From Terracidiphilus sp. (GTDB taxonomy: Bacteria; Acidobacteriota; Terriglobia; Terriglobales; Acidobacteriaceae), in contig DASYWU010000048.1 of NCBI GenBank assembly GCA_035935755.1, positions 78,829-142,828 of the forward strand: a stretch of 64,000 nucleotides of DNA, read 5' to 3'. Shown one piece after another: positions 1 to 64,000 of the stretch (positions are counted from its first letter, which is position 1; every line of letters starts with the position of its first letter). The notes below the pieces were generated by a model. That model had not been told where the DNA came from. It was given only the letters and a program-made list of their open reading frames with translations, and ran no database searches. A program made the position numbers and the translations under genes.

Positions 1-1
1 C

Positions 2-772
2 CCTTTGCGCTGCGAGTTCTGCGCCGCGTCCATGCGCATCTCGCCCACCTACAAGATCAAGCCCGTCGATCGCGTAATGGCGGAAATCGCGGCGATCCGC
101 TCGCTCTGGAGGCACCCGTTCATCGAGTTTGCCGATGACAACACCTTCGTGAACAAGGCGCATTCGAAGCAACTCATGCGCGCGCTGGCGCGGGAAAACG
201 TGCGCTGGTTCACCGAAACCGATCTTTCCGTTGCCGACGACGCCGACCTGCTGGCGATGATGCGGGACGCCGGCTGCGCAGAGGTCCTCATCGGCTTCGA
301 AGGTACTACCTTCGCCGGCCTCAACGGTCTGGAACAGGGCTCGAACTGGAAAGCCAAACGCGTGGACAAGTATCTCGGCACGATTCGCGCCATTCAGGAC
401 CACGGCATCCGGGTCAATGCCTGCTTCATCCTCGGGCTCGATGGCGCCGGACCCGAATCTGTCGATGAGATCTGGCGATTCGTGCAGGCAAGCATGCCTT
501 ACGACGTGCAGATCACGGTGCAAACCGCCTTTCCCGGCACGCCTCTCTACGAGCGGCTGAAGCGCGAAGGCCGCATCCTGCACGAAGAAGCCTGGGAACT
601 CTGCACGCTCTTCGACGTGAACTTCCAGCCCGCGCACAAGACTGTCGCCGAGCTGGAAGCCGAATTCAGGCGTCTCGGCTCGCGCTTATATTCGGAACAG
701 TTCACGAACGAGCGCCGCCTGGCGTTCCGCAGGAACTACCGTGACAGGCTTCGCGCTCGAACACTGCAATAA
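2..772 (+). CDS. Radical SAM domain protein, C-terminal part (5' end lies outside the window)
   Basis: Frame is open to the window edge. It begins ..RCEFC (tail of a CxxxCxxC cluster motif), followed by a radical-SAM core-like sequence (FADDNTF, ETDLS, LIGFEG). Confidence 0.7.
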   Translation, partial: PLRCEFCAASMRISPTYKIKPVDRVMAEIAAIRSLWRHPFIEFADDNTFVNKAHSKQLMRALARENVRWFTETDLSVADDADLLAMMRDAGCAEVLIGFEGTTFAGLNGLEQGSNWKAKRVDKYLGTIRAIQDHGIRVNACFILGLDGAGPESVDEIWRFVQASMPYDVQITVQTAFPGTPLYERLKREGRILHEEAWELCTLFDVNFQPAHKTVAELEAEFRRLGSRLYSEQFTNERRLAFRRNYRDRLRARTLQ

Positions 773-784
773 GGAGGAAGAACC

Positions 785-1186
785 GTGTCATTTCTCTGGG
801 TCAGAATCGTAATGATCGCGAGCGGAATCTACGACGGACTGATTGGTCTCGCCTTCCTGTTCGCTCCCTTGGCGGTTTTCCGCCTGGCTGCCGTCACTCC
901 GCCGAATCATTTAGGCTACGTCCAGTTTCCGGCCCTGGTGCTCTTGATTTTCGGGGCCATGTTTCTGCGCATTGCCGCAGATCCGGTGGCGCGGCGTGAG
1001 CAAATCCTCTATGGCATGGCCCTGAAGGCCTCGTATTTCGGCGTCGTCTTCTGGTACCAGCTTCACAGCGGAATTCCGGCGCTCTGGGTTCCCTTTGCCT
1101 GGGCCGACGTTGCCTTCTTCATCCTCTTCTTTGCCGGCTGGAGAGCGACGGCGCAGCGCAACGTGGCTGTCCACTCCGCGAATTAG
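785..1186 (+). CDS. Hypothetical membrane protein (about 4 hydrophobic helices)
   Basis: 133-aa ORF with a GTG start 13 nt after the upstream stop. It has four long hydrophobic segments and no recognisable motif. Confidence 0.5.
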   Translation: MSFLWVRIVMIASGIYDGLIGLAFLFAPLAVFRLAAVTPPNHLGYVQFPALVLLIFGAMFLRIAADPVARREQILYGMALKASYFGVVFWYQLHSGIPALWVPFAWADVAFFILFFAGWRATAQRNVAVHSAN

Positions 1187-1230
1187 GGCGTCGCTCGACA
1201 TCTCCCCGCGCGAGCCATTAGCGTGGGGCT

Positions 1231-2034
1231 ATGCAAGGTGTGTCCCTCAGCCTGGATGGCAAAGTCGCCCTCATCACGGGCGGCGCGCGCGGCATCGGCG
1301 CAGAAACCGTGCGCCTCTTCTGCCAGGCCGGTGCGCGTGTGGCGTTCAATTACCGCAGGTCGCGCGAACGAGCCGAGACACTCGCCGCCGAATGTGGCGG
1401 GAACGAAAATCCCGCGCGCTGCCTGGCTTTCCAGCATGAGCTCAGTTCTCCTTCTGACGGCCGCACCCTGGTCGATAAAACCGTCACCGCCTTCGGCCGC
1501 ATCGATATTCTCGTGGCCAATCACGGCATCTGGCCGCCGGAGGAATCGCCCATCGCATCTATGACCGAATCGCAATGGCGGCAGACAATGGCCGTGAATC
1601 TCGATGCCGTCTTCGGCCTCGTCCAGTCGGCCGCCCAGCACATGGAACGTCAGGCCCCGCCATACGACGGTAAGGCCACAGGTCACATCGTGCTCATCAG
1701 TTCCACCGCCGGCCAGCGCGGAGAAGCCTTCCACGCCGACTATGCCGTGACCAAAGGGGCGCTGATCAGTCTCACCAAAAGCCTCTCCTCTGAGCTTGCG
1801 CCCAGGGGAATTCGGGTAAACTGTGTGGCGCCGGGATGGGTGGCCACGGAGATGTCTGCTGACGCCGTTTCCGATCCCAGGCGAGGGCCTGAAATCCTTT
1901 CCGGGATTCCGGTGGGTCGCGTGGCTACGCCGCGCGAAATTGCCGGTCCTGTACTCTTTTTATGTACGCCGCTGGCCGGCTTCATCTCCGGCGAGGTGCT
2001 GAACGTGAACGGCGGCGCGGTGCTGGTGGGATGA
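1231..2034 (+). CDS. Short-chain dehydrogenase/reductase (FabG-like oxidoreductase)
   Basis: N-terminal TGGARGIG Rossmann motif, catalytic YAVTKGAL (YxxxK), and a typical SDR length of 267 aa. Confidence 0.85.
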   Translation: MQGVSLSLDGKVALITGGARGIGAETVRLFCQAGARVAFNYRRSRERAETLAAECGGNENPARCLAFQHELSSPSDGRTLVDKTVTAFGRIDILVANHGIWPPEESPIASMTESQWRQTMAVNLDAVFGLVQSAAQHMERQAPPYDGKATGHIVLISSTAGQRGEAFHADYAVTKGALISLTKSLSSELAPRGIRVNCVAPGWVATEMSADAVSDPRRGPEILSGIPVGRVATPREIAGPVLFLCTPLAGFISGEVLNVNGGAVLVG

Positions 2035-2049
2035 GCGGGAGAAAAATCG

Positions 2050-2895
2050 ATGCGTAAGTTTTTGCCCTTGGCGCTTGCAGCACTGCTGCTGGCCGTGCCG
2101 CTGGTCTCCAGGAGCCAGATAGACGAAGGTCCAGCGACAACCCCTGCTGCCACCCAGAGCGCCGAACAGGTGGGCCAGGGTTCCGAAGCCGCGAAAAACG
2201 CCGATCAGGCGCGCGCCGCTCTCAACTCCATGGTGCAGGCACTGGGCGGGCAGGCGTGGCTCGACATGAAAAATTCCGAGAAAGACGGCCACTTCGCTGC
2301 CTTTTTTCATGGCAACCCCGATCTCGGCACGCAGCAGTTCTACCAGTTTCATCAGTGGCCCGATCACGACCGCATCGAGTACACCAAGCATCGCGACGTG
2401 GTGCATTTCTTCATCGGCAAGGAGGGATGGGAGATCACTTACCGCGGCAAAAAAGCCATCCCGCAAAAAGACCTGGACGAGTTCCTGCGCGACCGCGATC
2501 ACTCCATTGAAACCGCGGTCAAGGTCTGGATGAAAGATCCTAAAACCATCCTCATCTACGAGGGACCGCGCATGGTCGAACGCCACCTCGGCATCCAGGT
2601 TTCGCTGATCGCGGCCAACAACGATGCCCTCAGCATCGTGATGGATAACGACACTCACCTGCCGCTGCGCAGCGAATACCAGTACCGCGACCCCGTCTAT
2701 CACGACCTCGACACCGAGACCGAGGAATATGACGACTACCACACCGTCGACGGATTCCCCACCGCCTTCAACATGACCCGCATCAAGAACGGCGAGACCA
2801 CGCAGCAGCTCTACGTAGACCACGTGAAATACAACCAGGATCTGCCGGCCAATTTCTGGGATGTCGATGCCGTGACCCGCAAGATCAAGAGGTAA
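2050..2895 (+). CDS. Hypothetical secreted protein
   Basis: 281-aa ORF with an N-terminal signal peptide (MRKFLPLALAALLLAVPLVSRS). No family recognised. Confidence 0.6.
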   Translation: MRKFLPLALAALLLAVPLVSRSQIDEGPATTPAATQSAEQVGQGSEAAKNADQARAALNSMVQALGGQAWLDMKNSEKDGHFAAFFHGNPDLGTQQFYQFHQWPDHDRIEYTKHRDVVHFFIGKEGWEITYRGKKAIPQKDLDEFLRDRDHSIETAVKVWMKDPKTILIYEGPRMVERHLGIQVSLIAANNDALSIVMDNDTHLPLRSEYQYRDPVYHDLDTETEEYDDYHTVDGFPTAFNMTRIKNGETTQQLYVDHVKYNQDLPANFWDVDAVTRKIKR

Positions 2896-3130
2896 AGACC
2901 CGGAAAAAGTAGGAGACGGCAAGGCCATTAGCAATCCTCCACGCCATCACGTCAGCCGCGAACTGAGCCAGACCGGCACAGCTTCGGGAGAGTTTGTCAC
3001 CGAGACGTTCGAGTACGACGGTGGACGGCAGGTCACGGTTTACGTTCCGCTGAAACCGCCCGAAGCTATCGTCTTCGCCGCCGACGGTCAGAGAATCTCG
3101 AAATGGGGCCGGTCGCTCGAGAAAGCCGGC

Positions 3131-3625
3131 GTGCCTTCCACAGTGATCGTCGGTGTACATGGGCTCAGCGACGAGATGCAACGGCTCCACGAGTACTCAC
3201 CCGGCTTTGCGCCGGAGCGGTTCGCGGCACACGAAAAGTTCTTCGTTGAGGACGTTCGCCGATGGGCGGACTCGCGGTTCGGCTTGGCGCTGCCCATTGA
3301 ACGTACCGCAGTGTTCGGCGTTTCGGCGGGCGGAGAGCTTGCCCTCGCGCTTGGGCTTCGGCACCCGGACGTCTACGGTGCGATCTTCTGCGCCTCGCCT
3401 GGCGGCGGTTACAAGCCGCCTGACGTCATGCCGAGTCCGCTTCCGCGCACATACCTCGTCGCCGGCGCTCAGGAGCCGTTCTTCCTCGAGAACGCATCGA
3501 GGTGGGCAGACGCGCTGCGGCATGCAGGTGCGGATGTCGTCATGAACGAACGAACTGGGTCGCACGGAGGGGCATTCTGGCGAGAAGAATTCCCGCTGAT
3601 GACGGCTTGGGCATTTGGAAGATGA
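3131..3625 (+). CDS. Esterase/alpha-beta hydrolase (enterochelin-esterase-like). The ORF-track start is probably not the true N-terminus.
   Basis: Nucleophile-elbow motif GVSAGG and a VGVHG strand. Esterase-like sequence (ETFEYDGGRQVTVYVP..AIVFAADGQ) continues in frame upstream to 2876, with no ATG/GTG/TTG in that stretch. Confidence 0.65.
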   Translation: MPSTVIVGVHGLSDEMQRLHEYSPGFAPERFAAHEKFFVEDVRRWADSRFGLALPIERTAVFGVSAGGELALALGLRHPDVYGAIFCASPGGGYKPPDVMPSPLPRTYLVAGAQEPFFLENASRWADALRHAGADVVMNERTGSHGGAFWREEFPLMTAWAFGR

Positions 3626-3775
3626 CCCCTTCCTGAGCTCGTCGGCGGTCTCCTGCAGCAACCCGCCTCGTGCGACCATTTATCCGTTGCCAAACCTGAT
3701 CGCAGTCGAAGCACCTTATTTATAATCCGGTAGAGCGCGAGGGCACTGGGCTCGGCACCTCGCCGGAGTCGAAAG

Positions 3776-4285
3776 ATGACCTTCAACATCCAGGAGATCC
3801 TGGATTTCCTCCCTCACCGCTACCCGTTTCTGCTCATCGACCGGGTAGTGGAGTTCGAACGCGCCAAGCGGCTGGTGGCCATCAAGAACGTCACCATCAA
3901 CGAGCCGTTCTTCCAGGGACACTTTCCCGGCTACCCTATCATGCCCGGCGTTCTCGTCGTCGAAGCCATGGCCCAGGCCGGCGGCATCATCCTCATGCAC
4001 GAGCTTCCCGATCGACACGAGAAACTGGTCGTCTTCACCGGCATCGAACGCGCCAAATTCCGCCGCCCCGTGACGCCAGGCGACCAGTTGCGCATCGAGA
4101 TTGAAGTGCTCTCGTTCCGCCCGCGTGCAGGACGCATCGCCGGCCGCGCGCTTGTCGACGGCAAGCTCGCCTGCGAGGCCACGCTCACCTGCCAGGTGGT
4201 CCCCCGCAAGCGCGAACAAAATCCTGCCGATCCTGCCAAATCCGAGACCAGCGCCGCACCCGCACCAGCGGAGATCGCCGAGTGA
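3776..4285 (+). CDS. fabZ: 3-hydroxyacyl-ACP dehydratase FabZ
   Basis: LPHRYPFLLIDRV and FFQGHFPGYPIMPGVL hot-dog motifs. The stop overlaps the lpxA start. Confidence 0.95.
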   Translation: MTFNIQEILDFLPHRYPFLLIDRVVEFERAKRLVAIKNVTINEPFFQGHFPGYPIMPGVLVVEAMAQAGGIILMHELPDRHEKLVVFTGIERAKFRRPVTPGDQLRIEIEVLSFRPRAGRIAGRALVDGKLACEATLTCQVVPRKREQNPADPAKSETSAAPAPAEIAE

Positions 4286-5052
4286 GCGTGCACGCGAGCG
4301 CCGTCATCGCTCCCGGTGCTCAGATTCCCGAATCCTGCACCGTCGGCCCCTTCTGCACCATCGGCCCCGAAGTGGTGCTGGGCGAGAACTGCACTCTCAT
4401 TTCCCACGTTGTCCTCGACGGCTGCACCCGCATCGGCGCGCGCAACGTTTTCTATCCCTTCTGCTCGGTCGGCGTCGCCCCGCAGGACCTGAAATACCGC
4501 GGCGAGCCTACGGAAACCATCCTCGGCGACGACAACACCATCCGCGAATCCGTCACCATCAGCCGCGGTACGGTGGGCGGCGGCGGCGTCACGTGCATCG
4601 GCTCCAATTGCCTGCTTATGACCTGCGCCCACGTCGGCCACGACAGCCAGATCGGCAGCCACTGCATCCTAGCCAACTCCGCCACGCTTGCCGGCCACGT
4701 CACCATCGAGGATTACGTCACGCTGGGCGCCTTCTGCCCCGTGCATCAGCACTGCGTCATCGGCCGCTACGCCTTTATCGGCGGCGGCACCATCGTCACC
4801 CAGGACGTCCTGCCGTTCTCGCTGACCTCGGCAAAGCGCGAAAACAAGGCCTTCGGCATTAACAAGATCGGTCTCGAGCGCCGCGGCTTCACCGCGGAGC
4901 GGCTCAAAACCTTGCAAAAAGCCTTCCGCCTCCTGCTCGCGTCCAAGCTCAACACCGCGCAGGCCGTGGAGGCGCTGCGCGAGCTGGAAGGCGATGACGT
5001 AGCCGAGCTCATTGCCTTTGTCCAGCGCAGCCAGCGCGGAGTGATCAAATAG
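4282..5052 (+). CDS. lpxA: Acyl-ACP--UDP-GlcNAc O-acyltransferase LpxA
   Basis: Left-handed beta-helix hexapeptide repeats followed by a helical C-terminal domain. Classic fabZ-lpxA synteny. Confidence 0.9.
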   Translation: MSVHASAVIAPGAQIPESCTVGPFCTIGPEVVLGENCTLISHVVLDGCTRIGARNVFYPFCSVGVAPQDLKYRGEPTETILGDDNTIRESVTISRGTVGGGGVTCIGSNCLLMTCAHVGHDSQIGSHCILANSATLAGHVTIEDYVTLGAFCPVHQHCVIGRYAFIGGGTIVTQDVLPFSLTSAKRENKAFGINKIGLERRGFTAERLKTLQKAFRLLLASKLNTAQAVEALRELEGDDVAELIAFVQRSQRGVIK

Positions 5053-5054
5053 CC

Positions 5055-5906
5055 ATGCCCCTAGGCCTGATCGCCGGCAACGGCCGCTTTCCCTTCCTGC
5101 TGCTCGATGCTGCCCGCGCGCAGGGCCTGCCCGTTGTCGTCGCGGCCATCCGCGAAGAAACCGACCCCGAAATCGACCTCCGCGCCGCCGCCGACAGCGG
5201 CATCACCGTCCACTGGCTCTCGCTGGGCGAGCTTTCCCGCCTGATCGAGATCTTCAAGAGCGCCGGCATCGAAAAGGCGGTGATGGCCGGCCAGGTCAAG
5301 CATAAGCAGATCTTTTCCAGCATCCGTCCCGACTGGCGCCTCGCCAAGCTGCTCCTGAATCTCCGTACCCGCTCCACTGACGTGCTCCTCGGCGCGGTGG
5401 CCAAAGTCCTCGCCGATGAAGGCATCGAGTTGATCAGTTCCACCGCGTTCCTGGAGCCGCTGCTGGCCAGGGATGGCGTGCTCACCGAACGCGCCCCCGA
5501 CGATGACGAGCGCAAGAACGTCGCCTACGGTCTCCAGGTAGCCTGTGCGCTCGCCGCCTTCGATATCGGCCAGACTGTCGTCGTCGCTGCCCAGGCCTGC
5601 GTCGCCGTCGAGGCCATGGAGGGCACCGACGCCACCATTGAGCGCGCCGGCGTGCTGATGCGCTCTCTCGAGGGCGATGCCTCAACCCTGGAGCGCCGCC
5701 TCACCGTGGTCAAGGTCGCCAAGCCCAGCCAGGACATGCGCTTCGATGTGCCCGTCATCGGCGCGGCGACCGTTGAGACCATGCTTCGCGCCGGCGCAAC
5801 CTGCCTCTCTGTGGAAGCCGGCCGCACCCTGCTCTTCGACCGCGATGCCCTCCTTCGCCGCGCTTCGGAAGCGGGCATCGCAATTGTCGGCACCCCGCGG
5901 CCGTAG
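5055..5906 (+). CDS. lpxI: UDP-2,3-diacylglucosamine hydrolase LpxI (DUF1009 family)
   Basis: N-terminal GLIAGNGRFP motif, 283 aa, located directly after lpxA as in LpxI-type lipid A clusters. Confidence 0.8.
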   Translation: MPLGLIAGNGRFPFLLLDAARAQGLPVVVAAIREETDPEIDLRAAADSGITVHWLSLGELSRLIEIFKSAGIEKAVMAGQVKHKQIFSSIRPDWRLAKLLLNLRTRSTDVLLGAVAKVLADEGIELISSTAFLEPLLARDGVLTERAPDDDERKNVAYGLQVACALAAFDIGQTVVVAAQACVAVEAMEGTDATIERAGVLMRSLEGDASTLERRLTVVKVAKPSQDMRFDVPVIGAATVETMLRAGATCLSVEAGRTLLFDRDALLRRASEAGIAIVGTPRP

Positions 5907-6034
5907 AGATCGTTTCATCCCATCCGAGCCGCACTCCGGCCATAAACCGCGAAGCGGCAATTCCCCGCTGCGGACGCAAAAGAGCCCGGACATTGCCGGG
6001 CTCTTTTGCTTGCCTTTGTTGCCTGTTAGAAAAG

Positions 6035-6544
6035 CTATTTCTTCTTTGCAGTCCGTTTTGCGGCTTTCTTGGCTGCCTTCTTGGCCGGTGCCTTCTTGGC
6101 GGCTTTCTTCGCTGCCTTCTTGGCCGGCGCCTTCTTTGCTGCCTTCTTTACTGCCAACGGTTTCCCTCGTCTGATTGATTTGCCGGCCTTCTTGCCTCCC
6201 GCGGCCTTCTTCGCCGCGGCCCTTCCGCCCTTGGCGCCGGCAGTGCTCTTCTTGGCGGCGGATTTCTTAGCAGCCGTTTTCGCGGCGGCCTTTTTTGCCG
6301 GCGCCTTCTTCGCTGCCTTTTTCGCTGGAGCCTTCCGCTTTGCGGCCTTAGGAGCAACGGGCAACGGCTCTTCCAGGACCACCACTGCTTCTTCGATTAC
6401 AGGTTCATCATCGTCCGACGAAGTGAGAACCGACTCTGACTCCTCTTCGTCGTCGAATTCGTCCACCTGGTCCGGGTCTAACTCTTTCGGCTCTCCCTCG
6501 GGAAAACCGTCACTCATGGCGTACATCCTGATTACGTCATCCAT
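6035..6544 (-). CDS. Histone H1-like Lys/Ala-rich protein with an acidic N-terminal half
   Basis: The C-terminal half consists of AKKAAKKAPAKK-type repeats. The N-terminal half is rich in D/E/S. I chose the ATG at 6544 because a GGAGG sits 7 nt upstream; the ORF track extends to a GTG at 6595. Confidence 0.7.
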   Translation of the reverse strand: MDDVIRMYAMSDGFPEGEPKELDPDQVDEFDDEEESESVLTSSDDDEPVIEEAVVVLEEPLPVAPKAAKRKAPAKKAAKKAPAKKAAAKTAAKKSAAKKSTAGAKGGRAAAKKAAGGKKAGKSIRRGKPLAVKKAAKKAPAKKAAKKAAKKAPAKKAAKKAAKRTAKKK

Positions 6545-6747
6545 CCCATTGCCTCCAGCGCTGCTGCGCTGCGTTGATGGTTTCGCTCTTCGCACGGCGG
6601 ACGTTCGATTCCGCTTGCGGAAGCCATTGTAGCAATAGCTTGCACGTAAACACTATCAAAACACAAGTGCGGAATAAACGATCAGGCATTTTTTATTTTT
6701 TTATCCGCTTGTACCACTGCACTGTGGTGCGGCCAAAGCCCAAGACC

Positions 6748-8670
6748 CTAATCGCTGCTCGGCGCGGCCACGAGCAGCACGGCGCCGGCGTGAATGACGC
6801 TGCCGCGGAGATGGTTCCAGCGGCGCAGCTCGGCAGTGGAGACACCGAAACGAGCGGCAATCGCCGCAAGGGTATCGCCGCGGCGCACACGATACGATGT
6901 GGACCGCCCGCTGTGCGCGGATGTGGTCCGCACCTTCGCATCCGATACATCCACTGCATTCGCTGTGTTGCTCCGGCCGGCATCGGCTCCAGAACTGCGC
7001 GAGCGGGAAGTGCTGGCGTAGGCCGCTTCAGGCGCCGCTACCCGCAGCCGATGCCCCGCCCCGATCCGCTTGCCGCGCAGGTGGTTCCACCGCCGCAGAT
7101 CGCTCAGCGTCACACCGAACCGGTCGGCAATGGTCACCAGGGTGTCGCCCCGGCGCACCCGGTAATAAGCCCCATTTGCGGCCATCTCCCCCCGATGCGG
7201 CTGCGGCACCACCAGCGCCTCCACGCCGTCAATCCCGGAGCCCGAGCCAAGCTCATTGGCCGCCGCCAGGTTCGCGGCCGTCACGTGATACTCGCGCGCC
7301 ACCGAGGCCAGCGTGTCGCCTTCGGTCATCACGTGGTAACGCCACGAATCACGTCGCCCCACCGGAACCTGGGCAATCCGCTGTTCGAAGATCCCGGCCG
7401 TGCCGGCCGGCAGATGCAGATCGAAGCTCGCCTCCGGCGGCGTCTCCCCCCGCAGCAAGCTGGGGTTCAGCGCCTCCAGCTCCTCCACCGGCGCGTTCAC
7501 GATATCCGAAACCAGCCGCAGGCTCACGGAGTAGTTCACCGTCACGTCGTCGGTAGCCAGCGGCGGGTCCAGAGTGATGTCGTCAAACCCGTATTGCTTG
7601 GGATGATTGGCGATGATGATCGCGGCAATGATTTCGGGAACGTAGTTCCTGGTCTCGGTTGGCAGTTCGCCGCGCTTGTAGAGCTCCCAGAAGCTGGCGT
7701 AGCCGGTCCTCGCCACCGCGCGCTGGATATTGCCCGCGCCATGATCGTACGCCGCCATTGCCAGGTACCAGTCGCCAAGCTGGTTATAGAGATACTTCAT
7801 GTACCGTGCATAGGCCACCGTCGACTTGTCCGGATCGAAGCGCTCGTCCACATACCGGTTCCGCTCCAGGCCGTAATCTCCATAGGGCATGAACTGCCAC
7901 ATCCCGCCGGCCCGAGAGCGCCGATTGACCGCCCGCGGCTGAAATCCCGATTCGGCCACCGCCAGGTAGATCAGGTCCTGCGGCACCCCTTCCTCAGCCA
8001 GGTCTCGCTGGATCGTCGCCTTGTAGCGGCCTGCCCGCTGGAATGCGTGCAGCAGCGTGTTGTGTCCCCGCTCGGTGTTGGCAAAGAAATTGATGAAGCT
8101 GGCCACGTAATCGTTCATCACCAGCGGCAGGTCGGACTTGGTGGTGGCCAGGTCGGCCCGCGCCTTGGCCTCAAAGTTGGGGTCTACCTTAAAAGTGACG
8201 TCGTTGGCGACGTCGGCGGGCGTAGGTTCTACCTGGGGCACAAATCCATTGCCCTGCTTGAGCGCCTGCATCTCCAGCTCGTTGACTCCGTCCACCACGC
8301 GATCGAATTCGTCGTGCAGCGGCGGCGTGGCGTTGATGTCGATGCCGCTCATCATCATCATGTCCACCGCATGGTCGAACTGAACCTTCGCCGCGGCCAG
8401 GTCGCCACGTTTATAGTCGGCTTCTCCGGCGGCGTAGGCTGCTTCCACCTGCTGAATCAGCTGCGAGACGCGCGCATTCTCAGTGACTGAAGGCTGTGGA
8501 GCTGCTGGAGCAGCCGGTTGAGCCGGCTCTGACGCAGCCAGCGGCGGCGCGGTGGTCTGCGGGTTGGCGGCAACAGGCTTTTTCCCCGGCCCCGACGGTC
8601 CGCACCCGGCCATCAACAGGGACAGCGCGAGGAAACCTGATACAGCAGTCCTCTTCCCGCTCATATTCAT
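6748..8670 (-). CDS. Lipoprotein lytic murein transglycosylase with three C-terminal LysM domains (MltD-like)
   Basis: Lipobox LLMAGC, an SLT-type catalytic region (AVAESGFQP..GMWQFM), and three LysM units (Y.V..GDTL..IA..FGV....L..WN). Confidence 0.85.
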   Translation of the reverse strand: MNMSGKRTAVSGFLALSLLMAGCGPSGPGKKPVAANPQTTAPPLAASEPAQPAAPAAPQPSVTENARVSQLIQQVEAAYAAGEADYKRGDLAAAKVQFDHAVDMMMMSGIDINATPPLHDEFDRVVDGVNELEMQALKQGNGFVPQVEPTPADVANDVTFKVDPNFEAKARADLATTKSDLPLVMNDYVASFINFFANTERGHNTLLHAFQRAGRYKATIQRDLAEEGVPQDLIYLAVAESGFQPRAVNRRSRAGGMWQFMPYGDYGLERNRYVDERFDPDKSTVAYARYMKYLYNQLGDWYLAMAAYDHGAGNIQRAVARTGYASFWELYKRGELPTETRNYVPEIIAAIIIANHPKQYGFDDITLDPPLATDDVTVNYSVSLRLVSDIVNAPVEELEALNPSLLRGETPPEASFDLHLPAGTAGIFEQRIAQVPVGRRDSWRYHVMTEGDTLASVAREYHVTAANLAAANELGSGSGIDGVEALVVPQPHRGEMAANGAYYRVRRGDTLVTIADRFGVTLSDLRRWNHLRGKRIGAGHRLRVAAPEAAYASTSRSRSSGADAGRSNTANAVDVSDAKVRTTSAHSGRSTSYRVRRGDTLAAIAARFGVSTAELRRWNHLRGSVIHAGAVLLVAAPSSD

Positions 8671-8897
8671 TTAAGGATGCAACCGCTCCTGTCCGTGTTG
8701 GGTCCAGTTCCACCCGGAAACGATACGCAACGCACGGTTTCGCGCGCTTTCCTTGAACCGCTGGAAATGCGCGCAGCGCTTACCGCGCCGTGGCCAGACC
8801 GGGGAGGACACTATTGTCGATGATAAGCTATGCCATGGAGGTCCGCTGCGGCGGACGCGGGAAATACGCGATTCCTCCCTTCACCGAACCTCCCACC

Positions 8898-10709
<1,812 letters not shown>

Positions 10710-11032
10710 CCCCGCGCCCTTCTCATCCGTAAACCGTAGTCACAAAATTTTTATAGTGATTTGTGGAAAGGTGCCTCAAAAAAAGACACTTCGCCGTCAG
10801 GCACACCGCCCCGAGAACCTCAGAGTAAGGTGCTGTTACCATCTGAAAATGAAGGACTTGTATTGTGTATCAAAATCGGGCGCGGCTTGACAAGGCCAAA
10901 AACGCGCTTTTTAGCTCAGCCTTTCCTTGCGTAATCCACAATTTTTTCCACAGATGCTCAGGATCGCCCGGAGTTTTGCACCGCCCACTCCGGCAACCTT
11001 TTCCACCAATATTTCTACTAAGCTGTTGAGAA

Positions 11033-11055
11033 GCCCCGGCGATCCGGGGCTTTTT
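11033..11055 (+). terminator. Rho-independent terminator-like hairpin (GCCCCGG-cgat-CCGGGGC followed by TTTTT)
   Basis: Perfect 7-bp GC stem plus a T5 run on the plus strand. It lies 320 nt after lepA and abuts the stop of the convergent skp gene. Confidence 0.55.
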
Positions 11056-11062
11056 CATTGCC

Positions 11063-11695
11063 TCAGTGACCTGCAGCAGGCCTGGGTGCCGGTGCGGGTG
11101 CATCCGGAACCGCGGCGCCCTGAGCAGCGGGAGCCTGTGCCGGCACCCCGGATTTAGTGTTGTACGCCTGAATCACCGCGTCCGTGATATCCGTACTCTG
11201 CCCCGCAAACAGGACCGGCGTCTGCTGCCCGGAATAATCCAGAACCAGCGTGTACCCATTCTGCTCGGCATAGCTCCGCATCACCTCGTAGACCTTCTGC
11301 GCCAGCGTGCCATACGCCTGGCTCACTTCCTGCTGAAAGTCCGTCCGAGCCTCGTCTGCAGCGCGATTCATTTCCTTCGTCTTGTCGTCGATGCTCTTGG
11401 CCCGCGCCGCCCGTTCCGCGTCGGTCAGTTTCGGCCCGTCCGTCTGCAGTTGCTTGGTCAGAGAGTCCACCTGCGTCTTCAGGGTGTTGATCTGATCCTG
11501 CTTGGGCGTGAACTTCTTCTCTAGATCGGCGAAATTTCTCTGTCCTTCGTTGGTCTTGGCGACAGCCGCCTGAAAGGCAATCACTGCTACCTTACTGGGG
11601 GGCGGATCGCTGCTGGCGGTGGCGGGACTCTGGCCCTGCGCCAGCGGGATCATGCCCGCCGCTGCCAGAGCTGCAATGCTAAGCAAACGCTTCAT
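11063..11695 (-). CDS. skp: OmpH/Skp-family periplasmic chaperone (copy 1)
   Basis: Signal peptide, long coiled-coil-like Q/K/E-rich body, Pro/Ala-rich tail, and a location next to bamA. Confidence 0.8.
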   Translation of the reverse strand: MKRLLSIAALAAAGMIPLAQGQSPATASSDPPPSKVAVIAFQAAVAKTNEGQRNFADLEKKFTPKQDQINTLKTQVDSLTKQLQTDGPKLTDAERAARAKSIDDKTKEMNRAADEARTDFQQEVSQAYGTLAQKVYEVMRSYAEQNGYTLVLDYSGQQTPVLFAGQSTDITDAVIQAYNTKSGVPAQAPAAQGAAVPDAPAPAPRPAAGH

Positions 11696-12023
11696 GTGTC
11701 TCGAAAACTCCTTCGGCTTTCCTGTTCAGTTAACGTATAGACGCGCCCTCACCATTTCTGTGCGCCTTGCGCATATGGCCGGACGGCCCCACGAGCGAGC
11801 CCATACATCCTGAGAATCCTCGCCATCCTAATTCTTCAGGAACTCGGCTCGGGCAGGAGCAGAGACAGGAAAAGCTACGAATGGTGACTTCAGCAGGAAC
11901 TAGCACGGATTATATGGAAGCGACGAATCGGGCGTCAATCCACGCCCTGTCGGCATTACCCGCTTGCCGGAAACGCAAATGGCCCCGCCGCAACGGGCGA
12001 GGCCATCGTCAACTTGCTATTTC

Positions 12024-12653
12024 TCAGTGCGTCGCCGGTTTGTGGGTCGCGCCCGGAGCCGCAGGCTTGGGAGCCGCCGTCGGAGCAGGGGCCTGAGGCG
12101 GAGGAGCCGGAATCCCCGACTTCACGTTGTAAGCGTCTACCACGGCCTTGGTAATATCCGTCGCCGGATTCCAGTAGAGCACATCCGGCGCCTGCTGCTG
12201 CGATTGCGTCGCGTCCAGCACCACCGTGTAGCCGTGCTCCCGGGCATAGGCCTGCAACTCCGCGCCGACTTTCTGCGCCATGCTGTTGAGCATGTCCTGC
12301 ATGTCGGACTGGTAATCGCTCTGGTCGTCGTCCTGCATCCGCTTCGCCTGGCGCTGCTTGTCCTGTATGGCCTGGGCGCGGGACTGCTGCTGCTCCTGGC
12401 TCAGCGTCGAGGCCTGCGACTGCAGCTCCTTGGTCAGGCTCTCGATCTGGGTATTGAGCGTCTGCAGCTCCTGGCGCTTGGGATCGTACTTTTTCTGCAG
12501 ATCCGCATAATTGCGCTGGAATTCATTGGTCTGCGTGACCGCCAGCTGGAACTGAATCACAGCGATTTTGCTGGGCGCGGTGGCCGTCTGGGCGTGAACT
12601 GCCACGGCGCATGCCATGGCCGAGATAACTGCAAATGCGAGCGTACGCTTCAT
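12024..12653 (-). CDS. skp: OmpH/Skp-family periplasmic chaperone (copy 2)
   Basis: Same architecture as copy 1, with alignable motifs (IAVI.FQ.AV..TNE.QRN.ADL.KK..PK). Confidence 0.8.
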   Translation of the reverse strand: MKRTLAFAVISAMACAVAVHAQTATAPSKIAVIQFQLAVTQTNEFQRNYADLQKKYDPKRQELQTLNTQIESLTKELQSQASTLSQEQQQSRAQAIQDKQRQAKRMQDDDQSDYQSDMQDMLNSMAQKVGAELQAYAREHGYTVVLDATQSQQQAPDVLYWNPATDITKAVVDAYNVKSGIPAPPPQAPAPTAAPKPAAPGATHKPATH

Positions 12654-12914
12654 AGGAACGGAAAAACTCCTTCAGATCACCCGTGCGGCTGTTCGGGTTC
12701 CGGCGCTGGTTCTGGCGCGCTTTCACCACAGATCCTGACGGCGGTCCCTTGGCGTTCTCTCCCCAGCCAGGGCGAAACCTCTGCCTTCGCGCAACCCAAG
12801 CGGCGCGAACGGAATCATCGCCAGGAACACAAGGGGATTATATAAGCGCCCACGGTAACAGCGTCAATCGCCGCACCAGGCGCCAACGCCATCCAGTGCA
12901 GCCCGCGCTATGCA

Positions 12915-13556
12915 TCAGGGCCGCAAGTGAGTGTGAAGGATTCCAAAACGCTGGACCAAAGCGGTTCCCAGTCCAACCAGTTCCAGAAGCAGAAGCACGG
13001 ACGCCAGTGCGAAGAAGGGAATCTGGATCTTCGGCCAGAGCTTCGCCGGAAGCTGGTCGGAGAACTTGTCGGCCAAAGTTTCATTGAACCGCGTCGGCCT
13101 GTCCTCGTTTTCATCCAGCGGCTTCCACTCCGATGCCAGAAATGCAGCTCGCACATTGGAGAGGAGCACGCCGGCGATAATCACCGCAATCACGCCGGGA
13201 AGCCGTCCCATGGCCAGCGTTCCCAGCATTCCTGCAAAGTACACACTGAAGACCATTGCCGCGGCCGGCCAATTCGCCTCGCGCACGCCCATGGCGCCCA
13301 TCACATAGACGAAGAACGTCACGATCCCGGAAATCATCACGACCGTATTTCCCGTCAATGCCGAAACCGCAAGCTCAAAGACGGCCACCGCGATCAGGAT
13401 CCAGAATCCCTGCTCGCCCAGGTAGTTCACGTCCCACGCGTTCTCCACCGTGGGCCAGAAGATACTCTTCAGCCGCCCGTCAGAGCGTTTGCTCTCGCCG
13501 GACAATCCAAGCGTTTGCATGGCTGCCAGAATGACGCCGCGCAACCCCTGCGTCAA
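12915..13556 (-). CDS. Hypothetical integral membrane protein
   Basis: 213-aa ORF with about 5 hydrophobic helices, located between skp and bamA. No motif recognised. Confidence 0.5.
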   Translation of the reverse strand: MTQGLRGVILAAMQTLGLSGESKRSDGRLKSIFWPTVENAWDVNYLGEQGFWILIAVAVFELAVSALTGNTVVMISGIVTFFVYVMGAMGVREANWPAAAMVFSVYFAGMLGTLAMGRLPGVIAVIIAGVLLSNVRAAFLASEWKPLDENEDRPTRFNETLADKFSDQLPAKLWPKIQIPFFALASVLLLLELVGLGTALVQRFGILHTHLRP

Positions 13557-13650
13557 GCGCCAAGTTCAGATCCGGGCAGATTTTCTGGTTCCACGCAAAA
13601 GCGCGACCGCACTTCTGAACGGCCGCGCTTCAAATGCTGCTGGATTCCAT

Positions 13651-16563
13651 TTAGAACGTCGTCGAAATCGACAGCCGGAATGTCCGGCGCGGCTCGTGGA
13701 ACTGGTAGCGCGAACCGTATGCCTGTACCGCCTGGTTGTACGTGTAATCGCCCGCGCCGCCCGGCGGGAACATGTCGCGCGTGATCAACTCCGCGGTGCA
13801 GCTTCCCTGGTGATTGGAGCCGGCCACGTCGTTGCAGTAAGGCGTCTCGTAAAGCCGCAGCGGGTTATACGCCCAATACAGCCGGAAGGGCGCGTTGATG
13901 ATGGGAACGATGGCCGCGATCTGCGCGCCCACCGACATGCGGGGCACGAGATTCGTTCCTGAGATCGGCCGGATGTTCCTCTGGAACCCGACCTTGGACC
14001 CCGGAATGCCGCCCTGGCAGGCGCCGTTGTTGAACACAGGGCAGCCATAAAGCGGCGCTTCCAGTGAGGCAAATCCCTCGGGACTCTGCTCCAGCTGATT
14101 GTGGCTTATCGCCGAGTCGATTCCGAAATCGTCGAAGAAAGCGAAGGTGAACGGCCCGACTACCGGAATACGGTATTCGAGGTTCGTCTTCATGTCGGCG
14201 TCGCCGCCGATCGAAGCCACGCCATAGATCGGCAACGGCACATCGATGCACTGGTTCAGTTCCGGATTGTTGACGTCGCGCGGAACGCAACTGCCGTCCG
14301 GATTGGTCAGCTGGACAGAAACCCGCGTGGGCACATAGCCGTAGGGCGTGGCCCCGCGAATGTCAAACCCGCGCAGATCGTCCTCGCCGCCATCGTAGAA
14401 CCGGTTTTGCGGAGGCGCCACATCGCCGCCGTACCCTGTCACATAGCCAAGCTGCGCCTTGATGGCAAGAATGTTGCGCCCGTTCGGCCTGAACATCAGG
14501 TAGTGGATCGGCTGGTAGTGCGTGATGGAGACAATCGGCTCCAGGTAGCGCACGTTGCCCCAGATTCCCGACGCCTGGAAGACTGCCGATAACTCCGTCC
14601 CCGTCCGCGGCCGCAGCGGATTGCTGACCGTGTTGTAGGTATAGCTCAGCGAAACCATGCTGCTCTTGATGCCCGAGAGCGGATTGTTGCTCTGCACGCC
14701 GGAGCGGAACGCGATGGTCTGGAAGAACGATTGCGACGCCGAGCTGAACGCCGTAATGTTCGAGTTCGTCCACGAGTAGGTGAAGCCCACCCGCTGGAAC
14801 GAGTGCCGCCGCAGCGGGTAGCTGATGGAGAAATTGATCCCGTCGGAACCCTGGTTATAGTTCTGGATCAGCGACTGCTGCGCCGAGCTCAGGTTGATCT
14901 GCTGCCCCGTCGTCGCCTGGTAATTCTTGGCCGCGTTGAAATCCGTCTTCTGGTTGAAAATCTGGAATCCGAGCTGTATGGGCCGGTTGCGAACGTAGGG
15001 CTGCGTGAATCCGAAAAGAAATTGCCGGCTCAGGTTGCCCAGGTTGGCCTGCAGGCTCAGCGTTTCGCCCAGGCCGAGGAAGTTGTTCGTCTGATAATTG
15101 ACGCCCAGGAACGCGCCTGTCTGCCCGCTGACGCCGCCATTCATGCCGATGGAGTTCTTGCCCTTTTCCTTCACCTTCAGCAGCAGGCGCACCGTCCCGT
15201 TATCGGCGTCCTGAATCGCCTCGGTGTCCTGATCCACCTTGAGCGGATCGAAATACTGCAACTGGTTCAGCCGCATCAGGCTGTATTCCCACAGTTGCGA
15301 GTTATAGATCTGGCCTTCCTGCAGCAGCAGCTCGCGGCGGATGACGCGATCGCGCGTGATGGTATTACCCTGGAACTCGATCCGCGACACGTAAAACTGC
15401 TTGCCTTCGTCGATGTCGATATTCCACGAGACCGTCTTCTTCTGGTCGTCGAACTTGGGCACCGGAACCGCGCCAAAGTTGATATACCCATCGGCGCCGT
15501 AGGCCTTCTTCAGATTGTCCAGCCCCTTCCCCATGCCCGTGGCATTGAAGTAGTCACCATCTTTCATTGGGAAGAGCGCGCGCAGCGCCTTGGGATTAAA
15601 GCGCGGATTGACGCCGCTGAAGGTGATCGTGCCCAGCCGGTACCGCGCGCCTTCCTCGATGGGCAGCAGAATGTCGATGCGCTTACCCTTGCGCGGCCGG
15701 AAGGTGAACCAGTTCAGTCCGCCCTGGTCGCGGATCTGCGTCACCGGCTGCTCCACCGCTGCGTTGGCGTAGCCCTTGTCGCGATACACCTGGCGCACCA
15801 GCTCCGTGTCCATCTCCAGCTTCGACGAGTCGTAAGTCTGGGCAAACAGATTCTCAAAGATCAGCGAATAAGGAATGCCGATCGGCTTCAGCCCCCGCAT
15901 CGCCCGGCGCAGCGTCCGCGAGCTGATATGCGGGTTCCCGGTGAACTTGATCTTGCCCACCTTCACCACCGGGCCTTCCTTGATGTTGAAGACAATCTGT
16001 ACCGACGCCGGCGGGATATTCTTCACGTCCGCCTTCACCGTCGCAAACTGGTGCCCGTGCTCGGACAGCATCTCCTTGATGACCGCCTCGGCGTGCGCCA
16101 CTTTGGCGTTGTCATACTGGCTCTCCTCGGTCAGATCCACCTTCTCCTTCTTGTAGCGCGTCAGCAGGTCCGATTGCGTGACCGAGTTCAATCCCTTATA
16201 TGTGATGTCGCGAACGGTCGGGTTCTCTTTGACAAAAACATTCAGGATGATTCCCCTTACCGTGTCCTCGCGCGTGAAATAGAGATTCTGAAAATAGCCG
16301 GTATTCCAGAGCGAGTTGAAATCGCGCTCGATCTGCACCGGGTCCCACATGTCGCCTTCATGGGTGAACATGCGCGCAATGATCGTTTCTCTGGGAATGC
16401 GCCGGTTGCCGATCACGCGAATCTGGTAAATGGTCTGCGGGGTGGCCGTCTGCGCCGACTGCGCAGGCGTCGGCGCCGGCGCCTGGGCCAGCGCGCTTCC
16501 CATACCAAAACCCATCACCAGCAGAAGAAGGAATGCGCTTGTCGTCCGCACCAGGCGGGCCAT
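13651..16563 (-). CDS. bamA: Outer membrane protein assembly factor BamA
   Basis: Signal peptide (start chosen at MARLVRTTSAFLLLL), POTRA-like repeats, a large C-terminal beta-barrel ending in ...SISTTF, and skp synteny. Confidence 0.9.
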   Translation of the reverse strand: MARLVRTTSAFLLLLVMGFGMGSALAQAPAPTPAQSAQTATPQTIYQIRVIGNRRIPRETIIARMFTHEGDMWDPVQIERDFNSLWNTGYFQNLYFTREDTVRGIILNVFVKENPTVRDITYKGLNSVTQSDLLTRYKKEKVDLTEESQYDNAKVAHAEAVIKEMLSEHGHQFATVKADVKNIPPASVQIVFNIKEGPVVKVGKIKFTGNPHISSRTLRRAMRGLKPIGIPYSLIFENLFAQTYDSSKLEMDTELVRQVYRDKGYANAAVEQPVTQIRDQGGLNWFTFRPRKGKRIDILLPIEEGARYRLGTITFSGVNPRFNPKALRALFPMKDGDYFNATGMGKGLDNLKKAYGADGYINFGAVPVPKFDDQKKTVSWNIDIDEGKQFYVSRIEFQGNTITRDRVIRRELLLQEGQIYNSQLWEYSLMRLNQLQYFDPLKVDQDTEAIQDADNGTVRLLLKVKEKGKNSIGMNGGVSGQTGAFLGVNYQTNNFLGLGETLSLQANLGNLSRQFLFGFTQPYVRNRPIQLGFQIFNQKTDFNAAKNYQATTGQQINLSSAQQSLIQNYNQGSDGINFSISYPLRRHSFQRVGFTYSWTNSNITAFSSASQSFFQTIAFRSGVQSNNPLSGIKSSMVSLSYTYNTVSNPLRPRTGTELSAVFQASGIWGNVRYLEPIVSITHYQPIHYLMFRPNGRNILAIKAQLGYVTGYGGDVAPPQNRFYDGGEDDLRGFDIRGATPYGYVPTRVSVQLTNPDGSCVPRDVNNPELNQCIDVPLPIYGVASIGGDADMKTNLEYRIPVVGPFTFAFFDDFGIDSAISHNQLEQSPEGFASLEAPLYGCPVFNNGACQGGIPGSKVGFQRNIRPISGTNLVPRMSVGAQIAAIVPIINAPFRLYWAYNPLRLYETPYCNDVAGSNHQGSCTAELITRDMFPPGGAGDYTYNQAVQAYGSRYQFHEPRRTFRLSISTTF

Positions 16564-16930
16564 GGAAGTGTGCTTGATCTTCACCGGGCTTGGGTCCTTC
16601 GGCGAGCACAAGTTCTGGTGCGGTCCATAGTTCGGCTTAACGGGAAGAATATGCACACCCTCACTGCTGAAAATCTGTCCTGCATCGAGGAAAGATGATT
16701 ATATTGGACCGCGGTCACCCCGCCCAAACGCAGGATCCGCCTTGGGCCCGCAATCCGAGCCTTCCTCTCACTGCCCCGGCATGGGCTGGCCTCACCGGCT
16801 GCTCATTCCACAGTTTATCGGAACGAAACGGCTCAATGCCGTCCTTGCTTCCACCCTGCCTGTTGCGGCATTCTTCTTAGACGCGCTCGGCGTGCGCTGG
16901 GCACCCGATGCATGCGCAGGTTTTCCACCG

Positions 16931-17440
16931 ATGGCGCAATCGCCACAAACCCTCTACGGCTTCACCGCGCGCCTCCTCGACGGCAGCGAAGTCTCGCTCG
17001 ACACTTTTCGCGGCCGCGTCCTGCTCATCGTCAACACCGCCAGCCAGTGCGGCTTCACGCCGCAGTACGCCGGCCTCGAATCTCTCTATCGCACATATAA
17101 GGACCGCGGCCTTACCGTGCTCGGCTTCCCCTCGAACCAGTTCGGCAAACAGGAGCCCGGCGGCGCCGAAGAGATCGGCGCCTTCTGCGAGAAAAATTAC
17201 GGCGTCAGTTTTCCCATGTTCTCGAAGATCGAAGTCAACGGTCCCGCCGCCCATCCTCTCTACAAATTTCTCAAGATGCAGCAGCCGGGACTCCTCGGCC
17301 TCGTCGGCGCCAGCGGCATCAAATGGAACTTCACCAAGTTCCTCGCCGACCGCAACGGCAAAGTCGTCGCGCGCTATGGCCCCTCCACCGAACCCAAAGC
17401 CCTCATTCCCGCCATCGAGCGCCTGCTCGCCCAGGCGTAG
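16931..17440 (+). CDS. Glutathione peroxidase (Cys type)
   Basis: LIVNTASQCGFTPQY active-site motif, FPSNQFG and WNFTKFL motifs. I chose the start at MAQSPQTLYGF rather than the upstream ORF-track start. Confidence 0.9.
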   Translation: MAQSPQTLYGFTARLLDGSEVSLDTFRGRVLLIVNTASQCGFTPQYAGLESLYRTYKDRGLTVLGFPSNQFGKQEPGGAEEIGAFCEKNYGVSFPMFSKIEVNGPAAHPLYKFLKMQQPGLLGLVGASGIKWNFTKFLADRNGKVVARYGPSTEPKALIPAIERLLAQA

Positions 17441-17491
17441 CTATGCGCCGGCTCCATTCCGGCCGCTGAGTACCGGTAAGAGGAATCTGGC

Positions 17492-17497
17492 TATAAT
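17492..17497 (+). promoter_or_regulatory. Candidate -10 box (TATAAT) for vapBC module 1
   Basis: Perfect TATAAT 19 nt upstream of the GTG start, with a GGAGG ribosome-binding site in between. The -35 element is weak. Confidence 0.4.
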
Positions 17498-17515
17498 GTA
17501 AGGCGGAGGTAAGCT

Positions 17516-17791
17516 GTGGAATCGGATATTCCTTACATCCCGGCCACCGCGGTGGAGGCCACCGTCACTTCCAAAGGGCAGGTGACGCTTCCCAAAGCGC
17601 TTCGCGATCACCTTGGCATTCAGACTGGAAGTCGAATCCGGTTCAGCCTCGCCCCGAATGGCGGATTCCAGGCTTCGCACGTGCTTTATGAGCTTGAAGA
17701 TCTTTGGAAGATGACGGATCAACCTGGAAGAACCAAAGACGTCATGACGTTTGACGAAATGAATGAAGCCAAGGCCCGGAGAAGCTGGTGA
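17516..17791 (+). CDS. vapB: AbrB/SpoVT-domain antitoxin (VapB-type)
   Basis: SpoVT-AbrB motif SKGQVTLPKALRDHLGI. 91 aa. Its stop overlaps the downstream PIN gene. Confidence 0.8.
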   Translation: MESDIPYIPATAVEATVTSKGQVTLPKALRDHLGIQTGSRIRFSLAPNGGFQASHVLYELEDLWKMTDQPGRTKDVMTFDEMNEAKARRSW

Positions 17792-18180
17792 TGGTTGTCG
17801 CCGACACCAATCTCTGGGCGCGAGCCTTTCTGAACGATGACGCCTCTCAGTCGCGCAAAGCGCGCAAAGCACTGGCGGAAGCACGCTCCAAAGGCGGCGT
17901 GTTCGTGCCTTTGATCGTTTTGGCTGAATTGGCCTGGGTCCTGCGCGGAAGATGGGAAAGGGACCGGGTCCTATCCATGCTGGAAAGCCTGCTTCTAACG
18001 CGCGGCGTCACCGTGGAATCGCCCGCGCTGGCCTTCAATGCTCTGAAAGCCACCCGTGGCGGCCAGGGCGGGTTCGCCGACCACCTCATCGCCGAGGTAG
18101 GCTTCGCCAACGGTGCGAAACAGGTGTTGACCTTCGACGACAAATTCTCCAAATCCCCCAGGATCAGGCGAGTCAGGTAG
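17788..18180 (+). CDS. vapC: PIN-domain toxin (VapC)
   Basis: Acidic PIN residues in VADTN, LAELAW, FADHL and TFDDKF. 130 aa. 4-nt overlap with the antitoxin gene. Confidence 0.85.
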   Translation: MMVVADTNLWARAFLNDDASQSRKARKALAEARSKGGVFVPLIVLAELAWVLRGRWERDRVLSMLESLLLTRGVTVESPALAFNALKATRGGQGGFADHLIAEVGFANGAKQVLTFDDKFSKSPRIRRVR

Positions 18181-18332
18181 GCCGATCGAAGCCGTGGCCC
18201 CTTCCACTCCGGGTCCATGTAACACCCTCAGCGACGACTCGGCAGAGATAAGTGTTGCTGGCCCTTCGGGAGGTTCGCTATTGACTCTCCCAAGTGGTCA
18301 TAATATTCTGGTCACATTGAAAGGAGTTTCTC

Positions 18333-18560
18333 ATGCGCAAGATGGCTGCCGCGCAATTCAAAGCCAAGTGTCTGGCGGTGATGGATCACGTATCGCAGAG
18401 CGGCCGTCCCGTGGTGATCACCAAGCACGGCAAACCCGTTGTGAAAGTGGTCCCTGCTGGTGAATCCGAAGACGACATTTTCGGAGCTCTTTCAGACATC
18501 GCCAGAATTAAGGGTGATATTGAGAACACGGTTCCGGCCGGCGATTGGGGAGTGGAATGA
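18333..18560 (+). CDS. Phd/YefM-family antitoxin
   Basis: 75 aa. KAKCLAVMDHV..GRPVVITKHGKPVVKVVP is a typical Phd/YefM N-terminal fold signature. Confidence 0.8.
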   Translation: MRKMAAAQFKAKCLAVMDHVSQSGRPVVITKHGKPVVKVVPAGESEDDIFGALSDIARIKGDIENTVPAGDWGVE

Positions 18561-18946
18561 TTCTTCTCGACACTCACATCCTGATCTGGCTTCTCATCGC
18601 TCCGGACAAACTCTCGTCGAAAGCCAGTAAAGCGATCGTGGCGGCCCGCAAGTCCGGGCCGCTCGCTCTTTCTGCTATCAGTTTGTGGGAAATTGCATGG
18701 CTGGCAGAGAACAAGAGGATCGACATCGATGTCAGCGTCGAGTCCTTCGTCAAAAAATGCGCTTCCTACGTGGAGGTTCTCCCCATCACTTCGGAGATTG
18801 CGGTTCGTTCTGTTCAGTTCCCGGATTCTTATCCGAAGGATCCGCAGGACAGGATGATTGGAGCTACCGCCATCGTGGAAGGCATTCGCCTTCTGACCCA
18901 TGATAAACACATCGCAAATTCCGGCCTGGTTCCATTGGCAATTTGA
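18557..18946 (+). CDS. vapC: PIN-domain toxin (VapC)
   Basis: MILLDTHILIW.., SLWEIAW, DPQDRMI and THDK motifs. ATGA start/stop overlap with the antitoxin gene. Confidence 0.85.
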   Translation: MILLDTHILIWLLIAPDKLSSKASKAIVAARKSGPLALSAISLWEIAWLAENKRIDIDVSVESFVKKCASYVEVLPITSEIAVRSVQFPDSYPKDPQDRMIGATAIVEGIRLLTHDKHIANSGLVPLAI

Positions 18947-18972
18947 GCGCCAGACCTTCCTTCACCCCGCAA

Positions 18973-18991
18973 CATGGCTATAATAGCCATG
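18973..18991 (+). promoter_or_regulatory. Perfect 19-bp palindrome CATGGCTATAATAGCCATG containing a TATAAT box (promoter/operator of vapBC module 3)
   Basis: 9-bp arms around a central A. The embedded TATAAT is at 18979-18984, and the ATG of the antitoxin is at 19002. Confidence 0.55.
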
Positions 18992-19001
18992 AAGGTGAAC
19001 C

Positions 19002-19292
19002 ATGCGCAGTGTCAACGTCGCGGTACTCAAAAACCAGTTGAGCAAGTATCTGACCTTCGCCAAAAGCGGGGAAGAAATTGTGATTCGCGATCGCAATCTT
19101 CCCGTAGCCAAGCTCATCCCCTTCTCCACCGATGATGCCAGCGAGGAAGAGCTTCTGCTGGTTGCCGCAGGCAAAATGCGGTTGCCCAAAGAATCCGCGG
19201 ATTTAGAAAAGCTCCTGAAAATTCCCTCGGGACGCACCATGGGTCGTGACGTCACGAGAGCTCTACTCGACGAGCGGGAGCAGTCGCGATGA
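19002..19292 (+). CDS. Phd/YefM-type antitoxin
   Basis: 96 aa. N-terminal VNVAVLKNQLSKYL...GEEIVIRDRNLPVAKLIP. Overlaps the downstream PIN gene. Confidence 0.75.
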   Translation: MRSVNVAVLKNQLSKYLTFAKSGEEIVIRDRNLPVAKLIPFSTDDASEEELLLVAAGKMRLPKESADLEKLLKIPSGRTMGRDVTRALLDEREQSR

Positions 19293-19723
19293 AGAAAGCA
19301 GCGGCGTTTTGGGATGCGAGCGCCCTGGTGCCGCTTTGCGTCAACGAGACCACCAGTCGCGATGCGCACGCGCAGTTGAAGGTGTTCTTACCGGTGGTTT
19401 GGTGGGGTACCCTGGTCGAAATTCACAGCGCCATCCGGCGCGGCCACCTTCTCGGGAAGCTGAACGATCAGGAGAAAGCGAAAGCTCTTGCTCGATTGTT
19501 ATTGTTATCCCGCGGGTGGAGAGAGATATTGCCGGACGACCCGCTGCGAGATTTGGCCCGTCAACTACTCGACGCGCATGACCTGCGTGCTGCCGATAGC
19601 CTCCAGCTCGCCGCAGCTCTTGTCTGGTGTCAGCACCGACCTGCGAGGAGGAATTTCCTTTCCGCCGATCGTCGCCTTTCCGAGAGCGCGAGAGCTCAAG
19701 GGTTTTCCGTCATTGAAGTCTAG
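19289..19723 (+). CDS. vapC: PIN-domain toxin (VapC)
   Basis: WDASAL, VEI, AADSLQLA and SADRRL acidic-residue motifs. 144 aa. 4-nt overlap with the antitoxin gene. Confidence 0.8.
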   Translation: MKKAAAFWDASALVPLCVNETTSRDAHAQLKVFLPVVWWGTLVEIHSAIRRGHLLGKLNDQEKAKALARLLLLSRGWREILPDDPLRDLARQLLDAHDLRAADSLQLAAALVWCQHRPARRNFLSADRRLSESARAQGFSVIEV

Positions 19724-20032
19724 GCGTTTTCGGAATCCGCCTCATGTCCACCAATCCGCCCCCACCCCCAAAAATGTGTCTTTTCCCCTCCCCGCACCGT
19801 CATAAACGTATACGGCGTTCTTCGCCGTCTCCGTCATTTACCATTGAGTTAACCTCAACGCCCGCCGGATCGGGTTCCGGCCCGAACGCCTCCACGTTCT
19901 CATGACCCGATGAACCGGTTCACTCCGGGCCGGCGCTGTTGTTGGCTCCCGCTCATTGCCTAGAGCCACGCGGATGCCGGCCGCGGTCCAGAGCGTCACG
20001 ATGAATCAGGTTCAGGAGCGACGACCAGCCCT

Positions 20033-23000
20033 ATGATGTGGATTGTCCGGCTTGCCCTGCGGCGGCCCTATACCTTCATCGTTTTCGCTCTGCTCATCCT
20101 CATCCTGGGCATCTACAGCATCGTCTCCATGCCCGTCGACATCTTCCCCAACATCGACATCCCCGTCGTCACCGTCATCTGGCACTTCACCGGCCTCTCC
20201 GCCGAGCAGATGGCCGACCGCATCGTCACCAACGCCGAACGCGGCATGACCGTCACCGTCAACGACATCGACCACATCGAGTCGCAGTCCCTGGTGGGCA
20301 TCGGCATCATCAAGGTCTTCTTCCATCCCGGCGTGAATGTCGCCCAGGCGGTCGCGCAGATCACCTCCATCAGCGCCGGCGAGGTCCGCTCCATGCCCGC
20401 CGGCACCCAGCCGCCCTTCGTCATTCAGTACAACGCCTCCAGCGTGCCTATCCTGCAGCTGGGCCTTTCCGGCCGCGGACTCAATGAGCAGCAACTCAAC
20501 GATCTGGCTACCACTACCATCCGCGTCCAGTTGGCCACCATCGAAGGCGCGCAGGAGCCCTTCCCCTACGGCGGCAAGCAGCGCTCCATCATGGTTGACC
20601 TCAACCTTCCCGCGCTGCAGGAAAGGAGCCTCTCGCCGGCAGATGTGGTCGCCGCCATCGGCAACCAGAACGTCATCGCGCCTTCGGGCACCATCAAGAT
20701 CGGCCGCTTCGAAGACCAGGTCGAAACCAACTCCGCGCCACTCACCATTGCCGGCCTTAACAACCTGCCCGTCAAAGCCGTGAACGGAACCGTCGTCTAC
20801 ATCCACGACGTAGCCCACGTCCGCGACGGTTTTACCCCGCAAACCAACGTCGTTCGCGTCGACGGCCATCGCGCCGTCCTCGTCAGCATCATGAAGACCG
20901 GCAATTCGTCGACGCTCGACATCATCAAAGCTGTCCGCGAGAAGCTGGCCTACATCCGTGGCGTCCTGCCCCCCACCCTGCAGATCAAGCCCATCGCCGA
21001 CCAGTCCATTTTTGTCAGCTCCGCTGTCGATGGCGTGGTTCACGAGGCCATCGTCGCCGCCTGCCTCACCGCGCTGATGATCCTGGTCTTCCTCGGCAGC
21101 TGGCGCTCCACCGTCATCATCGCCGTCTCCATTCCGCTTTCCATCCTCTGCTCGCTCGCCGTCCTCTACGCGCTGCACCAGACCATCAACATCATGACCC
21201 TCGGCGGCCTGGCGCTGGCCGTCGGCATCCTCGTCGACGACGCCACCGTGGCCATCGAAAACATCAATCGCCAGCTCGAAGCCGGCAAGGAGCTCGAGCA
21301 GTCCATCCTCGACGGCTCCGCCGAAATCGCCACTCCCGCCCTCGTCTCCACGCTGGCCATCTGCATCGTCTTTGTGCCCATGTTCCTGCTCAGCGGAGTG
21401 GCGCGCTACCTCTTCGTCCCCATGGCCGAGGCGGTCGTCTTCGCCATGCTCGCCAGCTACGTGCTCTCGCGCACCGTCGTCCCCACCATGGCGCTCTATC
21501 TGCTCCGCGAGCATGACGACGCCGAAAGCGCGCGCCGCCGCTCCAGCCGCAACCCTTTCACCCGCTTCCAGGTCGTCTTTGAATCCGGCTTTGAGCGCAC
21601 CCGCCGCTTCTATCTCCGCCTGCTCACTTTCTGCGTCGACCACGCCGGCGGATTTCTGCTCAGCTTTCTCGCCGTCACCGTCGCCTCCATCGCCGTCCTC
21701 ACTCCCTGGCTGGGCGAGGACTTCTTCCCCTCCGTCGACTCCGGCCAGTTCAAGATTCACGTGCGCGCTCCCACCGGCACGCGCATTGAAGAAACCGCCG
21801 CCCTCTGCGATCACGTCGATTCCACCATCCGCAGCGTGATTCCACAGGGCGAGCTGGTCACGATCCTCGACAACATCGGCCTGCCCTACTCGCCGCTGAA
21901 TCTCTCTTACTCCACCTCGGCGCCCGTCGGGCCCTCCGATGCCGACATCCAGGTCCAGCTCGCCCCCAATCACCACCCCACCGACCAATACGTCCAGCGC
22001 CTGCGCAAAATCCTGGCCGATAAGTACCCCGGCGTCGAGTTTTACGAGCTTCCTGTCGACATCGTCACCCAGATTCTCGACTTCGGCCTTTCCGCTCCCA
22101 TTGACATTCAGATCGTCGGCCCCAATGCCTATGGCAACCGCGCTCTGGCCGAGCGCATGCTCAACCAGATTCGCTACGTGCCCGGCATCGCCGACGCCCG
22201 CATCCAGCAGCCTTTCAACTATCCCAACTGGACCGTCGACGTCGATCGCACCCGTGCTGCGGAAGTGGGCCTCTCCCAGCAAAACGTCGCCCAGAGCATG
22301 CTCGTCGCGCTGAGCGGCAGCTTCCAGACCAGTCCCACCTTCTACCTCGATCCCAGCAACGGCGTCTCTTACGACGTCGCCACCCAGGCGCCGCAATACA
22401 AGCTCGATTCGCTGGCCGGCCTCAACAGCCTGCCCATCACCGCGCCCGGCGCAACCGCACGTTCCGCCTCTCCCAACCCCGGACCTCCCGGCGCCCTCAC
22501 CTCCACCACCGGCGCGCCCGGCGCACAATCTCCCCAGCAGATTCTCGGCAATCTCGCCACCATCGTCCCCGGCGCCGAGCCCGCCGTCGTCACCCATTAC
22601 GACATCATGCCCGTCATCGACATCTACGCCAACGTCGTCGGCACTGACCTGGGCACAGTCACCCGCGCCGCGGAAAAGATCGTCGCCGAGAACCAGAAGA
22701 GTCTCCCTCGCGGCTCGCATCTCATCATCCGCGGCCAGAGCGAGACCATGTACCGCTCCTACCTGGGCCTGCTCGCCGGCCTCGCCTTCTCCATCCTTCT
22801 CGTCTACCTGCTCATCGTGGTCAACTTCCAGTCCTGGCTGGATCCCTTCCTCATCATTTCGGCTCTGCCCGCGGCCCTGGCCGGCATCGTCTGGTTCCTC
22901 TTTCTCACCGGGACGCGCCTCAGCGTGCCCGCGCTTACCGGCGCCATCATGTGCATGGGCGTGGCCACCGCCAATTCCATCCTTGTCGTCAGCTTCGCCC

Positions 23001-23326
23001 GTGAGCAATTGACAGTCCTCGTCGGCGATGCCCGCCAGGCCGCGCTGAACGCCGGCTTCGTTCGCCTCCGCCCCGTCATCATGACTGCCCTCGCCATGGT
23101 CATCGGCATGGTGCCCATGGCCATGGGCCTGGGGTCGGGCGGCGAAGAGAATGCCCCGCTGGGCCGCGCCGTAATCGGCGGCCTCTCCCTGGCCACTTTG
23201 GCTACACTCTTCTTCGTTCCTGTATTTTTCTCTGTGGTGCATGGCTGGTTCGAGCGCCGCCGCAAATCCGCCCGCAGCGCCTCACGGCCTTCCACCGCCG
23301 ATGAATTCGATGAACTGTCGGAGTAG
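20033..23326 (+). CDS. RND efflux permease (AcrB/CzcA superfamily)
   Basis: 1097 aa. N-terminal RRPYTFIVFALLILILG..PVDIFPNIDIPVV, a 12-TM layout and two large periplasmic loops. Confidence 0.9.
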   Translation: MMWIVRLALRRPYTFIVFALLILILGIYSIVSMPVDIFPNIDIPVVTVIWHFTGLSAEQMADRIVTNAERGMTVTVNDIDHIESQSLVGIGIIKVFFHPGVNVAQAVAQITSISAGEVRSMPAGTQPPFVIQYNASSVPILQLGLSGRGLNEQQLNDLATTTIRVQLATIEGAQEPFPYGGKQRSIMVDLNLPALQERSLSPADVVAAIGNQNVIAPSGTIKIGRFEDQVETNSAPLTIAGLNNLPVKAVNGTVVYIHDVAHVRDGFTPQTNVVRVDGHRAVLVSIMKTGNSSTLDIIKAVREKLAYIRGVLPPTLQIKPIADQSIFVSSAVDGVVHEAIVAACLTALMILVFLGSWRSTVIIAVSIPLSILCSLAVLYALHQTINIMTLGGLALAVGILVDDATVAIENINRQLEAGKELEQSILDGSAEIATPALVSTLAICIVFVPMFLLSGVARYLFVPMAEAVVFAMLASYVLSRTVVPTMALYLLREHDDAESARRRSSRNPFTRFQVVFESGFERTRRFYLRLLTFCVDHAGGFLLSFLAVTVASIAVLTPWLGEDFFPSVDSGQFKIHVRAPTGTRIEETAALCDHVDSTIRSVIPQGELVTILDNIGLPYSPLNLSYSTSAPVGPSDADIQVQLAPNHHPTDQYVQRLRKILADKYPGVEFYELPVDIVTQILDFGLSAPIDIQIVGPNAYGNRALAERMLNQIRYVPGIADARIQQPFNYPNWTVDVDRTRAAEVGLSQQNVAQSMLVALSGSFQTSPTFYLDPSNGVSYDVATQAPQYKLDSLAGLNSLPITAPGATARSASPNPGPPGALTSTTGAPGAQSPQQILGNLATIVPGAEPAVVTHYDIMPVIDIYANVVGTDLGTVTRAAEKIVAENQKSLPRGSHLIIRGQSETMYRSYLGLLAGLAFSILLVYLLIVVNFQSWLDPFLIISALPAALAGIVWFLFLTGTRLSVPALTGAIMCMGVATANSILVVSFAREQLTVLVGDARQAALNAGFVRLRPVIMTALAMVIGMVPMAMGLGSGGEENAPLGRAVIGGLSLATLATLFFVPVFFSVVHGWFERRRKSARSASRPSTADEFDELSE

Positions 23327-23332
23327 TTTTTT

Positions 23333-24565
23333 ATGAGCGACGAACACAACCCCCACGCGCCCGCCGGATCTCACGACCAAGCCGCCGAGCAACGGCCCGT
23401 GTCCCCGCGCGCCATGCTTTTCGGCCTCGCCCTCGTGTTGCTGGTTGCCTGCGTGCTCGCCGCCATCGGCATCATCACCCGCATGCATTCTGACACCGTG
23501 CTCGCCCAGCAGACCCGCGCCCTCGCCGCGCCCACCGTCGGCGTGGCTCCGCCAAGCCCCGGCGCTCCCGTCGACAACTTCGTTCTCCCCGGCAACGTCA
23601 CCGCCTTCACCGACGCGCCCATCTATTCCCGCGTTGACGGCTACCTCACCCGCTGGTATTACGACATCGGCGCTCACGTCGAGAAGGGCGCGCTGCTCGC
23701 CGTCATCTCCGCCCCCGAAGTCGACCAGCAACTCGCCCAGGCGCAGGCCGATCTCGCCACCGCCCAGACCAACGCCAAAAATGCCAAGGTGCAGGCCGAC
23801 CGCTACAGCAACCTGGTCAAATCCAACGCCGTCTCCCGCCTTGACACCGACACCTTCGTCACCCAGGCCGCCGCCGCCGCTTCCGCCGTCCGCTCCGCGC
23901 AGGCAAACGTCGACCGACTCACCGCCATGCAGTCCTTCGAAAAAATCTACGCCCCCTTTAGCGGCGTCATCACCGCCCGCAACGTCGACACCGGCCAGCT
24001 CATCAACGCCGGCGCCGGCGCCGCGGCCGGCACTGAGCTCTTCCACATGCAGGCCATCCAAACCCTGCGCGTCTACACCAACGTGCCCCAGCTCTACTCC
24101 GGAAACATCAAGCGCGGCGAGAAAATCCCGCTCACCTTCCCCCAATTTCCCAGCCAGAACTTCGAAGGCACGCTCGTCCGCACTGCCGACGCCATCGATC
24201 CCGTAAGCCGCACCCTGCTGGTTGAAATTGACGTCAACAACCGCGACGGCAAGCTCATGCCCGGCGCGCTGGCGCAGGTTCATTTCCGCACCCCGCCCAG
24301 CGCGCCCACCTTCATCATTCCCGTCGGCGCCCTCATCTTCCGCCGCGAAGGCCTGCAGGTCGGCACAGTGGTCAACAGCAGCCGCGGCACCGTGGCGCAT
24401 CTCGCCTCCGTGGTCATCGGCCAGGACAACGGTGCCACCGTGCAAATCGTCAGCGGACTCAACGCCAACGACCGCGTCATCCAGGACCCGCCCGACTCCC
24501 TCGTCGAAGGCGAACGCGTCACCGTCGTCACTCCCGGCAGCAGCGCAGACCAGGGAGGCTTCTAG
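23333..24565 (+). CDS. RND efflux periplasmic adaptor (membrane fusion protein)
   Basis: N-terminal TM helix, a lipoyl/coiled-coil hairpin (QAQADLATAQTN..) and beta-barrel motifs (YAPFSGVITARNVD.GQL). Confidence 0.85.
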   Translation: MSDEHNPHAPAGSHDQAAEQRPVSPRAMLFGLALVLLVACVLAAIGIITRMHSDTVLAQQTRALAAPTVGVAPPSPGAPVDNFVLPGNVTAFTDAPIYSRVDGYLTRWYYDIGAHVEKGALLAVISAPEVDQQLAQAQADLATAQTNAKNAKVQADRYSNLVKSNAVSRLDTDTFVTQAAAAASAVRSAQANVDRLTAMQSFEKIYAPFSGVITARNVDTGQLINAGAGAAAGTELFHMQAIQTLRVYTNVPQLYSGNIKRGEKIPLTFPQFPSQNFEGTLVRTADAIDPVSRTLLVEIDVNNRDGKLMPGALAQVHFRTPPSAPTFIIPVGALIFRREGLQVGTVVNSSRGTVAHLASVVIGQDNGATVQIVSGLNANDRVIQDPPDSLVEGERVTVVTPGSSADQGGF

Positions 24566-24567
24566 CG

Positions 24568-26187
24568 ATGCATGCCGATTCATTTTCGGAGGGAGAAGGG
24601 GCCTTCAGGCCCCGGGAACGAAGTCCAATTAGGGAAAATACCCCAATATCGACCGGAGCTTTAGCCCCCGAGGGATGCCCCGTACCCCATCCTTTCGCGC
24701 TTTTTGCGAAAGGGTGGGACACCCGAAAAGTCGCCTACGCAGCCGCCCTCACCACCCTCATCCTCCTCGCCGGCTGCCATCCCGTCGGCCCCAACTACAA
24801 CCGTCCCGGCTACCACGCGCCCACCGCCTACAAGGACACTGGCGCCACCGCGGTCGTCACCCCTCCGCCCAACCCGCAGGGTGGCGCATGGTCGCCCGCC
24901 AATCCCTCCGACGGCATGCTCAAAGGCAAATGGTGGCAGATCTACAACGACCCCGCGCTCGACACGCTCGAGGACCGCGTCACCACCAACAACGTCCAGT
25001 TGCAGCAGGCCTACCAGACTTACCAGGCCGCGCGCGCCCAGGTTTCCGTGGTGCGCGCCAATCTCTTCCCCGTCCTCTCCGCCGGCGCTTCCATCAGCCG
25101 CAGCCGCTCCTCCGCCCACCGTCCCCTGGCCTCCTCCTCAAGCAACACCACCGCCAACGACTACTTCCTTGGCGGCCAGGCCTCCTGGGAGCCCGATTTC
25201 TGGGGCCGCATCCGCCGCGGCATTGAAGCCGCCCATGCCAACTACCAGGCCACCGCCGCCGACATGGCCAACATCGACCTCAGCCTGCACGCCGAAATGG
25301 CCACCGATTACTTCGCGCTTCGCGGCCTCGATGCCCAGCAGCAGTTGCTCACGCGCACCGTCGGCGACATGCAGCACCAGCTGGATCTCGCTGACCAGCG
25401 CCTTCGCGGCGGCGTGGCCACCGAAGCCGATGTTGAGCTCGCCCGCACCCAGTTGCAAACCACGCGCGCCCAGCTTGTCGATGTCGGCGTCGCCCGCGCC
25501 CAGTTCGAGCACGCCATCGGCACCCTCGCCAATTACGACATCACCAGTTTCGCTGTCCCGGCTGCGCCGCTCGACCTGCCTCTTCCCAAGGTGCCCACCG
25601 GCGTTCCCTCGCAACTCCTCCAGCGCCGTCCCGATATCGCCGTCGCCGAGCGCCTCACCGACGCCGCCAACGCGCAGATCGGCATCGCCATCAGCGCCTT
25701 TTATCCCACCATCACTCTCGGCGCTTCCGGCGGATTCGAAAGCACCCACCCCGGCACCTGGATCCAGGGCCCCAGCGCCATGTGGAGCCTCGGCGCGCAG
25801 GCCACCGAGCTGCTCTTCGACGCCGGCCAGCGCCACGCCTTCACCGCCGAAGCGCAGCACAACTACCTCGCCCAGACCGACGCCTACCGCAACACTGTCT
25901 TCCAGGCCTTCAACGACGTCGAAGACCAGCTCTCCACCCTCCAGATCCTCGAGCAGGAAGCCTCCGTCGAAGGCCAGGCCGTGGCCTCCGCGCAAAGCTC
26001 CTTCAATATCTCGAATCAGCGCTACCAGGGCGGCGTGACCAGCTATCTCGAAGTCCTCACCGCCGAAGCCGCGCTCCTCCAGAACCAGCGCACCGCCATC
26101 GACATCGAAACCCGCCGCTTCGCCGCCAGCGTAGGCCTGGTCCGCGCCCTCGGCGGCGGCTGGGATGTAACTCAGCTGCCGAAATAG
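24568..26187 (+). CDS. RND efflux outer membrane factor lipoprotein (NodT family), with an anomalous N-terminal extension of about 60 aa
   Basis: Lipobox LLAGC followed by PVGPNYNRP, two OEP repeats, and a C-terminal ALGGGW motif. The only canonical in-frame start is the ATG at 24568. Confidence 0.8.
   Translation: MHADSFSEGEGAFRPRERSPIRENTPISTGALAPEGCPVPHPFALFAKGWDTRKVAYAAALTTLILLAGCHPVGPNYNRPGYHAPTAYKDTGATAVVTPPPNPQGGAWSPANPSDGMLKGKWWQIYNDPALDTLEDRVTTNNVQLQQAYQTYQAARAQVSVVRANLFPVLSAGASISRSRSSAHRPLASSSSNTTANDYFLGGQASWEPDFWGRIRRGIEAAHANYQATAADMANIDLSLHAEMATDYFALRGLDAQQQLLTRTVGDMQHQLDLADQRLRGGVATEADVELARTQLQTTRAQLVDVGVARAQFEHAIGTLANYDITSFAVPAAPLDLPLPKVPTGVPSQLLQRRPDIAVAERLTDAANAQIGIAISAFYPTITLGASGGFESTHPGTWIQGPSAMWSLGAQATELLFDAGQRHAFTAEAQHNYLAQTDAYRNTVFQAFNDVEDQLSTLQILEQEASVEGQAVASAQSSFNISNQRYQGGVTSYLEVLTAEAALLQNQRTAIDIETRRFAASVGLVRALGGGWDVTQLPK
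24600..24717. repeat. REP-like hairpin element inside the 5' end of the OMF ORF
   Basis: First hairpin GGGGCC-ttca-GGCCCC at 24600-24615. Second, a 14-bp stem CCCATCCTTTCGCG/TGCGAAAGGGTGGG at 24685-24717, containing two G:T wobble pairs. Confidence 0.5.
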
Positions 26188-26294
26188 GAACCGCGGTCTT
26201 GGGCCAGTGTCCCACGGCCTACGACACACTAACAATCCCGTTCCCACTACGGCGCTTGCATAAGAAACCAGGCCGTGTTTCTCAGGAGCGGCTC

Positions 26295-26756
26295 CTATCC
26301 GGAGGAAGCCAACACATCATCTGGCGATAGAACAATGATGCCGCTGTACCGCCGAAAGTCCTTGTCATTGAGCGTCAGCAAGTTCGCAATTCCGTGTACG
26401 CGCATCGCTGCCACCATGCGAGCGTCGTGAACCTGAATACCAGAGATGCCCGCTGCAACTAGAATTCTCCGCCACTCTCGATGTGTGGCCTCGCTATCAG
26501 CGGCAAAAGAGAATCTGGATTCGATCAGAGCAGTGCGTTCATCCGTCTCTGCGATCGAGAATCCGAATCCATTCCGGTCAGCCGGTCGCGTGCAGACGCT
26601 CCAGAATTCAGCCAGATTTTGCGATGTTTAGAAGAGGTCCGCTCCCTGTGCCCAAAGACGATCCGTACATTGCCGGATCGTTGCATATTCGGGGCTGTCC
26701 GGCTGTACGAGGCGGAGCAGAATATTCGTGTCCACCAGGTAGGACGAGCCGGGCAT
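26295..26756 (-). pseudogene. vapC: PIN-domain toxin (VapC) interrupted by an in-frame TAA at codon 43
   Basis: My manual reverse translation gives MPGSSYLVDTNILLRL...LWAQGADLF*TSQNLAEFWSV...LTLNDKDFRRY. The stop is at 26628-26630. ATGA overlap with the upstream antitoxin gene. Confidence 0.8.
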
Positions 26757-27013
26757 CAGGCGTGTTCACCGTAGATCATTTCCCGTGAAAAAGTCTCGGT
26801 CCGCAGTTGCGGGATATTCGGCGCTTTGCTCGCAAGCGCATCCAGAAACGCGCGAAATTCTTCCTGGCTTGCACGTGCATGCCCTTTGCCCCTGAACGCG
26901 ATCGCTTCCTGAAGAAGCCGCTGCGCATACATCTCCAGCGCCATGCCGCGAGCCATTGCTTCAGCGGCAAGCTGTCTTTCCATCTCCGGGTTGAGTTCGA
27001 CACGGATGGTCAT
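26756..27013 (-). CDS. Antitoxin of the disrupted vapBC-like module
   Basis: 85-aa ORF (MTIRVELNPEMERQLAAEA..) immediately upstream of, and overlapping, the PIN reading frame. Confidence 0.65.
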   Translation of the reverse strand: MTIRVELNPEMERQLAAEAMARGMALEMYAQRLLQEAIAFRGKGHARASQEEFRAFLDALASKAPNIPQLRTETFSREMIYGEHA

Positions 27014-27075
27014 GGAAGCCTCGCTCTACCAATTATCGGATGTTGGCGGCGTGAAGTCGACTCAGGCCTTGATTT

Positions 27076-27231
27076 GCGGCGTCGCCGGCTACTCGAAGTC
27101 CTCACCGCCGAAGCCGCGCTCCTCCAGAACCAGCGCACCGCATCGACATCGAAACCCGCCGCTTCGCCGCCAGCGTAGGCCTGGTCCGCGCCCTCGGCGG
27201 CGGCTGGGACATAACGCAATTGCCGAAGTAA
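27076..27231 (+). pseudogene. Orphan copy of the OMF gene 3' end (copy B), frameshifted
   Basis: 27092-27231 matches 26047-26187 except for a 1-bp deletion (caccgccatc versus caccgcatc) and 7 substitutions in the last 27 nt. Weaker similarity extends upstream to about 27076. Confidence 0.85.
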
Positions 27232-27374
27232 CACTCCCGACTGAAGATCCACGGCTGCCCTCGTGAACCCCGACTTGACCCCCGGCCGAGACCACTCCCC
27301 AGCCGCCCCCGGCATCTATGCGCTTGCGAGAGTGTAGAACGCCGTTCCCATATCCCCAGTCCAGGAGTATATAG

Positions 27375-28841
27375 ATGAAAAACAGCTGTATCTTATTGGC
27401 GGCTTCCATGATAGCCGCGTGCCCGGGAGCAAGCGCGCAGACGCCCATCTTCGGCCAGAGGACCTATACCGGCCTGTACACCTATAACCACGCCGACCTG
27501 AACCGCACCGGGCGCGAGAGCCTGATCTACCACACCCAGACATCGGGGTTTGCCGTGGTGCTAAGCACCGGTCCCGGCACCTATGCCGCGCCGGTGGACT
27601 ACAACGTCCCCGACAATCAGCCTTCCGGAACCATCACCCTGGACATCAACAACGACAGTTTCCCTGACGTGATTGCCTTCAACAGCTCCGCCCCGGGATT
27701 TTACGAATATCTCAACAATGGCGATGGATCCCTCCACCTCCAGTCCACCTACCAGATGGCTAATATCCAGGACATGGTAGTAGGCGATTTCAATCACGAC
27801 GGCTACCCGGATATCGCCTTCACCACCCTCGACGGCAACCTGCATGTGTGGTTCAACAATCACGCCAGCGGTTTCTCGGTAGGGCCGACCACCACCGTGC
27901 CAGGCACCTGGCAGTTGAGCATCGGCGATTTTGATGGCGACGGCAAAGCCGACATTGCCGCAACCGGCAGCAACGGAACCTATCTCTACTTCGGCGACGG
28001 CGCCGGCCACTTCGCGGTGGTAAACGCGACCACCTCCCATCATCCTTATATGTTCCTGATGGACATCGATGGCGACGGCAAGAGTGACCTCGTCGGCGCG
28101 GCCATCGCCGGAAGCAGCAGCGGGAACAACACCTACTACCGCGATCTGTGGGTGGTCTACGGCAACTCCTCGCGCACCATCACTGAGGCCGACATTCCCC
28201 TCAACGGCTACGTGATGCCGTGGCAGGATGGATACGTTCTCGGCGAGGCGACCCCCAGCGTCGACGTGGCCGATTTCAACGGCGACGGCAAACGGGATTT
28301 CGCCGTTGTCGAAGCATTGGACAGCGACGGATATGGTGGCCGCACGCTCGCCGTGAAATCGGGAAACGGCAATCGCACCTGGGCCGACGAGGTCAATGTC
28401 TACTCTGACAACAATCTCGACGCCGGCGTGGCCGCGCTCCGCGTCGAGCATTCGCTCAAGCCCGATCTGCTGGTGGACACCTTCCTGAACCCTTCCACCT
28501 TTACCGCGCATTTCTTCATCAACGACACCTCGGGCGGCTACTACGGCGGATGCGATTTCCCCAGCGAGGCCTCGGCAATTGCCATCTGCTCGCCGGAGAC
28601 CTACAGCTCCTCTCCGCAGTCGTGGAAACTAAGTGGAGCGGTGCCGACCACCATGCGCAAAATGGAGATCTGGGTCGATGGCGTGAAGAAGTACCAGGAA
28701 ATCGGCAACCATGACTTTGGGCATTACGGGGTGCTGGACACCACGCTCACGCTCTCGTCTGGCACGCACAAAGTAACGGTGATCGCAGCCGGATACGACA
28801 ATCTGGAAGTAAAGGACACGTTAACCGTCTCCGTACCCTGA
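27375..28841 (+). CDS. Secreted FG-GAP/VCBS repeat protein with a C-terminal Ig-like region
   Basis: Signal peptide, and repeated D.[DN]GDG..D calcium-binding loops (DFNHDGYPD, DFDGDGKAD, DIDGDGKSD, DFNGDGKRD). Confidence 0.8.
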   Translation: MKNSCILLAASMIAACPGASAQTPIFGQRTYTGLYTYNHADLNRTGRESLIYHTQTSGFAVVLSTGPGTYAAPVDYNVPDNQPSGTITLDINNDSFPDVIAFNSSAPGFYEYLNNGDGSLHLQSTYQMANIQDMVVGDFNHDGYPDIAFTTLDGNLHVWFNNHASGFSVGPTTTVPGTWQLSIGDFDGDGKADIAATGSNGTYLYFGDGAGHFAVVNATTSHHPYMFLMDIDGDGKSDLVGAAIAGSSSGNNTYYRDLWVVYGNSSRTITEADIPLNGYVMPWQDGYVLGEATPSVDVADFNGDGKRDFAVVEALDSDGYGGRTLAVKSGNGNRTWADEVNVYSDNNLDAGVAALRVEHSLKPDLLVDTFLNPSTFTAHFFINDTSGGYYGGCDFPSEASAIAICSPETYSSSPQSWKLSGAVPTTMRKMEIWVDGVKKYQEIGNHDFGHYGVLDTTLTLSSGTHKVTVIAAGYDNLEVKDTLTVSVP

Positions 28842-28905
28842 GCCGAAACCGCCGGGGGACAGCCGGCACCCTCAAAACAGCCGTCCGTCCCCCGCACTCC
28901 TGCCC

Positions 28906-29028
28906 AACCAGCGCACCGCCATCGACATCGAAACCCGCGGGTGCCCCCGGTCTCGATCCTGAGACCGGGGACGCCGCAGCTCCAGCACCCGATCCAGCCC
29001 TTTCTCCCGCCCCGTTTCGCCGCCAGCG
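28906..29028 (+). pseudogene. Third, short remnant of the OMF gene 3' end (copy C), split by an inserted hairpin element
   Basis: 28906-28938 (33 nt) is identical to 26084-26116. The match resumes for 13 nt (ttcgccgccagcg) at 29016-29028. Confidence 0.75.
28939..29012. repeat. REP/MITE-like palindromic insertion
   Basis: About 74 bp interrupting OMF remnant C. Contains a perfect 10-bp stem CCCCGGTCTC-gatcct-GAGACCGGGG at 28945-28970. Confidence 0.55.
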
Positions 29029-29068
29029 CGATCCGGTTTGCGATTTTTAAAATCTGCCGCCGCGTTCT

Positions 29069-30250
29069 TTATTGCTCATCCACCGGCTTCCCCTTCGTGG
29101 CCTGGCCCTGGTTGCCGGGCGCAGTGCTCGAGAACTGTCCCGACATAATTGCCTCGGTCTCCTTGTGCACCCTGGCGATATCGGCTGTCGAGCGGATGGC
29201 CTCCGAGTTCGCCTCGTTGAGCGCACGTTGCGTTGCGCGTAGCAGTTCCAGGTAATCAGGTTTCTTCTGCATCTGCGCCTTTTGCTGTGCGTTAGCCTCA
29301 CCCTTCTGCGGCTGATCCGTACCTGATTCCTGGTTGCGCTCGTTTGGCGTCCCAGCATCCGAGCCTGGTTGCCGCTTGGGTCCGTACCGGATGGCCGCCT
29401 GGGCTTGCAAGTCTGCAAGCTGTTTTTTCAGGCTTTCTACTTTCTCACGACTGGCTACGAGGGCTTCGCCGTCGCGCACGGTGCGTTTCAGAATCTCCCC
29501 GTAAACCGGAGTAAGCCGCTGAGGATCTGGCGTAGTGGTGAAATGTACAGGCGGCGCCGAGCTGCACTGCACCCCGATGGGGTTGCCGTGCAGCGCTTCC
29601 ATGGCTTCGCCGGCCAGATATTTCACCTCGTCGAGCTCCCGGGCGTCAGCATCACCGGTAGCAATTTTGTGGACATCTTCCACAGCGTAGTTCGCCAGTT
29701 CGGCGGAGCAATGAAGCTGCTTCCAGGCGGTGATTACGTCACGCTGATTCGAGTCTGCAGATCGCGCCTTGATGCCGTAGTTCGGATTTCCCGCCGCTTC
29801 CTCCGGTGAAACTCCCTTGAGCCCGAAAGTGGAATCGCCGATGCCCTTGAGCTGCATGTTGTCCGCAGTGACACCCTTCAGGTGAGACGCCGCATCCGCC
29901 ACTCCAGCCCTCCACTCCTCCTCTGCCTTCGCCCGCTCCGCAGCCTCCCGGTCCTCTTCAAGCTTCTGCTGGCGCTCTAGCTCTATGAGCCGATGTTGCT
30001 CCTCCTCTTTGGCGCGTTGGGCCTGGATTTCGGCTTCCGAAGGCCCGGAGTAGTTGGAACCATCAGATGATCCGCCCGAGCCTGCGCTACAACGCACAAC
30101 GTGGCCGTTGTAATCAATGCAGTCGCCGGTCGGAGTTTGCGCATGCAGCCGCTGCGATATGACGCAGAATACCATCGCGATTCCTGCGAATAGTACAGAG
30201 TTCACGAAGAACTTCCCCATTCCGCTTCTCGTCGCCATATCGAGTCTCAT
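29069..30250 (-). CDS. Hypothetical secreted coiled-coil protein
   Basis: 393 aa. Hydrophobic N-terminal segment, an E/Q/R/A-rich coiled-coil stretch (EAEIQAQRAKEEEQHRLIELERQQKLEEDREAAERAKAEEE) and a Q/K-rich tail. It is the last gene of the minus-strand block. Confidence 0.6.
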   Translation of the reverse strand: MRLDMATRSGMGKFFVNSVLFAGIAMVFCVISQRLHAQTPTGDCIDYNGHVVRCSAGSGGSSDGSNYSGPSEAEIQAQRAKEEEQHRLIELERQQKLEEDREAAERAKAEEEWRAGVADAASHLKGVTADNMQLKGIGDSTFGLKGVSPEEAAGNPNYGIKARSADSNQRDVITAWKQLHCSAELANYAVEDVHKIATGDADARELDEVKYLAGEAMEALHGNPIGVQCSSAPPVHFTTTPDPQRLTPVYGEILKRTVRDGEALVASREKVESLKKQLADLQAQAAIRYGPKRQPGSDAGTPNERNQESGTDQPQKGEANAQQKAQMQKKPDYLELLRATQRALNEANSEAIRSTADIARVHKETEAIMSGQFSSTAPGNQGQATKGKPVDEQ

Positions 30251-30333
30251 CCCCTCCTCCGTTGACTAATCGTGCGAGCGCAGCCAACATTCTCAATACC
30301 TAGATCGGAGCATATTGCCAAGAGCCTTCCACA

Positions 30334-31227
30334 CTAATGCTGCTGTTGCACTTCCCGCTGGGCTAGCATTATGGAAGAACAATTCAATCCGTCCGCACCT
30401 ATGTACGGATACGGTTTTTGGTGATCGCATTCCATTTCCACGTAAGGAGCAAAATTCAGTAATGAGCATTCTTGACCTTGAACGTCTATCGATCCGCCGC
30501 CTCCTTCTAAACTTGGACGCACGCTATAAACTGCTCCGACCACCAAGCGATTGCGAAAGCCGGGGCATCTAGTTTCAATGACGGTATTGTCTTGCCACCA
30601 ATAATCGAACCTCCATGGGTACTGTTGCGTGCTCATTGCAAAACCAATTCTTCCCCCGCCTTCCCCCAGGAATTGGATTTGCGCAGGTTCGTTACTTTTC
30701 CATAGATTGTCCAAGGCGGCATGCGCCGCTGTTGAATCGCTGGAAGGCTGGCTTTTTGTGTACTTAATTCCCTCGATCCTTCCTCGTACTGCCCCCGCAT
30801 CGGGCGCATCCGGTGCAGCAACAAGATAGAAGTTGAGTGCGTGAATCGCTTCGTCATACTGTGCAGCCTTTTCAGCTGCGGCGGCTTCATTGAAGTAATA
30901 ATCAGAAACCCATGGTGCGACTTGGGATGCCTGCGCGAAAGCTGCCGCAGCAGCTTTCACATCATCCGGCGTGGTCGCGTGAGCAAAGATCGTCTTCGCC
31001 TTGCCGTCGGCAGCTTGAGCTTCTTCGGGCACCGCCGGCTTGGGATCGAGCGTCAAAGCGAGCTTAATGATCTTCGTCCGCAGCGCATCGTTCGAGGGAT
31101 CTGCCTGCAACTGCGTAACGTACTGTTGAAGTTGATCACGAGGAGTGGGACTTCCGCCCTGCTGCCCGCGAACGCCGGTCCAAACGAAGATCATTGCCAG
31201 CGCGACGAGAATTGAGTTTTGGCGCAT
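30334..31227 (-). CDS. Modular secreted paralog P1 (conserved N-module plus unique C-module)
   Basis: Signal peptide. N-module PRDQLQQYVTQLQADPSNDALRTKIIKLALTLDPKPA...APWVSDYYFNE...AIHALNFYLVAAP..VRGRIEGIKY. Unique 130-aa C-terminus. Confidence 0.7.
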   Translation of the reverse strand: MRQNSILVALAMIFVWTGVRGQQGGSPTPRDQLQQYVTQLQADPSNDALRTKIIKLALTLDPKPAVPEEAQAADGKAKTIFAHATTPDDVKAAAAAFAQASQVAPWVSDYYFNEAAAAEKAAQYDEAIHALNFYLVAAPDAPDAGAVRGRIEGIKYTKSQPSSDSTAAHAALDNLWKSNEPAQIQFLGEGGGRIGFAMSTQQYPWRFDYWWQDNTVIETRCPGFRNRLVVGAVYSVRPSLEGGGGSIDVQGQECSLLNFAPYVEMECDHQKPYPYIGADGLNCSSIMLAQREVQQQH

Positions 31228-31309
31228 AGATCACCCATCCAGTCGAACGTGAAATGCTGACTATCGAATTCCCATTTGCTCCGATCCAAATTCAGGACTC
31301 CAACGCCAG

Positions 31310-32365
31310 TTATCTCCCGCGACTTTTCGTTCTCTTTGCCACACTCATGCCAAGAACCCAGTACCCGTCACGAGTTTCTGTTGCATAGACGGTGCCGTTG
31401 ACGTAACCCGTCCACGAAATCTCCTTTTCACTTATCGTGCCCATCGCGTAGCAGTAGGCATTGCGGGGTATGTCGCCGTAGTCGCGGGCGCAATTTGGCA
31501 ACGGAACACGGAATGCTCGTCCATCGATCGGGTAGTCGAAGGTTTGGTGGTCTATCAGGCGGTTGCCACCGTCGTAATGGCCGCTATAGGCTTCATATTC
31601 TTCGGATATTCTGTCACCTGTTATCGTCCAAGTCACGATAAAGCGGTTGCCCAAACTATCAGCGCGCTCGTGGCTGTAAACCGCACCGTCCAAGGAACGG
31701 ACCAACGGGTCAAGATTTGCGAGTCGCTGCTGTTCTTCACGCTGCGCTTGCTCTCGAGCTCGTTTAGCGTCAAGTTCTCGTTGACGCTCAGCTTGCGCCT
31801 CAGCGTCTCTTCTTTCTTGCTCCGCCTTTGCCTCCGCATCCTTTTGTGCCTGTTCTGCCTGCGCCGCGGCTTGTTGCTGTTCAAGGACGTAAGAAAGTGC
31901 GCCGATCTTTTCGCGGACCTTCTTCGCGTCCGGCGATTCCTGCGGATAAGCCAGGTTGCTCAGCTTGTAATTCCTCAAAGCGTCGGCGGGGTGGTTGGCC
32001 TTCTCGTATGCAACGGCAGCATCGAAGTAGTAATCCGGCAGCCAGGGCACAACAAGAGTTACCTTCTCGAAAGCATCTGCGGCCTTAAGCAGATCGTCGG
32101 GGGAAGTGGCATGCTCGAAAATGTATTGCGCTCGTCCAGCCAATTCATCAGCTTCCGGAGGAATGGCCGGAGGTGGCTGGAGTTGCTGCGCCAACTGAAT
32201 GATCTTCGTCCGCAGCACGTCATCCGACGGGTTCGCCTGCAACTGCGTCTCGTACTGCTGGAGCTGCTCGCGCGGGCTTGTGGTTTCCTGAGCTAAAGCA
32301 GAAGCTGCGTAGATTGCAATAATCGCGATGGACAGGGCGCGGAGAGGCATAACGTGTCGCTTCAT
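31310..32365 (-). CDS. Modular secreted paralog P2
   Basis: Signal peptide and the most divergent copy of the N-module (PREQLQQYETQLQANPSDDVLRTKIIQLAQQLQPPPA). Long Q/A/E/R coiled-coil linker and a unique C-terminus. Its ATG overlaps the P3 stop (ATGA). Confidence 0.7.
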   Translation of the reverse strand: MKRHVMPLRALSIAIIAIYAASALAQETTSPREQLQQYETQLQANPSDDVLRTKIIQLAQQLQPPPAIPPEADELAGRAQYIFEHATSPDDLLKAADAFEKVTLVVPWLPDYYFDAAVAYEKANHPADALRNYKLSNLAYPQESPDAKKVREKIGALSYVLEQQQAAAQAEQAQKDAEAKAEQERRDAEAQAERQRELDAKRAREQAQREEQQRLANLDPLVRSLDGAVYSHERADSLGNRFIVTWTITGDRISEEYEAYSGHYDGGNRLIDHQTFDYPIDGRAFRVPLPNCARDYGDIPRNAYCYAMGTISEKEISWTGYVNGTVYATETRDGYWVLGMSVAKRTKSRGR

Positions 32366-33288
32366 TGGTTCGCTACCTTCTCTAATGTGATGTTCTCATC
32401 CGTACAATTGAGCAAATTGTGGCGTTGAAACACAGACCTATCCTGGGGTGTCAGGTTGGGGTTTACATAATAAGAGAGTGACAAATAGATCCGCGTATTA
32501 TCGGTACTTATCGATCCATGGAATTGTCCAATGATGCAACTAGTTCGCCCTGCGCCCGGGTGATCTGTAAACCGACCCGCGAAACTGTGACCAGCCAAGG
32601 TGCCACTTCCGCTCTCTAGTCCATCAATTATGGGCCCTCCGTCCCGTGCACTTGGACCCATCCCATAAGTGATGCTCAGGTTGTCTCCGGACAAGTGGAA
32701 CCTATATACCCAAGCGGAAGGTTCCTCCAAAGACCACGTGCCGTTAATTGCATCCCGCAACTCTGCTTCCTTTTGCCTAGCGTTTATGGCCTCTTCGGCC
32801 TGCTCCTGCCGGGCACTGCTCTCCTTTTCATACTTAATTCCCTCGATCTTCCCACGCACATCGGCGGCATCTGCTGCATTCGGCGCTGCGAGTAGGTAGA
32901 AGTTAAGTGCGTGAATCGCGTCGTCAAATTGCTTTGCCTTTTCGAAGGCGAGCCCCTCGTTGTAGTAATAATCCGGCATCCAGGGCGCTAACAGCGACGC
33001 CTGAGCAAAGGCTGCTGCTGCAGCTTTCATGTCGTCCGTCGAACCGGCGCTGGCAAAGATCGTCTTGCCTTTGGCGGCGTCGACGGCAGCATCTTGCGTC
33101 GCCGCCGGTTTGGGATCGAGCGTCAGCGCCAGTTGAATAATCTTCGTCCGTAGCGCATCGTCTGTCGGATTCGCCTGTAACTGCGCCACGTACTGCTGCA
33201 ACTGCTCGCGCGAAATCGGCGGAGATTGAGAATGCAGATAGCACAAGCAAATCGCCGCGAAAAAGAGGGCGTGAAGAATCGTTCTCAT
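32362..33288 (-). CDS. Modular secreted paralog P3
   Basis: I chose the start at MRTILHALFFAAICL (ATG at 33288) rather than the ORF-track start at 33483. N-module SREQLQQYVAQLQANPTDDALRTKIIQLALTLDPKPA. Unique C-terminus. Confidence 0.7.
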   Translation of the reverse strand: MRTILHALFFAAICLCYLHSQSPPISREQLQQYVAQLQANPTDDALRTKIIQLALTLDPKPAATQDAAVDAAKGKTIFASAGSTDDMKAAAAAFAQASLLAPWMPDYYYNEGLAFEKAKQFDDAIHALNFYLLAAPNAADAADVRGKIEGIKYEKESSARQEQAEEAINARQKEAELRDAINGTWSLEEPSAWVYRFHLSGDNLSITYGMGPSARDGGPIIDGLESGSGTLAGHSFAGRFTDHPGAGRTSCIIGQFHGSISTDNTRIYLSLSYYVNPNLTPQDRSVFQRHNLLNCTDENITLEKVANQ

Positions 33289-33337
33289 TGAAATTGTCCT
33301 CCTTACCGTGTCCACACTCATTCTGCTCAGCATGTCG

Positions 33338-34225
33338 TTATTGGCGATGCAGCTCAACGCTCTCTGTCCCATCAGCTGGTGCATCCATGTTACCCATAAT
33401 CGCGCAGCTTCCAACCAAAGCTGAGCCGCCGCCCTCAGTACTAAGAGAACAGTCCGCTGTTTGCCATGCGCTTCTAAAGGCATAGCGCACTCTGAAGCTC
33501 ACATTGGAGCCTTCAATCCGGTAGCTTTGCAAGTTCGTTACGTCGCACAAGTCACCGCAATCCAAATGGACCGAGTATGTATTACCTGTGCGGCTTACTT
33601 CCAATGCATTCCCCATGTATGGTGAGATAACGTAATGGTGCGGGATAATGAACGACCATCTGCCAACGACTGCGTTCCGGCGCGCTTCCTCTTGCGCCTG
33701 AGTCTGTTTCGCTCTTTCCTCCTGTTCCTGCTGCGCCTGTTGCGAAATTTGATATTTGAGTGCACCAATGTTTTCCCTGACCGTGTCGGCATCGGTCGCG
33801 CCCGGTGCCGCTAGCGAATAGAACTGATAGGCTTTTATCGCTTCCTCCAGACGCTTAGCTTTTTCAAACGCCAGGCCCTCATTGAAATACAGATCAGCGC
33901 GCCAGGGCGCTTCGAGCGCCGCCTTCGCATAGAGATTTGCCGCATTGATCAAGTCCGCGCCGGACTGCGCACTCTTGAAGGCATACGTCGCGGCGCCGAT
34001 CGTCTCCGGCAGGTCGGGCGGATCCGCCGGCTTCGGATCCAGCGTCAGCGCAAGCTGAATGATCTTCGTCCGCAACGCATCGTCTGCCGGATTCGCCTGT
34101 AACTGTGTCACATTCTCCTGCAACTGCTCGCGAGGACTTAACGAAAGAGCTTGATTCTGCGCCGACGTTCTGTAAAACGTTGCTGCCAGGAAAACAATTA
34201 CGAGATAATGTCTTCGCGAAGTCAC
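33338..34225 (-). CDS. Modular secreted paralog P4
   Basis: Signal peptide. N-module PREQLQENVTQLQANPADDALRTKIIQLALTLDPKPA. QQEQEERAKQTQAQEEARR linker. Unique Cys-containing C-terminus. Confidence 0.7.
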   Translation of the reverse strand: MTSRRHYLVIVFLAATFYRTSAQNQALSLSPREQLQENVTQLQANPADDALRTKIIQLALTLDPKPADPPDLPETIGAATYAFKSAQSGADLINAANLYAKAALEAPWRADLYFNEGLAFEKAKRLEEAIKAYQFYSLAAPGATDADTVRENIGALKYQISQQAQQEQEERAKQTQAQEEARRNAVVGRWSFIIPHHYVISPYMGNALEVSRTGNTYSVHLDCGDLCDVTNLQSYRIEGSNVSFRVRYAFRSAWQTADCSLSTEGGGSALVGSCAIMGNMDAPADGTESVELHRQ

Positions 34226-34318
34226 TCTGCTCCTCCGTGTAAACCAAAATCCACAGCGATCCCAACTTCCAAACCGTTCATGGTTATATTTGACTCCGGA
34301 TTCTGCCGGTCTCCCGTT

Positions 34319-35284
34319 TCACCACGGACATACCGAGCTCGTGCTGCCGGGGTCGCTCACGCGCGAATAGATGAACGGGATCTCTCCCGGAAAGCGAGCA
34401 TCATTATCCTCTATCTCGCCGTTGCTGTTGATCTGCAGGCTGTCGGTTTCACCGAACGCCGTAAACGTGGCAATCCGGCCGGAGACATGACCTTTTCGTG
34501 AGCTAATCCGGCCCGGCCCGTTCCCATAAGAGTCAGAACGATCCTGGCACCACGTTTCCGTGATTTCATCTCCGGATATGTCGAACTTCACATGCGAAAG
34601 ATAGTAATTGTCCCATCGTCCCCTGACACCGCGAAATTGTTGGACACGTTCGGCTCCTCCCGTGATTCTCCAAGTGCCCGACCATTGGTTCTGCAATTCC
34701 GCTTGCTCTCGCTGCTGTTCCTGCTCCTGGCGTTGCTGCGCTTCCTCTTGCTGTCGCTGCGCAGTTTGGGCGGCGTCCTTTTGCGTAAGCTGATATTTGA
34801 GCGCCCCAATCTGTTTCGTTACCTGGTCCGTATCCTTTGCGTTCGGTGCCGCGAGCAAATAAAGTTGGTACGCGGCAATTGCCTTCGGCTGCTCGTTCGC
34901 CTTCTCGTAGCACATGCCGAGGTTGTAATAATCGCCGGCATTCCAGGGGGCAAGCAGCAGGGCCTGTTCGTACTCGGCGGCGGCACTTGTGAAGTCCGCT
35001 GGGGACTGAGCATGCTTGAACGCATACTCGGCAGCGCCTTCGTGTTCGATCGCACCGGTGGGGATTTCAGGCCTGGGATCGAGCGTGAGCGCGAGTTGAA
35101 TGATCTTCGTCCGCAGCGCGTCGTTGGACGGGCTTGACTGCAGTTGCGTGACGTACTGCTGGAGTTGCTCGCGCGGGCTTGGCTGTGTTTGGCTCTTCGC
35201 CCGTACAGCGAATCCGAGAATAGCCACGCAGCCTGCTACAGCTAACATCGGTTCAAGAAATACACTCCATCGCCTTCTACCCAT
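34319..35284 (-). CDS. Modular secreted paralog P5
   Basis: I chose the start at MGRRRWSVFLEPMLAVAGC (ATG at 35284). N-module PREQLQQYVTQLQSSPSNDALRTKIIQLALTLDPRPE. Q/E-rich linker. Unique C-terminus. Confidence 0.65.
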   Translation of the reverse strand: MGRRRWSVFLEPMLAVAGCVAILGFAVRAKSQTQPSPREQLQQYVTQLQSSPSNDALRTKIIQLALTLDPRPEIPTGAIEHEGAAEYAFKHAQSPADFTSAAAEYEQALLLAPWNAGDYYNLGMCYEKANEQPKAIAAYQLYLLAAPNAKDTDQVTKQIGALKYQLTQKDAAQTAQRQQEEAQQRQEQEQQREQAELQNQWSGTWRITGGAERVQQFRGVRGRWDNYYLSHVKFDISGDEITETWCQDRSDSYGNGPGRISSRKGHVSGRIATFTAFGETDSLQINSNGEIEDNDARFPGEIPFIYSRVSDPGSTSSVCPW

Positions 35285-35395
35285 CTGCGCGAACACCTCC
35301 TCCCGAAGTACTGTGACTCGCACAATCAGAGAACGGTTTGCCAATAGGTAGCACCGGCCACCTTGAGACCCGCTTACCCCTCGATCCTAGGCAGT

Positions 35396-36685
35396 TCATG
35401 GGCAAGTGCCTCCGTTAGCGGACCCCGAAAATATGTTCCACGTGCCATCGGACTCATACTCGACGTGATACCGGGCGCCATCGATGATCCCCAAGTCCGA
35501 TGTCCCAGAACACGGATGAGTGTTTCCACCGGCGGAATAGCTGGAAAAAACCACCAGTGATGGTTCGAGTGCACGCCAATCGCCGTCATCGATGTGGTCC
35601 AGTGCGGAAGTGTCAAACAAAACAATCACACCGAAACCGCGATTATCCAAAACAACCGTTTCAGGCACACCTAAGAATTGTCTGCTGCCAACCGAAGAGC
35701 GAACGAACTTGGCGTAATATGCTTCGCGTGCGCGCTCACGATATAGCTCGCTGAGGCTGGTTCGGATTGAGCTGGTCGTATTTGCTGCGGGAGAAAGGAT
35801 GATCTCCATATCGCCATGCAGACTTTGGTCGTAATTCATCACAAAGTTCGCCTGGCCTCTGGATGTTCTAATCACAAACGGTATGTTCCCACTCCCATTG
35901 AGATCGGTTAGCCGGATTTGGTGCAAGCCCATAACATCGAGATCGCATACCATGAGCTCGTCGTACATGGCAGCGCCGTCTCTCACCGTGCTGATTTTTA
36001 GCGACACGCCGTGCGTGTTCCCGAGCCCGTCGATTCTGAGGTCGCTGAATGCTCCACCGTACCGGTAGAGCAGATCTAGCGGATCAGCTCCGGCCCCGTA
36101 CTTTCGCGCTAGTAGCTCATTGTCTTGCGCTTCGCTTGCTGCCTTCGACATTTCGTACTTGATTCCCTCGATCTTGCCGCGCACGTCCGCCGTGTCAGAA
36201 GCGCCCGGTGCGGCAAGCAAATAGAAGTTGAGATCTCGAATTGCGTCGTCGTACTGCTTTACCTTCTCGAGCGCGAGCCCTTCGTTGTAGTAGTTGTCCG
36301 GCACCCAAGGAGCGATCTGTGAGGCCTGAGCGAAGGCTGCTGCCGCCGCTTTCAACTCGTCTGGCGAACTGGCGCTCGCGAAGATCGTCTTTCCCTTCGC
36401 GGCGTCAACGGCAGCGTCTTCCGGTACTGCCGGCTTCGGATCGAGCGTCAACGCGAGCTGGATGATCTTCGTCCGCAGCGCATTGTCTGACGGGTTTGCC
36501 TGCAACTGCGTCACATACTGCTGGAACTCTTCGCGCGGCGTCGTTTCGGACGATTGTGCAAAGGAGCGTGCTGTTGCCGATGACGCAAGGGCCAGAGTCA
36601 CCACGGAAAGGCAAATCGTGATTCCCCTAACCTCCGTACTGTTTCGATCAGAGCGGCAGTTTGGTTTTGGAACCCTGGTCAGCAT
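35396..36685 (-). CDS. Modular secreted paralog P6 (largest C-module)
   Basis: Hydrophobic N-terminal segment. N-module PREEFQQYVTQLQANPSDNALRTKIIQLALTLDPKPA...VRGKIEGIKYE. Unique C-terminus of about 260 aa. The start codon is uncertain. Confidence 0.65.
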   Translation of the reverse strand: MLTRVPKPNCRSDRNSTEVRGITICLSVVTLALASSATARSFAQSSETTPREEFQQYVTQLQANPSDNALRTKIIQLALTLDPKPAVPEDAAVDAAKGKTIFASASSPDELKAAAAAFAQASQIAPWVPDNYYNEGLALEKVKQYDDAIRDLNFYLLAAPGASDTADVRGKIEGIKYEMSKAASEAQDNELLARKYGAGADPLDLLYRYGGAFSDLRIDGLGNTHGVSLKISTVRDGAAMYDELMVCDLDVMGLHQIRLTDLNGSGNIPFVIRTSRGQANFVMNYDQSLHGDMEIILSPAANTTSSIRTSLSELYRERAREAYYAKFVRSSVGSRQFLGVPETVVLDNRGFGVIVLFDTSALDHIDDGDWRALEPSLVVFSSYSAGGNTHPCSGTSDLGIIDGARYHVEYESDGTWNIFSGSANGGTCP

Positions 36686-36950
36686 TTTTCATGATCCTCT
36701 CTGTTTCACTTATCTCCATCGCTTGCGAGGAGCGGCGAAACGACCTAAGAACCCCGTCGAGTAGACCGATATACATCTTGTTAAAACGGCGTTCAAACTG
36801 TTTTACGGTTTCATCAGGCAGAAACTTAAGCTGATTCATTGTGCACTTCCAAAAGTAATGACCTTGTGATCATTCACTTCGAAATGGTGGGTTTTCGTCA
36901 TTGGCGCATAACCAGTTGCGGTTGCGGTAAATGAGTGGTTTGCCGGCGCA

Positions 36951-37151
36951 CTAACATAAGTTGTACAGCTGTCTCCTGACCAAATCTGCGATTGCGCACA
37001 GGCCGGGCCATTGCCATCTAACGTTACCTGGATTGTGACACCGGGTATTGTTCACAATCTTCACTTCGGCCTGATTGACAAGCTGTTGGCCAAGCAATGT
37101 AGCAGCCATGGCAAATACAGCACACGATATTACAAAGTGCAAAGTTTTCAT
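36951..37151 (-). CDS. Small secreted Cys-containing protein (66 aa)
   Basis: ATG at 37151 is preceded by GGAGAG. Signal peptide MKTLHFVISCAVFAMAATLLG. The mature part has 3 Cys. Located directly downstream of the FecR-domain gene. Confidence 0.45.
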   Translation of the reverse strand: MKTLHFVISCAVFAMAATLLGQQLVNQAEVKIVNNTRCHNPGNVRWQWPGLCAIADLVRRQLYNLC

Positions 37152-37190
37152 GCTCTCTCCAATCTCAGGAACTCCCGCTGAATCGTGCAT

Positions 37191-38144
37191 TCATTGTTTT
37201 GTTTTCCACCAACGCGCCACTGCTTTCGGATCTAGCGAAGTCATCGAAGCAACAGCGCCCGTCTTCGGCACCACGAGTTGCTGCCCCCCGGTCAGCGTCA
37301 CCTTTGTACGGCCGCCGCCGGGGTCCACTTCCACCGAGCCCTCCAGAACCGTCACCGTGTCCTTCTTTCCGTCCGTCGATAAAGTGAAGTCCGTGCCCCG
37401 CACCGCGCAGGTGGCGGTAAGGCCGCGATAGCGTGCGTCATCATTTGCGCCGCGCACGCCCATGATGATGGTTATCTTGTGCATCTCGCCCCGGAAGATC
37501 TGCCACTCCACGCCCTTCACATCGCGCTCGTACTCGAAATCGGTGTTCGCCTTGAGGTGCATCTCACTTCCGTTCCCAAGCTGCAGCTCAAGGAACGCAT
37601 TCGGGCCCAGGTGAATATGCTGGCCCGGCTGCACCGGAAGGTTGGGATCGAAGGGCTTCGCTCCCTGCGGCGTGTCCACGGTAATTTGCCCGCGGAAAAT
37701 AGTCGCCAGCGCCCGCGGTCCAATCGAATCTCCTATTGTGGTCCAGAGAACCAGCGCATGGTTCGCGGCATCCAGTCGTTTCTCGTCGTCGCCCAGGTTC
37801 TGACGCGCCGCATCCAGCGCCTGTTGGGCGTTTTCAATCGCTTGTTGGGTAACACCGGCGCCATCGGAATCATGATCCGAGAGAGCCTGCTGGTGAGCCG
37901 CCTGCGCCCGCGACAACAGGTCCTGATCTCTGCCCATGGCGGCTTTGTCTTCGTTGACTCTCTTGAGAAATTCCCCCTTCATCTGAAGAAGGTCGGCATT
38001 GGGAACGTTCTGCGCCGAACCTGAATTGGGCAGCAGGAGGCAAAGCAGGCACAGAAAAGTCCCCATGACGCCACCGAATATCCGCTTTCTGCCTGCACGC
38101 AGACACTCAGGCGGAAAGATTCCGTTGGGCAAAGGCTTCGCCAC
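37191..38144 (-). CDS. FecR-domain protein (signal/anchor, coiled coil, FecR beta-sandwich)
   Basis: GTG start preceded by AGGAGG. Hydrophobic N-terminal segment. FecR-like region (GQHIHLGPNAFLELQLGNGSEMHLKANTDFEYE...VRGTDFTL). No ECF sigma gene is adjacent. Confidence 0.7.
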   Translation of the reverse strand: MAKPLPNGIFPPECLRAGRKRIFGGVMGTFLCLLCLLLPNSGSAQNVPNADLLQMKGEFLKRVNEDKAAMGRDQDLLSRAQAAHQQALSDHDSDGAGVTQQAIENAQQALDAARQNLGDDEKRLDAANHALVLWTTIGDSIGPRALATIFRGQITVDTPQGAKPFDPNLPVQPGQHIHLGPNAFLELQLGNGSEMHLKANTDFEYERDVKGVEWQIFRGEMHKITIIMGVRGANDDARYRGLTATCAVRGTDFTLSTDGKKDTVTVLEGSVEVDPGGGRTKVTLTGGQQLVVPKTGAVASMTSLDPKAVARWWKTKQ

Positions 38145-38878
38145 TTCACCTCCTGCCGGATGAGCTCAAGCGTTCTCTCAGTGAGCGGCGCATACCATCA
38201 AAAACCGCTTCACAGTAGAACCGCCATATCGAAACAGAACTCACATCAAAATCGCAGACAGCAAGCTATCCAGGTTTGTGCGCTGAATTCGGCGCGCCTG
38301 CTTTTAAATGAAGACAGAATGGAAACGACTGGGCCGGGCCCTATGAAGGAAGCGCGTGCATAGCGCAGGATGACTCAAGCCGAATCAGATCACGCCGCAC
38401 TGCTGGAAAAATATGAATAGCGGCATCTTACAAATCCCGCTGGAGATTGCACATAACCTTTTTGCTGAGGGGGACATAGCCAATCCGGGGCAGTCTCTTT
38501 CAGGCGTGGGTCAAAAACAAGCCTTCCCGCAGACCGTCTCAACCCAGGGTGCACCCCAAAGCTTGTCAAGCCCTTGCCGCAAAAATATTTTTCAAGTCCT
38601 CTGTTTCCAGCAGCTTGGAAGGGGTGGCAATTTGCCGATTAATTATTCCGCATGGAGCACAATAGAAAACATAGAACCAGAACCGGAGCAGAAATGCAGC
38701 CGTATCAGCTCAACGCTACACAGCAACGAATTCCGAACGCTATAAATCCGAGTGGCCTTTTCATTTCGGGGTCCCCGGCGACTTGTGTTCGTCGCCGAGG
38801 TGGAAGTAAAAGCCACCTTGGAATTCAATTGACACCGGCACTCATCAGCGAAGCTGTTACCTGCCGGTCGATAGCCGC

Positions 38879-38958
38879 GAACTGTGAACTACGAACTAGG
38901 AACTATGAACTGCCAGCTGTTACTTCTTCACTGTCCACCGTTCACCGTTCACTGTTCC
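38879..38958. repeat. Two inverted arrays of 7-bp GAAC-phased repeats flanking a central CAGCTG
   Basis: Left array: GAACTGT GAACTAC GAACTAG GAACTAT GAACTGC (38879-38913). Right array, read on the opposite strand: GAACAGT GAACGGT GAACGGT GGACAGT GAAGAAG (38958-38921). Confidence 0.8.
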
Positions 38959-38981
38959 CTCTTAGCTGCGGCCGCTTCTAC

Positions 38982-39006
38982 GCGCCTTCTGGCGCCTTTT
39001 ATTTTT
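38982..39006 (+). terminator. Weak rho-independent terminator-like element (GCGCC-ttct-GGCGC followed by TTTTATTTTT)
   Basis: 5-bp GC stem plus a 10-nt T-rich tract on the plus strand, at the end of the non-coding gap. Confidence 0.35.
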
Positions 39007-39038
39007 CACTATGCAGCAATGCAGCAATGCACTTTCCG

Positions 39039-40985
39039 CTACTGCAACACCAGCGGCTCATTCGCCGCTGCCGAAGTGTTTTGCAGGTTCGTCACGTGTA
39101 CACCGGCCTGAACCTCCGGCACTGAGCCGTCGTTAAGCTGCACCTGCGTTGGCTCACCCTGGATCAGAACCCGCTGCACAATCTTGCCCTGCGCCGGAAC
39201 CATCACCCACCGCGTCACCGCGGTGTTCCCCGCTTTCACCGTCAACGGAACTTGCGCCGCCGCGTACCCCGCATTGGACACGTCCACGGCTACCAGCCAG
39301 TTGCCTCCCGCGGCCTCGCTCGGATACACGTGGTCGATACTCAGATCGGGCAGACCGTCATCCGCGTTGATCCACTGCGAGAAGAACCAGCCCAGATCGC
39401 GCCCGTCACCCGCCTGCTCGATACACTTTTCCAGCGAGAGCGCCGATTTGCCCGCCGCGCCATTCGCGCTCTGCGCGTTGTAGGCACGCAGCGCGCTTGC
39501 CAGCGCCTTGTCGCCTACCAGGTCGCGCAGCATCCACAACACGTAAACCGCTTTCGTCCGGTAGTAGATCGGCGTATACGCCTCGGGCAGCGGCTCGCCC
39601 GCACTCACTCCCGGACTCGCCGGTTCCACAAGCGCGAGCGCCTGGCGCGACGATCCGAGCGCAGTGAGCGCCTTGTCGCGCCCACCCTGCCGCTCGATCC
39701 ACATCGTGCCCATGAAATCAGCAACGCCTTCGCTCAGCCACGCTTGCGGCGAATCGACATAAGCATGGCTCAGCGCATGCGCAAGAATTCTTGAAACCTC
39801 GGTGGCGGCGCCCGGTTTGACTCCGGTGGCCAGAAACGCCCCATCCTCGAACGGCGCATCATTCGCGTCCGGCAGGTCCAGCACCGTCACCGCCGTGTGC
39901 GGCGCGTCGCCCAGCCAGCTCTTGAGGAATGGCGTCACTTCGTCGTCCGATGCTTTCCACGAAAATGCCGCCGCGTCATCCGCGGCCAGCGTCCACAGTT
40001 TCATGTTCGGCGCCACCGCATGCTGGTCGCGCACCGCGATAAATAAGCTCGGCGCCTGAAAGCCAAGCGTCGAGCCGGAAAGATTCGCCGTCGCCACACC
40101 TGCGACTTCTGCGCTGTCGGCTTTGGTCACGGTCAGCGGAACGGAGTGCCCGTTGACCACCGCAACTGTCGGAGCCTGCCCCTGCGGAAACTCATCCGTC
40201 AGCCGCAGGTTGAAGCTCGCGCCGGTCAGCCGCAGTTTCTGTCGCCCGATTTCATCGAACAGTTTCGCGCCATCGCCGAGCAACGCCGGCACGCTGGCCA
40301 CGGGATACCACACCACGTCTCCGAAGCCGCGCAGGCCGGTGAAATCCGTTCCGATCCCATCCCAGTCGGACTGCATTGCCGCCTCGTCCGGCGCACCGAT
40401 TGCCTTTAGCCGCTTGGCATTGAGCGCAATCTCGCCAGAATAATTCACGTCAAGTAAGGCGCTCGCCCCCGGCGCAAGCGGTGCGGCCAAGGGCACTGCA
40501 GCTTCGTGCAACTGTCCGGTGTGGTCGGCGTCCGAATTCAGCGTCGCCACCGGGAACTGCACATCTCGTCCGTCGAGGCGGATGCTTTCCCACTTAAGCG
40601 ACGAAGAAATCTGCAGCGGAATGCGCGTGAGCGGCGCCGTTCCGTCATTGCGCACCGTCACCCGGGCACGCACGGCGATGTGCTGCTGCGCCGCCTCCAG
40701 GCGCACATCCATGTCATAAGCTGTGCATCGAACCGCCTGACGCTCCGCATCCGTTGCAGCCGGCGCAGCGGTGGAAAGCTCCACGGACTGCGCCGCCGGA
40801 CCAACGATCGTCTTCGTCTCGCCGTTCGGGTCTGTGGTTCGCGAAAAGACAACTTTCCCCGGCATCTGCGGCGCCGCCTGAACCGGTTGCTGCGCGCTTT
40901 GTGCTGAAGTTGTCGATTGCGCAACGCAGGGCAAAAGTGCAAAACCGGCTGCGAATGCCGCAACACCGGCCAATAAAACCTTCAT
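39039..40985 (-). CDS. Secreted M1-like (gluzincin aminopeptidase N-type) protein with a degenerate HExxH motif (HALSH)
   Basis: Signal peptide. ILAHALSHAY..WLSEGVADFMG occupies the position of HExxH...WLNEGFA, and a downstream YYRTKAVYVLWMLRDLVG motif is present. The start overlaps the rlmB stop (ATGA). Confidence 0.65.
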   Translation of the reverse strand: MKVLLAGVAAFAAGFALLPCVAQSTTSAQSAQQPVQAAPQMPGKVVFSRTTDPNGETKTIVGPAAQSVELSTAAPAATDAERQAVRCTAYDMDVRLEAAQQHIAVRARVTVRNDGTAPLTRIPLQISSSLKWESIRLDGRDVQFPVATLNSDADHTGQLHEAAVPLAAPLAPGASALLDVNYSGEIALNAKRLKAIGAPDEAAMQSDWDGIGTDFTGLRGFGDVVWYPVASVPALLGDGAKLFDEIGRQKLRLTGASFNLRLTDEFPQGQAPTVAVVNGHSVPLTVTKADSAEVAGVATANLSGSTLGFQAPSLFIAVRDQHAVAPNMKLWTLAADDAAAFSWKASDDEVTPFLKSWLGDAPHTAVTVLDLPDANDAPFEDGAFLATGVKPGAATEVSRILAHALSHAYVDSPQAWLSEGVADFMGTMWIERQGGRDKALTALGSSRQALALVEPASPGVSAGEPLPEAYTPIYYRTKAVYVLWMLRDLVGDKALASALRAYNAQSANGAAGKSALSLEKCIEQAGDGRDLGWFFSQWINADDGLPDLSIDHVYPSEAAGGNWLVAVDVSNAGYAAAQVPLTVKAGNTAVTRWVMVPAQGKIVQRVLIQGEPTQVQLNDGSVPEVQAGVHVTNLQNTSAAANEPLVLQ

Positions 40986-41785
40986 GAACCCAAGCCTTTC
41001 TGCTTTGTTGATTTTGACGCGGCTGCTGCCTTTGGGAAAGCCGCCACTTGTCGCCGCTGCCGTGCGGCTTCAAATAAAACCACCGCGCCCGCCGCCGATA
41101 CGTTCAGCGAGCTGACCCCTCCCGCCATGGGGATTCGCAGTAGAAAATCGCAGGTGCGCCGCACCAGTTCGTGCAGCCCCGCGCCTTCCCGGCCCAGCAC
41201 CAGAACACAGTCCCCAGTCAGGTCGAAGTGATCGTAATTCGTCTCGCCGCGTTCGTCCAGTCCTACGATCCATAAGTTGTGCCGCTTAAGCTCCTCCAGA
41301 GCCCGCACCAGGTTCACCACCCGCGCAATGCGCAGATGCTCGGCCGCGCCGGCGCTCGCTTTTACTGCTGCTGCGCTCAACGGCGCCGATCGACGCTCAG
41401 TGAGAATAACCCCGTCCACGCCGGCCCCGTCGGCGACGCGCAGAAGCGCCCCCAGGTTTTGCGGATCCTCGATGCCATCCAGCGCAAGTACCAGACGGGC
41501 CGCGCCCGTCTTTGCCTCCGGTCCGCGTTCGAACAAATCCTCGATTGCAAGAAATTCCTGGAGCCGCACCAGCGCCACCACGCCCTGGTGGGCGTCGGTC
41601 TTCGCGGCCTGCGTCAGTTGCTCGCGCGGCTCGCGGCGCACGCGGATGCCCGCCTGCCGGCATTGCGCGGCCAACCGCTCCAGGCGCTCATCCTGTCGCT
41701 CCCGCGCCACCAGCACCTGGTCGAATCGCCGCTTTCCGGCGCGCAGAGCCTCCTCCACCGGGTGCAGGCCATAAAGCACTTCCAT
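40982..41785 (-). CDS. rlmB: 23S rRNA (guanosine-2'-O)-methyltransferase RlmB (SpoU/TrmH family)
   Basis: N-terminal LYGLHPVEEAL (SpoU_sub_bind) and SpoU motifs (EDPQNLGALLRVADGAG, LVLGREGAGL, IPMAGGVSSLNVS). Confidence 0.85.
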   Translation of the reverse strand: MEVLYGLHPVEEALRAGKRRFDQVLVARERQDERLERLAAQCRQAGIRVRREPREQLTQAAKTDAHQGVVALVRLQEFLAIEDLFERGPEAKTGAARLVLALDGIEDPQNLGALLRVADGAGVDGVILTERRSAPLSAAAVKASAGAAEHLRIARVVNLVRALEELKRHNLWIVGLDERGETNYDHFDLTGDCVLVLGREGAGLHELVRRTCDFLLRIPMAGGVSSLNVSAAGAVVLFEAARQRRQVAAFPKAAAASKSTKQKGLGS

Positions 41786-41841
41786 ACTTCCAGTTTAGTG
41801 GCTCGCCGGGAATTGTACGAGCTTGCCGCAACAGGCGTTTC

Positions 41842-42567
41842 ATGTCGCATAATGCCGAAATAAGAACTCCGATGCCCGCTCCCCAACGGAAGTCCTTTAC
41901 CGCTATCCTCGAGCCTGACGGAACCCAGTTGCGCTGGGTCATCGCGCGGGTGCCTTTCGACGTCCAAAAAGCATGGCCGGTACGCCGTCGGCAGCGCGTG
42001 CGCGGCGAAATTGAAGGCTATCCCTTCCGCACCTCCCTGTTTCCCGATCCGCGCGGCTCTGGCCGCATTCTGCTGGTCAATAAAAAAATGCAGTCTGCCG
42101 CGAAAGCCGGTCCCGGCGCTCGCGTGAGCATCTGGCTGGAGCCGGATTTGGAAGAACGTCCCATCAGCATCCCACCGGAACTCGCGCGCGAGCTTAAGAG
42201 CGATCGCCGCCTGCGGAACTGGTTCAACGAGCTCAGCGAGTCGATGCGCCGGGAGATTGGCAAGTGGGTGGACGACGCCAAAGGCCCTGAAATCCGCCGT
42301 AAGCGCGCAGAAAAAATGGCCGAACGACTCATGCAGGCCATGGAAGGCGAAGAGGATCCGCCACCTATTCTTCGCGCTGCCTTTCAGCGCCAGCCGCTGG
42401 CCCGCGAAGGCTGGTTCGCCCTCACTCCGGTGCAGCGCCGAAATCATCTGCTCGGGATCTTCTACTACGAAACCGCCGATGCGCGGGAGCGCCGGGCAGG
42501 CAAGGCCATCGGAGATGCCCTGCGCGCCGCGCGCAAATCCTCCGGCAAACTCCCGGCGGATACGTAG
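41842..42567 (+). CDS. DUF1905 plus YdeI/OmpD-associated domain protein
   Basis: I chose the start at MSHNAEIRT (ATG at 41842). DUF1905-like FTAILEPDG..W.IARVPFDV..G.PFRTSLFP, and a YdeI-like C-terminus (RRKRAEKMAERL). Confidence 0.6.
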   Translation: MSHNAEIRTPMPAPQRKSFTAILEPDGTQLRWVIARVPFDVQKAWPVRRRQRVRGEIEGYPFRTSLFPDPRGSGRILLVNKKMQSAAKAGPGARVSIWLEPDLEERPISIPPELARELKSDRRLRNWFNELSESMRREIGKWVDDAKGPEIRRKRAEKMAERLMQAMEGEEDPPPILRAAFQRQPLAREGWFALTPVQRRNHLLGIFYYETADARERRAGKAIGDALRAARKSSGKLPADT

Positions 42568-42672
42568 ACTTCATCGGTTCGCAGCCCCAAATCCGAGAAT
42601 TTTATCGAAAAAATCCATACTTGAACGATTTAGCTAGGCCGCGGCGGGCACTTTGTCGTCTAATGGAACAAG

Positions 42673-43329
42673 ATGAAGGGGATTACCATCCAGCCGTTTT
42701 TCTCGAGGGGCGCTGCATCCATTGCGGTCGATGAGCAGGCCCGACAGGAGAGCCTTGCCGTCGCGCACGGTCTCAAACGGCAGGACCTGGGGCTGCTCGA
42801 CGAGCTGATCGTCCGCTACCAGCATCGCCTTCTGCGCTATCTGCTTTTTCTTACGGGAAATCGTGAGCTGGCAGACGACCTCTTCCAGGACGTGTGGATG
42901 CGGGTTCTCGTGCGCGGAGCCCAGTTCAACGGGCAGGCCCGGTTCGAGACCTGGCTTTTCACCATTGCCCGGAATCTGGTCATCGATCACCGCCGCAAGC
43001 GCGTCATGGCCAGCCTCGACGAGCTGGTCGAGTGTGGCGGCGAGGACGACCGTCCCATGAGCTTCGAAGTCGCCGACGACGAACCCACCCCGTTCGATCG
43101 CCTTTCCAGCCTGGAAGACCGGGAGCATATCGCCGCGGCGCTTCTGGAACTGGATGCTCTCCACCGGGAGGTTCTCGTACTGCGCTTCCATGAGGAGATG
43201 TCGCTGGAAGAAATCGCAAAAGTGACGCGCGCGCCCCTATCCACAGTCAAGTCTCGGCTTTATAGAGGGTTAGCGATGGTCAAGCCCCGGCTCGAGCACC
43301 ACCGGATGGGTGCCCAGGAGGCGGTTTGA
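42673..43329 (+). CDS. ECF-type RNA polymerase sigma factor
   Basis: Region 2 (LLRYLLFLTGNRELADDLFQDVW, FETWLFTIARNLVIDHRRKR) and region 4 (LRFHEEMSLEEIAKVTRAPLSTVKSRLYRG). Confidence 0.9.
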   Translation: MKGITIQPFFSRGAASIAVDEQARQESLAVAHGLKRQDLGLLDELIVRYQHRLLRYLLFLTGNRELADDLFQDVWMRVLVRGAQFNGQARFETWLFTIARNLVIDHRRKRVMASLDELVECGGEDDRPMSFEVADDEPTPFDRLSSLEDREHIAAALLELDALHREVLVLRFHEEMSLEEIAKVTRAPLSTVKSRLYRGLAMVKPRLEHHRMGAQEAV

Positions 43330-43715
43330 AGACGGTGCAACAGGCTGCGGCAAACACTCCGGGAAAGGTGCAGACTGGGCCCAACAGCAGTCGCGAACTG
43401 GTCGAGGCGCTGGCCGGCAGACAGGCGGACCACGAAAGCGCCATCGCGCATCGCACCCGCCGTGTGGTCATGGCATCTCTCGGCGTGATGCAGGAACAGA
43501 AAGCCGGCCGCCGGCGCACCCGCTCCGTGGCTATTGCCTGTGTTCTCGTAGCCTTGCTGCTGCTCGGCCCCGCCGCCTGGCGGGTGGCTGACGATTTGAT
43601 CGGCGGGGAGCGTTTCAGCGACGTCACCACTCAATTCAGCCTCTGGTTTTCCTTCTTTTGCCTGGCCATCGTGGGCGCCGTACTGGTAGCCGGCTGGGCC
43701 CGACGCAAGTCCTGA
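43326..43715 (+). CDS. Putative membrane anti-sigma factor
   Basis: 129-aa ORF whose TTG start overlaps the sigma-factor stop. Two hydrophobic helices. The assignment rests on position only. Confidence 0.45.
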   Translation: MKTVQQAAANTPGKVQTGPNSSRELVEALAGRQADHESAIAHRTRRVVMASLGVMQEQKAGRRRTRSVAIACVLVALLLLGPAAWRVADDLIGGERFSDVTTQFSLWFSFFCLAIVGAVLVAGWARRKS

Positions 43716-43856
43716 ACCTTCCAATCTTTCCCCCTCTCGCCGGTTACCTTCTGGCCCTTCCGGTCCCGGCAACTTCCCGCGTCCCTCATTCGTCCCATTT
43801 ACATAAGCCCCTACCTGAGCTTAAGCTTCTGGGCTGGCGCTCCTGGGGCCTTGCCA

Positions 43857-44384
43857 ATGGACGATCCACAAACCATCGCGATGAATGACGACGAACGGAT
43901 GATTCCGGTCTGGTCCATGGTGGCCGCCGGATTGGCCTTCGTTCTAGTCGAATACTACTTCTGGATGATTGCTCCGGCCCACCGCCATCATCCTGCCTCC
44001 GCGCTCGGCTTCCGCCTTTACTTCAATCTCTCCTGGGGCACGCTCGCCGCGCTCTACTTCCTGATGATCGGCTACGTCAGCAAGGACGCCCCGCGGCGCG
44101 CGATGAGCACCCGCTTCTGGATGCTGATCTGCTTCGTCATGCCCGCCGGGATCGGCGCCGTCCTCTATTTTCTGCTGCGCCAGCCCATCGTCTCCCGCTG
44201 CCAGGCCTGCGGCACCCACGTGCTCAGCGATTTCCATTTCTGCCCGCAGTGCGCGTACCAACTGACCGCCAGTTGCGGCAACTGCTACCGCACTGTCCGC
44301 GCTACCGACCAGTTCTGCACCCGCTGCGGGCATGAGCTCGCCGCCGATCACATGCCGGCACGTCTCCATGTGCTCGGCGAGTAA
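43857..44384 (+). CDS. Membrane protein with a PLDc_N-like helix pair and a C-terminal double zinc ribbon
   Basis: FWMLICFVMPAGIGAVLYFLLRQP (PLDc_N-like), then CQACG..FCPQC and CGNC..FCTRCG Cys pairs. I prefer the ATG at 43857 over the TTG at 43851. Confidence 0.55.
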   Translation: MDDPQTIAMNDDERMIPVWSMVAAGLAFVLVEYYFWMIAPAHRHHPASALGFRLYFNLSWGTLAALYFLMIGYVSKDAPRRAMSTRFWMLICFVMPAGIGAVLYFLLRQPIVSRCQACGTHVLSDFHFCPQCAYQLTASCGNCYRTVRATDQFCTRCGHELAADHMPARLHVLGE

Positions 44385-44403
44385 GCGGCCCTCGTGAGGC
44401 TGG

Positions 44404-44616
44404 ATGTCGAAACTGACTCTCAGTCCCTGGATCGTTCTGCTCGCGTCTGCAGGTCTTCTTTACAACGCGGTAGATGGCTTCATCACTGGGAGGGTATACC
44501 TGTGCTATTCGACTGTGGCACGATCTGAGGATTCGCTCGTTTATTGGTTGGGCGTATGTGGGTCCGCCGTACTGGCTTTAGGATGCGCAGTAGGCGCACT
44601 GGCCGTTCTCCTGTGA
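44404..44616 (+). CDS. Small hypothetical membrane protein (70 aa)
   Basis: Two hydrophobic helices. Supported only by ORF length and position. Confidence 0.3.
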   Translation: MSKLTLSPWIVLLASAGLLYNAVDGFITGRVYLCYSTVARSEDSLVYWLGVCGSAVLALGCAVGALAVLL

Positions 44617-44720
44617 ATTAATAGCCCGACTCGCATGCAGCTGACAAGTTGAAGCGCACTCAGTTACCTCGCGTTGACCGTGCCGCGCGCTCTCCCTACA
44701 ATCATCCAAGCCTGTTGCTT

Positions 44721-45545
44721 ATGCCCATCTCCGCCCTCATAGTCGACGACGAACAACTGGCCCGCGACGAGCTCAAATACCTCCTCGATTCGATGGGTGA
44801 CGTGAACATCGTCGCCTTGGGCGCCAACGGCATTGAAGCCGTCGACCTGATTGAGCGCCACCATCCCGATCTCGTTTTTCTCGACGTCCAGATGCCTGGC
44901 CTCGATGGCTTCGCCGTCATCGAGCGCCTGATGGAACATAAGCGCACCAAAGGAGCGGCTGGCAAGGAGCACCACGCGATGCCGCAGGTCGTCTTTGCCA
45001 CGGCTTACGACCAGTACGCGGTCCGCGCTTTCGACGTGAACGCTGTCGACTATCTCCTCAAGCCCTTCGACCGCGATCGCGTCTTCCAGACAGTCGAGCG
45101 CGCTCGCAACCGTCTGGCGGGAAACGCCGGCGGCACGCAGATGGAGTCTCAGCTTGGCGAAGTGTTGCGCCTGCTCAATCGCCCGCAGGGCGCCGAGCGC
45201 GCTCACGCTCCGGCAAAGCTCATCGTCCAGGCGCAAACCCGGCTGCTTCTCGTGGACCAGTCGGAGATCTGTTTCGCCGCCGTTGATGACGGCATCATCC
45301 GCGTAGTCACGCAGAGCTTCGAGGGCCATTCCAAGTGCCGCACACTGGAAGAGCTTCAGGAACTGCTTGATCCGGCGCACTTCTGGCGGGCCCACCGCGG
45401 CTTCCTGGTCAACATCGATCAGATCCGCGAAGTCGTCCCCTGGTTTAAGTCGAGCTATCAGCTGCGCATGAACGACAAGCAGCGCACAGAAATTCCCGTC
45501 AGCCGCGCCCAGACCAAGCGCCTCCGGGAGCTATTCAATCTCTAG
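44721..45545 (+). CDS. LytTR-family response regulator (REC plus LytTR DNA-binding domain)
   Basis: REC motifs (LIVDDE, DLVFLDVQMPGLDG, and LKP within DYLLKPF) and a LytTR C-terminus (FWRAHRGFLVNIDQI). I chose the start at MPISALIVDDE. Confidence 0.85.
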   Translation: MPISALIVDDEQLARDELKYLLDSMGDVNIVALGANGIEAVDLIERHHPDLVFLDVQMPGLDGFAVIERLMEHKRTKGAAGKEHHAMPQVVFATAYDQYAVRAFDVNAVDYLLKPFDRDRVFQTVERARNRLAGNAGGTQMESQLGEVLRLLNRPQGAERAHAPAKLIVQAQTRLLLVDQSEICFAAVDDGIIRVVTQSFEGHSKCRTLEELQELLDPAHFWRAHRGFLVNIDQIREVVPWFKSSYQLRMNDKQRTEIPVSRAQTKRLRELFNL

Positions 45546-45668
45546 CGTGCACCCCGCGCAATGGGCGCACGCTGTCACGTATAGAATGGCGTCAGCCTTG
45601 TCCGGCTGCAGTGGCGCTTCCGCACTAAAACCTAGCCCTGCGGAATTGAGCGGAACGCGGAGCGAATC

Positions 45669-46049
45669 ATGTCCTCAAGCACTCACCATCGGTGGTCCGA
45701 CATTGAACCCGAGCAACTCACTCCGCTCGTGACCCGCCAATACATCGTCGGCTCCAACGTCATGCTCGCCCGCCTGTTCCTCAAAAAGGGCTCACGCGTG
45801 CCGCTGCATCACCACCATCACGAGCAGGTCAGCCACGTCGTCGAGGGTGCGCTCAAATTTCTCCTCGAGGGCAGGGAAGTGACGGTCCGCGCCGGTGAGG
45901 TCCTCTGCATTCCGCCGCACGTTCCTCACGAGGTCATCTCTCTCGAAGATTCCGTCGCCCTCGACATCTTCAACCCTCCACGCGAAGACTGGATCAGCGG
46001 CGATGACGCCTATCTGCGCACGCCGGCGCCGGCTCCCGCCGCCGAATAA
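45669..46049 (+). CDS. Cupin-domain protein
   Basis: 126 aa. Cupin motifs around PLHHHHHEQVSHVVEG and CIPPHVPHEV. Confidence 0.7.
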   Translation: MSSSTHHRWSDIEPEQLTPLVTRQYIVGSNVMLARLFLKKGSRVPLHHHHHEQVSHVVEGALKFLLEGREVTVRAGEVLCIPPHVPHEVISLEDSVALDIFNPPREDWISGDDAYLRTPAPAPAAE

Positions 46050-46090
46050 GCCGGGCCACTCCTCGCCTTCCATTTACAATGGGGTTCGGT

Positions 46091-46969
46091 ATGTCGTGGT
46101 TTAAACGAGAAGACGTTGACTCTGAAACGGGACCGGCTCTTGCCAACGGCACCGACGGGTCAGAGAAGACCGTCAGGACCGAAGGCCTCTGGGTCAAGTG
46201 CCAGGGTTGCAGGCAGACGATCTGGAAAGCCGACCTCGAGGCCAACCTCAACGTCTGCCCGAAGTGCCAGCACCATTTCAAGCTCAGCGCCCACCAGCGC
46301 ATCGACATGCTCCTCGAGCCGGGGTATGAGTTCGTCGACACCGGCCTCCGTTCCACTGACCCCCTGAAATTCACTGACGTAAAGCCGTACAGGCAGCGCC
46401 TGCGCAACGCACAGGAGTCCACCGGGCTCAATGATGCGATCCTCACCGCGGTTGGCCAGCTCGGTCCTCACATCGTTGTGCTCAGCGCCATGGAATACGG
46501 CTTCATTGGCGGTTCCATGGGCGCCGTGGTCGGCGAAACCATCGCCCGGGCCATCGACCGCGCCCGCGTCGGGCGCAAGCCGCTCATTGTCGTGGCCGCT
46601 TCCGGCGGCGCACGCATGATGGAAGGCGTCGTCAGCCTGATGCAGATGGCAAAAATCTCCACCGGCCTCGCGCAACTCGACGATGCGCGCGTACCTTATA
46701 TCTGCGTGCTCACCGACCCGACCACCGGCGGCGTGACCGCGAGCTTTGCCATGCTTGGCGACCTAAATATTGCCGAGCCCGGCGCCCTCATCGGCTTTGC
46801 CGGCCCACGGGTCATCGAGCAGACCATTCGCCAGAAGCTGCCCGAAGGTTTCCAGCGCTCCGAATTCCTTCTCGAAAAGGGCTTCCTCGATGCGGTCGTT
46901 CCCCGCAGCGAGCTCAAAAATTATCTAATCCGCGCTCTCGACTTCCTGAAAGCTCCCGAAACCACCTGA
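46091..46969 (+). CDS. accD: Acetyl-CoA carboxylase carboxyltransferase beta subunit AccD
   Basis: MSWFKRE N-terminus, zinc ribbon CQGCRQ..CPKCQHH, and a GGSMG/GGARMMEG carboxyltransferase core. Confidence 0.9.
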   Translation: MSWFKREDVDSETGPALANGTDGSEKTVRTEGLWVKCQGCRQTIWKADLEANLNVCPKCQHHFKLSAHQRIDMLLEPGYEFVDTGLRSTDPLKFTDVKPYRQRLRNAQESTGLNDAILTAVGQLGPHIVVLSAMEYGFIGGSMGAVVGETIARAIDRARVGRKPLIVVAASGGARMMEGVVSLMQMAKISTGLAQLDDARVPYICVLTDPTTGGVTASFAMLGDLNIAEPGALIGFAGPRVIEQTIRQKLPEGFQRSEFLLEKGFLDAVVPRSELKNYLIRALDFLKAPETT

Positions 46970-47157
46970 AACACCCATCCACCTGCTGAACCCTTTTCTG
47001 CTGTCCGTGTCAGCGCGCCCACACTGCGGTTCCGCTGACACGCCGCCGCTCGTTCTGAATCAGCAATAACCCTCGTGTTTTCAGCGCCTCGACTCTGGCT
47101 TCCCGCATGCAAATTGTACGGGCAGAAAGCTGAACATGCAGTACCGGAGGGGATGCG

Positions 47158-47892
47158 ATGAACAGCAGAAATCTGGGAAGGACGGCGATGGCAGTGGTGA
47201 TGGCGGCGCTGATAGCAACACAGGCATTCGCAGCGGAAGGAACGCGGCAAGTCGCAACGCAGTTAGGCAAGCCCACAGTCGCGGCGGCACAGCCCACGCA
47301 ACCAAAAGCCGCAGTGAAGCGCACCATCATGGTGAGCCTGGTTGACCGCAAGCTGGCCCTGATTGAAAACGGCAAAGTGGTCCGGATCTATCGCGTCGCC
47401 GTCGGCAAGTCCTCCACGCCCAGCCCCAACGGCACCTATACCATCGCCGACCGCGTTGAGAATCCCACTTATTACCACCATGGCAAAGTCATCCCGCCCG
47501 GCCCTGGAAATCCAGTGGGCAATCGCTGGATGGGCCTGAACATCCACGGCTACGGGATTCACGGAACCAACATTCCCAGCTCTGTCGGCAAAGCCGTCTC
47601 GCACGGATGTGTCCGCCTCGGCAAAGCCGATATCGAGGATCTCTTCAGCCGCGTTCGCGTGGGCGACACGGTGGAGTTTGTAGATACCCGTGATGCCGAA
47701 ACCGCGCAGGTCTTCGGCGACGGTCCAGTGGCGCCCGCGCCGCAACCGGCCGTGCTCGCCGCGAAGGTCGCGCCGGCGCCTGTCAGCCCTGCTCCCACCG
47801 TCCCCGCGCCGAGCCCCGATTCGTTGCTGAACGCCTTCGCCCGCACGAACGCAGCCGCCGCTGCCAGCAACGTCCTCATCGGCGCGCTGTAA
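47158..47892 (+). CDS. L,D-transpeptidase (YkuD domain)
   Basis: Signal peptide. YkuD motifs (IHGYGIHGTN, SHGCVRL). Pro/Ala-rich C-terminal tail. Confidence 0.85.
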   Translation: MNSRNLGRTAMAVVMAALIATQAFAAEGTRQVATQLGKPTVAAAQPTQPKAAVKRTIMVSLVDRKLALIENGKVVRIYRVAVGKSSTPSPNGTYTIADRVENPTYYHHGKVIPPGPGNPVGNRWMGLNIHGYGIHGTNIPSSVGKAVSHGCVRLGKADIEDLFSRVRVGDTVEFVDTRDAETAQVFGDGPVAPAPQPAVLAAKVAPAPVSPAPTVPAPSPDSLLNAFARTNAAAAASNVLIGAL

Positions 47893-47902
47893 GGAGAATC
47901 CC

Positions 47903-48085
47903 ATGGATTGGCTTATCACCGCGATCACAGCCTTGGGAGCAGTGCTGCTGCCCGTTGCGGCGCTGCTCCTTCTTGAAGAGTTGACTTTCGGAGGACTGGT
48001 CCGGCTGTTGTTGGCTCCACGGCCGGAACCGGCGAGACAATCTGAGCCCAAACGCCTGAATGGAGGCGGAAAATGCTTGCGTTAA
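47903..48085 (+). CDS. Possible small membrane protein (60 aa)
   Basis: One hydrophobic helix. Its end overlaps the start of the SPFH gene. Supported by ORF and position only. Confidence 0.25.
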   Translation: MDWLITAITALGAVLLPVAALLLLEELTFGGLVRLLLAPRPEPARQSEPKRLNGGGKCLR

Positions 48086-49398
48086 AGCTCTTGTTGACAG
48101 TCGCGGGAGCGCTCATGTTCGCTGCCGCGTTGGGGATTCCGCTCTACGGCCTGGGGAAGCGCATCGAGTACGCGCGCCGCAAGTCCGCCGGCGACGAATC
48201 TGTGATGGAACCTGAACCGATCTCCTGGCGCACATCCGTGATGTTCGTCATCGCAGCCTGCCTGCCCATGCTCCTCGCTGCCAGCATCGTGGTCGTACCC
48301 ACCGGCATGGGCGGAGTGCGCATCAGCCAGATTCGCGGCACCGAGCCGGGCACCCTTTATCCCGGGCTGCACTTCGTGGAACCGCTCATTGAAAGCGTGC
48401 AGATGTTCGACCTGCGCGATCATCTCTTCACCGCGTCCAGCATCGCCAAAGGCGTCAAAGCTCCGCCCGAACCGGCCGGTCTTATGGTGCAGTCGCGCGA
48501 AGGCCTCAGCATTGGCCTCGGCATCACGGTTCGTTACCGCCTCGATCCCAACAAGCTGGCCAGCGTGCAGGCGCATCTGCCTCAACCGGCGGACAAGCAG
48601 CTCGTTCCGCCGGTGGTGGCCAGCGCCTGGCGCGAGCTGACGCCCAACTACACCGTGCGCGAGATCTTCGCCACCAAGCGCGAAGAGATCCGCGAACAGG
48701 CGGCAGCAGTGATCACCAAAAAGCTGGCCGCCGACGGCATCGTCGTCGAAGAAGTGATGCTCAGCGACATCGACCTGCCGCCCGAGTACGCCGAGGGTCT
48801 GCAGAGCCTTCTGCTCAAAGAACAGAAAGACGACCAGATGGCCGTCGACACCGACATTCAAGCCAAGCAGGTCAAGATCGCCGAATTGCAGGCCGAAGCC
48901 GAAGCCGCGCAGAAGGTGAAACGAGCCGAAGGCGACGCGAGGGCCAAAGTTGTCGAAGCCAAAGGCGAGGCGGACGCCATGCAATACACGCTGCCCCTAA
49001 AGCAGAAGCAGATTGAGCAGAGCAAGCTCGAGGCCGAAGCGCGCAAGGAGGCGACCATCCAGGACGCCGAGGCCAACGCGCAGGCCAAGATCATCGACAG
49101 CAAAGCCGAGCAGCAACGCCGCGACTTGCTCGCCCAGTCCGAAGCCCAGCGCGTGAAGCTGCTCGCCGAGGCTGAAGCCACAAAGATGACTGACGAAGCC
49201 GCGCTTCTCAACAAGTCGCCCTTGCTGATTGACAAGATCATCGCCGAAAGGCTTTCCGACAAAATTCAACTCGTAATGGTGCCCTCGAACGGCAAGTACT
49301 TCTTTGCCGACGACGTTTTCAAAGGATTCGCCGCCGGTTCGTCAACTACGCAGCCGATGAACGGCGGACAAAATCCGGTGCCGAAGGATGGCAATTGA
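48073..49398 (+). CDS. SPFH/Band-7 (prohibitin/HflK-like) membrane protein with a long coiled-coil tail
   Basis: N-terminal TM helices, an SPFH core (..VRISQIRGTEPGTLYPGLHFVEPLIESVQMFD..) and an E/A/K-rich coiled coil. Confidence 0.8.
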   Translation: MLALKLLLTVAGALMFAAALGIPLYGLGKRIEYARRKSAGDESVMEPEPISWRTSVMFVIAACLPMLLAASIVVVPTGMGGVRISQIRGTEPGTLYPGLHFVEPLIESVQMFDLRDHLFTASSIAKGVKAPPEPAGLMVQSREGLSIGLGITVRYRLDPNKLASVQAHLPQPADKQLVPPVVASAWRELTPNYTVREIFATKREEIREQAAAVITKKLAADGIVVEEVMLSDIDLPPEYAEGLQSLLLKEQKDDQMAVDTDIQAKQVKIAELQAEAEAAQKVKRAEGDARAKVVEAKGEADAMQYTLPLKQKQIEQSKLEAEARKEATIQDAEANAQAKIIDSKAEQQRRDLLAQSEAQRVKLLAEAEATKMTDEAALLNKSPLLIDKIIAERLSDKIQLVMVPSNGKYFFADDVFKGFAAGSSTTQPMNGGQNPVPKDGN

Positions 49399-49611
49399 TC
49401 CAATACCGATGCGGGCGGGCCGCATCGAGGCAGCCCGCCGCATCAGAAAGCTGAAGCCATGCGAACGCAATGTTTGGGAGGAGTTCACATAATTCTGCTC
49501 TTTGCTCTTCTGTTTTTTTCCCATTGCACTCGCGGATATGAGCAGAGGAGCTTCACAGAGGGGCAGCAGGGCGTATCGTTCAAATACCCACACGGATATT
49601 CACATCGACCG

Positions 49612-49627
49612 TGGAACCGCTTTCGCA
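49612..49627 (+). promoter_or_regulatory. Candidate sigma54 (-24/-12) promoter TGGAACCGCTTTCGCA
   Basis: GG and GC dinucleotides are at the canonical spacing (TGGCAC-N5-TTGCA type). It lies 67 nt upstream of the ATG at 49694 of the operon that encodes the sigma54 activator. Confidence 0.4.
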
Positions 49628-49693
49628 GACGCGCGACGCGGAAGTTGCATTTGCGGGCGAGCAGCAAACGGTATAATCCGCGCAAACGGCACA

Positions 49694-51019
49694 ATGCGCA
49701 GAAGGATGACAGTAATGAGACGGCGGAGTCTCGCAGCAGCGGCGTTGATCGTGTGGATGTGGGCGTCGTTTGCCTTCGCGCAGGCGCCCAGCCCTTGGCA
49801 GCAGCCAGCGTCGGCGCTGGCCGGCAAAATTGCCGATCTCCTTGGCCCCGGCCAGGCGCGTATGACGCTGCAGAATCTTTCCTCCATCCCATCTGCCGAT
49901 CTCGGCGTGATCCAAAAGCTCATCTCCGACGACCTGCGCGCCCGCGGCATAATTGAAGCCGGCCCCGGCAGCGCCAATTCTGTTCGCGTGACGCTGAGCG
50001 AAAGCGCAACCAAAAGGTTGTGGGTTGCAGAAGTGATTGAAGGCGATGACACCCAGGTGGCCATGATCGACGCCGGCCCTGTCACACAATCGCTGCCTCA
50101 GACCTCGGGCGCGCTCATGCTGCGCCGAGTTCGCGTCATCTCGACGCACGCCCCAGTGCTCGCCACCCTGGCGACACCGAACGGCCTGGTAGTCCTGGAA
50201 CCAGACCAGATCGCCATCTACGCGCGCAGCACCACAGGATGGCGCAAGCTGCAGAGCTTTCCCGCGGCACAGGTTCAGCTCTCCCGTGACCCACGCGGCA
50301 TTTTGCGCAGCGCCGCGAACGGGCAAGGTTTCGAAGCCTGGCTTCCCGGCCAGTACTGCACCGGCGCACTCTCGGGCGGATCGGCCGCGGGAGTCTGGAT
50401 CGTCGACTGCCGTAAAAGCGACGACCCTTGGCTCATCAGTTCGGGAACTGAATCTCCTGCGTCGGCCGTGCCCGGCGAAGTCGCTCCCGCACTTCCCGTT
50501 CAGTTGCCCAACGGGCAAACCAACGTGATGGTATCCGAGGCTACAGCGCCCGCGCTGAGAGCCTTCTACAATTCGGCCCGAAATTACTTCACCGGGATCA
50601 CCGTCCCTAACCCGGCCATCAACCTGCCTCCATTTTATTCGGCAGCCTTCATTCCGCGCCCCGCCGGCGGTTACGTTCTTGCCATCGGCGGAATCGACGG
50701 CAAACTGCAATTGCTCGAGAACGGAGCGTTGACTCCCGTCGGCGGCGCGCGCGATTGGGGCAGCGACTTCGCCGCGCTGTATTCCGGCTGCGGCTCCGGC
50801 ACGCAGCTCCTCGCTTCCGGCTCCGGACAGGCTGCAAACGACAGCCTGCGCGCCTACGATCTGCCTGCCTTCGAGGCCATTACCGCAAGCGATCCGCTGG
50901 CAATGAACGGAACTGTCACCGCTCTGTCGACCGCGCCAGACGGCAAAAGCGTTCTCGCCGTGGTGCGTACCGGCGCAGATCAATACGAGGTGGACCGTGT
51001 TTCGGCAACTTGCAATTAG
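49694..51019 (+). CDS. Hypothetical secreted protein (first gene of the sensor operon)
   Basis: I chose the start at MRRRMTVMRRRSLAAAALIVWMWASFAFA (signal peptide). 441 aa. No motif recognised. Its end overlaps the next gene by 23 nt. Confidence 0.55.
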   Translation: MRRRMTVMRRRSLAAAALIVWMWASFAFAQAPSPWQQPASALAGKIADLLGPGQARMTLQNLSSIPSADLGVIQKLISDDLRARGIIEAGPGSANSVRVTLSESATKRLWVAEVIEGDDTQVAMIDAGPVTQSLPQTSGALMLRRVRVISTHAPVLATLATPNGLVVLEPDQIAIYARSTTGWRKLQSFPAAQVQLSRDPRGILRSAANGQGFEAWLPGQYCTGALSGGSAAGVWIVDCRKSDDPWLISSGTESPASAVPGEVAPALPVQLPNGQTNVMVSEATAPALRAFYNSARNYFTGITVPNPAINLPPFYSAAFIPRPAGGYVLAIGGIDGKLQLLENGALTPVGGARDWGSDFAALYSGCGSGTQLLASGSGQAANDSLRAYDLPAFEAITASDPLAMNGTVTALSTAPDGKSVLAVVRTGADQYEVDRVSATCN

Positions 51020-52343
51020 CTGCCTCTTCGCGGTTCTTCTGCTGCCCGCCGACGCGAGGACCCGCCCGCATTACGGCGGCACCATCCGTGTCGAAGTCAA
51101 CGGCGATCCTCTCGCGGTCCCCTCGGGACTTGCCCGCGACCTCCTCTTCGATGGCCTCACCACCTTCGGCCCCGACGGTTCCGTGCAACCGGCGCTGGCC
51201 GTAGCATGGCGATCGGAGGATCGCGATCATCGCTGGCAGTTATCGCTTCGATCCGGCGTCACCTTTCACGACGGTTCGCCTCTCACCGCCACCTCGGTAG
51301 TGAACTCGCTCAATCGCTCGTGCAACGGCCACTGCCCGTGGTCTGTCGTGCATGCTGTCGGCTCCCAGGTCGTCTTCACCGCCGACTCGCCGATGCCGCA
51401 GTTGCCCGCACTGTTGGCGGAAGACGAGTTTCTCATCGCGCTCACCCTGGGCGCGGACGGCCTGCCGCCCACCAACCCCATCGGCACCGGCCCCTTTCAG
51501 TTTGTCTCCGCCGTGCGGGATACAGTCACGCTCGCCGCCAACCAGAATTGCTGGCGCGGGCGTCCCTTCGCCGACACCATCGAAATCCGCGGCCATCGTG
51601 CTGTCCGCGACCAATGGCTCGACCTAAGCGTGGGCCGTACCGATGTCGTCGAAATCCCGCCTGAGATGCTCCGCCAGGCGCGGCAGCAGCAGCTCACGAT
51701 CGTTGCCTCGCCGCCAGTAACGCTGCTCGCGCTTCAGCTCTTAACCACAAGCGCACTTGCCAACCCTATGCTGCGCGCCTCCATCGCGCAGGCCGTAGAC
51801 CGTAGCGCACTCTTCAATGTCATTTTTCAAAAGCAGGGCGATCTTACCGCCGCTTTGCTTCCCCAGCAGCTTACCGGCTATGCATTTCTTTTTCCCCCAG
51901 ATCGCAATCTGGGCAAAGCCATCGCGCTGCGCGGAGGACTCACAACAGCGTCCTTGAAACTCGCCGCGGAGGGCGACAGCGCGATGCAGCTTGCTGCACA
52001 ACGCCTAGCCCTCAATCTCCATGACGCTGGATTCCCGGTGCAGGTCGTCCCGGGTAACACGCCCAACCCCGATCTGCTCCTTCGCAGGCTTCCCCTGGAG
52101 AGCAGCGACCCTGCCGCCGCGTTAGCGGTGCTCATGCACAGCGCGGGCCAGAACGACCCGGCCAATGCATCCACACCGTCTGCGCTCTTCCGCGTCGAAA
52201 AAAATATCCTCGACATGCACAGCATCGTTCCTCTGCTCGATCTTCCTCGCGCATGGGCTGTCTCCGGCAAATTGCGCGATTTCGCATTGCGAGCTGACGG
52301 CGCGCCCGATCTGGCCAATACTTCGCTGGAGAGTACGCAATGA
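50997..52343 (+). CDS. Family-5 solute-binding-protein-like periplasmic protein
   Basis: GTG start, signal peptide, and the SBP_bac_5 signature (PALAVAWRSEDRDHRWQLSLRSGVTFHDGSPLTATSV). Confidence 0.7.
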   Translation: MFRQLAISCLFAVLLLPADARTRPHYGGTIRVEVNGDPLAVPSGLARDLLFDGLTTFGPDGSVQPALAVAWRSEDRDHRWQLSLRSGVTFHDGSPLTATSVVNSLNRSCNGHCPWSVVHAVGSQVVFTADSPMPQLPALLAEDEFLIALTLGADGLPPTNPIGTGPFQFVSAVRDTVTLAANQNCWRGRPFADTIEIRGHRAVRDQWLDLSVGRTDVVEIPPEMLRQARQQQLTIVASPPVTLLALQLLTTSALANPMLRASIAQAVDRSALFNVIFQKQGDLTAALLPQQLTGYAFLFPPDRNLGKAIALRGGLTTASLKLAAEGDSAMQLAAQRLALNLHDAGFPVQVVPGNTPNPDLLLRRLPLESSDPAAALAVLMHSAGQNDPANASTPSALFRVEKNILDMHSIVPLLDLPRAWAVSGKLRDFALRADGAPDLANTSLESTQ

Positions 52344-54145
52344 GCCTGCGCCAGAAGCTGCTGCTCCTCTTCTCGCTCACCGTCGCCGCTTCCGTGGCCG
52401 CGGTCACCTGGACAGTGCTCATCCGCATCCGCCAGGTTTTTGAAGTGCGCGACCAGCAGGAGACTGCGCTTTTCGTCAGCCAGTTCCAGCGCGAGTTTCA
52501 GCATCACTCCGATGAAGTTGCCGCGGCGGTCGATCGTCTTGCCGGGGGCGATCAGGCGCGCACTATGGCCTTTCAGATAACGCAGTCGGGCGATGCCTCG
52601 CCTTACCTCACCACGGCGCAATCCATGGCCCAGAGTGCGCAGCTCGATTTTCTCGAGATCGTCGGCGCCGACGGCAACGTCATCAGCTCCGCTCAATGGC
52701 CGGCGCGCTTCGGCTATCCCGAGCTGGCCGCAGCCGAATCGGGCCAGGCGCCGTTTCTCAAGCGGGAAGACCTGCCCGACGGTACTACCGCCATCGGCCT
52801 CTTTGCCGTGCGCGCCATCGCCGGCGCCCCGTCCATCCGCCTCATCGGTGGCGAGCGCCTCGACCAGAGTCTTCTTGCCGATTTGGCCATCGCACCGGGG
52901 ATGACTGTTGGTCTCTACATTGATCCCGGTACCGCTGCGAGCACGGCCGGCTCCGCCGCTGCAGCAGCGCCCAGCTTCGATGCAACCCGCCTCATCGCGG
53001 CTGAAGGCCCGCTGCCGGGAGCAGCCGGATATCAGAAACTGATTGACGCGGCGATCAGCAGCGGGCGCGAAATGAGCGGCATTGTCTACCCGACTGCGCG
53101 TCGCCAGGACAGCGTGAACGCCACCGTCATTCCCCTCAAGAACCAGTCCGGCGCAGTGCTTGCCGCGCTGACCGTGGCCATCTCGCGCACCGGCATGATT
53201 GAAACCCAGCGGCGAATCCGCGAGATTGCGTACGGCATCGCCGGCGCCGGCATTCTGCTCGCCGTCTTCTTCAGCCTGTGGATCGCTGCGCGCGTTTCCC
53301 GTCCCGTGGAGCAGCTTGCCCGCGCGGCTGAAGAAGTCGCCGGCGGAAATTGGGATGTGACCGTTTCCGAGCGCGGCCGCGACGAAGTTAGCGTGCTGGC
53401 GCGCAGCTTCAATCACATGACAAGCGAGCTCGTGAGCCAACGCGATCGCCTGGTGCAGAGTGAGCGCGTGGCCGCTTGGCGCGAGCTCGCGCGCCGTCTC
53501 GCCCACGAGCTGAAGAATCCGCTCTTCCCGCTGCAGCTCACGGTCGAAAACCTGGTCCGCGCCAAAGGTCTGCCGCCCTCCGATTTCGACGAGGTTTTTT
53601 CTGAAAGCACCACCACGCTGAGCGCGGAAATCGCTAATCTCAAGACCATCATCTCCCGCTTCTCCGACTTCAGCAAAATGCCGCGCCCCGAGCTGCAGCG
53701 CATCGATGCCCGCGAGATCATATCGCGCGTGCATGCGCTCTACGCTAACGCCGCCGCTGTTGACAGTGCCAGGCTACGGTTCGAAATGGACATTCCCGGC
53801 GAGCCCATGCCTGTCGATGCCGACCCGGAGCTGCTTCACCGCGCGATTTCAAACCTTGTTCTCAACGCGATGGATGCGATGCCCGACGGCGGCATCGTGA
53901 CCCTCTCCGCTTGTCCCAAAGGTGAAACAGCGGAGCTGCGCGTCTCCGACACCGGCCAGGGCCTCACGCCGGAAGAATGCGAGCGTCTCTTCACCCCCTA
54001 CTACACCACCAAGCAGCACGGCACCGGTCTCGGCCTCGCCATCGTGCAATCCGTTATCGCCGACCACCACGGAACCATCGCCGTCGAGAGCGGCGCCGGC
54101 GCGGGCGCAACGTTTATCATTACGCTGCCTAGGGCGGCCTCATGA
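52340..54145 (+). CDS. Sensor histidine kinase (periplasmic domain, HAMP, HisKA, HATPase_c; NtrY-like)
   Basis: Two TM helices flank a periplasmic domain of about 270 aa. HAMP domain. H-box AHELKNPLFPLQL. N, G1 and G2 boxes (NLVLNAMDAM, DTGQGL, GTGLGLA). ATGA overlaps at both ends. Confidence 0.9.
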   Translation: MSLRQKLLLLFSLTVAASVAAVTWTVLIRIRQVFEVRDQQETALFVSQFQREFQHHSDEVAAAVDRLAGGDQARTMAFQITQSGDASPYLTTAQSMAQSAQLDFLEIVGADGNVISSAQWPARFGYPELAAAESGQAPFLKREDLPDGTTAIGLFAVRAIAGAPSIRLIGGERLDQSLLADLAIAPGMTVGLYIDPGTAASTAGSAAAAAPSFDATRLIAAEGPLPGAAGYQKLIDAAISSGREMSGIVYPTARRQDSVNATVIPLKNQSGAVLAALTVAISRTGMIETQRRIREIAYGIAGAGILLAVFFSLWIAARVSRPVEQLARAAEEVAGGNWDVTVSERGRDEVSVLARSFNHMTSELVSQRDRLVQSERVAAWRELARRLAHELKNPLFPLQLTVENLVRAKGLPPSDFDEVFSESTTTLSAEIANLKTIISRFSDFSKMPRPELQRIDAREIISRVHALYANAAAVDSARLRFEMDIPGEPMPVDADPELLHRAISNLVLNAMDAMPDGGIVTLSACPKGETAELRVSDTGQGLTPEECERLFTPYYTTKQHGTGLGLAIVQSVIADHHGTIAVESGAGAGATFIITLPRAAS

Positions 54146-55527
54146 GCGCAAGAGCCAACATCCTCATCGTCGATGACGAAGCCAGCACGCTGGCCTCGCT
54201 CGCGCGCGCTTTCCGTCTCGCCGGCCATGAAGCCACGGTTTGCGACAACGCCGCGCGCGCCCTCGAGCTCGCCCGCTCCCAGCCCTTCGACCTGATCCTC
54301 AGCGACGTGGTCATGCCCCGCCGCGATGGGCTGTCGCTTCTTGAAGATCTGAAGAATGCCGGCGTCTCTGCGCCCGTGGTGATGATGAGCGGCCAGGCTC
54401 ATATCGAGATGGCGGTGCGCGCCACCCGCCTCGGCGCTCTTGATTTTCTCGAAAAGCCGCTCTCCACGGAAAAGCTGCTGGTCACCCTCGACAATGCGCT
54501 CAAGCTGACCCGTCTCGAATCTGAAAACCGCGACCTGCGCGCCCGGGTGGGCAAGCACACGCTGGTTTTCGAGGGGCAAACCATGCGTCGCGTGATGGCG
54601 CAGATCGAGCGCGTGGCCATGAGCGAAACCCGCGTCTGTATCTACGGCGAAACCGGAACCGGAAAAGAGCTGGTGGCGCGCACGCTGCATGAAAAGAGCA
54701 ATCGCTCTGCCGGTCCGTTCGTTACCCTCAACTGTGCGGCAGTTCCCGCGGAGCTCATCGAGAGCGAGCTCTTCGGCCACGAGAAAGGTTCCTTCACCGG
54801 CGCCGCCCAGCGCCACGCCGGCAAGTTCGAGCAGGCGCACCGCGGCACGCTCTTCCTCGATGAAATCGGCGACATGCCCGTCGCCATGCAGGCCAAGTTG
54901 CTGCGCGTCCTTGAAGAAGGCGAAGTGGAACGCATCGGCTCCGACAAGCCGCTCACCGTCGATGTACGCGTCATCGTGGCCACGCATCGCAACCTCGCGC
55001 AGCTTGTCGAGTCGGGCGGCTTCCGCCGCGATCTCTACCATCGCGTGGTCGTCTTCCCGCTTGAGCTTCCTCCGTTGCGGCAGCGTCGCGAAGACCTGCC
55101 TGCACTGGTCGATCATTTTGTCCGCCAGGTGAGCGCGCAGAACGGCTGGAAACCTACCCTCTTTGCACCTTCGGCCATTGAAGCTCTTCAGGAATACGCG
55201 TGGCCCGGCAACATTCGCGAATTGCGCAATGTTGTCGAGCGGCTGCTGCTGCTTGCCGGCGCCGAAGTTACCGCCGACGATGTGCGCCTGGCGCTGCCCT
55301 CCGTCGCACCGTCTGCGGCCGCAGCGGCTCCTTCCACATTAGAAGATGGTGCCCCACTCGCGCAGCGCGTGCTCGCCTTCGAGCGCGCCACGGTGCTAGC
55401 CGAACTCAACCGCCATCAGCGCAACATGACGCAAACTGCCCGCGCCCTCGGCCTCGAACGCAGCCACTTCTACAAAAAATGCCAGCAGCTCGGCATTGAC
55501 CTCGAATCCCTGCCGAAGCAGGAGTAA
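54142..55527 (+). CDS. Sigma54-dependent response regulator (NtrC family: REC, AAA+, HTH)
   Basis: REC domain ([17 protein letters not shown]). Walker [15 protein letters not shown] loop (a GAFTGA variant). C-terminal Fis-type HTH ([19 protein letters not shown]). Confidence 0.9.
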
Positions 55528-55611
55528 TCGAAAGCCATCCTACCCAATTTCAGGGAACATCCCCTTTATGATTCAGCTACTTACAATTTGCGTACGATTT
55601 TGCTTGCGTTT

Positions 55612-55647
55612 ATCGCAAATTGCGATATGATTATTGCGATTTGCAAT
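55612..55647. promoter_or_regulatory. Operator-like palindromes built from TTGCGAT half-sites
   Basis: ATCGCAA-A-TTGCGAT (55612-55626, perfect 7-bp arms) and ATTGC-GATTT-GCAAT (55633-55647). They lie 40-75 nt upstream of the HTH gene start, with further TTGCG(T/A)T copies at 55587-55610. Confidence 0.5.
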
Positions 55648-55686
55648 GGGCGCGGTGATAAGCAGCCGGCCCATACAGGACAGCCA

Positions 55687-56208
55687 ATGACGCTGGGCGA
55701 TAAAATCCGCTACTTGCGCGAGGTCGAAGGCAGTCTGCGCGGCCTGGGCCGGGCGATGAGCCAGCAGGAACTCGTCCGTGCCATCGAATCGGAAACCGGC
55801 TCGCGCCTGAGCCAGAGTTATTTGTCGCAGCTCGAAAGCGGCGCGCGGCCGCACCTGACCAATACCACTCGTCAGCTCCTGGCCAAATTCTTCAAGATCC
55901 ATCCCGGTTACCTGGTCAGCGATCCGGAGGGTTACTCGCCGGAACTGCAAAGCGAGCTGCGCCACCTCGAAAACAAGCTGGATCTGTGGCTGGTTTCCGG
56001 CGCCGAGCGTTTCAGCCGTGATCCTGAGCTCAAGCAGGCGCTGCTTACCCTGGCACAGCAGGAGCACTCGCGCGAGTGCCTGCTGCTGCTTGAGGCCATT
56101 CTGGAAACGCCTGGACTGGCGCCGAGATTAATGGAAGTGCTGCGCTCAAAAAGCGAACCCGGTGCCAACGAGAGAAACGGGCACCGGAAAGAGGGGGCAC
56201 GCAAATGA
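55687..56208 (+). CDS. XRE-family helix-turn-helix transcriptional regulator
   Basis: I chose the start at MTLGDKIRYLRE. HTH_3-like MSQQELVRAIESETGSRLSQSYLSQLESG. The C-terminal helical domain has no recognised family. Confidence 0.75.
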   Translation: MTLGDKIRYLREVEGSLRGLGRAMSQQELVRAIESETGSRLSQSYLSQLESGARPHLTNTTRQLLAKFFKIHPGYLVSDPEGYSPELQSELRHLENKLDLWLVSGAERFSRDPELKQALLTLAQQEHSRECLLLLEAILETPGLAPRLMEVLRSKSEPGANERNGHRKEGARK

Positions 56209-56888
56209 CCTGGGAACATTTCTATCTGGCGTGTTTTCTATTTGGCCTGCTCTTTAGCGCTTTATCGCTCTTGGGCGGAATGGGCCGCTTCGGCGGGCAT
56301 GTTCATCTTCCCCATGCCGCTCACGTGCCGCACGTCGGCCACGTCCCGCACGCAGGTGGGGGTTCGGCACGCGGAATCGCGCGCGGTTCCAGCATCCCCT
56401 GGTGGAACACATTTTCGATCATGATCTTTCTCTGTTGGTTCGGTGCGGCAGGATACCTGCTCACCCGCCATGGCCAGTTTGTAACTGCGGTTGTTTTGGT
56501 TCTTGCAGTGGCTTGCGGGCTGGCCGGCGGCGCCATTGTTTTTCTCTTCCTGACAAAGGTCATGCTTCCCCACGAGCACGAACTCAGCGCCGACGAAACG
56601 GCCGTTGTCGGAGTGGTGGGAAAAGTCTCCTGCGCTATTGCTGCCCGCGGCACGGGAGAAATCGTCTACGAGCAACTCGGCGCGCGTCATGCAGCGCCGG
56701 CACGCTCTGAAGATGGCGGCCCGATCGCCCGAGAGGAAGAAGTTTTCGTCGTCCGTTATGAAAGGGGAATCGCATACGTGCGGCGGTGGGAAGAAGTGGA
56801 TTTGGATTCACAGGACGGAGTTGCAACCGGCACGCAGCCAGTTTCCGGTTCCGCACCGCAGTCGCAGGCAACAGGAGGTCTCAAATGA
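56205..56888 (+). CDS. NfeD-family membrane protein
   Basis: N-terminal TM helices, a His-rich loop, and a C-terminal NfeD OB-fold-like segment (GVVGKVSCAIAARGTGEIVYEQLGARH..VFVVRYERGIAYV). Directly upstream of the flotillin gene. Confidence 0.7.
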   Translation: MTWEHFYLACFLFGLLFSALSLLGGMGRFGGHVHLPHAAHVPHVGHVPHAGGGSARGIARGSSIPWWNTFSIMIFLCWFGAAGYLLTRHGQFVTAVVLVLAVACGLAGGAIVFLFLTKVMLPHEHELSADETAVVGVVGKVSCAIAARGTGEIVYEQLGARHAAPARSEDGGPIAREEEVFVVRYERGIAYVRRWEEVDLDSQDGVATGTQPVSGSAPQSQATGGLK

Positions 56889-56950
56889 GCGCAGCAACTT
56901 TGACGCCGACTTGACGACAGCCACTTAGTCGCAGGCTGATTCACCATCGG

Positions 56951-56966
56951 TGGCGACACCGGTGCA
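56951..56966 (+). promoter_or_regulatory. Candidate sigma54 promoter TGGCGACACCGGTGCA upstream of flotillin-pspA
   Basis: TGGC at -24 and TGCA at -12 with canonical GG-N10-GC spacing, 52 nt upstream of the ATG at 57018. Confidence 0.35.
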
Positions 56967-57017
56967 CGGCTTCGAATCATCAACCGTATCCTCCCGGGCG
57001 AAAGGACCGGGAACGCA

Positions 57018-58439
57018 ATGAACCCTCTGAATGTGCTGAGCAATGACTTTGTCGTGTTTATCGGGCTGGGAGTACTGGCGCTCATCTTCGTGCTGGGCAT
57101 TCTGGCGCGCATGTATCGCAAGGCCGGTCCGCATGAAGCCTTGATCGTCTACGGTTTTCGCGGGCCCAGAGTCATCAAGGGTCACGGCACGGTGATCTTC
57201 CCCATGGTGGAAAACTGCCGCGAGCTGAGCCTTGAACTGATGAGCTTCGACGTGGCCCCGCAGCAGGACCTCTATACCAGGCAGGGCGTCGCTGTCACCG
57301 TTGAGGCGGTCGCGCAAATCAAGGTGCGCAGCGACCAGGCTTCGATTCTCACCGCCGCCGAGCAGTTCCTCACCAAGACACCGCAAGAGCGCGAGGCGCT
57401 AATCCGACTGGTGATGGAAGGCCACCTGCGCGGAATTATCGGCCAGTTGACCGTGGAGCAGATCGTCAAGGAACCGGAAATGGTCGGCGACCGCATGCGC
57501 TCTACCTGCGCCGACGACATGAGCAAGATGGGCCTCGAAGTCATTTCCTTCACCATCAAGGAAGTTCGTGACAAAAACGAGTACATCTCCAACATGGGCC
57601 GTCCCGACATCGCGCGCATCCGGCGCGATGCCGACGTGGCCACTGCTGAAGCCGAGCGCGACACCTCTATTCAGCGCGCCAATGCCAAGCGGGAAGCGGC
57701 CGTCGCGGAAGCTCAGGCTGACCAGGACCGCGTGATCGCGCAGACTGCTTCGCTCACTCGCCAGGCTGAAGCCCAGCGCGATCTTGACATCAAGAAGGCC
57801 GAATACACCGAGCTGAGCCGCCGTCAGCAGGCACAGGCCGATAAAGCCTACGAGATCCAGACCAACATCATGCAGCAGCAGGTAACTGCCGAGCAGGTGA
57901 AGGTGCAGCAGGTGGAAAAGGAAGGTCAGATCAAGGTGCAAGAGGCCGAAATCTCGCGTCACGAGAAAGAGCTGATCGCCACGGTCCTTAAAGGAGCCGA
58001 GATCGAGCGCAAGCGCATCGAGACCCTGGCCGATGCCCAGAAAACGAAGTTGACTACCGAAGCCGATGGCCAGGCCGCCGCCATTCGCCAGCAGGGCGAG
58101 GCTGAAGCCGCCATCATCTTCCAGAAAGGCGAAGCCGAAGCCAAGGCCATGCAGGTGAAAGCCGAGGCCTACCAGCAGTGGAACCAGGCTGCTGTCGTCG
58201 ATCGCCTGCTAACCAACATGGCCGATGTCGTCCGCGCCATGTCGGAACCGCTATCGAAGGTAGACAAGATCACCATCGTCTCCACTGGAGACGGCGAAGC
58301 CGCCGGCGTAAACAAGATCACCGGCGACATGACGAAGATTGCCGCGCAGGTGCCTGCATTATTCGAGGCGCTCAGCGGCATGGACATCAAGCAACTGATG
58401 ACGAGCGTGAAGGCAATTCAGCCAAAGATCGACGGCTAG
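57018..58439 (+). CDS. Flotillin (SPFH domain, FloT/YuaG-like)
   Basis: N-terminal hairpin helix, an SPFH core (ARMYRKAGPHEALIVYGFRG..) and a long E/A/Q-rich flotillin coiled coil. Confidence 0.85.
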   Translation: MNPLNVLSNDFVVFIGLGVLALIFVLGILARMYRKAGPHEALIVYGFRGPRVIKGHGTVIFPMVENCRELSLELMSFDVAPQQDLYTRQGVAVTVEAVAQIKVRSDQASILTAAEQFLTKTPQEREALIRLVMEGHLRGIIGQLTVEQIVKEPEMVGDRMRSTCADDMSKMGLEVISFTIKEVRDKNEYISNMGRPDIARIRRDADVATAEAERDTSIQRANAKREAAVAEAQADQDRVIAQTASLTRQAEAQRDLDIKKAEYTELSRRQQAQADKAYEIQTNIMQQQVTAEQVKVQQVEKEGQIKVQEAEISRHEKELIATVLKGAEIERKRIETLADAQKTKLTTEADGQAAAIRQQGEAEAAIIFQKGEAEAKAMQVKAEAYQQWNQAAVVDRLLTNMADVVRAMSEPLSKVDKITIVSTGDGEAAGVNKITGDMTKIAAQVPALFEALSGMDIKQLMTSVKAIQPKIDG

Positions 58440-58595
58440 ATTTCCGCATGTCGCGTCGTTCACTTTACTGTGCGATCCAGATTCCACATCCGGAGCCTGG
58501 ATCGCCACACTGCAATTCGCACGGTATCCGGCGCTCGAATTCCGGCGCAATGAGGCGCCCGGAGCACGAGTCCGCAGCATGGAGTAGGAGGAATT

Positions 58596-59258
58596 ATGGC
58601 ACTGCTGGAGAGAGTGAGCACTTTGCTTCGCGCCAATCTCAACGATCTGGTGGAAAAAGCGGAAGACCCGGAGAAAATGCTGAAACAGATCGTCCTCGAC
58701 ATGGAAAACCAGATCATGCAGGTGAAGACCCAGGTAGCCATCGCCGTCGCCGACGAGCATCTGCTGGCAAAAAAGCGCGCAGAACACGAAGCAGAAGCAG
58801 CCGAATGGCGGCGCAAGGCGGAACTCGCCGTCGATAAGGATCGTGACGACCTGGCGCGCGCTGCACTCGAGCGCGCCCTGAGCCATGATCAACTCGTCGC
58901 CGGCTTTTCCGCGCAGGCTGAAGACCAGAAGCACGAGGCCGACAATCTGCGCCAGGCGCTGCGCAAGCTCGAGCAAAAACTGAGCGAGACGCGCGCGCAC
59001 TGCGAAATGCTTATCGCCGAGCATCGCCGCGCCAAGGTGGTCGGACGCGCCACCAAAGCTCGGCAGGTCGTGGGCACCACTCAGGAGAGCGCGATTAGTC
59101 GCATGAAGACCAAGGTGACGGTCAAAGCCGCGGAAAATTCTGCAGCCAGCGAAATTCTGTCTCCCGAATCGCTGGAAGACAGCTTCCGCGCGCTGGAGAG
59201 CTCCGACAAAATCGAAGTGCTGTTGAACGAGCTCAAGCGTCGCCGGGCGACCAGATAA
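58596..59258 (+). CDS. pspA: PspA/IM30-family membrane-stress protein
   Basis: MALLERVSTLLRANLNDLVEKAEDPEKMLKQ is the canonical PspA N-terminus. All-helical, 220 aa. Confidence 0.9.
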   Translation: MALLERVSTLLRANLNDLVEKAEDPEKMLKQIVLDMENQIMQVKTQVAIAVADEHLLAKKRAEHEAEAAEWRRKAELAVDKDRDDLARAALERALSHDQLVAGFSAQAEDQKHEADNLRQALRKLEQKLSETRAHCEMLIAEHRRAKVVGRATKARQVVGTTQESAISRMKTKVTVKAAENSAASEILSPESLEDSFRALESSDKIEVLLNELKRRRATR

Positions 59259-59344
59259 GCGGGCCCCATCCCGAAAACCTCGTCACGGCGCTGGGAGAAC
59301 GCCAAGCCGCGTCGCGCATTCTCCGTGATGTATTGGTGAGTAAC

Positions 59345-59380
59345 GAAAAAATAGGCGCGGCATAACTCGCGTGCCGCGCC
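59345..59380 (-). terminator. Rho-independent terminator of the TonB-dependent receptor gene
   Basis: Perfect 9-bp stem GGCGCGGCA/TGCCGCGCC. On the minus strand it is followed by TATTTTTT. It lies 27 nt after the stop at 59407. Confidence 0.7.
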
Positions 59381-59406
59381 CTCGTTAGAGAAAGTGGAAG
59401 TTCAGG

Positions 59407-62400
59407 TCAGAACGATATCTTGCCGCCCAGCTCCAGCGTGCGGGCCCCAAAGTCGCTGGTAACCTGGCCAAAATTGCCATCGTGAGAGTTGGTATCCACG
59501 CCTGTCCAGCTCGGATGGTTAAAGGTGTTGAAGGACTCGAAGCGGAGTTCCAGTCGCGGCCCGTTTTCATGTGACGAAAAGGGGATCGCCTTGAACAGCG
59601 AGAGATTCCAGTTGAAGAGTCCCGGTCCCACCACGGCATCCTTGCCGGCCGTGCCGAATCCCTGGTTTGTTCCGCCTTCCCAGGGCGCCAGCGGATCGCC
59701 AAACGAACTGCCGCTGAACCAGGCCTTGGTTGTCTTCGGGTAATTCACACCCGAAGTCAGATCAGGACGGTCGCCACCGCCGGCCAGACCAGTCTTGTTC
59801 TTGCCGGTGTAGTTGATCGGGATCGGAGTTCCGCTTTGTGCCTGCGTAATCCCGGAAATCGTCCAGCCACCAACAACGGCGCGCTGGAAGAGGTTTCCTT
59901 TGTTACGGTAGAACGGGAGATTGTAAACGTAGCTGGCGTTAAAGATGTGGCGCCGGTCATAGCCCGCGTCCGAGCCCCGGTCGTACTTGAGGTTGAATGG
60001 ATCGGTTACCCCGCCCAGATCGTTCTGGTTGATATCGATCAGGTGCGACCACGTGTACGCCAACTGCGTGGTGAAACCGTGCTTGTTCTCCACGCGGACG
60101 CCGGCCTGAAGCGAGTTGTAATTGAAATTGGTCGTGTTTTCTTCCTGGCGGATCCCGGCGTATCCCGGGAAGATGCGGAACGGGTTCGGAGACTTGGCCG
60201 CGCCCGTCGCCACGGCCTGACGGTTTGTTAGATCGCTGAGTGGAAGCGTATTGATATCGCGATCGTTGTTTTGGTCCCAACCGTCTGACCCGACATACTG
60301 CACCTGCATTACCACCGAAGGTGCGAGCTGGTGCTGAATGCTGAAGCTGTAGTCTGCGGTACCAGGATGCGGATAGTAATACTCAATGTTGGTCAAGGTT
60401 GATGGGAAGTGCTGCACTGTTGTCGCGCCACTCAACGCGCTCTGGTTCGGATTCGAGAAGAACACGTTCGTGCTCTGCGGCTGGTAGGCAAACGGCGGAT
60501 TCAAGGCTGCATTGTACACGTCGTTGCCCTGAATCCGTTCGTAGAACATGCCGATGCCGGCCCTCACTACCGTCCTTCCATTTCCACTCAAGTCCCAGTC
60601 GAAGCCGAGGCGCGGCTCCCACGTCCTGTAGTAGTTCTGCACGTTTCCGCGCGGGAAGCCGTTCACGCCCGCTTCCCTCATGCCGTTGAGATAGAACTGT
60701 TCTCCGTTTGTGGCGCAGCGTTTGGTCGAGCAACTGAAGGTTGTGAGCTGAGCCGGGTCGATTGTTCCATCGGGTAATATCGGGTTGCCCAGCGAGGAGT
60801 TGTAGTCTGCCGGCACAAAGTTGGCAAACTGGTTGTATCGTTCGAATGTGTGTGGCATGGCGTCGTACCGGATTCCAAGGTTCAGGACAAGCCGCGGCGA
60901 TACATGCCAGTCGTCGTTAAAGTAGACGCCATAGTTATCGGTTACCCAATCCTTGCCGGAAAGGAACTGTAACTGTGTAAAGCTGTCGGCAAGACCCAGA
61001 AGGGCGTTGATGTATGCATCCCCAGAGAAGCTTTTGCTGCTGTCGCTGAACGACGCTTGTCCCTGCGTATCAGCCTGCAACTGCTGGTTCTTGTAAAAGT
61101 GGAACCATTCTCCGCCAAACTTGAACTGGTGATGGCCCTTGATCCAGGAAACATCGTCGCGGTATTGGAATCCCTCAAACCCGTTCTTCCAGGGATAGTA
61201 GCTTTCGCTCCAGCTCGCGCCGAACGGTGAACCATTCAGGCTGATGGCAGGCATGTCCTTGCCTGCGTTATCGGCCGGCGGGAAAAAGCTCGTCGCGTTC
61301 CATCCGCTCGGCGGCAGGATGGATGCGCCAGCGCCGGCAATCGGCGTAAGAAAGATCTTGTTGCCGTCGTAGTTGAAGGAGGTTTCGTTCAACAGGTTGG
61401 GCGAATAGGTCTGCGTCAGCTTGATCACCGCCGAAAACGATGGATTGTTCATCGTGGTGCCGACGGTAGGGTAGCTGCCGGTCCACAACGGCGGGAAGAA
61501 CGTCGGCTTCACCGCGTCATGAACATAATGGCCCATGAGCTGCAACTTGCTGTTGATGGTGTGGTCGATGCGCACCACGTCTTCGCGAACGTAGGTCGGC
61601 TGCGCGATGGAAATGATGTATTGGTTGCCGTTCAGGTTTGGGTGAGGGAAGGTGCCCGCATTGACTTCCCCTACCATGTTTTGATCTATCAGGTTGGCAG
61701 GGATCACATATTGGCCTGCGCTGTTTTTGGGAAATGCCGCGCCTGGCGTCAATCCGTCCCCGGTTTCAATCGTCGTGTAGGCCGAGTTGCTGGGAAGATT
61801 CGGCACGACAGGAGCTGTCGAGTCCTTTGGCGGCAGCGTGTAGAGCAAGTCCTTGCCCGCGGTAGGAAAGTTGGTATCCATCAGCGTGTTGTAGATGGAC
61901 GGGGCGCTGCCTTGGATCAATCTCCGCCATTCTTCGTTCACGAAAAAGAAAGTCCGCGTCTTGTCAGTGTTGTACACATGCGGGATCCACAGCGGGCCGC
62001 CGATATTACCGCCGGGCTCGTTCAGCATGAATTCCGGTCGCGCCCTTTTTGCCTGTTTATTGAAATAGTCGTTGGCGTTGTACGCCGTGTTGCGGTTGAA
62101 CTCGTACACCTCGCCGTGGAAGTTCTTGGTGCCCGACTTGATCACCATGGTGATGGTGCCGCCGGAGCCGATGCCGTAATCGGGGCTGTAGTTGCTGTCC
62201 AGCGTCCTGAACTCCGCAATCGCGTCCTGCGAAGGCAGAACCATGTAACACCCGCCGCAGCCACGGTCGTTCAGCTCGCCGCCGTCCAGCAGATAAATGT
62301 TATGCGTGGTCCTGGTCCCGTTGAAGCTGAGGCCGTTTGCCGAGGTCAGGGCGTTCACGCCGCCAAATGCGGGAAGATTGCTGGACACGCCCATGCCCAG

Positions 62401-62931
62401 AGCCGCCAGTTGCACGATATTACGGCCGTTGGTGGAAAGCTCCCGCACCTGCTGGCCGCTGATCAGCGTGCTCACTTCGCTGGTCTCTGTTTGCACCTGC
62501 AGCGCCTGGGCGGCGACGGTTACCGTCTGCGCCTGGCTACCGACGTTCAGCTTGGCATCTTCTTCCAGGTTCGACGCCACGTTCACCACGATTCCGGTCT
62601 TGGTGAATTTCGCAAACCCGGAAGCGGTCACGACCATGTCGTAAGTGCCGATACCGACGTTGGGGAACCGGTACGCCCCGACCGAGTTTGAGGTGACAGA
62701 TCTTTTCACTCCCGTCGCCGTGTTGGTCAGCTCCACCTTGGCGTTGGGAACTACGGCACCGGAGGAGTCGGTTACAGTTCCCGTAACGGTGGCGTTTTCC
62801 TGGGCCCGTGTCTGAGGACTGAATGCGACCAGCGCGGCGATTACCGCGCCAACAATTGCCAGCCGCTTCCATGGCAATGCCTTCGCACTTCCTGACAAAA
62901 TTCTGTACGTCACTTTTGCAAAGTCATTCAT
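59407..62931 (-). CDS. TonB-dependent outer membrane receptor with an N-terminal carboxypeptidase-regulatory-like domain
   Basis: I chose the start at MNDFAKV. Signal peptide. CarboxypepD_reg motif (ATVTGTVTDSSGAVVPNAKVELTN..YRFPNVGIGTYDMVVTASGF). Plug and 22-strand-barrel-sized body ending in ...GGKISF. Confidence 0.85.
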   Translation of the reverse strand: MNDFAKVTYRILSGSAKALPWKRLAIVGAVIAALVAFSPQTRAQENATVTGTVTDSSGAVVPNAKVELTNTATGVKRSVTSNSVGAYRFPNVGIGTYDMVVTASGFAKFTKTGIVVNVASNLEEDAKLNVGSQAQTVTVAAQALQVQTETSEVSTLISGQQVRELSTNGRNIVQLAALGMGVSSNLPAFGGVNALTSANGLSFNGTRTTHNIYLLDGGELNDRGCGGCYMVLPSQDAIAEFRTLDSNYSPDYGIGSGGTITMVIKSGTKNFHGEVYEFNRNTAYNANDYFNKQAKRARPEFMLNEPGGNIGGPLWIPHVYNTDKTRTFFFVNEEWRRLIQGSAPSIYNTLMDTNFPTAGKDLLYTLPPKDSTAPVVPNLPSNSAYTTIETGDGLTPGAAFPKNSAGQYVIPANLIDQNMVGEVNAGTFPHPNLNGNQYIISIAQPTYVREDVVRIDHTINSKLQLMGHYVHDAVKPTFFPPLWTGSYPTVGTTMNNPSFSAVIKLTQTYSPNLLNETSFNYDGNKIFLTPIAGAGASILPPSGWNATSFFPPADNAGKDMPAISLNGSPFGASWSESYYPWKNGFEGFQYRDDVSWIKGHHQFKFGGEWFHFYKNQQLQADTQGQASFSDSSKSFSGDAYINALLGLADSFTQLQFLSGKDWVTDNYGVYFNDDWHVSPRLVLNLGIRYDAMPHTFERYNQFANFVPADYNSSLGNPILPDGTIDPAQLTTFSCSTKRCATNGEQFYLNGMREAGVNGFPRGNVQNYYRTWEPRLGFDWDLSGNGRTVVRAGIGMFYERIQGNDVYNAALNPPFAYQPQSTNVFFSNPNQSALSGATTVQHFPSTLTNIEYYYPHPGTADYSFSIQHQLAPSVVMQVQYVGSDGWDQNNDRDINTLPLSDLTNRQAVATGAAKSPNPFRIFPGYAGIRQEENTTNFNYNSLQAGVRVENKHGFTTQLAYTWSHLIDINQNDLGGVTDPFNLKYDRGSDAGYDRRHIFNASYVYNLPFYRNKGNLFQRAVVGGWTISGITQAQSGTPIPINYTGKNKTGLAGGGDRPDLTSGVNYPKTTKAWFSGSSFGDPLAPWEGGTNQGFGTAGKDAVVGPGLFNWNLSLFKAIPFSSHENGPRLELRFESFNTFNHPSWTGVDTNSHDGNFGQVTSDFGARTLELGGKISF

Positions 62932-63365
62932 CGTCTGCCTCCAGCAAACAGGTGTGTTTGCTATGAATTCACACAGATCCCCTGTGCCTGGCTGCTGCCA
63001 GACAACGGAGCCGCGGAGTGAGAGGAATTCATTCGCAGCATTTGCGCCGGCCGGCACAAAATCCGCTCAATCCGCAACTGCAAACTTGTCGTACTGGGTC
63101 TTTGTTGCCTGCTGGAAAGTCATCTTGCTTTCGCGCTTTCCATGCCACTTACGCTATCTCTAACGAGGACTCAAATGCCCGCGCATTACGTGCCTGGCGC
63201 TGCAATTTCAAGTCAGCGAATCCGGCTGAATCACAGGACCGGGGAAGTAACCGCTTTCTCAGCCGCCTCAAATTTTTACTCTTTTAACATATTCGTTGTC
63301 AAGTCCAACAAAGTTTTTTTGTGAAAGAGGTTCTTTCCGCGCCGAAAGCGAAGATGACGCGGAGG

Positions 63366-63422
63366 TAATAAAACGGTTTTCTCTCAACGCCTTGCCCGTC
63401 TCGACGAATGCGAGAAACCGTT
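63366..63422 (-). terminator. Possible terminator downstream of dnaN (long stem-loop followed by a T-rich tail)
   Basis: Arms AACGGTTTTCTC (63372-63383) and GAGAAACCGTT (63412-63422), with an inner TCTCG/CGAGA stem. On the minus strand it is followed by TTATTAC. Confidence 0.3.
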
Positions 63423-63693
63423 CCCGTACAGTGCGCAATATCCCAAATCGCTCAACTTAGCGCCTCTCCACCGTAAGTTCGAGGAAAAGCTCAGGAAACG
63501 TTTACGCAATTATGTCGATTATCGCCCCCAAAAAGCGGAGAACAGCGCGTGAAACCCGGCGCCGGGCTGACGGTTTCTCCCTTGCCGATTGATGCAGCGG
63601 GTTGGGCCGTAAGCGAGCTGCTGCAACCGCCCAGCTTGCGCCAGTTCTTGAGCTAGTAGAGATAAGGAACGGGAGACCCGGCCCAGGATCATT

Positions 63694-64000
63694 TCAGATG
63701 CGCATCGGCATCAGCACGTAACGGTAGCGGTACTCCGCCTCCGGATCCTCCGGCCGCATCTGCCCCGCAGATTGCGAGTCCTTGAATTCCAGCCGCACTT
63801 CGCCCTCGTTATCCAGCGCCTTCAGAAAGTCAAGGATGTAAACCGAGTTGAAGCCGACGGTAATGGGATCACCTGAATAGGGAGTATCGATCGTGTCTTC
63901 GCTCTCGCCGGATTCGGTCGAGTTGGCGCTGACCTTCAGCTCGTTGCTCTCCAGGCGCATCCGGATCGCCCCCGATCGCTCATCGGCAAATTGCGCCACG
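63694..64000 (-). CDS. dnaN: DNA polymerase III beta sliding clamp DnaN, C-terminal part (5' end outside the window)
   Basis: The ORF is open to the window edge. Domain III sequence (GFNSVYILDFLKAL..) and the canonical C-terminus ...YVLMPMRI. Confidence 0.9.
   Translation of the reverse strand, partial: VAQFADERSGAIRMRLESNELKVSANSTESGESEDTIDTPYSGDPITVGFNSVYILDFLKALDNEGEVRLEFKDSQSAGQMRPEDPEAEYRYRYVLMPMRI

Follow-up and report, generated by a model that had tools for sequence, protein, structure and literature searches.

Several integrative elements replace the 3′ end of the gene at which they insert, among them e14 and phage 21 at icd and the SCC elements at rlmH. Polymorphic toxin loci, too, have arrays of orphaned gene ends, which are usually attributed to selection for new toxin tips and to retained immunity genes. 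In rhs arrays, the orphans keep parts of the core, of differing lengths, that are nearly identical to the gene upstream, and each has its own tip (PMC2935791). Tycheposons are integrative elements that accumulate in tandem at tRNA genes (bioRxiv 10.1101/2020.12.28.424599). Homology-facilitated illegitimate recombination (HFIR), which combines a homologous anchor at one end with joining at a short microhomology at the other (PMC3240628), has been seen in laboratory transformation and conjugation.

The locus described here lies in a stretch of 64 kb from a soil Terracidiphilus genome, the whole of which stretch we call the window. As in the rhs, CdiA and T6SS arrays (Jackson et al. 2009, PMC2935791; Kirchberger et al. 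2017, PMC5361080), 3′ fragments lie behind an intact gene in the same orientation, each with a partial core of varying length, a tip of its own and a linked downstream gene; a related strain still has the orthologous tip joined to its gene, an integrase is lacking, and the proposed mechanism is likewise homologous recombination with circles or HFIR. In contrast to those arrays, however, the gene encodes an RND outer-membrane factor (OMF) instead of a polymorphic toxin, its tips of 9 almost synonymous codons diversify nothing and are no toxin domains with cognate immunity genes, and the linked genes are an opposite-strand vapBC pair and an FG-GAP gene. With e14, phage 21, SCC elements and tycheposons, the locus shares a gene end doubled as flanking direct repeats, an incoming copy that restores the gene, newer arrivals that shift older ones away, and degenerate repeats with cargo-only remnants. 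It differs from them in the lack of an integrase, the varying repeat boundaries, a microhomology junction and cassettes of only 0.9–1.7 kb. HFIR fits the GCGG junction described below and the fact that conservation ends with the OMF gene, although classical HFIR usually deletes recipient DNA and here an orphan is left.

The outer-membrane-factor gene and its three ends

The RND operon is encoded on the forward strand and consists of a permease (20033–23326; Pfam ACR_tran), a membrane-fusion protein (23333–24565; Pfam HlyD_D23) and the intact OMF gene (24568–26187; Pfam OEP), the exact protein sequence of which was not on record in a database look-up. The operon is kept across 160 Terracidiphilus loci, and we infer that it serves as a homologous anchor. 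In every one of the 80 genome-contig loci tested, the OMF stop codon is the exact limit of synteny: tblastx coverage is 80/80 before the stop and about zero past 26187, which makes the OMF gene a natural one-sided anchor. A downstream gene of about 690 aa, taken as the ancestral neighbour and present in 47 of 80 species, is missing from the window, so that the window offers no large-scale empty site. Scanning the region for RNA genes yielded no tRNA gene and no Rfam match.

BLAST against the window returned the three copies of the OMF 3′ end that had been claimed from the sequence alone, with slightly corrected coordinates, and found no further copy in the 64 kb. Copy A (26034–26187, forward) is the current end of the gene; it comprises a core common to B (26047–26160) and a type-1 tip (26161–26187; GAT GTA ACT CAG CTG CCG AAA TAG), and is followed by a type-1 flank termed f1 (26188–26215). 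The tail of the OMF 3′ segment reads CGTCGCCGGCTA. Orphan B (27080–27231, forward) ends in a type-2 tip (GAC ATA ACG CAA TTG CCG AAG TAA) and is matched by A at 27076–27227 with 93.5% identity over 154 nt (E=4e-62). Within it, 27092–27204 equals A 26047–26160 but for one deleted C, and the last 27 nt differ at exactly 7 positions, of which 5 are synonymous, one changes Val to Ile and one exchanges stop for stop, mostly synonymous as the sequence-only reading had noted. Its description of B as A with a 1-bp deletion and 7 substitutions holds for 27092–27231; B, however, reaches 12–16 nt further left, where its start (from 27076–27080 on) has 3 more substitutions and a second 1-bp deletion, for two such deletions in all. 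A seeming extension of B to about 27050 proved spurious, the stretch being the conserved vapB promoter region.

Orphan C, also on the forward strand, is indeed split by a hairpin, although the insert measures 73 nt, not 74, and the boundaries differ from those first given. The left part (28892–28938; E=3e-13) corresponds to OMF positions 26069–26115, the right part (29012–29028; 16/17 matches to A), which is truncated, to about 26115–26131, and the latter joins directly onto the region downstream of a 393-aa gene, with window 29029–30064 matched by 16380–17414 of a sister genome, L083. The pattern is thus that of rhs arrays, an intact gene followed by partial cores of varying length, B matching at 113/113 positions bar the 1-bp deletion and C at 33/33 over its inner part (28906–28938). 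In both orphans substitutions cluster ahead of the perfect block (3 plus a deletion in the first 12 nt of B, 4/14 in C), a distribution for which simple decay does not account and which counts against the reading preferred below. An independent Logan assembly (run SRR12347812) contains two unitigs that match the window exactly, at 26136–27121 and 27180–28935, and break inside repeats only; the three-copy structure is therefore no assembly artefact.

The 73-nt insert in C (28939–29011, forward) has the form CCCCGGTCTC-N6-GAGACCGGGG, with a GC-rich stem that is perfect over 10 bp. The hairpin unit also precedes both OMF remnants in L083, and the element is older than the split between the window and that genome. 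An abundant REP element was considered and rejected, with only 4 distinct copies in 2.65 Mb, 3 of them adjoining OMF remnants; a fifth match, in L084, is a duplicate of one in L083. In C, the insert sits at OMF position 26115/26116, where both L083 remnants begin, and this position could be a preferred exchange point.

Two cassettes and their junctions

As first read, a vapBC-like pair lies between A and B and a single FG-GAP gene between B and C; to this we add that vapC is a pseudogene. The vapBC genes belong to a portable module on the reverse strand (26289–27079), separated from f1 by a spacer (26216–26288) unmatched in any fetched locus. The module contains vapC (26295–26756, reverse), interrupted by an in-frame TAA at Tyr43 (26628–26630), vapB (26756–27013, reverse) and a promoter-like site (27032–27060). 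Six other contigs, with ICE-like contexts, match exactly the span of the module at about 86% nucleotide identity.

Where the module meets orphan B, the two share the tetranucleotide GCGG (27076–27079). The module of L179 continues as GATTTGCGG|TGGCCC, the window as GATTTGCGG|CGTCGCC and the OMF gene as CAGGGCGG|CGTGACC; the switch from module to OMF sequence falls right after the common 4 nt, with no element-specific arm between them. A one-sided illegitimate junction of this kind, at 3–10 nt of microhomology, is characteristic of HFIR.

Downstream of B follow the type-2 flank with the FG-GAP promoter region (27232–27374) and the FG-GAP/VCBS gene itself (27375–28841; Pfam FG-GAP_3), all on the forward strand. 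The two together (27232–28841) are 87% identical to L083 9832–11468. The flanks f1 (type 1) and f2 (type 2) are not homologous, and the segment between A and B bears no relation to the one between B and C.

An empty site in a sister genome

L083 is about 92% identical to the window and was found solely through a search with the FG-GAP protein. In this genome, the OMF gene runs straight into the FG-GAP gene with neither vapBC nor a duplicate between them, and the window segments that end at 26187 and start at 27076 both map to L083 9674–9831. This adjacency provides an empty site for the vapBC insertion, which the sequence-only reading had proposed to seek in related genomes. B is collinear with L083 9674–9831 and onward; the two have the derived codons GAC ATA in common, as well as the flank that follows, so that B's own tip and flank are still attached at the functional L083 end. 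Since this end carries the diagnostic bases of B, B is the former functional end of the gene, not a product of random decay, and vapBC was inserted recently. B and C do not stem from a second RND operon, and the claim that the 3′ end of the gene was displaced serially is supported.

Copy A, in turn, shares the ancestral-like codons GAT/AAT GTA/GTC and the same 28-nt flank with a displaced copy in L083, C′, whose flank lies at 11611–11638 (84% identity by BLAST between window 26115–26213 and L083 11538–11636). Its tip and flank are unlike B in type and diverge from C′ more than neutral DNA does. L083 has a further cassette of its own, an FG-GAP gene of 1441 aa with a hairpin-plus-OMF-end repeat on either side, the hairpin having been duplicated along with the OMF remnant. 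The repeat copies have evolved in concert, carrying genome-specific bases (GTA/CTG in the window, GTT/CTC in L083), which shows that homologous exchange acts on them.

Origin of the array

With moderate confidence, we read the locus as a homology-anchored 3′-end displacement array, a by-product of gene transfer and not a device. DNA of related strains would carry the same OMF gene with different downstream genes and would recombine with the chromosome where the OMF sequences match, while its other end would undergo illegitimate joining, at a microhomology of a few bases, within the last 20–150 nt of the resident gene; in an equivalent route, RecA would integrate a small circle via a shared OMF segment. 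The incoming DNA would then provide a working gene end, and the resident end would be shoved downstream as an orphan together with the DNA behind it. The order of the two events follows from L083: the FG-GAP gene arrived first, with a type-2 end, and displaced the ancestral type-1 end, now remnant C; later the vapBC module, on a type-1 end and flank, displaced the type-2 end, now B. This order, the empty site, the GCGG junction, the lack of a recombinase nearby and the concerted evolution of the copies are observed, and we infer the enzymology, RecA with illegitimate joining, the DNA entry route and also the anchor step, as no donor genome with the order OMF–f1–vapBC was found.

The perfect 113-nt block of A and B may be a recombination or gene-conversion tract; it fits either process, as is also evident in L083. 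In a linear homology-anchored event, core A would be donor-derived and core B resident, and their perfect identity then calls for a near-identical donor or later conversion. An imported segment within the OMF gene was discarded as a candidate, identity to L083, followed in sliding steps along the operon, having revealed no block of different divergence.

The rhs-like architecture is found here at an ordinary efflux-pump gene whose ends are functionally equivalent, which argues that stacking is a mechanical by-product of DNA entry beside a conserved gene, not the outcome of tip selection. Soil Acidobacteria have few recognised transfer mechanisms, and the locus offers this group an example, dated and at sequence level, of gene gain without an integrase. 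It suggests that short orphaned gene ends could mark such events genome-wide.

The sequence-only reading had also called the insertion att-like. In a rival explanation of this kind, small integrase-less cassettes, resembling ccr-less SCC elements or cargo-only tycheposon remnants, would use the OMF 3′ segment as attP and would be moved in and out by a tyrosine or serine recombinase whose gene lies elsewhere in the genome. Both inserts are indeed bracketed by direct repeats that contain the OMF gene end (A/B around vapBC, B/C around FG-GAP), the identical inner core with its diverged flanks recalls an att core, and the newest insert adjoins the gene, as in the serial integration of tycheposons. 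The left boundaries of the orphans, however, vary, lying at OMF position 26034 in B, about 26069 in C and about 26150 in the orphan of L152, a more distant species, and the vapBC module abuts B at a 4-nt microhomology where an arm would be expected. The L083 remnants start at 26114/26116, beside the hairpin, and their common starting point with the insert in C would suit a fixed site, and the events may share a crossover point around 26150–26162; across the genus, though, the OMF 3′ region shows ordinary synonymous divergence only and is thus not a conserved DNA site. A Pfam scan of the ORFs across the 64 kb detected no integrase, transposase or resolvase domain, in line with what had first been seen nearby, although a recombinase may be encoded outside the window, and no dif-like motif was noticed in the core when Xer/dif was considered by eye. 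Integrase-bearing islands carry close vapBC relatives, but these ICE-like islands end in a tRNA-Leu fragment instead of OMF sequence, and a degenerate OMF-end motif had 0 matches on the viral contigs scanned. We regard the site-specific part of the earlier claim as unlikely.

Both cassettes do occur in other contexts, as the sequence-only reading had suggested checking: vapBC in the tRNA-Leu-integrated ICE-like islands and FG-GAP at unrelated loci. The position of the vapBC relatives, at the integrase-proximal end of these islands, and the inactivated vapC toxin, expected of a decaying element, would suit an ICE or prophage that integrated at the OMF 3′ end by its own integrase and was then mostly deleted. 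Such an origin appears improbable, for it needs two precise deletions per element, the islands target tRNA-Leu and their homology does not extend past the vapBC module, and in none of its contexts does the FG-GAP cassette lie next to a mobile element. We give similarly little credence to the idea that the 113-nt OMF core, possibly with the hairpin unit, is a dedicated capture site at which a recombinase encoded elsewhere shuffles single-gene cassettes; if true, it would amount to an integron-like platform on a housekeeping-type gene end, with toxin-antitoxin modules as frequent cargo.

Local tandem duplication, an assembly artefact or a VR/TR pair of a diversity-generating retroelement, which the placement of B about 1 kb beyond the gene end superficially recalls, can hardly account for unrelated inter-copy segments, non-homologous f1 and f2, junctions confirmed by independent unitigs and differing B bases (C, A, G, A, T, G, A) that are not adenine-specific, with no reverse transcriptase. 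A template-switching duplication of the MMBIR type was rejected, as it predicts identical tips and flanks for A and B, which differ.

Occurrence in the genus

Orthologous loci were collected in two scans, of genome contigs and of metagenome contigs, giving 160 loci in which the closest relative reached 78% amino acid identity at most. Beyond L083 and L152/L154, none of these has a duplicated gene end, and orphan ends occur in only 3 lineages among about 160 loci, which implies that the process is rare. The architecture recurs in L083 and in L152, and in the latter a hicAB cassette separates the OMF stop from an orphan end of 21 nt.

Copies of the OMF gene end

The RND efflux operon at 20033–26187 comprises, by Pfam, an AcrB-type permease, a membrane-fusion protein and an OEP-family outer-membrane factor (OMF), whose gene comes last. 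Among 160 orthologous Terracidiphilus loci (OMF identity 62–78%), synteny covers the operon together with about 9 kb of upstream sequence; in the 80 genome_contigs loci tested, it breaks off precisely with the stop codon of OMF. Downstream of OMF, 47 of these 80 species carry a convergent gene (about 690 aa) that is absent from the window. Between species, the OMF 3′ region shows ordinary synonymous divergence and is therefore not conserved as a DNA site. Searches of the 64-kb window for integrases, transposases, tRNA genes and Rfam families gave no hit, which extends to its full length the absence of integrase and transposase noted in the sequence-only reading.

The three OMF 3′ ends described in that reading were confirmed, and no further copy was found in the 64-kb window. 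Copy A terminates the OMF gene itself. Aligned to A, copy B (27076/27080–27231) gives E=4e-62; the 113 nt in its middle (27092–27204), the core, are identical to A 26047–26160 except for one deleted C, and its last 27 nt differ from A at 7 positions, of which five are synonymous, one changes Val to Ile and one changes TAG to TAA. The deletion and the terminal changes thus stand as first read; the changes are not all terminal, as B also has, within its first 12 nt, three substitutions and another 1-bp deletion. Copy C (28892–28938 and 29012–29028), in which 28906–28938 is identical to A at 33/33 positions, is indeed split by a perfect GC-rich hairpin, in an insert of 73 nt rather than 74. The junctions are real, since 26136–27121 and 27180–28935 are each matched without a difference by a Logan unitig of run SRR12347812, and these unitigs are interrupted only within the repeats.

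Between A and B lie vapB, which looks intact, and vapC, both on the minus strand. vapC carries a single nonsense codon, TAA at 26628–26630 (minus strand), where close homologues have Tyr43, and is thereby inactivated; the promoter, like vapB, looks intact. Between B and C lies one gene, for an FG-GAP/VCBS protein of 488 aa.

An empty site in a sister genome

A search with the FG-GAP protein led to L083, a 206-kb JGI contig from a sister genome whose operon is 91–93% identical to that of the window at the nucleotide level. Here the empty site sought in relatives was found: OMF (8206–9831) runs directly into the FG-GAP gene (10001–11464), with neither vapBC nor a duplicate OMF end between them. 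Two window segments, one that ends at 26187 and one that begins at 27076, align to the same stretch of L083 (9674–9831), and B with its flank and the FG-GAP gene is collinear with L083 9674–11468. The functional L083 end reads GAC ATA ACT CAA TTG CCC CAA TAG and shares with B the derived codons GAC ATA (Asp-Ile) and CAA TTG, whereas A and most outgroups have GAT GTA/GTG. From this collinearity and these codons it follows that B is a previously functional OMF end, as the sequence-only reading had held, and that the vapBC insertion is specific to the lineage of the window. The account of serial replacement in that reading was right.

After the FG-GAP gene, L083 has a hairpin unit and then OMF sequence from the equivalent of position 26114 to a stop codon, and next to it 28 nt matching A's downstream flank (26188–26215). 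Because this remnant carries the flank of A, two kinds of OMF end are distinguished: type 1, the ancestral-like end with this flank, found in A and in the displaced L083 end, and type 2, the FG-GAP-linked end, found in B and at the functional L083 end. Another hairpin-plus-OMF remnant, in a more decayed state, follows at a distance of 4.7 kb. The two units (L083 11474–11636 and 16205–16340) bracket a gene for a 1441-aa FG-GAP-repeat protein (11778–16103, minus strand) that is absent from the window; window 29029–30064, directly after C, is orthologous to the sequence after the second unit. Bases peculiar to each genome recur in its copies (GTA/CTG in the two of the window, GTT/CTC in the two of L083), which indicates that homologous recombination or gene conversion transfers sequence between the repeats.

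Other contexts of the cassettes

Both cassettes occur in other contexts, the absence of which would have counted against the sequence-only reading; the OMF segment does not accompany the FG-GAP gene there. FG-GAP orthologues with about 80% nucleotide identity were found at four unrelated loci, where homology does not extend beyond the gene and its promoter and OMF sequence is absent from the vicinity. The nearest vapBC relatives (86–90% aa identity) belong to ICE-like islands that also carry genes for TraG/VirD4, NikA and ArdC. At the island end in L170/L171 and L173, vapBC adjoins a 426-aa tyrosine-recombinase-like gene with a weak, sub-threshold Pfam match to the integrase SAM-like domain and catalytic motifs read by eye. 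The same island end adjoins different chromosomal genes, purL in one contig and pyrimidine-biosynthesis genes in another, and, as read by eye, appears to finish in a tRNA-Leu fragment, a 5′-half repeat (L170/L171 about 7880–8054; also L173).

Homology of the vapBC module to the window covers exactly 26289–27079, a span made up of both genes plus a promoter region of about 65 nt, which includes a −35/−10-like site at 27060–27032. A weak OMF similarity at 27050–27075 in an early alignment was spurious, this stretch being the vapB promoter.

Proposed mechanism of displacement

At the vapB-upstream end, ICE-borne modules read ...GATTTGCGG/TGGCCC, the window reads ...GATTTGCGG/CGTCGCCGGCTA-CTCGAAG... 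and the OMF gene at the compared junction reads CAGGGCGG/CGTGACCAGCTATCTCGAAG. The switch from module to OMF sequence thus occurs across a GCGG common to both, with no element-specific arm between them at the junction. Judged from sequence, this has the signature of an illegitimate, microhomology-mediated join, and it speaks against the att-like mechanism of the sequence-only reading, which was not demonstrated.

The data fit homology-anchored serial 3′-end displacement, toward which we lean by a modest degree. Incoming DNA would carry the conserved OMF gene as anchor, together with its own gene end and different downstream genes, and its far end would be joined illegitimately within the end of the resident gene, shifting the resident OMF end and its cargo downstream. 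Equivalently, a small circle could integrate through the common OMF segment; an excised circle of 1045 bp would read ...GATTTGCGGCGTCGCCGGCTA + core + A tip. For the 113-nt core to be perfectly identical, either the donor must have been nearly identical or gene conversion must have followed, and conversion is independently indicated.

Site-specific integration by a recombinase acting in trans appears unlikely, given the same junction evidence. Displacement leaves unexplained the clusters of changes at the very left ends of B and C, as well as the recurrence of the hairpin unit at one OMF position, both in C and where the two L083 remnants begin; these features and the question of core identity keep a trans-acting recombinase a live rival.

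Serial 3′-end displacement has the architecture and logic of rhs loci, where incomplete cores, variable in length and almost identical to the gene upstream of them, each carry their own tip, and where an ancestral tip was displaced in separate strains by independent events; this was explained by homologous recombination through circular intermediates (PMC2935791). For T6SS effector–immunity arrays, homology-facilitated illegitimate recombination was proposed (PMC5361080; definition in PMC3240628). Tycheposons likewise push older inserts serially from the target; unlike the locus described here, they bear an integrase.

A second lineage and further observations

In the more distant L152 and L154 (63% OMF identity), the OMF stop codon is followed by hicA-like and hicB-like genes, identified by eye from translations, and an orphan end (pair and orphan region, L152 11566–12370). 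The orphan (12216–12236) is a 20/21-nt copy of the last OMF bases with AAA TAA changed to AAG TAA, and the ancestral neighbor gene of about 700 aa follows. The hicAB cassette also occurs in L168 and L008, there without an orphan, so that the pair directly adjoins the OMF stop in three more distant species altogether. In OMF coordinates the orphan starts near 26150, versus 26034 for B and about 26069 for C. When the last 24 nt of OMF were scanned against 6 kb downstream at 161 loci, allowing ≤4 mismatches, L152/L154 were the only case of orphan ends elsewhere, and the control gave no genuine hits. A repeat of about 59 nt within L152 (12284–12342, 15067–15125 and 19907–19958), also present at the Terracidiphilus loci L076, L039, L078 and L077, is probably a REP-like element.

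Downstream of the copies, window 29069–36685 holds an array of seven paralogous minus-strand genes (297–429 aa) that match TPR_9 weakly, along with repeat families of 117 nt and 300 nt, followed by a FecR-domain gene (37191–38144); an orthologous array is present in L083. Towards the 5′ end of the OMF ORF as annotated, window 24601–24800 is 59–71% identical to L083, versus about 92% elsewhere. Since OMF orthologues begin aligning only at residue 54–70, the true start is probably downstream of 24568, and the 5′ peptide (…GCPVPHPFALFAKGWD…) resembles the translation of an intergenic repeat. The gap between the glutathione-peroxidase gene and the operon (17442–19772) measures about 2.3 kb in the window versus about 0.6 kb in L083, a second indel between the two genomes. 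Imperfect tandem repeats with 12–15 nt spacing at 6033–6354, within ORF 6035–6595 (minus strand), would encode a Lys/Ala-rich, histone-H1-like repeat.

Follow-up and report, generated by a model that had tools for sequence, protein, structure and literature searches.

The nine minus-strand genes between positions 29,069 and 38,144 of the window (the whole 64,000-nt stretch of DNA that was analyzed) have, in our judgment, an even chance of being a copy of an exported, three-part gene cluster, conserved yet undescribed, in which a scaffold would be served by interchangeable adaptors. The cluster belongs to soil Acidobacteriota-type bacteria. Its parts are a FecR-domain beta-sandwich protein; an array of variable number whose members carry a signal peptide, a TPR head, a charged spacer helix of variable length and a small C-terminal domain; and a helical hub protein, in which a flexible segment bears three invariant LKG motifs. 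The three gene types occur together in independent loci, and the array grew by tandem duplication with a sharp boundary of similarity between head and tail.

Gene content and the constant TPR head

An ORF check of the window, together with re-measured gaps and a new alignment, returned the nine genes, their spacing and the shared head as first described. The features are as follows.

38145..39038, no strand assigned: ~0.9 kb with few genes and lower GC ahead of the FecR gene, where the promoter of the block is presumed to lie
37191..38144, minus strand: FecR-domain protein, 317 aa, above the Pfam FecR cut-off
36951..37190, minus strand: small ORF, 66 aa from the ATG at 37151 or 79 aa from the ATG at 37190
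35396..36685, minus strand: P1, 429 aa; signal peptide, TPR head, short linker, 250-aa tail
34319..35284, minus strand: P2, 321 aa; head, 35-aa Q/E-rich helix, beta tail of the common superfamily
33338..34225, minus strand: P3, 295 aa; head (nt 33752-34135), 26-aa linker, 109-aa tail
32362..33288, minus strand: P4, 308 aa; head, 26-aa linker, beta tail of the common superfamily
31310..32365, minus strand: P5, 351 aa; head, 72-residue continuous helix, eight-strand beta tail
30334..31227, minus strand: P6, 297 aa; head, almost no linker, 137-aa Cys-rich tail
29069..30250, minus strand: hub, 393 aa; signal peptide, two-Cys hairpin, S/G-rich stretch, charged helix, three LKG motifs, helical bundle
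29801..29896, minus strand: LKG segment of the hub, aa 119-150, DAASHLKGVTADNMQLKGIGDSTFGLKGVSPE, with conserved columns

Depending on which start codon is used, 0-39 nt separate the FecR gene from the small ORF, and 265 nt separate that ORF from P1. Gaps of 111, 93 and 49 nt follow P1, P2 and P3, the P4 stop overlaps the P5 start in an ATGA at 32362-32365, and 82 and 83 nt follow P5 and P6. No ORFs are interleaved in the block, none of immunity size fits the 49-111 nt gaps, and no ECF sigma or transporter gene lies within or directly beside it, all of which agrees with the original prediction. The neighbors are an M1-peptidase-like gene, a SpoU methylase and an FG-GAP protein, and an RND efflux operon lies further off, at 20033-26187. 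A lower GC content had also been reported, and its direction holds while its size does not: the block has 55.5% against 61.2% for the remainder of the window, rather than 53% against 67%, and GC3 is 52-64% in the paralogs and 72-86% in flanking genes. In the presumed promoter region (52.7% GC), promoter and terminator matches were at chance level, no Rfam family matched, and ORF 38652-39125 is without a Pfam match.

When the six paralogs are aligned, the head (~128 aa) contains 33 of the 35 invariant columns, and aligned alone it reaches a mean column identity of 71%. At the DNA level the paralogs are 75-85% identical to one another through the head, and near nt 465 this falls sharply to background (~40%). 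The TPR character first suggested by eye is borne out by comparison of the head profile with consensus TPR and OGT TPR chains (E=4e-19 to 1e-7), by an AlphaFold2 model with three helical hairpins (pLDDT 90) and by Foldseek, with probability ~1 to TPR structures that include the peptide-binding PcrH and CHIP; the head is a true TPR domain built of three hairpins. Heads were delimited in P1 (aa 50-177, nt 36155-36538; head HMM E=1.8e-66), P2 (nt 34793-35176; E=3.1e-72), P4 (nt 32830-33213; E=2e-68), P5 (nt 31889-32275) and P6 (nt 30760-31143; E=1.6e-67). The P5 model, built from a 38-sequence alignment (pLDDT 90.1), predicts helices at 31-139 arranged as three hairpins, one helix at 145-216 and eight strands at 229-347, and its Foldseek matches were TPR structures only (OGT, CTPR, MamA, PcrH).

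The head family is large and has no specific name or description. It comprises 1,552 clusters (50% identity) at E<=1e-30 and tandem arrays are its norm, which rejects the notion that it is rare or special to the genome of the window. Neither Pfam nor NCBIfam holds a model specific to the head; the six heads of the window fall under every Pfam TPR gathering cut-off, with only sub-threshold generic TPR matches in the window's own proteins and above-threshold matches in some relatives. NCBIfam, PADLOC and PHROGs gave nothing significant, in keeping with the earlier failure to place the paralogs in a named family, and a literature search found no paper on it. No head-family match was found in plasmid and phage collections (tblastn), nor in viral contigs by a pattern scan that detects close relatives only.

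Variable tails, the hub and their recurrence

The linkers of P2-P5 are Q/E/A/R-rich and 26-56 aa long, and those of P1 and P6 only ~14 aa. The original prediction was right about this composition in four of the six paralogs, but its coiled-coil reading did not survive: the linker has no hydrophobic heptad core and is more likely a charged single-helix spacer, because it is almost without hydrophobic residues. The tails, once described as unalignable, indeed show no significant pairwise similarity, but profile methods unite P2, P4, P5 and, weakly, P3 in one fast-diverging superfamily of eight-stranded beta domains (~110 aa). The tail profile recruited P2 at E=7.8e-7 and P4 at E=7.3e-5, each prior to its own inclusion, and hhalign joined the P4 tail to the P5-type and L007-h3-type tail clusters at 76-89% probability. 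The largest tail cluster (c0, 28 members) was founded on P5, and the P3 tail is tentatively assigned to the superfamily. The superfamily has no PDB or Pfam match by sequence, and nothing matched the tail fold in Foldseek, where the TPR head dominated the output. The P1 and P6 tails, with three and four Cys respectively, were not recruited by the profile and are of different types. Cys counts are mostly even in tails, and heads have almost none. Among 144 representatives of the family, tails include Lcl_C lectin-like, ankyrin, PDZ, cytochrome c and MORN domains, one member at locus L005 ends in an NHL beta-propeller, and no tail contains a toxin or enzyme domain.

Comparison with the syntenic locus L007 demonstrates that tails turn over between close relatives. 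Six heads in the window stand against three in L007, plus one gene of reversed architecture; P4 and its counterpart h3 are 84% identical in the head and 29% in the tail, and P2 and its orthologue h1 are 90% and 94% identical. Drift does not account for the tails of P1 and P6 or for the exotic ones (cytochrome c, ankyrin, PDZ, lectin), which are replacements.

The hub carries a charged helix at aa 72-123, and its helical bundle has W-x-Q-x-H-C, D-E and a second Cys as invariants. LKG motifs start at aa 124, 134 and 144, a spacing of exactly 10 residues. Among 18 homologues, down to 23% identity, no change is seen at L124, K125, G126, F142, K145 and G146, and conservation is at least 90% at K135, G136 and G143. 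These 18 are the hub family members found by a word-index, k-mer prefiltered homologue search, and none has a Pfam domain. The AlphaFold2 model has a pLDDT of 68 overall, 80-95 in the helices and a low 45-55 in the LKG segment, and Foldseek against the PDB gave nothing at E<0.5. The LKG/LKD repeat recurs in the hub-like proteins of L003 and L005, and the remaining proteins retrieved, which are those of the head family, lack it.

The FecR-domain identity of the first gene holds (Pfam FecR, E=2.4e-7, 31.6 bits against a cut-off of 24). Its protein has a signal-peptide-like N-terminus, a helical region at ~55-135 and the beta-sandwich domain at aa 178-272 (nt 37329-37613), and is 77.5% identical to the L007 copy. 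NCBIfam yielded weak matches to the Leptospira FecR-domain lipoproteins Lsa33 and LipL45, with scores far under the family cut-offs (30.6 vs 420).

As had been anticipated for the FecR gene, other genomes keep the heads together with it, and likewise with the helical gene downstream. FecR, heads and hub are together in the window, L001, L004 and L007, heads and hub in L002, L009, L012 and L016, and FecR and heads in L013. Hub homologues adjoin head genes in L001, L002, L004, L007-L012 and L016, of which L007-L011 are not independent evidence of linkage because they were retrieved via the hub protein; FecR orthologues adjoin head genes in L001, L004, L007 and L013. In the window, L001 and L007 the FecR gene comes first, then the heads and then the hub, and L004 departs from this arrangement by just one split head gene upstream of FecR. 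Arrays hold one to eight head genes per locus. A single 594-aa protein of L003 unites four LKG motifs with a helical region like that of the hub, a TPR of the head type and a GxW tail, and the first protein of the eight-head array in L005 has a Cys motif, TPR and LKD repeats. No FecR gene lies near the heads of L002, L003, L005, L012 and L016, and L017, whose contig starts close to the gene, has neither FecR nor hub within 14 kb. Many head genes possibly work without a hub; the 18 hub proteins and more than 1,500 head clusters come from searches that differ greatly in sensitivity, so the comparison is weak. The L004 cluster adjoins terminase and DUF5681 genes, and in L005 the eight heads are followed, 2 kb downstream, by an RVT_1 reverse-transcriptase gene.

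The 66-aa protein with three Cys was originally counted as a member of the system, but tblastn found no homologue in any related locus, and in L001 and L007 the FecR gene and the first head gene lie too close together to accommodate it. It has no Pfam, NCBIfam, PADLOC or PHROG match and is probably outside the conserved system.

Competing explanations

A plainer account, to which we give a lesser though real chance, is an ordinary lineage-specific expansion of periplasmic TPR proteins, in which the paralogs are drifted tandem duplicates and the FecR and helical proteins mere neighbors. The head fold is generic TPR, the family is large and often without FecR nearby, and nothing regulatory or catalytic binds the genes into a unit. 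One fold common to all tails had been named as the mark of such an expansion, and three to four of the six do belong to one superfamily. Set against this are a hub-type gene that adjoins heads in at least eight loci of differing sequence and flanks (hub homologues to E=3.5e-12), the gene order kept in the window, L001, L007 and mostly L004, the fusion of hub and head module types in a single protein, and the replaced tails of P1, P6 and the exotic members. Trans-envelope signaling of the Fec kind, with the FecR protein sensing a TPR-captured signal and relaying it to gene expression, is unlikely. The FecR domain is bona fide, TPR proteins are common signaling adaptors, and in Sinorhizobium meliloti the periplasmic FecR-domain protein SMc02177, the exported TPR protein SMb20495 and SMc02178, a periplasmic protein with no function assigned, are regulated together as cAMP/Clr targets and have a phenotype in common (PMC5498481). 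Like SMc02177, which also acts with an exported TPR protein (PMC5498481), and like LipL45 and Lsa33, the FecR protein would be wholly extracytoplasmic and lacks a sigma partner, although it has no lipobox, unlike the Leptospira lipoproteins. It differs from E. coli FecIRA in having a cleavable-looking signal peptide in place of an anti-sigma N-domain and transmembrane helix; the block and the L001, L004 and L007 clusters contain no ECF sigma or TonB-dependent transducer, and there is no output domain of any kind. Our preferred reading sees neither a Fec-type signaling pathway nor a toxin system in the cluster.

The polymorphic effector or toxin system raised by the original prediction, with the head as a trafficking domain and the tails as toxic or effector domains aimed at competitors or hosts, now appears very improbable. 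The cluster does resemble polymorphic toxins, Rhs and CDI systems in its conserved N-terminus, variable C-terminus, sharp recombination-like junction and a tail repertoire that varies between close relatives and strains, and its GC3 is lower than that of its flanks. Unlike them, it lacks toxin and enzyme domains, immunity genes and a secretion system of its own (no secretion-system genes lie near the block), and at least half of its tails are divergent homologues rather than unrelated cassettes. Moreover, each tail is either a small beta domain or a classic binding domain, the 94% conservation of the P2/h1 tail indicates purifying selection and not an arms race, and the plasmid and phage searches above, within their stated reach, were empty. 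Least probable of all is a phage-derived or anti-phage element, be it receptor decoys, superinfection exclusion or a DGR target array. The terminase and DUF5681 genes at L004, the RVT_1 gene at L005 and the Lcl_C tails of some family members (DGR targets use this lectin-type fold) would fit it. It is opposed by the same empty phage, plasmid and viral-contig searches, by the lack of any template/variable repeat pair, the heads being the sole repeats, by PADLOC (none) and PHROGs (one marginal match), and by the absence of integrase, tRNA and phage genes around the block in the window.

A possible docking arrangement

The head resembles the three-repeat TPR domains of the PcrH/SycD class II type III secretion chaperones, CHIP, Hop and MamA in its ~130 aa, three helical hairpins and capping helix, and NCBIfam gave weak head matches to LcrH_SycD and MamA. 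Unlike these, the head proteins have a signal peptide and, behind the head, a long charged helix and then a beta domain that varies; they are encoded in tandem arrays and share a family-specific, strongly conserved first hairpin (LxQYVxxLQxxPxDxALRxKIIxLA...PxPAxP). CpoB/YbgF, a Tol-Pal associated periplasmic protein, is likewise exported and has a long helical region and a three-repeat TPR domain; its domain order is the opposite, it has neither the variable C-terminal domain nor tandem arrays, and it had no sequence match in the Pfam or NCBIfam scans.

Under the three-part reading, all parts would act outside the cytoplasm, to which the N-terminal hydrophobic helices in the hub and P5 models point, as do the mostly even Cys counts of the tails. 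The head would be a common docking module that attaches every paralog to one partner. That partner might most plausibly be the LKG linear motifs of the hub, held in the TPR groove, an idea suggested because three-repeat TPR domains bind short linear peptides; alternatively, it might be the FecR domain, bound by strand addition. The logic would be comparable to TPR-EEVD docking or, as an analogy only, to the cohesins and dockerins of the cellulosome, where a protein with repeated docking sites (here three LKG motifs at 10-residue spacing) receives constant docking modules joined to variable functional ones. The cellulosome has no sequence or fold relationship to the cluster, whose docking is hypothetical and whose sites would be short linear motifs rather than folded domains. 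The spacer helix would keep each tail 0-10 nm away, and the tails may serve as ligand- or protein-binding modules of differing specificities.

Gene block and conserved head

The nine minus-strand genes that the original prediction grouped into one block are present as open reading frames at exactly the predicted coordinates:

37191-38144, minus strand: FecR-domain protein
36951-37151, minus strand: small 66-aa Cys ORF
35396-36685, minus strand: P1, first of six paralogs with a common N-terminal head and a variable C-terminal tail
34319-35284, minus strand: P2, second paralog
33338-34225, minus strand: P3, third paralog
32362-33288, minus strand: P4, fourth paralog
31310-32365, minus strand: P5, fifth paralog
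30334-31227, minus strand: P6, sixth paralog
29069-30250, minus strand: hub, a 393-aa helical protein with three LKG motifs, previously described as a coiled-coil protein

The gaps from paralog to paralog and on to the hub gene are 111, 93, 49, -4, 82 and 83 nt, the negative value being an ATGA overlap at 32362-32365, and 265 nt lie between the small ORF and P1. The block has a GC content of 55.5% and the remainder of the window one of 61.2%, such that the predicted decrease is correct in direction and was overstated in size. GC3 follows the same direction, at 52-64% in the paralogs versus 72-86% in flanking genes, and this trend is also seen in the related loci L001 and L007 and is marginal in L004. 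Promoter and terminator scans returned matches at chance level and an Rfam scan was empty. The small Cys peptide, previously included in the system, has no homologue in any related locus and is probably not a component.

Conservation among the paralogs is concentrated in the head. DNA identity is 75-85% over the head and drops sharply to alignment noise (~40%) near nt 465, and the signal-peptide-coding part is also divergent. When the six paralogs are aligned, 35 columns are invariant, and 33 of these fall inside the ~128-aa head, for which the head-only alignment has a mean column identity of 71%. The head belongs to the TPR repeat superfamily, as had been suspected by eye. A six-head profile matches consensus TPR and O-GlcNAc-transferase (OGT) TPR chains (E=4e-19 to 1e-7), in keeping with tandem 34-residue helix-turn-helix repeats, and the window heads match Pfam TPR_9, TPR_1 and TPR_2 at E=1e-3 to 3e-7, all under gathering cut-offs; of 145 family members, 115 have a TPR_9 match. 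In the AlphaFold2 model of P5, built from a 38-sequence alignment (mean pLDDT 90.1), six helices at residues 31-139 form three hairpins (pLDDT 96-98), in keeping with the right-handed stack of antiparallel hairpins typical of TPR domains, and Foldseek on this model returned TPR structures only (OGT, CTPR, MamA, PcrH and CHIP; probability 0.99-1.0). The segment PREQLQQYV...LRTKIIQLA...PKPA corresponds to the first hairpin plus a Pro-rich loop, and APW...YYN...A...YLLAAP is canonical TPR. The profile and structure searches that had been proposed for this module thus recover a TPR fold and no specific Pfam or NCBIfam model.

An exhaustive HMMER search with the head against 1.84 billion representatives identified 1,552 clusters at 50% identity (E<=1e-30), including window proteins (P0098, P0125 and probably P0108), and 11,074 clusters at E<=1e-10, with the weaker matches grading into generic TPR proteins. 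This overturned the impression of a rare family given by a word-index profile search, which returned 30 relatives and none of the six paralogs of the window, a gross under-estimate. The top 144 head-family proteins have a median length of 308 aa and are built as in the window, and in 30/182 members analysed a single chain contains two to four heads. Where members have been named, the names are unspecific ("TPR repeat protein", "cytochrome c6", "ankyrin/TPR", "RseP"); no NCBIfam model matches the family, and Pfam contributes generic TPR models only, sub-threshold in the window's own proteins. Species-representative genomes contain only two head matches, both in Acidobacteriota MAGs, and one fragment of the family is labelled Verrucomicrobiae.

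Linkers and tails

The linkers of P2-P5 (26-56 aa) contain just 1-4 hydrophobic residues and consist mostly of E, Q, R, K and A, and P1 and P6 have almost no linker. This composition does not fit a heptad repeat with hydrophobic a/d positions, and in the P5 model residues 145-216 form one continuous helix (pLDDT 97-98). The coiled coil originally assigned here is not upheld, because of the scarcity of hydrophobic residues and the E/Q/R/K/A richness; the composition and the model appear to fit an ER/K-type single alpha helix better.

The tails had been called unrelated, and the six tails of the window indeed have no significant pairwise similarity. After linkers were trimmed from family tails, phmmer clustering of the 132 tails of at least 50 aa produced many clusters, with the six window tails in six separate ones. 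Profile-profile comparison links the P5 cluster to the P4 cluster (76% probability over 72 columns) and the cluster of h3, the third head gene of L007, to the P4 cluster (89% over 78 columns), with a weak link from P5 to P2 (30%). An iterative profile search seeded on the P5 cluster recruits 83 of the 132 tails, in a small database and with profiles that can drift through iteration; the P4 tail (E=7.3e-5) and the P2 tail (E=7.8e-7) were each recruited prior to their own inclusion in the profile. In our reading of these profiles, the P2, P4 and P5 tails share one fast-diverging domain to which the P3 tail probably also belongs, and the tails of P1 and P6 are of another kind. The earlier description of the tails as unrelated would hold in part at most. 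A word-index search with the six tails concatenated gave no matches and is uninformative, as it also missed the near-identical P2 orthologue in L007.

In the P5 model the tail comprises a short helix (220-224) and eight beta strands (229-347), mostly at high pLDDT. This arrangement was compared with lipocalin/calycin-like barrels, in which an eight-stranded antiparallel meander often follows a short helix; the Foldseek lists against PDB and BFVD are filled by TPR matches. A 28-member profile of the P5 tail has no significant relative, with no match under E=0.09 in PDB sequences or under 0.0035 in Pfam. A regular expression for the tail motif "hShSxDGxxh" matches 30/131 family tails versus 2.2 expected and misses the window's own tails. 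Tails elsewhere in the family that can be identified as redox or binding domains include Lcl_C (four members), ankyrin (two), PDZ, cytochrome c and MORN (one family representative each) and an NHL propeller in one member from L005.

Companion genes in related loci

Loci were scanned with head, hub and FecR profiles combined with ORF inspection. Five of these (L007-L011) were fetched through the hub and do not provide independent support for hub linkage for that reason; the remaining loci were fetched through the head. Gene orders are as follows:

Window: FecR, small ORF, six heads, hub
L001: FecR, one head, 307-aa protein with hub-type Cys-hairpin/SG leader, hub
L002: one head, hub N-module fused to a different C-domain
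L003: single 594-aa protein with four LKG motifs, hub-like region, head TPR and GxW tail
L004: split head gene, FecR, head with cytochrome c, head with P5-type tail, hub
L005: Cys-motif/TPR/LKD-repeat protein and a second protein with a common "VVDARDVP...HDW" region, both preceding eight heads in a row
L007: FecR, three heads (h1-h3), reversed-order gene (new N-domain, C-terminal TPR), hub
L009: head, hub, head
L012: hub, three to four heads
L013: FecR, three heads (contig end)
L016: 470-aa hub-like protein (E=3.5e-12), overlapping with the beginning of a three-head protein

Based on these gene orders, tandem arrays are the norm, the hub-type gene is the steadiest companion of the heads and the FecR gene is a frequent one. 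In several of the loci scanned, FecR genes, head arrays and hubs recur together.

Comparison with the syntenic relative L007, a metagenome contig, shows array turnover. The FecR proteins are 77.5% identical, and among the paralogs P2/h1 is conserved throughout (head 90%, tail 94%), P5/h2 less so (head 77%, tail 56%) and P4/h3 mainly in the head (84%, tail 29%), with no counterpart in L007 for P1, P3 and P6. Synteny extends beyond the hub gene (window 20033-28841, L007 11468-21152) through an FG-GAP protein and OEP/membrane-fusion/AcrB-type RND efflux genes, and in L007 the hub is followed by an additional FG-GAP protein of 1,441 aa. The FecR-side flank differs, with a SpoU methylase and an M1-like peptidase in the window and MacB/FtsX and PadR in L007. 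FG-GAP proteins were considered as a system component and set aside, as they occur only in the window and L007 and are absent from other loci.

The hub alignment contains 18 homologues with identities down to 23%. In the N-terminal part of the hub, a hairpin with two Cys precedes an S/G-rich stretch, a charged helix and three LKG motifs, which start at residues 124, 134 and 144, a spacing of 10 residues. Invariant residues of this segment are L124, K125, G126, F142, K145 and G146. The part after it is a helical bundle with invariant W176, Q178, H180, C181 and E208. The AlphaFold2 model of the hub has long confident helices, with a pLDDT of just 45-55 in the LKG segment; Foldseek on this model found nothing at E<0.5 and only generic long-helix proteins above that value, and a sequence search against the PDB had no match.

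Several further features of these regions are worth recording. The 307-aa protein of L001 (10905-11828), between head and hub, shares with the hub a signal peptide, a C-x-DG-x-x-VR-...-C hairpin and an SGNSGGSS stretch and resembles it nowhere else; the leader may be a shared module in its own right, perhaps a signal for sorting or modification. In L002 (10760-12124), a 454-aa protein carries the N-terminal module of the hub, with its Cys motif, charged helix and LKG repeats, ahead of a C-terminal region that is unrelated and contains ...ACHSNGAM..., by eye like a serine-hydrolase nucleophile elbow and lacking a Pfam match. Reverse architectures, with a novel N-terminal domain and the head TPR part near or at the C-terminus, occur in L007 (8987-9985) and L009 (2477-3808). 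Phage-type genes (DUF5681 and the large terminase domain Terminase_6C; 5705-7644) lie directly upstream of the head/FecR/hub cluster of L004, whose first head gene is split, with a separate 96-aa ORF (8636-8926) matching the tail profile at E=4e-12. Downstream of the eight-head array in L005 (11363-14105) are a Sel1-repeat/thioredoxin protein and a 256-aa RVT_1 reverse-transcriptase gene. In the window itself, the minus-strand gene at 39039-40985 encodes an exported protein of 648 aa that matches Peptidase_M1 in part (E=4.9e-6, just under cut-off), reads by eye HALSH at the expected position of the HExxH zinc motif, and may be an inactive M1-peptidase homologue; an 85-aa minus-strand ORF at 26756-27013 (MTIRVELNPEMERQLAAEAMARGMALEMYAQRLL...) resembles by eye a ribbon-helix-helix antitoxin and has no Pfam match at E<=0.01.

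A possible scaffold and its alternatives

Direct observations comprise the domain architecture, a tandem duplication in which head and tail meet at a sharp border, the co-location of three gene types and one fusion protein. The proteins are probably exported, because of their signal-peptide-like N-terminal hydrophobic helices and of Cys residues that occur mostly in even numbers in the tails and almost never in the heads. The invariant head would serve as the common docking module of the paralogs and the tails would supply different binding specificities, placed at different distances by the charged helices (0-72 residues), a general scaffold-and-adaptor picture to which we give an even chance. 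In the preferred model, the LKG motifs of the hub would dock in the TPR heads, since three-repeat TPR domains typically bind short linear peptides; the repeated LKG pattern, at 10-residue spacing in a low-confidence segment, is as would be expected of short linear motifs that become folded when bound. This specific docking is doubtful, and the LKG segments might alternatively add a strand to the FecR beta-sandwich. The full docking version, an extracytoplasmic assembly in which each LKG motif recruits one head, is unlikely. Here, interchangeable tails would bind different ligands or do other jobs (beta domain, lectin, PDZ, ankyrin, cytochrome c, NHL propeller), the ER/K helices would fix their reach, and the FecR-domain protein would link the assembly to the envelope. 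The logic would be comparable to that of cohesin-dockerin, here from TPR-peptide docking. The nearest case touched by experiment is in Sinorhizobium meliloti, where co-regulation and a common phenotype unite a periplasmic FecR-domain protein (SMc02177), the periplasmic protein SMc02178 and an exported TPR protein (SMb20495) (PMC5498481), a likeness at the level of FecR and TPR domain types. This analogy is all that the literature searched offered, with no paper found on the head/hub/FecR family.

Plain paralog expansion beside unrelated neighbours fits in part, as it agrees with a tail superfamily common to several paralogs, but it does not account for the recurrent hub adjacency and the hub-head fusion. 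The polymorphic-effector reading raised originally fares worse. Neither the six proteins nor 144 family representatives have a Pfam, NCBIfam or PADLOC match to a toxin domain such as a nuclease, deaminase, peptidase or pore-former at the C-terminus, the modelled P5 tail is a small eight-strand beta domain, no secretion-system genes lie nearby, and the orthologous P2/h1 tail is 94% conserved. The gaps of 49-111 nt or 4-nt overlap between paralogs hold no same-strand ORF of at least 50 aa that could be an immunity gene, as had been noted from the sequence.

Fec-type signalling also fails. The FecR domain is clear (PF04773, 31.6 bits versus a cut-off of 24, aa 178-272), but Pfam has no match N-terminal to it; in place of a cytoplasmic anti-sigma domain with a single transmembrane helix, the protein starts with what reads as a signal peptide (ending ...SGSA/QN) and continues with a charged helical region. 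The reported lack of an ECF sigma factor extends to TonB-dependent transducers, with neither among the window neighbours (an M1-peptidase-like gene, a SpoU methylase and an FG-GAP protein), the L004 and L007 gene lists or the L001 ORFs. A phage, plasmid or defence origin has no support: PADLOC has no match, the one PHROG match (E=0.002, a family of unknown function, on the TPR part of P2) is marginal and not significant, tblastn gave no match on plasmids or phages, and a pattern scan of viral contigs, which reaches close relatives only, found none. The RT gene of L005 and the Lcl_C tails suggested a diversity-generating retroelement, which is unlikely in L005 because its array contains only head, signal-peptide, NHL and Sel1 repeats and no template/variable repeat pair; direct repeats in the window (27000-40000) are likewise limited to head-coding segments and FG-GAP repeats (27785-28309).

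The cluster is real and conserved, and it is covered by no specific Pfam or NCBIfam model and by no paper found, in agreement with its designation as an undescribed system. By sequence comparison it combines known interaction folds (TPR, FecR) with two families that lack a relative, and its head family is large and abundant in soil bacteria. Few soil bacteria are as abundant as the Acidobacteriota, and for much of the proteome that they export no function has been assigned. The cluster defines several undescribed families, namely a TPR subfamily of >1,500 clusters at 50% identity, a fast-evolving ~110-aa beta domain with no Pfam or PDB relative by sequence, and helical hub proteins in which a triple LKG motif is invariant, and gives the FecR domain a non-signalling context. 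Should the docking prove false, clean family definitions and a worked example of tandem-array evolution that conserves heads and replaces tails would still result. If the docking reading is true, head subtype, tail domain and hub would be three new families, and docking would represent a new way to mount variable binding modules on a common extracytoplasmic scaffold and a concrete function for sigma-less FecR-domain proteins.
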